A stretch of 19,412 nt of DNA from Gemmatimonadaceae bacterium (GTDB taxonomy: Bacteria > Gemmatimonadota > Gemmatimonadetes > Gemmatimonadales > Gemmatimonadaceae). Under the pieces are notes generated by a model. The model worked only from the letters and a program-made list of their open reading frames with translations, was not told the origin of the DNA and did not search any database. Positions 1 to 19,412 of this stretch are shown piece after piece. The translations under genes and the position numbers were made by a program. The DNA is taken from assembly GCA_051859245.1 (NCBI GenBank), contig JBHYGA010000011.1, positions 1 to 19,412 of the forward strand, written 5' to 3'. Position 1 is the first letter of the stretch. Every line of letters begins with the position of its first letter.

Positions 1-72
1 CGAAAGGCCAAATGGCCGTGGGCTCCCGCTACTGGGCCGAATGACCGAATCAGAAACTGCAACTGCAACTGC
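1..72. repeat. Right arm of dispersed palindromic element (copy 1, truncated by window start), ending in (AACTGC)x3
   Basis: Reverse complement reads GCAGTT-GCAGTT-GCAGTTTCTGATTCGGTCATTCGGCCCAGTAGCGGGAGCCCACGGCCATTTGGCCTTTCG, matching the arms at 7251, 12242 and 19349. Confidence 0.9.
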
Positions 73-80
73 CCCTGAGA

Positions 81-782
81 CTACCTCCGCAACGCATCCG
101 GCGTCCACGTGAGCCCAACCGCGATCGCATCATCTCCGCCGTATTGATCCGCGCCGCTGAATAGCACTGATGTGCGCAGCGAGAGCCGTGGATTGATGTT
201 GAAACTCGCACCAATATCAAAGTTCAGCGACACATCCGACTGGCTGCGGCCACGCGAAGAACAACTCCCGCAAATATCAATCGACACACGCGGGTGTACG
301 AACGGCGTGATTGCCATGCCCTGATCCAACTCGAACGTGTGGCCGAGCGACACACCAACGGGCAAGCGCACACTCGACCGTCCGTCTGAAATCGACGCAC
401 CAAGTCCGGCCGTCAACAAAAAATCAATCGGCAGATCGCTGGTCGCGCGCATGAGGTCATATCCGAGCGTTCCCGCAAAAAACAACGCCACTTCGGAGCC
501 GCGCGCACTGGGATCATACAGGCCGGCATCCAAGCCGAAGTGCATCTGCGGCGAGATGCCCTCGCGCCACTGGAACATCATCATGGTTCCGCGGCTGCCG
601 ACCACCGCACCGGTATAATCGCGCTCGGAAACAGACGGGATCTGCAGCGCAGGATAATTCAGCGCCTGTGCACCGGCCGATTTTCCGCCAACGAGAAATA
701 CAGCGGCAAGCACCGCTGCACCGCGAACAAACGGACGCGCGATCGATGTTTGAAACCGTGCCGCGAACAATGAAGACACCAT
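81..782 (-). CDS. Hypothetical exported protein, probable outer-membrane beta-barrel
   Basis: ORF 81..881, start moved to ATG at 782. Signal-peptide-like segment (AAVLAAVFLVGG..AGA-Q) and alternating beta-strand patterns (LNFDIGASFNI, AVGLTW). Start and fold are inferred. Confidence 0.7.
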   Translation of the reverse strand: MVSSLFAARFQTSIARPFVRGAAVLAAVFLVGGKSAGAQALNYPALQIPSVSERDYTGAVVGSRGTMMMFQWREGISPQMHFGLDAGLYDPSARGSEVALFFAGTLGYDLMRATSDLPIDFLLTAGLGASISDGRSSVRLPVGVSLGHTFELDQGMAITPFVHPRVSIDICGSCSSRGRSQSDVSLNFDIGASFNINPRLSLRTSVLFSGADQYGGDDAIAVGLTWTPDALRR

Positions 783-1607
783 GTGACGCTCCGGGGAGTG
801 ACAAAAAACGCGCGAGGAACGCGCGACTACTGACTGGTTATGTGCACTGGCTAGTACGTACCAATGATTGGACGGTTCCACTCGCGCAAAGGGTTGCGCC
901 TACTTCGGGACCAGAGGCGAATCGGCCTGAAGCATCGCGCGTTGCGAAGTGCGTACGCTCTTCACTTCGTACGAGGAGGCAGCGGTTGTGGTTATTTAGC
1001 GAACGGATCTGTACCTCCGACATCCCTAATCCCCGAATCCCGCGACCTTTTGGGTAACGCGTTCTCTCGGCGGCAAAAAGTGGCGTTAGAGGTTTTCGAG
1101 AGTACCTTAGCGGAACGAGAGATGAGAATCGCGACCACTGGCCGCTGCCAAGAGAATCCTTTCAGAGATTGACCAGAGCTCCCTTCGCTCTCTTGCCTTC
1201 ATGAGATTAGAGATATTTGGCAACCCGCACCGCTGACCTGTGATCATAAATCGCGGAACTGAAAACTGAAGCATCAACAGTACCACCAGCCTTGCGAGTC
1301 CCTCCGTCCCAGAAATTCCCCGCTGCGGGCTAAATGACCGTCCCGCCGTGCTTCAGGGGCTCGGAAGTGGCTTGCGCGCTCGTGGAGCGAGCGAAAGTCA
1401 GCGGCTATTGGATCGCCAGTGAACCTCCTGCACCTGTGGCGCCGCGACCGTGTAAAGCTACGAGCGCGCTTGCGAGGGTTTGACGCAAGACGTACGTTCG
1501 CGATCCGAAGTCGTGGTACTCACCACTATTCGCCCTGCCAAGTCAATCCGACTCATCGAAAACGCAGGGACGAGCTCGACTCTCTCGCTCACTCGTCCGC
1601 CACCCAC

Positions 1608-2165
1608 ACGTCCACGTCCAAGTCGCGCTCTGTTGGGTCTCTAGCGCTGGCGCTCCTCTCATGCTGTGCGCTCCTGATGTCGGCTATTGCTTGTGGCGGC
1701 GAGCGTCGCGACTACCGCGGCGACCCCGAGGGAATAACCGGACCCAGGCTGGACGTCGACACAGCATGGTGCTACACAACACCGTCGAAGTGCCTCGCCA
1801 TTTACAGGGGTATCCTCCACCTGCAGAGTCATTCGAATCCGGATTGCGTAGACTTGGGCGATAGAGCCTACGGGAGATTCTACGGCGACGCGGGCAACTT
1901 TCAAGACCACACCGCTCCGACTGGCCAGACCTATCAAATGGGCGTTGTGATGAACTACACGGGCGGAGGCTGGTCGGGCCATGAGCCAGCCAACGGCGAT
2001 ATCTTGGTCTCACAACACTTCAACTCGAGCAATCCCGATGGCGCGATTGGAGGGTTGATTGCGCATGAGGAGATGCATCACCAGGGATACCGGCATACCT
2101 ACACTACGGGGAGTATCAACCACGATTTAGAAATTTATGAGAAACAATCTGCGTGCACCGTCTAG
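1608..2165 (+). CDS. Putative lipoprotein zinc metallopeptidase (HEXXHXXGXXH); start uncertain, possibly a pseudogene
   Basis: Within ORF 1419..2165: basic n-region, hydrophobic stretch and AIA-C lipobox-like motif. HEEMHHQGYRH at 2064-2096. No ATG before the signal peptide (ACG at 1608, next ATG at 1677). Confidence 0.6.
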   Translation, partial: TSTSKSRSVGSLALALLSCCALLMSAIACGGERRDYRGDPEGITGPRLDVDTAWCYTTPSKCLAIYRGILHLQSHSNPDCVDLGDRAYGRFYGDAGNFQDHTAPTGQTYQMGVVMNYTGGGWSGHEPANGDILVSQHFNSSNPDGAIGGLIAHEEMHHQGYRHTYTTGSINHDLEIYEKQSACTV

Positions 2166-2188
2166 TGCCCATTCCGACCCATCGTGCC

Positions 2189-2764
2189 ATGAAAGCCTAT
2201 ACAGTAGCCATTCGTTCGTTCCTTTTCGTCGTCTTTCTGATTCTGCCAGCTGCGGCGGACGCTCAGCAAGGCGCGGCAGACACGCCAGAAGGAAGGAAGC
2301 GTGCGATTGGCTCGGTGACGGACTCGATCTTGCGGTTGATGTCTACGCGTTTCTCCTTTGTGGAGGCGACCGTCCTGCTCATTGAGCACCCAGCGTTGGC
2401 CGAAGCGGTTGGGGCGCCGACCGACTTGGAGTGGTTGCCGCGCGGCGTTCGATCTGTAAACAGCGCTGAGCATCTCGGTTCGCTAAATCTTTGGGTGCAG
2501 TGCTGGCTTCATCGGCGGCAGGCCAAGTTGCAATGCCCTGAAACGCGAAGCGCACTGCTAACACGACCCAGTCTTAAGCGGCTCGCGAACGGAGATTATT
2601 CGTTTTCAGGGTTTCTTTGGCTGCCTTATCCTGCGGAAGTGCTGAGCGGCGCGAAACCCGCTAACGACTTTCGAGAGTCGCCATTCTCGGCTGTTACCGC
2701 TCTCGTGCGCTACAAGGACGGCGCCTGGACGATTGTCGGGTTTGATGTGATCGCTTCTGGTTAG
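2189..2764 (+). CDS. Hypothetical secreted protein (191 aa)
   Basis: ATG at 2189 gives MKAYTVAIRSFLFVVFLILPAAADA, a typical Sec signal peptide with an A-D-A cleavage site. Starts 23 nt after the upstream stop. Confidence 0.65.
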   Translation: MKAYTVAIRSFLFVVFLILPAAADAQQGAADTPEGRKRAIGSVTDSILRLMSTRFSFVEATVLLIEHPALAEAVGAPTDLEWLPRGVRSVNSAEHLGSLNLWVQCWLHRRQAKLQCPETRSALLTRPSLKRLANGDYSFSGFLWLPYPAEVLSGAKPANDFRESPFSAVTALVRYKDGAWTIVGFDVIASG

Positions 2765-2844
2765 AATTCGCGCGCGAGTTGCGCTGCGCATCTCGTGATG
2801 CGCCCGCAAAGCGGCATGAGCTCGGCCCCACAACCGACGGATGC

Positions 2845-2883
2845 GAATCGGGCCGGGCAGCAATCGCTGCTCCGGCCCGATTC
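2845..2883. terminator. Strong hairpin between convergent genes, just 3' of atpC
   Basis: GAATCGGGCCGG-GCAGC aatc GCTGC-t-CCGGCCCGATTC, a 17-bp stem with one bulge. No clear U-tract on the minus strand. Confidence 0.55.
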
Positions 2884-2886
2884 ACT

Positions 2887-3150
2887 TTACTCGGCGGCGG
2901 TCGCCGCTTCGGTGACCACTCGCACCGTATCGTCGACCACTTGCAGAAACCCGCCGGACACATTGAACCGGCGCATGCCCTGCCCCGATTCAACCTTGAG
3001 CGTGCCGGTGCCGAGCAGCGTCATCATGGGCGCGTGCATCGGCAGTATTCCGACCTCGCCGTCGAACGCCGGCGCCGTCACCGACGACGCCGAACCTTCG
3101 TACAACACCTGCTCCGGCGAAATCACGGAGACCTGCAAGGTGCCAGCCAT
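2887..3150 (-). CDS. atpC: ATP synthase F1 epsilon subunit (short form, 87 aa)
   Basis: LQVSVISPE..., GEVGILPMHAP, VSGGFLQV motifs; directly downstream of atpD. Confidence 0.95.
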   Translation of the reverse strand: MAGTLQVSVISPEQVLYEGSASSVTAPAFDGEVGILPMHAPMMTLLGTGTLKVESGQGMRRFNVSGGFLQVVDDTVRVVTEAATAAE

Positions 3151-3156
3151 GGCGCC

Positions 3157-4641
<1,485 letters not shown>

Positions 4642-5502
4642 TTACTCGAGCGCCGCGGCGCCGCCGACGATCTCGGCGATTTCCTGCGTGATCTGCGCCT
4701 GACGCGCGGAGTTGTAAGTGCGACGCAGCAACGTGATCATGTCGCTCGCATTGTCGGTCGCATTCTTCATGGCTGTGCGGCGCGCACTCTGCTCGCCGGC
4801 CACAGTTTCCACCAGTGCGCGATACACCAGATTGCGCACGTACGCGGGCAACAGCGCTTCCACCAACACTTCGGCGCTCGGCGCCAGCAGGAAGTCGCGC
4901 GGTGCGCCTTGTGTCGCCGGCGGGACAACCGGCACCACCTGATCGGTTGTGGGCGGCGTGGACAACGCCGACTGGAACTTCGCATACGTCACGTACACGC
5001 CGTCCAGATCACCCTTGGCAAAACGATCGGTCAATCCGTCAATCAACGATGCCGCATCAACTGCCGTTGGACGATCGGTAATGTCGATGCGCTCGCTGTT
5101 GATCGCGCGGCCGAGGTACTTGAAAAACGCAATGCCCTTCTTGCCCACAATGTGCAGCTCAACGGTCGTGCCCTGCTTCTCGAACTCGGCGATCCGCTGA
5201 CGCGCTTCGCGAATGAGATTGGTGTTGAACGCACCGCACAGTCCACGATTCGCCGTGAGCAACACCAGCGCCACCTTGCGCTTGCTCGCCGGCTGACGCA
5301 GCAGCGGAAACTGCTCGGCAATATCCGGTCGTACGAGACGTGACAGCACATCGGCCAGCGCCAACGCGTACGGACGCGCTGCCGCGACCCGATCGGTCGC
5401 ACGTTTCATTTTGCTGGCCGCGACCATCTCCATCGTGCGCGTAATCTTGCGCGTGTTCTCGACGGATTTGATGCGACCTTTGAGTTCGCGTCCTTTAGCC
5501 AT
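4642..5502 (-). CDS. atpG: ATP synthase F1 gamma subunit
   Basis: RIKSVENTRKITRTMEMVAASK, RGLCGAFN and ARQAQITQEIAEIVGGAAAL motifs. Confidence 0.99.
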   Translation of the reverse strand: MAKGRELKGRIKSVENTRKITRTMEMVAASKMKRATDRVAAARPYALALADVLSRLVRPDIAEQFPLLRQPASKRKVALVLLTANRGLCGAFNTNLIREARQRIAEFEKQGTTVELHIVGKKGIAFFKYLGRAINSERIDITDRPTAVDAASLIDGLTDRFAKGDLDGVYVTYAKFQSALSTPPTTDQVVPVVPPATQGAPRDFLLAPSAEVLVEALLPAYVRNLVYRALVETVAGEQSARRTAMKNATDNASDMITLLRRTYNSARQAQITQEIAEIVGGAAALE

Positions 5503-5529
5503 GATTCTCGCGTGGTATCGGCGCGCCGA

Positions 5530-7098
5530 TTACTTGAACTGCGCGTTGAACGCTTCGAGACCGCGCTTGAGATCGGCTTCGGTTTCCTTTGACAGTGCCT
5601 TGCTCGTGCGGATCGTATCACCAACCTGCGGATACTTGGCGCGCATGAACTCGTGGAAACCCTGCTCCCACTCGCGCACCTTGGCCACGGCAATCGCGTC
5701 CACAAAGCCGTTTGTCACCGCGTAGATCGACATGACCTGCGCTTCGACTGAATACGGCGCGTACTGACCCTGCTTGAGGATTTCAACCGTGCGCGCACCA
5801 CGCTCCAGCTGACGCTTGGTGGCAGCGTCAAGATCTGACGCGAACGCGGAGAACGCTTCGAGTTCGCGGAACTGCGCGAGGTCAAGACGCAAACGGCCGG
5901 CAACGGACTTCATGGCCTTGGTCTGCGCGGAACCACCCACGCGCGACACGGAGATGCCAACGTTCACGGCCGGACGCACACCGGCGTTGAACAAGTCGGT
6001 TTCCAGGAAGATCTGACCGTCGGTGATGGAAATAACGTTCGTCGGGATGTACGCCGACACGTCACCGGCCTGCGTTTCAATGATCGGCAGCGCGGTGAGT
6101 GAACCACCGGGCTTGAGGATCGTCTTGCCGTCCACTACGCCCTCGTCTTCGCGCAGCTTGGCCGCGCGCTCGAGCAAACGTGAGTGGAGATAGAACACGT
6201 CACCCGGATACGCTTCGCGGCCCGGCGGACGACGCAACACGAGCGACAGCTGACGATACGCGGCGGCCTGCTTGGACAAGTCGTCGTACACGCACAACGT
6301 GGGCTTGCCTTCGTTGTACATGAAGAACTCGGCCATCGCGCAACCTGAGTACGGCGCGATGTACAACATCGGCGCCGGATCGGACGCGCTGGCGGCCACC
6401 ACGATGGTGTACTCCATCGCGCCCGCTTCTTTCAAACGATCAACAACGCCGGCAATCGTGGACGCCTTCTGACCAATGGCGACGTACACACAAATCACGC
6501 CCTGGCCTTTCTGGTTGATGATCGTGTCGATCGCGATCGCGGTCTTACCCGTGCTGCGGTCACCGATGATGAGTTCGCGCTGACCGCGACCAATCGGGAT
6601 CATGGAGTCGATGGCCTTGATACCGGTCTGCATCGGCTCTTTCACGGGCTGACGCACGATGATACCGGGCGCCGGCGATTCCACTTTGCGCGTGGACGTG
6701 GCGTTGATGTCGCCAAGTCCGTCAATCGGACGACCAAGCGGATCAACAACGCGCCCGATCAGTTCGGGACCGACCGGCACTTCAAGTACGCGGCCAGTGC
6801 GACGCGCTTCGTCGCCTTCTTTGAGCTTGAGATAGTCGCCAAGAATAACGGCGCCAATGTTGTCTTCTTCGAGATTGAGTGCGAGACCGGTAATCGACTG
6901 ACCGGTTTCGCTTGACGTGATCTCAAGCATTTCACCGGCCATGACTTTGCCGAGGCCGTAAATGCGCGCGATACCGTCCTTCACCTCGAGCACGGTACCG
7001 ACTTCGTCGATGTCGAGTTCGTGCAGGTCGGCGGCTTCGATTTCACGAAGCAGAATGTCCTTGATTTCGCCGGGACGAAGTGCGGTCTGGGTAGCCAT
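5530..7098 (-). CDS. atpA: ATP synthase F1 alpha subunit
   Basis: GDRSTGKT Walker [27 protein letters not shown] and [10 protein letters not shown] motifs. Start set at ATG 7098 ([12 protein letters not shown]). Confidence 0.99.
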
Positions 7099-7188
7099 GG
7101 AATCGGGCGGAAAGTGACTCAGGAAATAGGATCGGCGGCGCACGCTGCGCGGTGCCTGCGCAAAGCTAGCGCGCCGTTTGTGGTATAG

Positions 7189-7208
7189 CTTGTGAAAAAT
7201 ATCACAAG
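7189..7208. promoter_or_regulatory. Palindromic operator CTTGTGA-AAAATA-TCACAAG (Rex-like / CRP-like) upstream of atpA
   Basis: Exact TGTGA-N6-TCACA; one mismatch from the Rex consensus TTGTGAA-N4-TTCACAA. AT-rich stretch in GC-rich DNA, ~90 nt upstream of the atpA start. Confidence 0.7.
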
Positions 7209-7248
7209 AGCCTATTGGGGGGCAAGGAGGAGGGGTTTCTGGGGTGTT

Positions 7249-7485
7249 TTGCAGTTCCTGATTCGGTCATTCGGCCCAGTAGACGGAGCCCAAGGCCATT
7301 CGGCCTTTCGGCCTCGCATTTTCGGAAGGTTGCACAGGGCACCGATGCCGGGCGGTTTCTGGGCCGCAACGAACTGCCGGGATTGTCGCTCTGTGCGGCG
7401 TTTCGAAACGGTGAGGCCGAAAGGCCGAATGGCCGTGGGCTCACGCCACTCGGCCGAATGACCGAATCATTTGAACTGCAACTGC
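7249..7485. repeat. Complete palindromic element (copy 2): ~90-nt inverted arms, 47-nt centre, (AACTGC)x2 tail
   Basis: Left arm 7251-7340 pairs imperfectly with right arm 7388-7479. Ends 4 nt from the AraC stop codon. Confidence 0.95.
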
Positions 7486-7489
7486 CCTG

Positions 7490-8311
7490 CTAGTCCTCGG
7501 CGTCGGGGTTCTCCGCCTGGGTCTGGGCAAACCGCTCCAGCAAATCCACGGTCCTCAACCGACTGAGACTGCTCGCCTTGGCGCCCACCAGCCGCTGCGT
7601 CGTCCCTGACAAATGCGACGAACTGGCAAACCCAAGCACCTCTGCCACATCCCGCACATCGAACCCCGGATTCTTAGCCAACTCAGCGGCCGCCAGCACG
7701 CGCACCAGATCGATCACCCGCTTGAGCGTTGGTGCGGTGCCATTGGCAAAGCTCCGTGACAAGTGCTCACGCGATACCCCGTGTTCTTTCGCCAACTGAT
7801 CTGTCCGCACCGGCCGGCCAGCTCGTCGCACCAGGCTGCGCCACACATTGAGCTGCAGCGACGTGCGCAAGCCGAGCGCTTCGGGAGGATCGGTCAGCGC
7901 AGCGTCAAAGCGCTGACTGAAACCGCGCTGATGTACGAGCAGGCGAGCCGCAACGTCGTCAATGCCTTCAACCAGTACTTCGGCTGCACCACATTCCACC
8001 GCGCGGCCAACGAGCGGCGCATCGGTGGGCAACAGTGGTGTGACAAAAAAGAATGGGGCCGACGGAAAATCTTCTGCGAGCTGCAGCACCCGCCCCACTT
8101 CTTCGCCAAAACCACCGTCGAGTACCACCGCATCGATGAGATGATGCGTGAGTGCGTCGAGGAGTTCATCGCGCGTTTTCACCGGCAACAAGTGCGCACG
8201 GCGGCGCGGAAACGCCGTGCGCACCAGAGCGCGCGCACGTTCGCGCTTGAGCATGGTGCACACGACCGGCACACCAGTTCCGGCCGGATCAACAGGTGCG
8301 CGCACCGTCAT
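7490..8311 (-). CDS. AraC-family transcriptional regulator with receiver-like N-terminal domain
   Basis: Double HTH (TDQLAKEHGVSREHLSRSF; VRDVAEVLGFASSSHLS) and an N-terminal IDAVVLD receiver-like strand. Start moved to ATG 8311, just after the NUDIX stop. Confidence 0.85.
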   Translation of the reverse strand: MTVRAPVDPAGTGVPVVCTMLKRERARALVRTAFPRRRAHLLPVKTRDELLDALTHHLIDAVVLDGGFGEEVGRVLQLAEDFPSAPFFFVTPLLPTDAPLVGRAVECGAAEVLVEGIDDVAARLLVHQRGFSQRFDAALTDPPEALGLRTSLQLNVWRSLVRRAGRPVRTDQLAKEHGVSREHLSRSFANGTAPTLKRVIDLVRVLAAAELAKNPGFDVRDVAEVLGFASSSHLSGTTQRLVGAKASSLSRLRTVDLLERFAQTQAENPDAED

Positions 8312-8315
8312 TGCG

Positions 8316-9479
8316 CTAGTTGCTCGCCGATGATGGTGTGGCGTCAGACAGCGGCCCGCGATCGAGTACCATCGCATTCGCACGTGTGAGCACGGAGCGC
8401 GCGTTTGCGTACGAGATCAAGCGTGTTGCCTCGTCAAAGCGCGCCCAGCGACAGGCGGTAATGCCCTCTTCGCGCTGCGGTATCGTACGCGCGTGCTCGG
8501 TGCGCATGAGAAAGAAGTGACACACTTTGTGCACGAGCTTGCCGCGAAAACGAAAAAACCAATCAATCGTTTCGATTTCGCCGTCGAGCTTCAAGTGCGC
8601 AATGCCGGTCTCTTCCTGCACTTCACGCACCGCTGCTTCGGCCGGCATTTCGCCCGCTTCCAGGTGACCTTTGGGAAATCCCCAGTTGCGATAGCTGTCG
8701 CGAATGAGCAGAAACAGCGCTTCCCCGTCGTGCACGCGATACACAATGCCGCCGGCAGACGTTTCGAGTTCGGCGCGCGCGCGTCGTGCGGCGACGGCCT
8801 CGGGCGAATCAGACGCGGGTGTCACGGGCGTCGCTGCCACGCGCGCGTTCGATGCTGCGGACGCGATCACGCCCGCATTCGGCTCGGTAATCGCGCCGGC
8901 TTTTGCACCGCGATTGCCCTTTGCGCTCCGATGACGTTTGCGCTTGCGCTTCGCCCCGCCGTTGCGATTCGCGTTAACGCTCGTGCTTGCGTCGGCGTTT
9001 GCGTTCGTGTTCGCGTTCGTGTTCGTGTTCGCGTTCGTGTTCGCGTTCGTGTTCGCGTTCGTGTTCGCGCTTGCGTTCGCGCTCGTGTTCGCGCTTGCGT
9101 TCGCGTTTTCAGGTGCGTTTGACGTCTCGCCATGCAACGCGTCGCCGCTCGCCACGGCATTCCGGTTGGCCGGCTTCCGGCGCGAGCGACGCTTGCGCCG
9201 AGCGTTGCGCTTTGCGCCAGTGTCGGAGGTCGGGCCCGCGCTGCTTCCGAGCTTCGCCTCTGCGGCCAACACATTCGCCGACGTGTCGGCGCCCGCATGC
9301 TGCGCGCCGTCAGCAGATGCTGCCTTGCGACGACCGCGCCCGCGACGACGTCGACGACGGCGCGCGTCACCAGATCGCACGTCGCCAGACGGCGCAGCGC
9401 CAGAAGGCGAAGCGCCAGACGGCGCTGCGCTATCGGGCGGCACCGCGGTGCGCCGGTCGTCGTCGGACCGTGCTGTCAT
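8316..9479 (-). CDS. NUDIX hydrolase (Ap4A-hydrolase-like) with long Arg-rich, low-complexity N-terminal extension
   Basis: Nudix box GHLEAGEMPAEAAVREVQEETGI preceded by SAGGIVYR and WGFPKG. Start overlaps the upstream stop (ATGA, 9476-9479). Confidence 0.85.
   Translation of the reverse strand: MTARSDDDRRTAVPPDSAAPSGASPSGAAPSGDVRSGDARRRRRRRGRGRRKAASADGAQHAGADTSANVLAAEAKLGSSAGPTSDTGAKRNARRKRRSRRKPANRNAVASGDALHGETSNAPENANASANTSANASANTNANTNANTNANTNTNANTNANADASTSVNANRNGGAKRKRKRHRSAKGNRGAKAGAITEPNAGVIASAASNARVAATPVTPASDSPEAVAARRARAELETSAGGIVYRVHDGEALFLLIRDSYRNWGFPKGHLEAGEMPAEAAVREVQEETGIAHLKLDGEIETIDWFFRFRGKLVHKVCHFFLMRTEHARTIPQREEGITACRWARFDEATRLISYANARSVLTRANAMVLDRGPLSDATPSSASN
8995..9108. repeat. 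Coding hexamer tandem repeat, ~19 units of GYGTTC-like sequence, encoding NA/NT/SA dipeptides
   Basis: gcgttc gtgttc gcgttc gtgttc gtgttc gcgttc... read directly; in frame within the NUDIX ORF. Confidence 0.9.
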
Positions 9480-10219
9480 GCCGCCGATTCGAGTGTCGAG
9501 CGGCCTTCAATAAACTGACGCACCACCGGATCGGTGGAGTGCTGAATCTCGTCCACCGTGCCCACCTGACGCACCGTGCCTTCATACAGCATCGCGATGC
9601 GTGTGCCCACGCGGTACGCGCTGCGCATGTCGTGCGTAATCACAATGCCGGTGACGCCCAGCGTGTCGCGCATGCGAACCATCAGCTCGTCGATCACCGC
9701 CGACGTCACTGGATCAAGGCCAGTCGTGGGTTCGTCGTACAGGATGTACTTGGGGCGCAGCGCCACGGCGCGCGCGATACCAACACGTTTGCGCATACCG
9801 CCCGACAACTCGGCCGGAAACCGGTGCGCCACATCTTCGAGATCCACGAGCGCCAGCGATTCTTCCACGCGCTTGTCGATTTCTGCTTTGCTCAACTCAC
9901 CTTGTTTACGCAGCCCCATGGCCACGTTCTCGCCAATGGAGAGCGAATCGAACAGCGCCGCAAACTGGAACACATAGCCGATCTTTGAACGCAGCTTCAC
10001 GAGTTCACGACGCGGCAGCGTATCCACGCGCACGCTGTCCACCCACACTTCACCAGCGTCTGGTTCCAGCAGGCCGACGATGTGCTTGATGGCCACCGAC
10101 TTGCCGGTGCCCGAGAAGCCAATGATCACCATGGTCTCGCCCTCTTTGACATCGAGGGAGAAACCCTGGAGCACTTTCTTCTCACCAAACGCTTTGTAAA
10201 CGTCTTTCAGCTGGATCAT
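9476..10219 (-). CDS. mlaF: ABC transporter ATP-binding protein, MlaF/Ttg2A-like
   Basis: GFSGTGKS Walker A, GYVFQFAALFDSL, ELSGGMRKRVGIARA and LYDEPTTGLDPVTS motifs. Confidence 0.88.
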   Translation of the reverse strand: MIQLKDVYKAFGEKKVLQGFSLDVKEGETMVIIGFSGTGKSVAIKHIVGLLEPDAGEVWVDSVRVDTLPRRELVKLRSKIGYVFQFAALFDSLSIGENVAMGLRKQGELSKAEIDKRVEESLALVDLEDVAHRFPAELSGGMRKRVGIARAVALRPKYILYDEPTTGLDPVTSAVIDELMVRMRDTLGVTGIVITHDMRSAYRVGTRIAMLYEGTVRQVGTVDEIQHSTDPVVRQFIEGRSTLESAA

Positions 10220-10305
10220 GGTCTGGGACGGGGAGGATCACGAATATGTCGTCGGAATCACGCTGCCACCAGCACCCGGGTGCGGTCAAGAGCGTGCCGA
10301 TGCAA

Positions 10306-10338
10306 CAGCGCCCGCGATCGTGATGATCGCGGGCGCTG
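10306..10338 (-). terminator. Perfect 14-bp hairpin just downstream of the sigma factor stop
   Basis: CAGCGCCCGCGATC gtgat GATCGCGGGCGCTG. Weak U-tract, so it may be a stability or attenuating hairpin. Confidence 0.55.
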
Positions 10339-10344
10339 GAGTGA

Positions 10345-11235
10345 TCAGGCGGCAAAGCTGCCGAGTGCTCGTCCGACGTCGCCTTCGCGCAGTCGCTTAA
10401 GCGCACGATCGCGCAACTGTCGCACGCGTTCGCGTGTGACGCCGAGCATGGAACCGATTTCTTCGAGCGTATGCTCGCGTCCGCCTTCGAGACCAAAGTA
10501 GAGACGCAACACTTTGGCATCACGCGGTGGCAACGTGGACAGCGCCGATTCGATTTCATCGGTGAGGAAGCGGTTCATGGCTTCTTCTTCGGCGTCGGGC
10601 ATTTCGTCGGCCACGAAGCGTTCGATCAGCGAACGATCGCCGTCTGGATCCATGGGAGCATCAAGACGCACATCGCCGGTGTTGAGCGCGGCGAGTGACT
10701 GCACAACGTCAACCGACAGACCCGTAACCTGCGACAACTCTTCCGGCGACGGCTCGCGACGCAACTTCTGACGCAGAATTTCCGACGCCTTGATGATGCG
10801 CGACAGATCGGCGGTACGATTGAGCGGCACACGTACCGTACGGCCCTGACGTGCGAGCGACGAGAGAATCGCCTGACGAATCCACCACACGGCGTACGAG
10901 ATGAACTTGACGCCCTGATCGGGATCGAACTTTCGTGCGGCCGTGAGCAGGCCAACGTTGCCTTCGCCGATCAGATCGATCAGCGGCAGACCACGATTCT
11001 GATATTTTTTGGCGACGGAAATGACGAATCGCAGGTTGCGCTTGACGAGCTCCTGCAGCGCATCCTGATCACCGGCGCGGATTTTTTTCGCGAGCTCGAT
11101 TTCTTCCGCGCCCTTGAGGAGCGGATACGTGCTCACTTCGTAGAGGTACTGGTCGAGGATGTCGCGCTCGGGCTCGGAGGGTGCAATCCCCGCCGGGGCT
11201 GCACGACGCCGTTTCCGCTTGACCTCAGTTGTCAT
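10345..11235 (-). CDS. RNA polymerase sigma-70 factor, RpoD/SigA-like, lacking region 1.1
   Basis: Region 1.2 DQYLYEVSTYPLL, region 2 NLRFVISVAKKYQNRGL...SYAVWWIRQAI, region 4 TLEEIGSMLGVTRERVRQL. Only 296 aa. Confidence 0.95.
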   Translation of the reverse strand: MTTEVKRKRRRAAPAGIAPSEPERDILDQYLYEVSTYPLLKGAEEIELAKKIRAGDQDALQELVKRNLRFVISVAKKYQNRGLPLIDLIGEGNVGLLTAARKFDPDQGVKFISYAVWWIRQAILSSLARQGRTVRVPLNRTADLSRIIKASEILRQKLRREPSPEELSQVTGLSVDVVQSLAALNTGDVRLDAPMDPDGDRSLIERFVADEMPDAEEEAMNRFLTDEIESALSTLPPRDAKVLRLYFGLEGGREHTLEEIGSMLGVTRERVRQLRDRALKRLREGDVGRALGSFAA

Positions 11236-11446
11236 GGTCTATTCCTGTAGACGCTGTCTGCGCCAGTCCGAATGAATCAGAAGAACTCACCTTCACATAT
11301 CCCGGAGGCAACGCGCCAGCCGGTCTCATCGCTGAGTTTTCGGCGGCGGCGGAGGCGATCCGGGGCCAGCCCATCAAGATACCGTTTCGTGACCAATGCG
11401 CCAGTCTTTGAAAGTGCGGTCAATCGGACAATCGCAGTCACGTCGC

Positions 11447-11475
11447 TTGACGACTGACATACACCCTGCTACTCT
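11447..11475 (+). promoter_or_regulatory. Sigma-70 promoter of the tRNA operon
   Basis: TTGACG (11447-11452), 17-nt spacer, TACTCT (11470-11475); ~50 nt upstream of tRNA-Ala. Confidence 0.7.
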
Positions 11476-11527
11476 TCGCGGTTCCTGACGCCCTCGCTGC
11501 CATTCGTGGTGGCGGGGGTGTCGCGCC

Positions 11528-11600
<73 letters not shown>

Positions 11601-11682
11601 TGCCGCTGGGATGAAGAGCGGGTAGCGCTTGAATCTCACGGTTTGGCCCTGCGGCAGTTTGGGGTTGTAGATCAGGAAATGT

Positions 11683-11755
11683 GCGGGAATAGCTCAGTTG
11701 GTAGAGCACAACCTTGCCAAGGTTGGGGTCGCGGGTTCGAGTCCCGTTTCCCGCT
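11683..11755 (+). tRNA. tRNA-Gly(GCC)
   Basis: Acceptor GCGGGAA/TTCCCGC, anticodon arm CAACC-TTGCCAA-GGTTG, discriminator U. Confidence 0.97.
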
Positions 11756-11821
11756 CTCTTTTTGACCGTAGTGCAGCGCCCCAACCCGGCGAACGGTGTT
11801 CGTCGGGTTGGTCATGTGACC

Positions 11822-11895
11822 GGGTCGTTAGCTCAGTTGGTTAGAGCGCCACGTTGACATCGTGGAGGTCACAAGTTCGAGTCTTGTACGACCCA
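11822..11895 (+). tRNA. tRNA-Val(GAC)
   Basis: Acceptor GGGTCGT/ACGACCC, anticodon arm CCACG-TTGACAT-CGTGG. Confidence 0.97.
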
Positions 11896-11992
11896 TGCAC
11901 GAACGTTTCTGGCCTCTGGCGAGACGCACTTTTGCTCGTTATGTTGCCATGCTCGACTGGTTTGGCGTTCGCGTCCGGCCACCGAGGGTTTT

Positions 11993-12066
11993 GCGCCCGT
12001 AGCTCAATTGGATAGAGCATCTGACTACGGATCAGAAGGTTAGAGGTTCGAGTCCTCTCGGGCGCA
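11993..12066 (+). tRNA. tRNA-Arg(ACG)
   Basis: Acceptor GCGCCCG/CGGGCGC, anticodon arm TCTGA-CTACGGA-TCAGA. Confidence 0.97.
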
Positions 12067-12106
12067 CTGATAGATCAGCTCACACAGTGTGAGTTGCGCG
12101 GTTCCT

Positions 12107-12182
<76 letters not shown>

Positions 12183-12197
12183 AACCGCACGAACTGT

Positions 12198-12235
12198 AAA
12201 ACGGCGGAAGACAACGAGTCTTCCGCCGTTTTTTT
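12198..12235 (+). terminator. Rho-independent terminator of the tRNA operon (possibly bidirectional)
   Basis: AAAACGGCGGAAGAC aacga GTCTTCCGCCGTTTTTTT. Confidence 0.9.
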
Positions 12236-12237
12236 GT

Positions 12238-12483
12238 TTTTGCAGTTCCCGATTCGGTCATTCGGCCGAGTGGCGGGAGCCCACGGCCTTCTGGCCATTC
12301 GGCCTCTCTTTTTCGTACGACGGCACCGAGCACGAATGCTGATTGCGGTTCTCACCGATACCCCGTCGAGGTCAACAACGGATGTGTGCTCGGTGCAACC
12401 TTTCGAAACTGCGAGGCCGAATGGCCAAAAGGCCCTAGGCTCCCGCCACTCGGCCAAATGACCGAATCAGGAACAGCAAAAGC
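12238..12483. repeat. Complete palindromic element (copy 3), inverted relative to copy 2; 56-nt centre; degenerate AACAGC-AAAAGC tail
   Basis: Left arm 12242-12331 pairs with right arm 12388-12477. The reverse complement of its right inner arm (GGCCTCGCAGTTTCGAAAGGTTGCAC) matches the copy 2 left inner arm (GGCCTCGCATTTTCGGAAGGTTGCAC). Confidence 0.95.
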
Positions 12484-12484
12484 A

Positions 12485-12519
12485 AAAGCCCCCGCACTGC
12501 AACGCAGTGCGGGGGCTTT
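12485..12519 (-). terminator. Rho-independent terminator of susC/susD
   Basis: AAAGCCCCCGCACTGC aac GCAGTGCGGGGGCTTT; reads into TTTTGCTTTT on the minus strand; 13 nt after the susD-like stop. Confidence 0.88.
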
Positions 12520-12532
12520 CGTCGTCAACCGC

Positions 12533-14128
12533 TTACGAACACCGCGGCAAATTCACCGGACACCGTTCCGGATCCGGCGCCGGCGCACTGGCTGCACCAC
12601 CGGGTCCGCCAAAGGTGTAATTCTCCAGCAGCAGCGTGGCCAACTCACGGCCAGGAATCGGGAGATGCACGAACGTATTCTCCGGCAGCGTCTGCCAGCC
12701 GCGTGCATCCATGAACGCCGTGACGCCGTTCACGCCCAGCATCTCAATCCCCTTCTCGTAGCGCAGCGCATCCCAGAGGCTGCCGCACGTGCCGTTGAGC
12801 TTGCGTGGCACGCAGCCAGCTTCATTCGGCGGGCCATCGATCGTGACGGCCGGCAGCTTGCCATTGGCAACACGCGAGCGATTGATCAGCGGCACTGCTT
12901 CTGCAGCACGATTCAGGCGAATCAGTGCTTCCGCCTTGATCAGATCCATTTCGGTGGTCGTAATCGCCAGCTGCGGCCCCGCCTGCCACGTGAGTCCGGT
13001 GCCGTTGCGGCCATAGAAATACCACGAGTAGCGCCACGTACCGCGACTCGCCACAAAAATGTTGTTCAGGTTGTAACCAACATATGAACCCGGCGACGCC
13101 GGCCCGGCATCACCCTGAATTCGGCGATCCTTGGTCCGCATCTGAAAGGCCGCGCGGCTCTGCAGCGGTGTTGCAAGCCAGTTGCGATAGCCTTCCGTTG
13201 AATCGGCCGCGCCGAGCAGGAAATAACTCGGACGACCGAAGTCGCTGGGACGACCAGCGGTGCGCAAACGCGCCACCAGCCGCTTCCAATCATCAAAGAA
13301 AATGTCGGGCTGCGCGATCGGCGCGAAGTCGGTCTGGATGCCAGCGTCAACACGACGAATCACCTCGGCCCAATCCACCGCCGCACGTTCCGCACGTGAG
13401 CGCGCGCCATACACCATCAAGCGCGCAGCGTACGAGTTGATCACGCGTACGAACTGGTCACGCGTGAGCGCCGTAAACAGCCACGATTCCGCCGGCAACG
13501 TAAAGTTGGCCGTGCCTGCTGCCGCAATCGCGCCGTCGAGCTGTGAAATCGCAGCATCGATCATTCCATCATACGGCGTGAACTCCGGGTTCGCCGTAAT
13601 GGCGACGAGATCGGTGTTCTCGTCCACGACGATGCCCTTGTCGTAGTACAAACCGAGGTATCCGTGCGACACGCCCTGAATGAACTTCGCCACGGACTTC
13701 GCGCGTGCGGTCCGCGTTGCATCAACAATCACGAGGCCATCATCAATGGCCACGAGTGCGTCGTTGACGCTCGAGATCGTGCGATACAAACCGTACCACG
13801 GCGTTTCTGCCACGGCACGGCGCGCATTGACCGGACTGTTGTTCCAGGCCACGCGCGGCAGGTCTGACACTTCAAGCTGGCCGAAATCGGCAAAGCCTGA
13901 CGTGATTTCCTGCGCCATCGTGGCGAACGCCCACGATGGATAATCGTCGTGACCAGACACTGGCCAGAACGTGCGGAAGGACGAGGCCACAAACGATTCC
14001 GTTGACACTGGCTGCTGTGTCGCACGTTCACGGTCGGGCAGGTTGGGATTCGCGACGTCGAGGTCCTGACAGCCAGCCAGCAGCAGTCCAGCACCTGCGA
14101 GCGTCAATGTGCGCATGAGAGTAGTCAT
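12533..14128 (-). CDS. RagB/SusD-family outer-membrane lipoprotein
   Basis: Lipobox LLLAG-C followed by DLDVANPN; EMDLIKAEALIRLN...AVPLINRSR and ALRYEKGIEM motifs; directly downstream of a SusC-like gene. Confidence 0.9.
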   Translation of the reverse strand: MTTLMRTLTLAGAGLLLAGCQDLDVANPNLPDRERATQQPVSTESFVASSFRTFWPVSGHDDYPSWAFATMAQEITSGFADFGQLEVSDLPRVAWNNSPVNARRAVAETPWYGLYRTISSVNDALVAIDDGLVIVDATRTARAKSVAKFIQGVSHGYLGLYYDKGIVVDENTDLVAITANPEFTPYDGMIDAAISQLDGAIAAAGTANFTLPAESWLFTALTRDQFVRVINSYAARLMVYGARSRAERAAVDWAEVIRRVDAGIQTDFAPIAQPDIFFDDWKRLVARLRTAGRPSDFGRPSYFLLGAADSTEGYRNWLATPLQSRAAFQMRTKDRRIQGDAGPASPGSYVGYNLNNIFVASRGTWRYSWYFYGRNGTGLTWQAGPQLAITTTEMDLIKAEALIRLNRAAEAVPLINRSRVANGKLPAVTIDGPPNEAGCVPRKLNGTCGSLWDALRYEKGIEMLGVNGVTAFMDARGWQTLPENTFVHLPIPGRELATLLLENYTFGGPGGAASAPAPDPERCPVNLPRCS

Positions 14129-14143
14129 GTTATCAGCGCTCGC

Positions 14144-17100
14144 TCAGAAAGTGATCTCAACACTACCCGTGAACGTGCGGTAGCGAGGATAGTCGAAGCT
14201 GTCGAGACGGTTGATCACGCTGCCAACTTCCGGGTCGTAGCCCTTGTAGTCAGTGAACGTGAGCAGGTTGCGTCCGATCAGAGAGAATGACGCGCCGCTC
14301 GCGCCGAGGCGGGCAAGCGGTGCGGCCCAGCGCGTGGGCAGCCGATACTTGACCGACAGTTCGCGCAGCTTCACAAAGCCTGCATCTTCCACGAAATAAT
14401 CCGTCGGGCTGTTGGCCGCGTACAGATTCACGTAGTACTCGATTGGCTTCTTGAGTTCCTGCGGCTTGCCAGTCTGGTCCACATCACTGCTGCGTCCGTA
14501 CTGATACATGCGCTGATTGGTCTGGTTGTACGCGTTGCCACCAACCTGCGCGTCCCACAACATGAACACGCTGATGCCGCCCCAGTTCACGTTGTTCGAA
14601 ATACCAAAACGGAAATCAGGATTGCCATCACCAATGCGCGTGACCGCGGCACTGCCGGTGGAATCGCGCGCCGTAATCGGCATGCCCCACAGGTAGCTGT
14701 TCGCGCCAATGGGAACCGCGGGCGAGCCCCACAGGCGCTTGCTCTCACCTTCGGTGTAGCTGTTGCCGGCACCAACGTACACGAGCAGTCCTTCGTCGTT
14801 CACGGCGAACTCACCGGCGCGCGCTGCGGCATCAGCCGGCAGTTCACTCGCGTCCTTGATGAAACGGAAGCCGTACATCGCACCGAGCGTTTCGCCAGCG
14901 CAACGGAACAGAATCGTTCCGGTGGAGAAGCAGCTGCGGTTGAACTCAGTGATCTTGTTGCGTGAACGATCCGCCACAACACCCAGGCGCCAGCTGAAGT
15001 TGGCACCTTTCACGATATCGGCTTCAATCGTGCCTTCGAGCGTATTGCCCGTGACCGTGCCCGCGTTCTGCCACTGATTGGCGAAACCGAGATAGCCAGC
15101 GAGCGGAATCAGAATGAGCTGATCGGTGGTGGTTTGCGTGGCGTACGAGAGCTGCACCGACACACGATCCTTGATGATCGCATCAATGCCGTACTCCGTT
15201 TCCTTTGATTCTTCTGGCTTGAGCAAACGGTTGCCGAGATTCTGCTTCACGACACCGCCACCCTGGCTGAACGTGAACGTCTCGTACTGATCGTCGAAAT
15301 CCGGTCGCGTACCGGCGGTACCCTGCGACGCACGCAGCTTGAACTCATTGATCGACGCAAACGGCCACCACTCTTCCTGTGACAGGCGATAGGCGCCGCT
15401 CACTCGGTAGTACCAGTTCTCCTGCTCGTCCGCGCCGAACAGCGAGCTGCCGTCAAGGCGACGCAGTGCGTCCACAATGATCTTGCCATTGTAGTCGGCC
15501 GCCACGCTGCCGATGTAGCTATTCGTACGAACGATCTGTGTGCTCGATGAGACAAACCGCGACTGCGCGTTGTCGAGACTCTTCACACCGGGCGTCGCGA
15601 GCACTTCGCCTTCGGCGGTCGTGAGTTCATTTGTTTCGCGCTCCAGCAACGCACGCGCGGTGCCGCGCAGCGTGAACGCACCGACACGCTTGAGTACGTT
15701 CGCGCTGCCCCACGCATTGATCGCTTCCGTGGTACCGGTGAACTGCGAAATTTCACCCGGACCACCTTCACCGAATCCTTCGGTCTTCACGCCCGCGTCA
15801 AGGAACGTATTGGTGCGACGATCCGAGCGGTCGTAGCTGAGATTCATGTCGAAGTTCAACCAGCTCGCCGCGTTGTACCGGGCCACAATGCCGCCCTGCG
15901 TACGAGCGCGCTTGCGCTGATTCTCTTCCGTAGCCAACACATACAGCGGGTTCTCTTCGCGACCTTCTGGATCAAGCTGGAACGCGTACGGCGTACCATC
16001 GGGATCTGGCGTACGCAGATCAATATCCGGCGCCTGATTGATCAGGTCGAAGAACGTGTCGCCGTAAAGATTCTGGCGCTCCGAGCGGCTGTGAAACGCG
16101 CTGAAGCTGAGCGACAGCTTGTCGGTGGGACGATGATCAAGATTGAGACGGAAGTCATTCTGGTCGTAGCGACCGCTGTTGAGCACCACACCGTCTTCAC
16201 GCTGGTTCACGTACGAGAAGAACCAGTTTGTTTTGCCGCCATTCTGCGCAATGTTCAGCGAATTGCGAATGAAGTTGCCTGGATCAAAAAACCGATCAAC
16301 CTGATCGAATACCTGATCCGGATACTTCTGATCCTGGAAGCGCTCGTACACCGGGCGTGGCACACGTGTGTTCCGATCAACAACGGCGCCGGCAGCATTC
16401 ACGTACTGCCCGGCGTCGTTCAGCAGGAAGGAATGCGACTGCGCCCATTTGACCGGCGCGTTCAGCGAGTTGGATCCGTATTCGGAGCGCACCGAAAAAC
16501 GCGTTTCGCCCTCGGCCAGCCCCGAACCACGACGCGTGGTGATCTGGATAACACCAGACGCCGCGCGCGCACCGTACAGTGACGCGGCGGCGGCACCTTT
16601 CACCACTTCCACGCTCTCAATATCCATGCTCTGCAGATCAGCGCTCGCCGCACCGAAGGCTTCGGTCTGAATCACACCGTCCACAACAATGAGTGGCGAG
16701 TTCGACTTGTTGATACTCGTTGGTGTGCGCAATACGATGTTCGTACCGCCGCCGGCCTGTCCCGACGGGACAACAGACACTCCGGCAATTTTGCCCTGGA
16801 TTGTTTCGAGCGCGTTCGTGGCCGGTACCGGCGCGTTTTCTGCCGTCACACGACCAACCGTAAACGGCACACGCGTGCCCGACGCCGGATCGACAACACC
16901 GGTCGTCACCATCGCTTGCAAACTGAGTCCGGCCGCCGCCATCGCCAGATCGCGCGTGGTTGTCGCACCAGCGGTTACCGCAACATTCGTGCGGCTGAGT
17001 GGGCGATAACCAAGTCGACGCAACTCGATCGTGTACGTGCCAACAGGAACAGCGGGAAATGCATACCGACCCGATTCATCACTGCGTGCTTCCAGCTGCG

Positions 17101-17359
17101 TGCCGGTGCGCACGCCCGCAGGATTGAGCGTGAGCGTGACACCAATGATGGGCAAACTGGTGGCCGAATCCGTAACAACACCGGACACGCGTCCGGTTTG
17201 GGCCTGCGCGTTCGCTGACGCAAAGGCAGGGAGTGCAACGACACAGGCGGTGACGAGCGACCGGACCAGCAGCGCCACCCGACGTTGTGCAAACCGCTGC
17301 ATCAACGTGCGAGGAGACGAGGTGACCGATAGATGGTCAGCACAAGGGCTAACGATCAT
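14144..17359 (-). CDS. SusC/RagA-family TonB-dependent outer-membrane transporter
   Basis: Carboxypeptidase-regulatory-like N-domain (GRVSGVVTDS), plug motif PLIVVDGV...DIESVEVVKGAAAASLYGARAASGVIQITT, C-terminal GYDPE...YPRYRTFTGSVEITF. GGAGG Shine-Dalgarno 4 nt before ATG 17359. Confidence 0.95.
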   Translation of the reverse strand: MIVSPCADHLSVTSSPRTLMQRFAQRRVALLVRSLVTACVVALPAFASANAQAQTGRVSGVVTDSATSLPIIGVTLTLNPAGVRTGTQLEARSDESGRYAFPAVPVGTYTIELRRLGYRPLSRTNVAVTAGATTTRDLAMAAAGLSLQAMVTTGVVDPASGTRVPFTVGRVTAENAPVPATNALETIQGKIAGVSVVPSGQAGGGTNIVLRTPTSINKSNSPLIVVDGVIQTEAFGAASADLQSMDIESVEVVKGAAAASLYGARAASGVIQITTRRGSGLAEGETRFSVRSEYGSNSLNAPVKWAQSHSFLLNDAGQYVNAAGAVVDRNTRVPRPVYERFQDQKYPDQVFDQVDRFFDPGNFIRNSLNIAQNGGKTNWFFSYVNQREDGVVLNSGRYDQNDFRLNLDHRPTDKLSLSFSAFHSRSERQNLYGDTFFDLINQAPDIDLRTPDPDGTPYAFQLDPEGREENPLYVLATEENQRKRARTQGGIVARYNAASWLNFDMNLSYDRSDRRTNTFLDAGVKTEGFGEGGPGEISQFTGTTEAINAWGSANVLKRVGAFTLRGTARALLERETNELTTAEGEVLATPGVKSLDNAQSRFVSSSTQIVRTNSYIGSVAADYNGKIIVDALRRLDGSSLFGADEQENWYYRVSGAYRLSQEEWWPFASINEFKLRASQGTAGTRPDFDDQYETFTFSQGGGVVKQNLGNRLLKPEESKETEYGIDAIIKDRVSVQLSYATQTTTDQLILIPLAGYLGFANQWQNAGTVTGNTLEGTIEADIVKGANFSWRLGVVADRSRNKITEFNRSCFSTGTILFRCAGETLGAMYGFRFIKDASELPADAAARAGEFAVNDEGLLVYVGAGNSYTEGESKRLWGSPAVPIGANSYLWGMPITARDSTGSAAVTRIGDGNPDFRFGISNNVNWGGISVFMLWDAQVGGNAYNQTNQRMYQYGRSSDVDQTGKPQELKKPIEYYVNLYAANSPTDYFVEDAGFVKLRELSVKYRLPTRWAAPLARLGASGASFSLIGRNLLTFTDYKGYDPEVGSVINRLDSFDYPRYRTFTGSVEITF

Positions 17360-17420
17360 GGTTCCTCCGAAGGGAGAGAGCGCGGGGGAGTGAAGGAAAC
17401 GGCGAGGTTCATGCAACTGG

Positions 17421-17460
17421 AAAACACAACCCCGCCCGGAGCATGGCTCAGAGCGGGGTC
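17421..17460 (-). terminator. Terminator-like hairpin upstream of susC
   Basis: Minus strand reads GACCCCGCTC-T-GAGC cat GCTC-C-GGGCGGGGTT followed by GTGTTTT. Confidence 0.5.
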
Positions 17461-17504
17461 TTCACACAACACGGGATCGGCAGCCGATGACTACGCGATT
17501 GCCG

Positions 17505-17705
17505 TCAGGACTTGATGTTCTTGAACGCCTGCGGGCCGGCAAAGATATCGCGGCAAAACAGCGCCACGGGAATCAGTACAACGGCCAACTGTCCGAATGG
17601 TCCAATCGCTACAATCACACCGAAGATTGCCGACATCACACTCAGCACCAGCTGCGCGAACGAGAGCAACAGCGAGGGATCCACGGGATAGTCAAAGAAT
17701 GGCAT
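17505..17705 (-). CDS. Small hypothetical membrane protein (66 aa, about two TM segments)
   Basis: ATG 17705 gives MPFFDYPVDPSLLLSFAQLVLSVMSAIFGVIVAIGPFGQLAVVLIPVALFC...; same strand as both neighbours. Confidence 0.5.
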   Translation of the reverse strand: MPFFDYPVDPSLLLSFAQLVLSVMSAIFGVIVAIGPFGQLAVVLIPVALFCRDIFAGPQAFKNIKS

Positions 17706-17835
17706 GCGAGGCTCGTGAAAAGGCTCTGATGTGCGGACCGGAAGCACGCCGCACGTCGATTCCCCAGCATACGTGAGCGGGTGGCCGCTTGCAAGTGCGC
17801 TGGGCCCAAGCTCTCATAGCTGCTCCCAGCCTACG

Positions 17836-19110
17836 CTATTGCAGGGCGTAACGTTGCAGATACTGCAGGTCGTCCTCGTCGCTGCGAATGGTGTACACCA
17901 CACCTTTGCCAAACCCGGCGATACTGGTGCGAGGCGGAAACACCACCTGCCCCACGTGCTTTCCTGTCCCGTCGAACACATCAAAGCGCGGCGACTTGTC
18001 ATTTGCGGCCCGGTAGCGGCCCACCCAGATCTGTCCGTTCGGGAGCGCGTGAACCTGCCCACTCTCGAACGCCGGCATGACCGCCGGCCACTCGCTGGGT
18101 TCATCCTGCTGCACTCTCGCGGGCGCGGACGAACTGCGCACTGCACCGCCGGCGCCCACCTCACGCGTCATGGCAATCGCCATCGGAGCGTTCGCCGAGC
18201 GCGCGTCACGCCACGCCTGCTTTTCCGCCTCCGTCACCTTGATCGGGGTGTAGCGAACCGGTTGCCCGCGTGTGGGCGCGCCCTTGCCGGCCGCCGGATA
18301 CACCTCAACGTGATAGTCCGACGTGCGCACCACAGCCACACGACCATCCGGGAACACGGTCCAGCCGTCCTGCGCCGAAAACGGTGTACCGCCCACACGA
18401 ATACTGACGTTCTGATTCCCGGCACGTCCGGAGGTGTTCACGCTGGCCGCGTTCTTGGGCAGCTGAAGCCAGGCAATCGTATCGGCCGTCGCGCTCGCTC
18501 GACGCATGCGCGTAATCGGCAGGCTGTCCGCCGACTTCGGGCCATCCGGACCCACCACGAGCGGCGAGCCAGTGAGATACAACCGTCCCTGCGCATCGGA
18601 CGCACGCGCCGACATGAGCGACATGGCGCCGCCAAGTCCTCCAACCGTAAACGTGCGCGCGCCTCCCTCGCCGCGCGGCGCAACGGTCACCGGCGGCCGA
18701 GGACCCTCGGGCTCATCGTTCGCCGGTGACCAGGTGCCCGCAAGTTTGCCGCCCGGGCCGAGCATCAGAAAGCGCGAGTTGAGCGGATCAAAAATCATGG
18801 TGCTGTCGCCCGGCAACGCAAACGCCGTGGCCGGCATCTGGTACTCATTGGGACCCGAGCCCGTGCGACCGATTGGCGTAGCACGCCCTGTTTTGAAATC
18901 AATGATCTGCACCACTTTGTCGCGTGGATCCGTGACGATCACACGACCGTCAGCCAGCTCGCGTACGCCGCGCAGCGACGTGAACGGCTCAGCGTGTTCA
19001 GCCAGTGGTTTGCTGTAGGTACGAGTCGGCAATTGCGCCTGCAACGGGGTAGCGGGCCACATGAGCCCCGCTACACTGGCGGCCGTGGCCGCACCAAGGA
19101 GTCGCATCAT
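17836..19110 (-). CDS. Secreted six-bladed beta-propeller-like protein
   Basis: Signal peptide from ATG 19110 (MMRLLGAATAASVAGLMWPATPLQA-Q); blade motifs ELADGRVIVTD, IGRTGSGPNEYQMP and FDVFDGTGKHVGQV. Confidence 0.8.
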   Translation of the reverse strand: MMRLLGAATAASVAGLMWPATPLQAQLPTRTYSKPLAEHAEPFTSLRGVRELADGRVIVTDPRDKVVQIIDFKTGRATPIGRTGSGPNEYQMPATAFALPGDSTMIFDPLNSRFLMLGPGGKLAGTWSPANDEPEGPRPPVTVAPRGEGGARTFTVGGLGGAMSLMSARASDAQGRLYLTGSPLVVGPDGPKSADSLPITRMRRASATADTIAWLQLPKNAASVNTSGRAGNQNVSIRVGGTPFSAQDGWTVFPDGRVAVVRTSDYHVEVYPAAGKGAPTRGQPVRYTPIKVTEAEKQAWRDARSANAPMAIAMTREVGAGGAVRSSSAPARVQQDEPSEWPAVMPAFESGQVHALPNGQIWVGRYRAANDKSPRFDVFDGTGKHVGQVVFPPRTSIAGFGKGVVYTIRSDEDDLQYLQRYALQ

Positions 19111-19342
19111 GGTGGTATTGGTTGAGCGGTGAGAACGGCAAATGCCGGGAGTGTGCCATTTGGTCACGCCGCAACCGGCCACGGTTGCCGGTGCGTGATG
19201 AACCGCATCAGCGTTTGAAGATCGCGCCAGCGTAAACGGCCGCTTCGATGAGCAGCGCGAGGATCGCGAGGCCAAGAAATGTGCGGACCAGCCATTTGGG
19301 CGGTCCGGAGATTGGTTCGGGCATCAAGAACTATACACAGTA

Positions 19343-19412
19343 GCAGTTGCAGTTCCTGATTCGGTCATTCGGCCCCTGTGAAGGAGCCCACGGCCATTCG
19401 GCCTTTCGGCCT
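19343..19412. repeat. Left arm of palindromic element (copy 4, truncated by window end)
   Basis: GCAGTT-GCAGTTCCTGATTCGGTCATTCGGCC-CCTGTGAAG-GAGCCCACGGCCATTCGGCCTTTCGGCCT. Confidence 0.92.

Follow-up and report, generated by a model that had tools for sequence, protein, structure and literature searches.

Palindromic repeats in bacterial genomes

Several families of palindromic repeats have been described in bacteria. The ERIC or IRU elements of enterobacteria are imperfect palindromes of more than 100 nt, intergenic, often transcribed and of moderate copy number, which frequently occupy the same sites in related species and for which we know of no transposase. The palindromic MITEs of the Correia or NEMIS type show defined terminal repeats and target duplications, and can act on transcripts as hairpins. 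The BIMEs of E. coli are mosaics of REP units in alternating orientation that bind proteins such as gyrase and IHF, and in the attC sites of integrons, again imperfect palindromes, the outer boxes are conserved and the centre varies, their cassette arrays usually lying near an integrase. As for the REPINs, published work describes two conserved halves whose spacer is constant in length but less conserved, with hairpin potential and compensatory changes (PMC3116915), as well as a long vertical persistence (10.1101/2022.05.22.493013, 10.1101/2021.07.10.451892).

In this work we analyse a set of palindromes found in a 19,412-nt stretch of DNA from a Gemmatimonadaceae bacterium, which we will call the window. 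They make up a real family, described nowhere that we found and confined to one lineage, namely the window organism and one sister species of Gemmatimonadaceae.

A family of long hairpin elements

The window contains two complete palindromic elements of ~240 nt and two half copies at its edges, halved solely because the window, which is probably a contig, begins and finishes inside them. The features are the following:

1 to 77, no strand: E1, truncated at the window start: a right arm that carries three end hexamers AACTGC (repeat search, nhmmer, 17-mer count)
7236 to 7490, no strand: E2, complete element (repeat search and folding)
7247 to 7342, no strand: left arm of E2 (84.4% identity to its ortholog)
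7343 to 7386, no strand: centre of E2, fast-evolving and self-complementary only in part (68.2% identity to its ortholog)
7387 to 7485, no strand: right arm of E2, mirroring the left arm, with its variable 9-mer at 7443-7451 (83.8% identity to its ortholog)
12198 to 12232, plus strand: terminator-like hairpin and T-run of the tRNA cluster, given as context (15 pairs; among the two strongest window sites)
12226 to 12494, no strand: E3, complete element with arms at 12232-12333 and 12386-12487 (repeat search and folding)
12483 to 12521, minus strand: terminator-like hairpin and T-run of the converging SusD-position gene, given as context (18 pairs; the strongest window site)
19338 to 19412, no strand: E4, truncated at the window end: a left arm (repeat search, nhmmer, 17-mer count)

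Three lines of evidence define the arms. A repeat search delimited right arms at 1-75, 7418-7492 and 12418-12492, and left arms at 7249-7314, 12240-12305 and 19347-19412. The 17-mer GATTCGGTCATTCGGCC, allowing up to two mismatches, occurs six times in the window against 0.02 expected, a count reached in none of 200 shuffles. Moreover, an nhmmer profile of 44 arms recovered exactly the same six window arms, with E values between 9e-27 and 2e-17, and detected no further degenerate or solo arms, the next-best window match having an E value of 8.6. The six arms in four loci claimed by an initial sequence-only reading were thus found at the same positions. The elements of that reading were correctly located, although their outer limits were not, as both palindromes end slightly farther out (~7236-7490 and ~12226-12494), the outward extension consisting of one to three GCAGTT hexamers. 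As also proposed there, the arms are inverted in both complete copies, spanning 102 nt with 85% complementarity in E3 (52 nt apart) and 93 nt with 81% complementarity in E2 (7259-7351 and 7377-7469, 25 nt apart). All window copies are non-coding, and their intergenic location agrees with the map of ORFs and Pfam domains.

The copies lie 5-7 kb apart, amid genes for ATP synthase, tRNAs, a sigma factor and transport. E1 ends 4 nt short of the stop codon (81-83) of an ORF on the minus strand (81-881), and E2 lies between two minus-strand genes, next to the start of atpA (about 7143 or 7098) on one side and to the stop codon (7490-7492) of an AraC-type gene on the other. E3 is flanked by a tRNA-Pro gene (end at 12181, plus strand) and the SusD-position ORF (stop at 12533, minus strand); the T-run of the tRNA-cluster terminator continues directly into its left end, and the terminator of the SusD-position gene overlaps its right end with a T-rich tail. 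Finally, E4 is located 63 nt upstream of the start of an ORF on the minus strand (17836-19275).

The family had been suspected to be undescribed, and nothing in our searches speaks for a known one. In an Rfam scan with E values up to 1, no family reached or approached its gathering score on the elements; E2 gave nothing, and the right end of E3 or its adjacent terminator gave sub-threshold matches to ctRNA_p42d (26.7 bits vs 50), mir-583 (24.9 vs 80) and BASRCI408 (21.7 vs 398). A distant-mode blastn search of plasmid and phage collections with E2 returned no match, and a search of paper text for the motif strings and for repeats of Gemmatimonadetes or Gemmatimonas retrieved nothing relevant.

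Occurrence in a sister species

When 185,579 species genomes were scanned for the exact pattern, the family was matched in one Gemmatimonadaceae MAG only, at 22 places. This MAG represents a sister species that is syntenic with the window, and in the 246 kb fetched from it a similarity search located 24 distinct sites and the nhmmer arm profile 48 arm matches. The family had been described as high-copy; these figures correspond to tens of copies, not hundreds. An apparent match in Methanomicrobiales (L022) was discarded as a 23-nt chance match within coding-looking sequence, with no element around it.

When the orthologous loci were compared in search of empty sites, none was found: all four window sites are occupied in the sister species. 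The counterpart of E1 is a complete copy (locus L018, 6355-6590; right-arm identity 84%) and that of E2 lies at L005, 4210-4451. The right arm of E3 corresponds to L021, 1-67, with 91% identity, and E4 to a complete copy at L021, 6927-7172, with an arm identity of 73% and a variable 9-mer that differs at 7 of 9 positions. Across the family, copies are 76-89% identical to a leave-one-out consensus, and no pair exceeds 87.8% identity, a value reached by two copies of locus L012 that are reciprocal nearest relatives. The family is therefore old, of middling copy number and without sign of current movement, and from roughly the time when the two species split there has been little or no copying.

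With regard to genes, the copies occupy gene-free DNA just past stop codons and terminators, and in most cases the adjoining genes converge. Of the 21 sites that could be classified in the relative, 11 are enclosed by converging gene ends, six by co-directional genes and four by diverging starts, these classes deriving from greedy ORF calls, some of them without family support. At least one gene 3′ end is touched by 17 of the 21 sites, often within 1-30 nt, and several copies are situated past canonical terminators.

A practical consequence is that the repeats break short-read assemblies of these uncultured soil-type bacteria; the ends of the window, and of several contigs of the relative, fall within copies.

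Anatomy and folding of the elements

Each copy consists of two mirror-image arms of ~100 nt and a centre of ~45-55 nt. The arms are built from 8-nt iterons (ATTCGGTC, ATTCGGCC, ATTTGGCC and TTTCGGCC), and each contains one variable 9-mer, which covaries with the 9-mer of the opposite arm, a TTTCGAAA motif and an inner GCAC/GTGC clamp. The left arm of E2 comprises the GCAGTT end hexamer, box 1 (GATTCGGTCATTCGGCC, 7260-7276) and the variable 9-mer (7277-7285), followed by GAGCCCA, box 2 (GGCCATTCGGCCTTTCGGCCTC), a TTTCG motif and the inner GCAC clamp. The two variable 9-mers of E3 (12268-12276 and 12443-12451) are exact reverse complements. The centre, on the other hand, keeps its length and drifts freely in sequence: over 22 copies its mean pairwise identity is 36%, against 79.5% for each arm, which bears out the weak similarity of centres first seen in the two window copies.

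Each complete window element folds into a single hairpin of ~100 bp (z -14 to -18). Folding as RNA gave -182.2 and -173.4 kcal/mol for the complete copies (z -16.7 and -18.0), and folding of E2 as DNA gave -99.6 kcal/mol (z -14.1). Single arms folded on themselves no better than their shuffles (z -0.55 and -1.49). The possibility that the centre is a strict extension of the hairpin was considered and found true only in part, with z scores of -3.3 or lower in six of 22 copies and above -0.7 in nine; that of E2 alone folds with z -2.2. The elements form a genuine dispersed family of non-coding hairpins, as the sequence-only reading had supposed.

In the aligned copies, 96.6% of 1336 cells of the hairpin are paired. 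Changes on both sides are seen in 16 of 61 pairs, in comparison with 7.1 +/- 1.3 in shuffled alignments (16 was reached in none of 500), and sliding the pairing by 1-3 columns left both-side changes in only 1-6 pairs. This covariation could nevertheless stem from the inheritance of sub-families that were already palindromic, since the shuffle control ignores the kinship of the rows; complementarity within elements (84.2%) is scarcely above identity between elements (81%). G.T and A.C mismatches are equally common (25 and 22 cells), and no strand-specific wobble signal for a role as RNA was seen among the elements, which were compared without orienting them by transcription.

Constraint on the arms

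The most notable feature of the family is the sign of sequence constraint on the resident copies. In all 44 arms, 32 of the 61 paired columns are invariant, against 3.2 expected and a maximum of 11 in 5000 simulations. When E2 is compared with its ortholog, no difference falls in the 74 columns where the other 20 copies do not vary, in contrast with 23 of 81 variable columns (Fisher p 6e-8), and the same contrast between invariant and variable columns is observed in three further close pairs. In five genes nearby, all of them outside the atp operon, third codon positions show only 58-66% identity between the two species, and the E2 centre shows 68%. About half of the arm positions have thus been held invariant in place, during a period in which the centre and the variable boxes changed. 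The conservation of the arms is exceptional only relative to synonymous sites and to the centre, because other intergenic stretches of the window likewise reach 80-95% conservation across the two species. Gene conversion could add to the frozen columns; the 9-mers of orthologous copies were swapped as entire boxes (7 of 9 positions in E4).

Lineage-specific palindromic repeats are common in bacteria, so that the family alone would be a modest finding. Arm columns frozen next to synonymous sites with ~40% divergence, however, are the pattern that one would expect from a retained working element and not from decaying mobile DNA, and this constraint in place bears on the open question of what role REP-like repeats play for their hosts.

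Origin and role of the elements

On balance, we regard it as somewhat probable that the family is an old one resembling the REPIN, ERIC or palindromic-MITE kinds, which multiplied long ago in the form of complete hairpins and is retained today as a sequence-specific element. The data on spread are clear in one respect: the elements have spread as whole hairpin units without target duplication, with sub-family signatures in both arms. The best partner of a left arm is its own right arm in seven of 22 copies, and at several loci the same variants of the 9-mer come back in both arms. Some sister copies occupy neighbouring intergenic gaps, and once a flanking terminator was carried along: between L015 and L017b, where the centres are oppositely oriented, the shared sequence continues past the end of the element for ~57 nt of terminator and flank. 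The copies at L001 and L007, which are circularly permuted, fall outside this explanation. The copying may have proceeded via a single-stranded hairpin intermediate, with the enzyme encoded elsewhere. Since no presence/absence difference (0 of 4 sites) and no near-identical copies were seen, it is from dispersal and sub-family structure that we infer mobility. As for their present role, the arms would serve a sequence-specific purpose, most likely by binding a protein on duplex or cruciform DNA, and the hairpin may, in addition, act on read-through RNA arriving from either side, by stopping or trimming it. The iteron-built, symmetric arms could be used directly in protein pull-downs.

The window holds no transposase or recognisable nuclease gene, as noted from the start, and five of its ORFs belong to no family. 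No Y1/HUH or DDE transposase was present in 217 scanned ORFs (212 from loci of the relative and five from the window), a scan that covered ~246 kb of one MAG and could easily miss a single-copy gene; RAYT was likewise absent from these ORFs and from the 15 ORFs of the window, and no integrase appeared in the Pfam scans of the fetched loci. A look for arms flanking a transposase ORF, as suggested by the sequence-only reading, found none in the DNA fetched, where the sole IS110 transposase (L016, 6524-7597) touches no element. Four of four sites occupied, a best pair at 87.8% and the lack of the expected transposase among 217 ORFs argue against recent mobility by the criterion which the sequence-only reading itself set, though only over the distance between two sister species, and mobilisation in trans stays a proposal.

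A less probable reading, to which we still give some weight, is that the elements were built by the host and were never mobile, acting as a bidirectional stop or insulator for read-through, or as a platform for nucleoid, topology or partition proteins, and multiplied by occasional segmental duplication and recombination. It gains from the constraint of the arms in place and the occupation of all four orthologous sites, from the enrichment between converging gene ends (11 of 21) close to stop codons, from the pair whose copied unit took in a flanking terminator, and from a perfect symmetry that would let the element work both ways. However, a 240-nt sequence found at no fewer than 24 dispersed sites, with flanks that mostly differ, is hard to obtain by segmental duplication alone. 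Several copies follow efficient-looking terminators, where little RNA is expected, the hairpin is not followed by a U-tract, and four of 21 sites lie between diverging gene starts.

Rather improbable, in our opinion, is a system based on a structure-specific nuclease or recombinase instead of a tyrosine transposase, either with Uma2 as the partner, as RAYT is for REPINs, or with the elements as recombination sites bounding cassettes. What invites it is that both Uma2 (PF05685) ORFs of the fetched DNA lie between two elements, as does the single ORF of the PF05635 four-helix-bundle family, found between clpX and clpP; according to a post hoc count, only three intervals, with four of about 215 ORFs, have elements at both ends. 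The intact Uma2 gene is flanked by the reciprocal nearest relatives mentioned above, and the four-helix-bundle gene by the copies whose centres match best, in opposite orientation. These are nonetheless three cases only, from loci that were fetched for holding elements, and the third element pair is not one of close relatives (rank 20-21 of 21). A single moving cassette made of element, Uma2 and element was rejected, as the two Uma2 proteins differ (56 identities in a local alignment of 173 columns, that is 32%, gaps included) and one of them is internally deleted, so they are not copies of one cassette. The Uma2-flanking copies were also rejected as masters of the family, as they rank only 5-6 of 22 in identity to the consensus. 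Furthermore, Uma2 is missing from the window in spite of its four elements, and the pairs would need no link to the genes if an element had been duplicated locally into the next free gap between genes.

The fullest version of this idea, which we consider quite doubtful, would join the hairpin repeats and a Uma2-family PD-(D/E)XK nuclease in a REPIN-like partnership without a tyrosine transposase. The nuclease would recognise the iteron-built arms or the extruded hairpin, and the repeats would be copied or maintained through a circular or dumbbell single-stranded intermediate, which would account for the two circularly permuted copies. The host would retain the repeats at gene ends since the complex would be useful there. 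Among the papers listed for Uma2 and endonuclease, no title or opening of an abstract makes a link to palindromic repeats. In any case, the association offers a cheap and testable lead to the function of a very widespread nuclease family of unknown role.

An equally doubtful origin is that of a cut-and-paste MITE, a deletion derivative of a DDE insertion sequence whose arms would be long terminal inverted repeats with several iterons bound by the transposase, moved by a full-length IS elsewhere in the genome. Inverted arms with repeated 8-nt motifs, as in transposon ends with multiple sites, and a dispersed, non-coding family would fit such a derivation. The ends of the elements would not: they are fuzzy, with one to three GCAGTT hexamers or, in some copies, a terminator T-run instead. 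No target-site duplication is seen either, in line with the first description of the window copies, the longest direct repeat between 34-nt flanks averaging 4.55 nt in 22 true pairs against 4.73 nt in mismatched ones. Near-identical copies are absent, and neither a DDE transposase nor a copy with its arms around a transposase gene turned up in the ORFs scanned.

Least credible of all are structured non-coding RNA genes, whose long double-stranded hairpin RNAs would be processed to small RNAs: the predicted RNA hairpins are very stable and their pairs covary, but the elements show no promoter-like site and no Rfam match, the palindrome is equally good as DNA, its sequence is frozen and not its pairing alone, and the balance of G.T and A.C mismatches, with several copies past canonical terminators, left the structured RNA family of the initial proposal with no specific support.

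Comparison with known systems

An old hairpin family that spread as whole units, the reading that we prefer, can be set against each of the systems described above. The similarity with attC sites lies in a palindrome with conserved outer boxes and a variable centre, together with three small accessory genes bounded by copies. Unlike attC sites, the elements are scattered among housekeeping genes, measure 240 nt with a strongly conserved sequence, have no integrase in view, and carry their end motifs in the opposite order to attC core sites. With the Correia and NEMIS elements they share a small size, a lack of coding capacity, inverted ends and a location near genes, but their ends are fuzzy and not accompanied by duplications. 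In the manner of BIMEs, units are arranged head-to-head, and tail-to-tail in two of 24 sites, and are sited after operon ends; protein binding, known for BIMEs, is the role that we propose here. The units are much longer than those of BIMEs, however, arrays never exceed two arms, and no binding protein is known for them.

REPINs provide a further parallel. Their short REP palindromes contrast with halves of ~95-102 nt that have no fold of their own, and the family described here counts tens of copies instead of hundreds, lacks an abundant master sequence with many near-identical copies and, in the ~246 kb of carrier genome looked at, has no RAYT, the Y1 HUH transposase whose gene the repeats typically flank in REPIN systems. 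Inverted halves that are conserved, with a spacer that is less so but constant in length, a long hairpin in single-stranded DNA or RNA showing compensatory changes, an extragenic location, the absence of target duplication and vertical persistence in one lineage are all features in common. Finally, the elements differ from ERIC or IRU sequences in being unrelated in sequence, about twice as long, built of iterons in their arms, free to drift at their centre and found in a different phylum, and they resemble them as long imperfect intergenic palindromes of moderate copy number that are kept at the same sites in related species.

Palindromic elements in the window

A repeat search of the window recovered six arms belonging to four elements, two of them complete (E2, 7236-7490; E3, 12226-12494) and two half copies truncated by the window ends (E1, 1-77; E4, 19338-19412), so that the window looks like a contig broken inside the repeat.

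Arms found by repeat search of the window
7249-7314, left arm
12240-12305, left arm
19347-19412, left arm
1-75, right arm
7418-7492, right arm
12418-12492, right arm

E3 is a palindrome of 102-nt arms with 52 nt between them and 85% complementarity, and E2 one of 93-nt arms, 25 nt apart and 81% complementary. A conserved 17-mer, allowing up to 2 mismatches, occurs 6 times in the window against 0.02 expected, a number reached in none of 200 shuffles, and a profile built from 44 arms matched the six window arms and no others there. The sequence-only reading had described a dispersed family of intergenic palindromes, and the six arms, the two full palindromes and the support from profile and shuffles confirm it. 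As RNA, each complete copy folds into one long hairpin (−182.2 and −173.4 kcal/mol, z −16.7 and −18.0), as does E2 when folded as DNA (−99.6 kcal/mol, z −14.1); a single arm tested alone folded no better than shuffles. No credible ORF was found within the elements, and reading frames are not preserved between orthologous copies, which differ by indels.

The alignment of 22 complete copies gave the following anatomy, from the outside inwards.

Order of parts in one arm
One to three GCAGTT hexamers, then CC
Box 1, TGATTCGGTCATTCGGCC, followed by the variable 9-mer
GGAGCCCA and one variable base
Box 2, GGCCATTTGGCCTTTCGGCCTC, followed by three variable bases
Inner arm: TTTCG(A/T)A motif, short variable stem, GCAC clamp
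Beyond the centre: mirror image of the whole order

The boxes read as a series of 8-nt units (ATTCGGTC, ATTCGGCC, ATTTGGCC, TTTCGGCC). The centre segment (alignment columns 105-183, inner GCAC/GTGC clamps included) spans 66-76 nt, and its sequence is essentially unrelated among copies (36% identity).

Genomic context

Genes around the elements of the window
3157-4590, minus strand, atpD
4642-5502, minus strand, atpG
5530-7143, minus strand, atpA
7490-8383, minus strand, AraC-type regulator
8316-9479, minus strand, NUDIX-domain protein
9476-10219, minus strand, ABC ATPase
10345-11235, minus strand, sigma-70 factor
11528-12181, plus strand, five tRNA genes (Ala-GGC, Gly-GCC, Val-GAC, Arg-ACG, Pro-CGG)
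12533-14128, minus strand, SusD-position ORF (no family found)
14144-17416, minus strand, TonB-dependent receptor
17836-19275, minus strand, ORF of 479 aa

Only 4 nt separate E1 from the stop codon of ORF 81-881(-), E2 lies 5 nt from the AraC stop codon at one end and about 100 nt upstream of atpA, and E4 is 63 nt upstream of ORF 17836-19275. E3 sits between the tRNA cluster and the SusD-position gene, which converge, and is flanked on both sides by the two strongest terminator-like sites of the window, whose T-runs fuse with the element ends; a strong terminator closes the tRNA cluster directly before it. In the relative, a Gemmatimonadaceae MAG (Bin_80_sub), gene ends converge on 11 of 21 classifiable sites, gene starts diverge from 4, and the other 6 have co-directional genes on either side; these positions rest on ORFs called greedily, not all of them with family support, and on our own classification. 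At least one gene 3′ end is touched at 17 of these 21 sites, often within 1-30 nt on both sides, which leaves no space for a separate terminator. At other sites a canonical terminator comes first, with a T-run in place of the end hexamers (E3 on both sides; relative loci L008, L015, L016 and L017).

Three further features were seen in the window. The 92 nt from the atpA start to E2 (7144-7235) are 94.6% identical between the two species, exceeding the conservation of the element, and probably act as promoter or leader for the atp genes. ORF 8316-9479(-), with a NUDIX domain in its C-terminal part, also contains a tandem repeat at 8956-9131, spaced by 12/18 nt and seen as 9 overlapping copies of a 68-nt frame; its protein thus includes a repeat region of low complexity. 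Finally, ~926-2839, adjoining E1, has no counterpart in the syntenic contig of the relative (1-925 corresponds to L018 6530-7483 and 2840-3171 to L018 7472-7804) and is a species-specific insertion or deletion; it contains ORFs 1419-2165(+) and 2153-2764(+), neither with a Pfam or NCBIfam match.

Distribution, copy number and age

When 185,579 species-representative genomes were searched for an exact pattern in which 22 bases are specified, 23 loci matched, 22 of them in Bin_80_sub; since an exact pattern passes over diverged relatives, a wider distribution is possible. The remaining locus belongs to a Methanomicrobiales MAG and is no element but a chance match of 23 nt in sequence that looks coding. 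The family had no match in Rfam or in plasmid and phage collections, and no description was found in the literature searched. In ~246 kb fetched from the relative, a similarity search gave 48 arm hits, which resolve into 21 head-to-head elements, of which one is truncated where its contig begins, 2 copies in circular permutation, 1 more half copy at a contig end and one duplicate at a contig overlap, giving 24 distinct element sites. Long contigs carry few copies (one pattern match on a 171-kb contig, two on a 105-kb contig), which indicates tens of copies per genome and makes the four in 19 kb of the window a local cluster. Three contigs of the relative (L004, L014, L021) start inside an element, as the window both starts and ends in one; another (L023) ends 27 nt past an element, and in one case two contigs overlap, start on end, inside a single copy. 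Short-read assemblies evidently break at this repeat.

Bin_80_sub is, by its alignments, a syntenic sister species: window 3034-8813 corresponds to L005 (91% identity), 12420-19412 to L021 (84%) and 1-925 to L018 (77%). All 4 window elements have a counterpart at the same place, and conversely every element in the aligned stretches of the relative is matched by one in the window. The identity of the copies to a leave-one-out consensus ranges over 76-89%. With all four sites shared and the closest pair among all copies only 87.8% identical, there is no sign of recent copying. The sequence-only reading had proposed a high-copy family, perhaps mobilised in trans, and is supported in part: the family is genuine and undescribed within the searches made, but its copy number is intermediate, it is ancient, and nothing points to movement at present.

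Sequence constraint at resident sites

The most interesting property of the family is the strong sequence constraint at resident sites. Of 61 paired columns, 32 are invariant in all 44 arms, against 3.2 expected when the 179 observed differences are placed at random (maximum 11 in 5000 simulations). In a non-circular test, with columns classed from the other 20 copies only, E2 and its ortholog in L005 differ at 0 of 74 invariant and 23 of 81 variable columns (p 6e-8), and three other close pairs gave the same pattern (invariant-column differences 0/74, 3/77 and 0/74). Across the same species split, third codon positions are 58-66% identical in five neighbouring genes outside the atp operon and 79-85% in the atp genes; the E2 centre is 68% identical and the arms of the elements 73-91%, with the caveat that other intergenic stretches here are likewise 80-95% conserved. 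The unchanged invariant columns, together with a centre near third-position identity, show that the centre drifted at about the neutral rate while around half of each arm stayed frozen at resident sites. Gene conversion may contribute to the arm pattern, because the 9-mers of orthologs differ as whole boxes (E4 at 7 of 9 positions; E2 at 4 of 9 on the left, with a different 10-mer on the right).

The unit of copying

Pairing between arms is maintained in 96.6% of 1336 cells, and changes on both sides occur at 16 of 61 pairs, compared with 7.1 ± 1.3 in shuffles (none of 500 reached 16) and 1-6 when the alignment is slid by 1-3 columns. These double changes fall mostly in the 9-mer and one base beside box 2. 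Several 9-mer variants are found again at other loci, each with its exact complement in the opposite arm, and in 7 of 22 copies the best match of the left arm is the right arm of the same copy. The covariation, the recurring 9-mers and the own-arm matches show that whole palindromes, not single arms, were copied. Covariation alone is no proof of selection for pairing, because complementarity within an element (84.2%) is near inter-element identity (81%) and the rows are related; mismatches are about equally G.T (25 cells) and A.C (22), in elements not oriented by transcription.

Two copies in the relative (L001 ~9860-10095 and L007 ~6130-6360) are circular permutations, with the right half, ~18-20 nt and then the left half, and could come from a circular or dumbbell intermediate, or from a tandem dimer. 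The L001 copy forms an equally good single long hairpin (DNA −107.7 kcal/mol, z −14.8) with the usual centre stem outermost. Elsewhere, L015 6490-6550 and L017 10221-10280 (the second L017 copy) have ~57 nt in common beyond the element: a terminator-like hairpin whose stem is the same in both and whose loop is inverted, followed by ~20 nt up to a stop codon, that of a dihydrolipoyl-dehydrogenase-like gene in L015 and that of clpP in L017. The centres of these two copies are oppositely oriented, which together with the common flank shows that the copied unit once took in a neighbouring terminator.

Candidate partner enzymes and bracketed genes

Pfam scans of 15 window ORFs and 217 further ones (212 from loci of the relative, 5 from the window again) revealed no Y1/HUH or DDE transposase. 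One IS110-family RNA-guided transposase (L016 6524-7597, NF033542) lies 1.2 kb from the nearest element, with an AraC-type gene between. Three intervals bracketed by element pairs hold the following genes.

Genes bracketed by element pairs in the relative
L012 5173-5853 (interval 4918-6108), intact Uma2-family (PF05685) nuclease gene
L008 10239-11516 (interval 9992-11767), internally deleted Uma2 (PF05685) gene and unknown ORF
L017 9619-10002 (interval 9313-10221), four-helix-bundle PF05635/TIGR02436 gene, between clpX and clpP, which are usually neighbours

This set comprises both Uma2 ORFs and the sole PF05635 ORF seen in the scanned DNA. The association of the repeats with Uma2 was noticed post hoc and is to be read as a lead rather than a result. 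In favour of a link to the bracketed genes, the pair around the intact Uma2 gene are reciprocal nearest relatives (87.8%), and the centres of the L017 pair match best, in opposite orientation. Against it, the two L008 copies are distant from each other (rank 20-21 of 21), other copies come closer to the consensus than those of L012, and identity between the Uma2 proteins is only 32% over a 173-column local alignment, gaps included. Local duplication into the next free gap accounts for the pairs without invoking the genes.

Comparison with known repeats

The element resembles REPINs in layout and evolutionary behaviour. However, it lacks their short self-folding REP units, and its family has no abundant master sequence. 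No RAYT gene was found among the ORFs scanned from the window and ~246 kb of the relative, a stretch in which a single-copy gene may easily be missed. Unlike MITEs, it has no target duplication. Nearest in habit are the ERIC-type long palindromes and BIMEs, and, claiming membership in no described family, we file the element as a new family of a known kind, the interspersed palindromic intergenic repeats.
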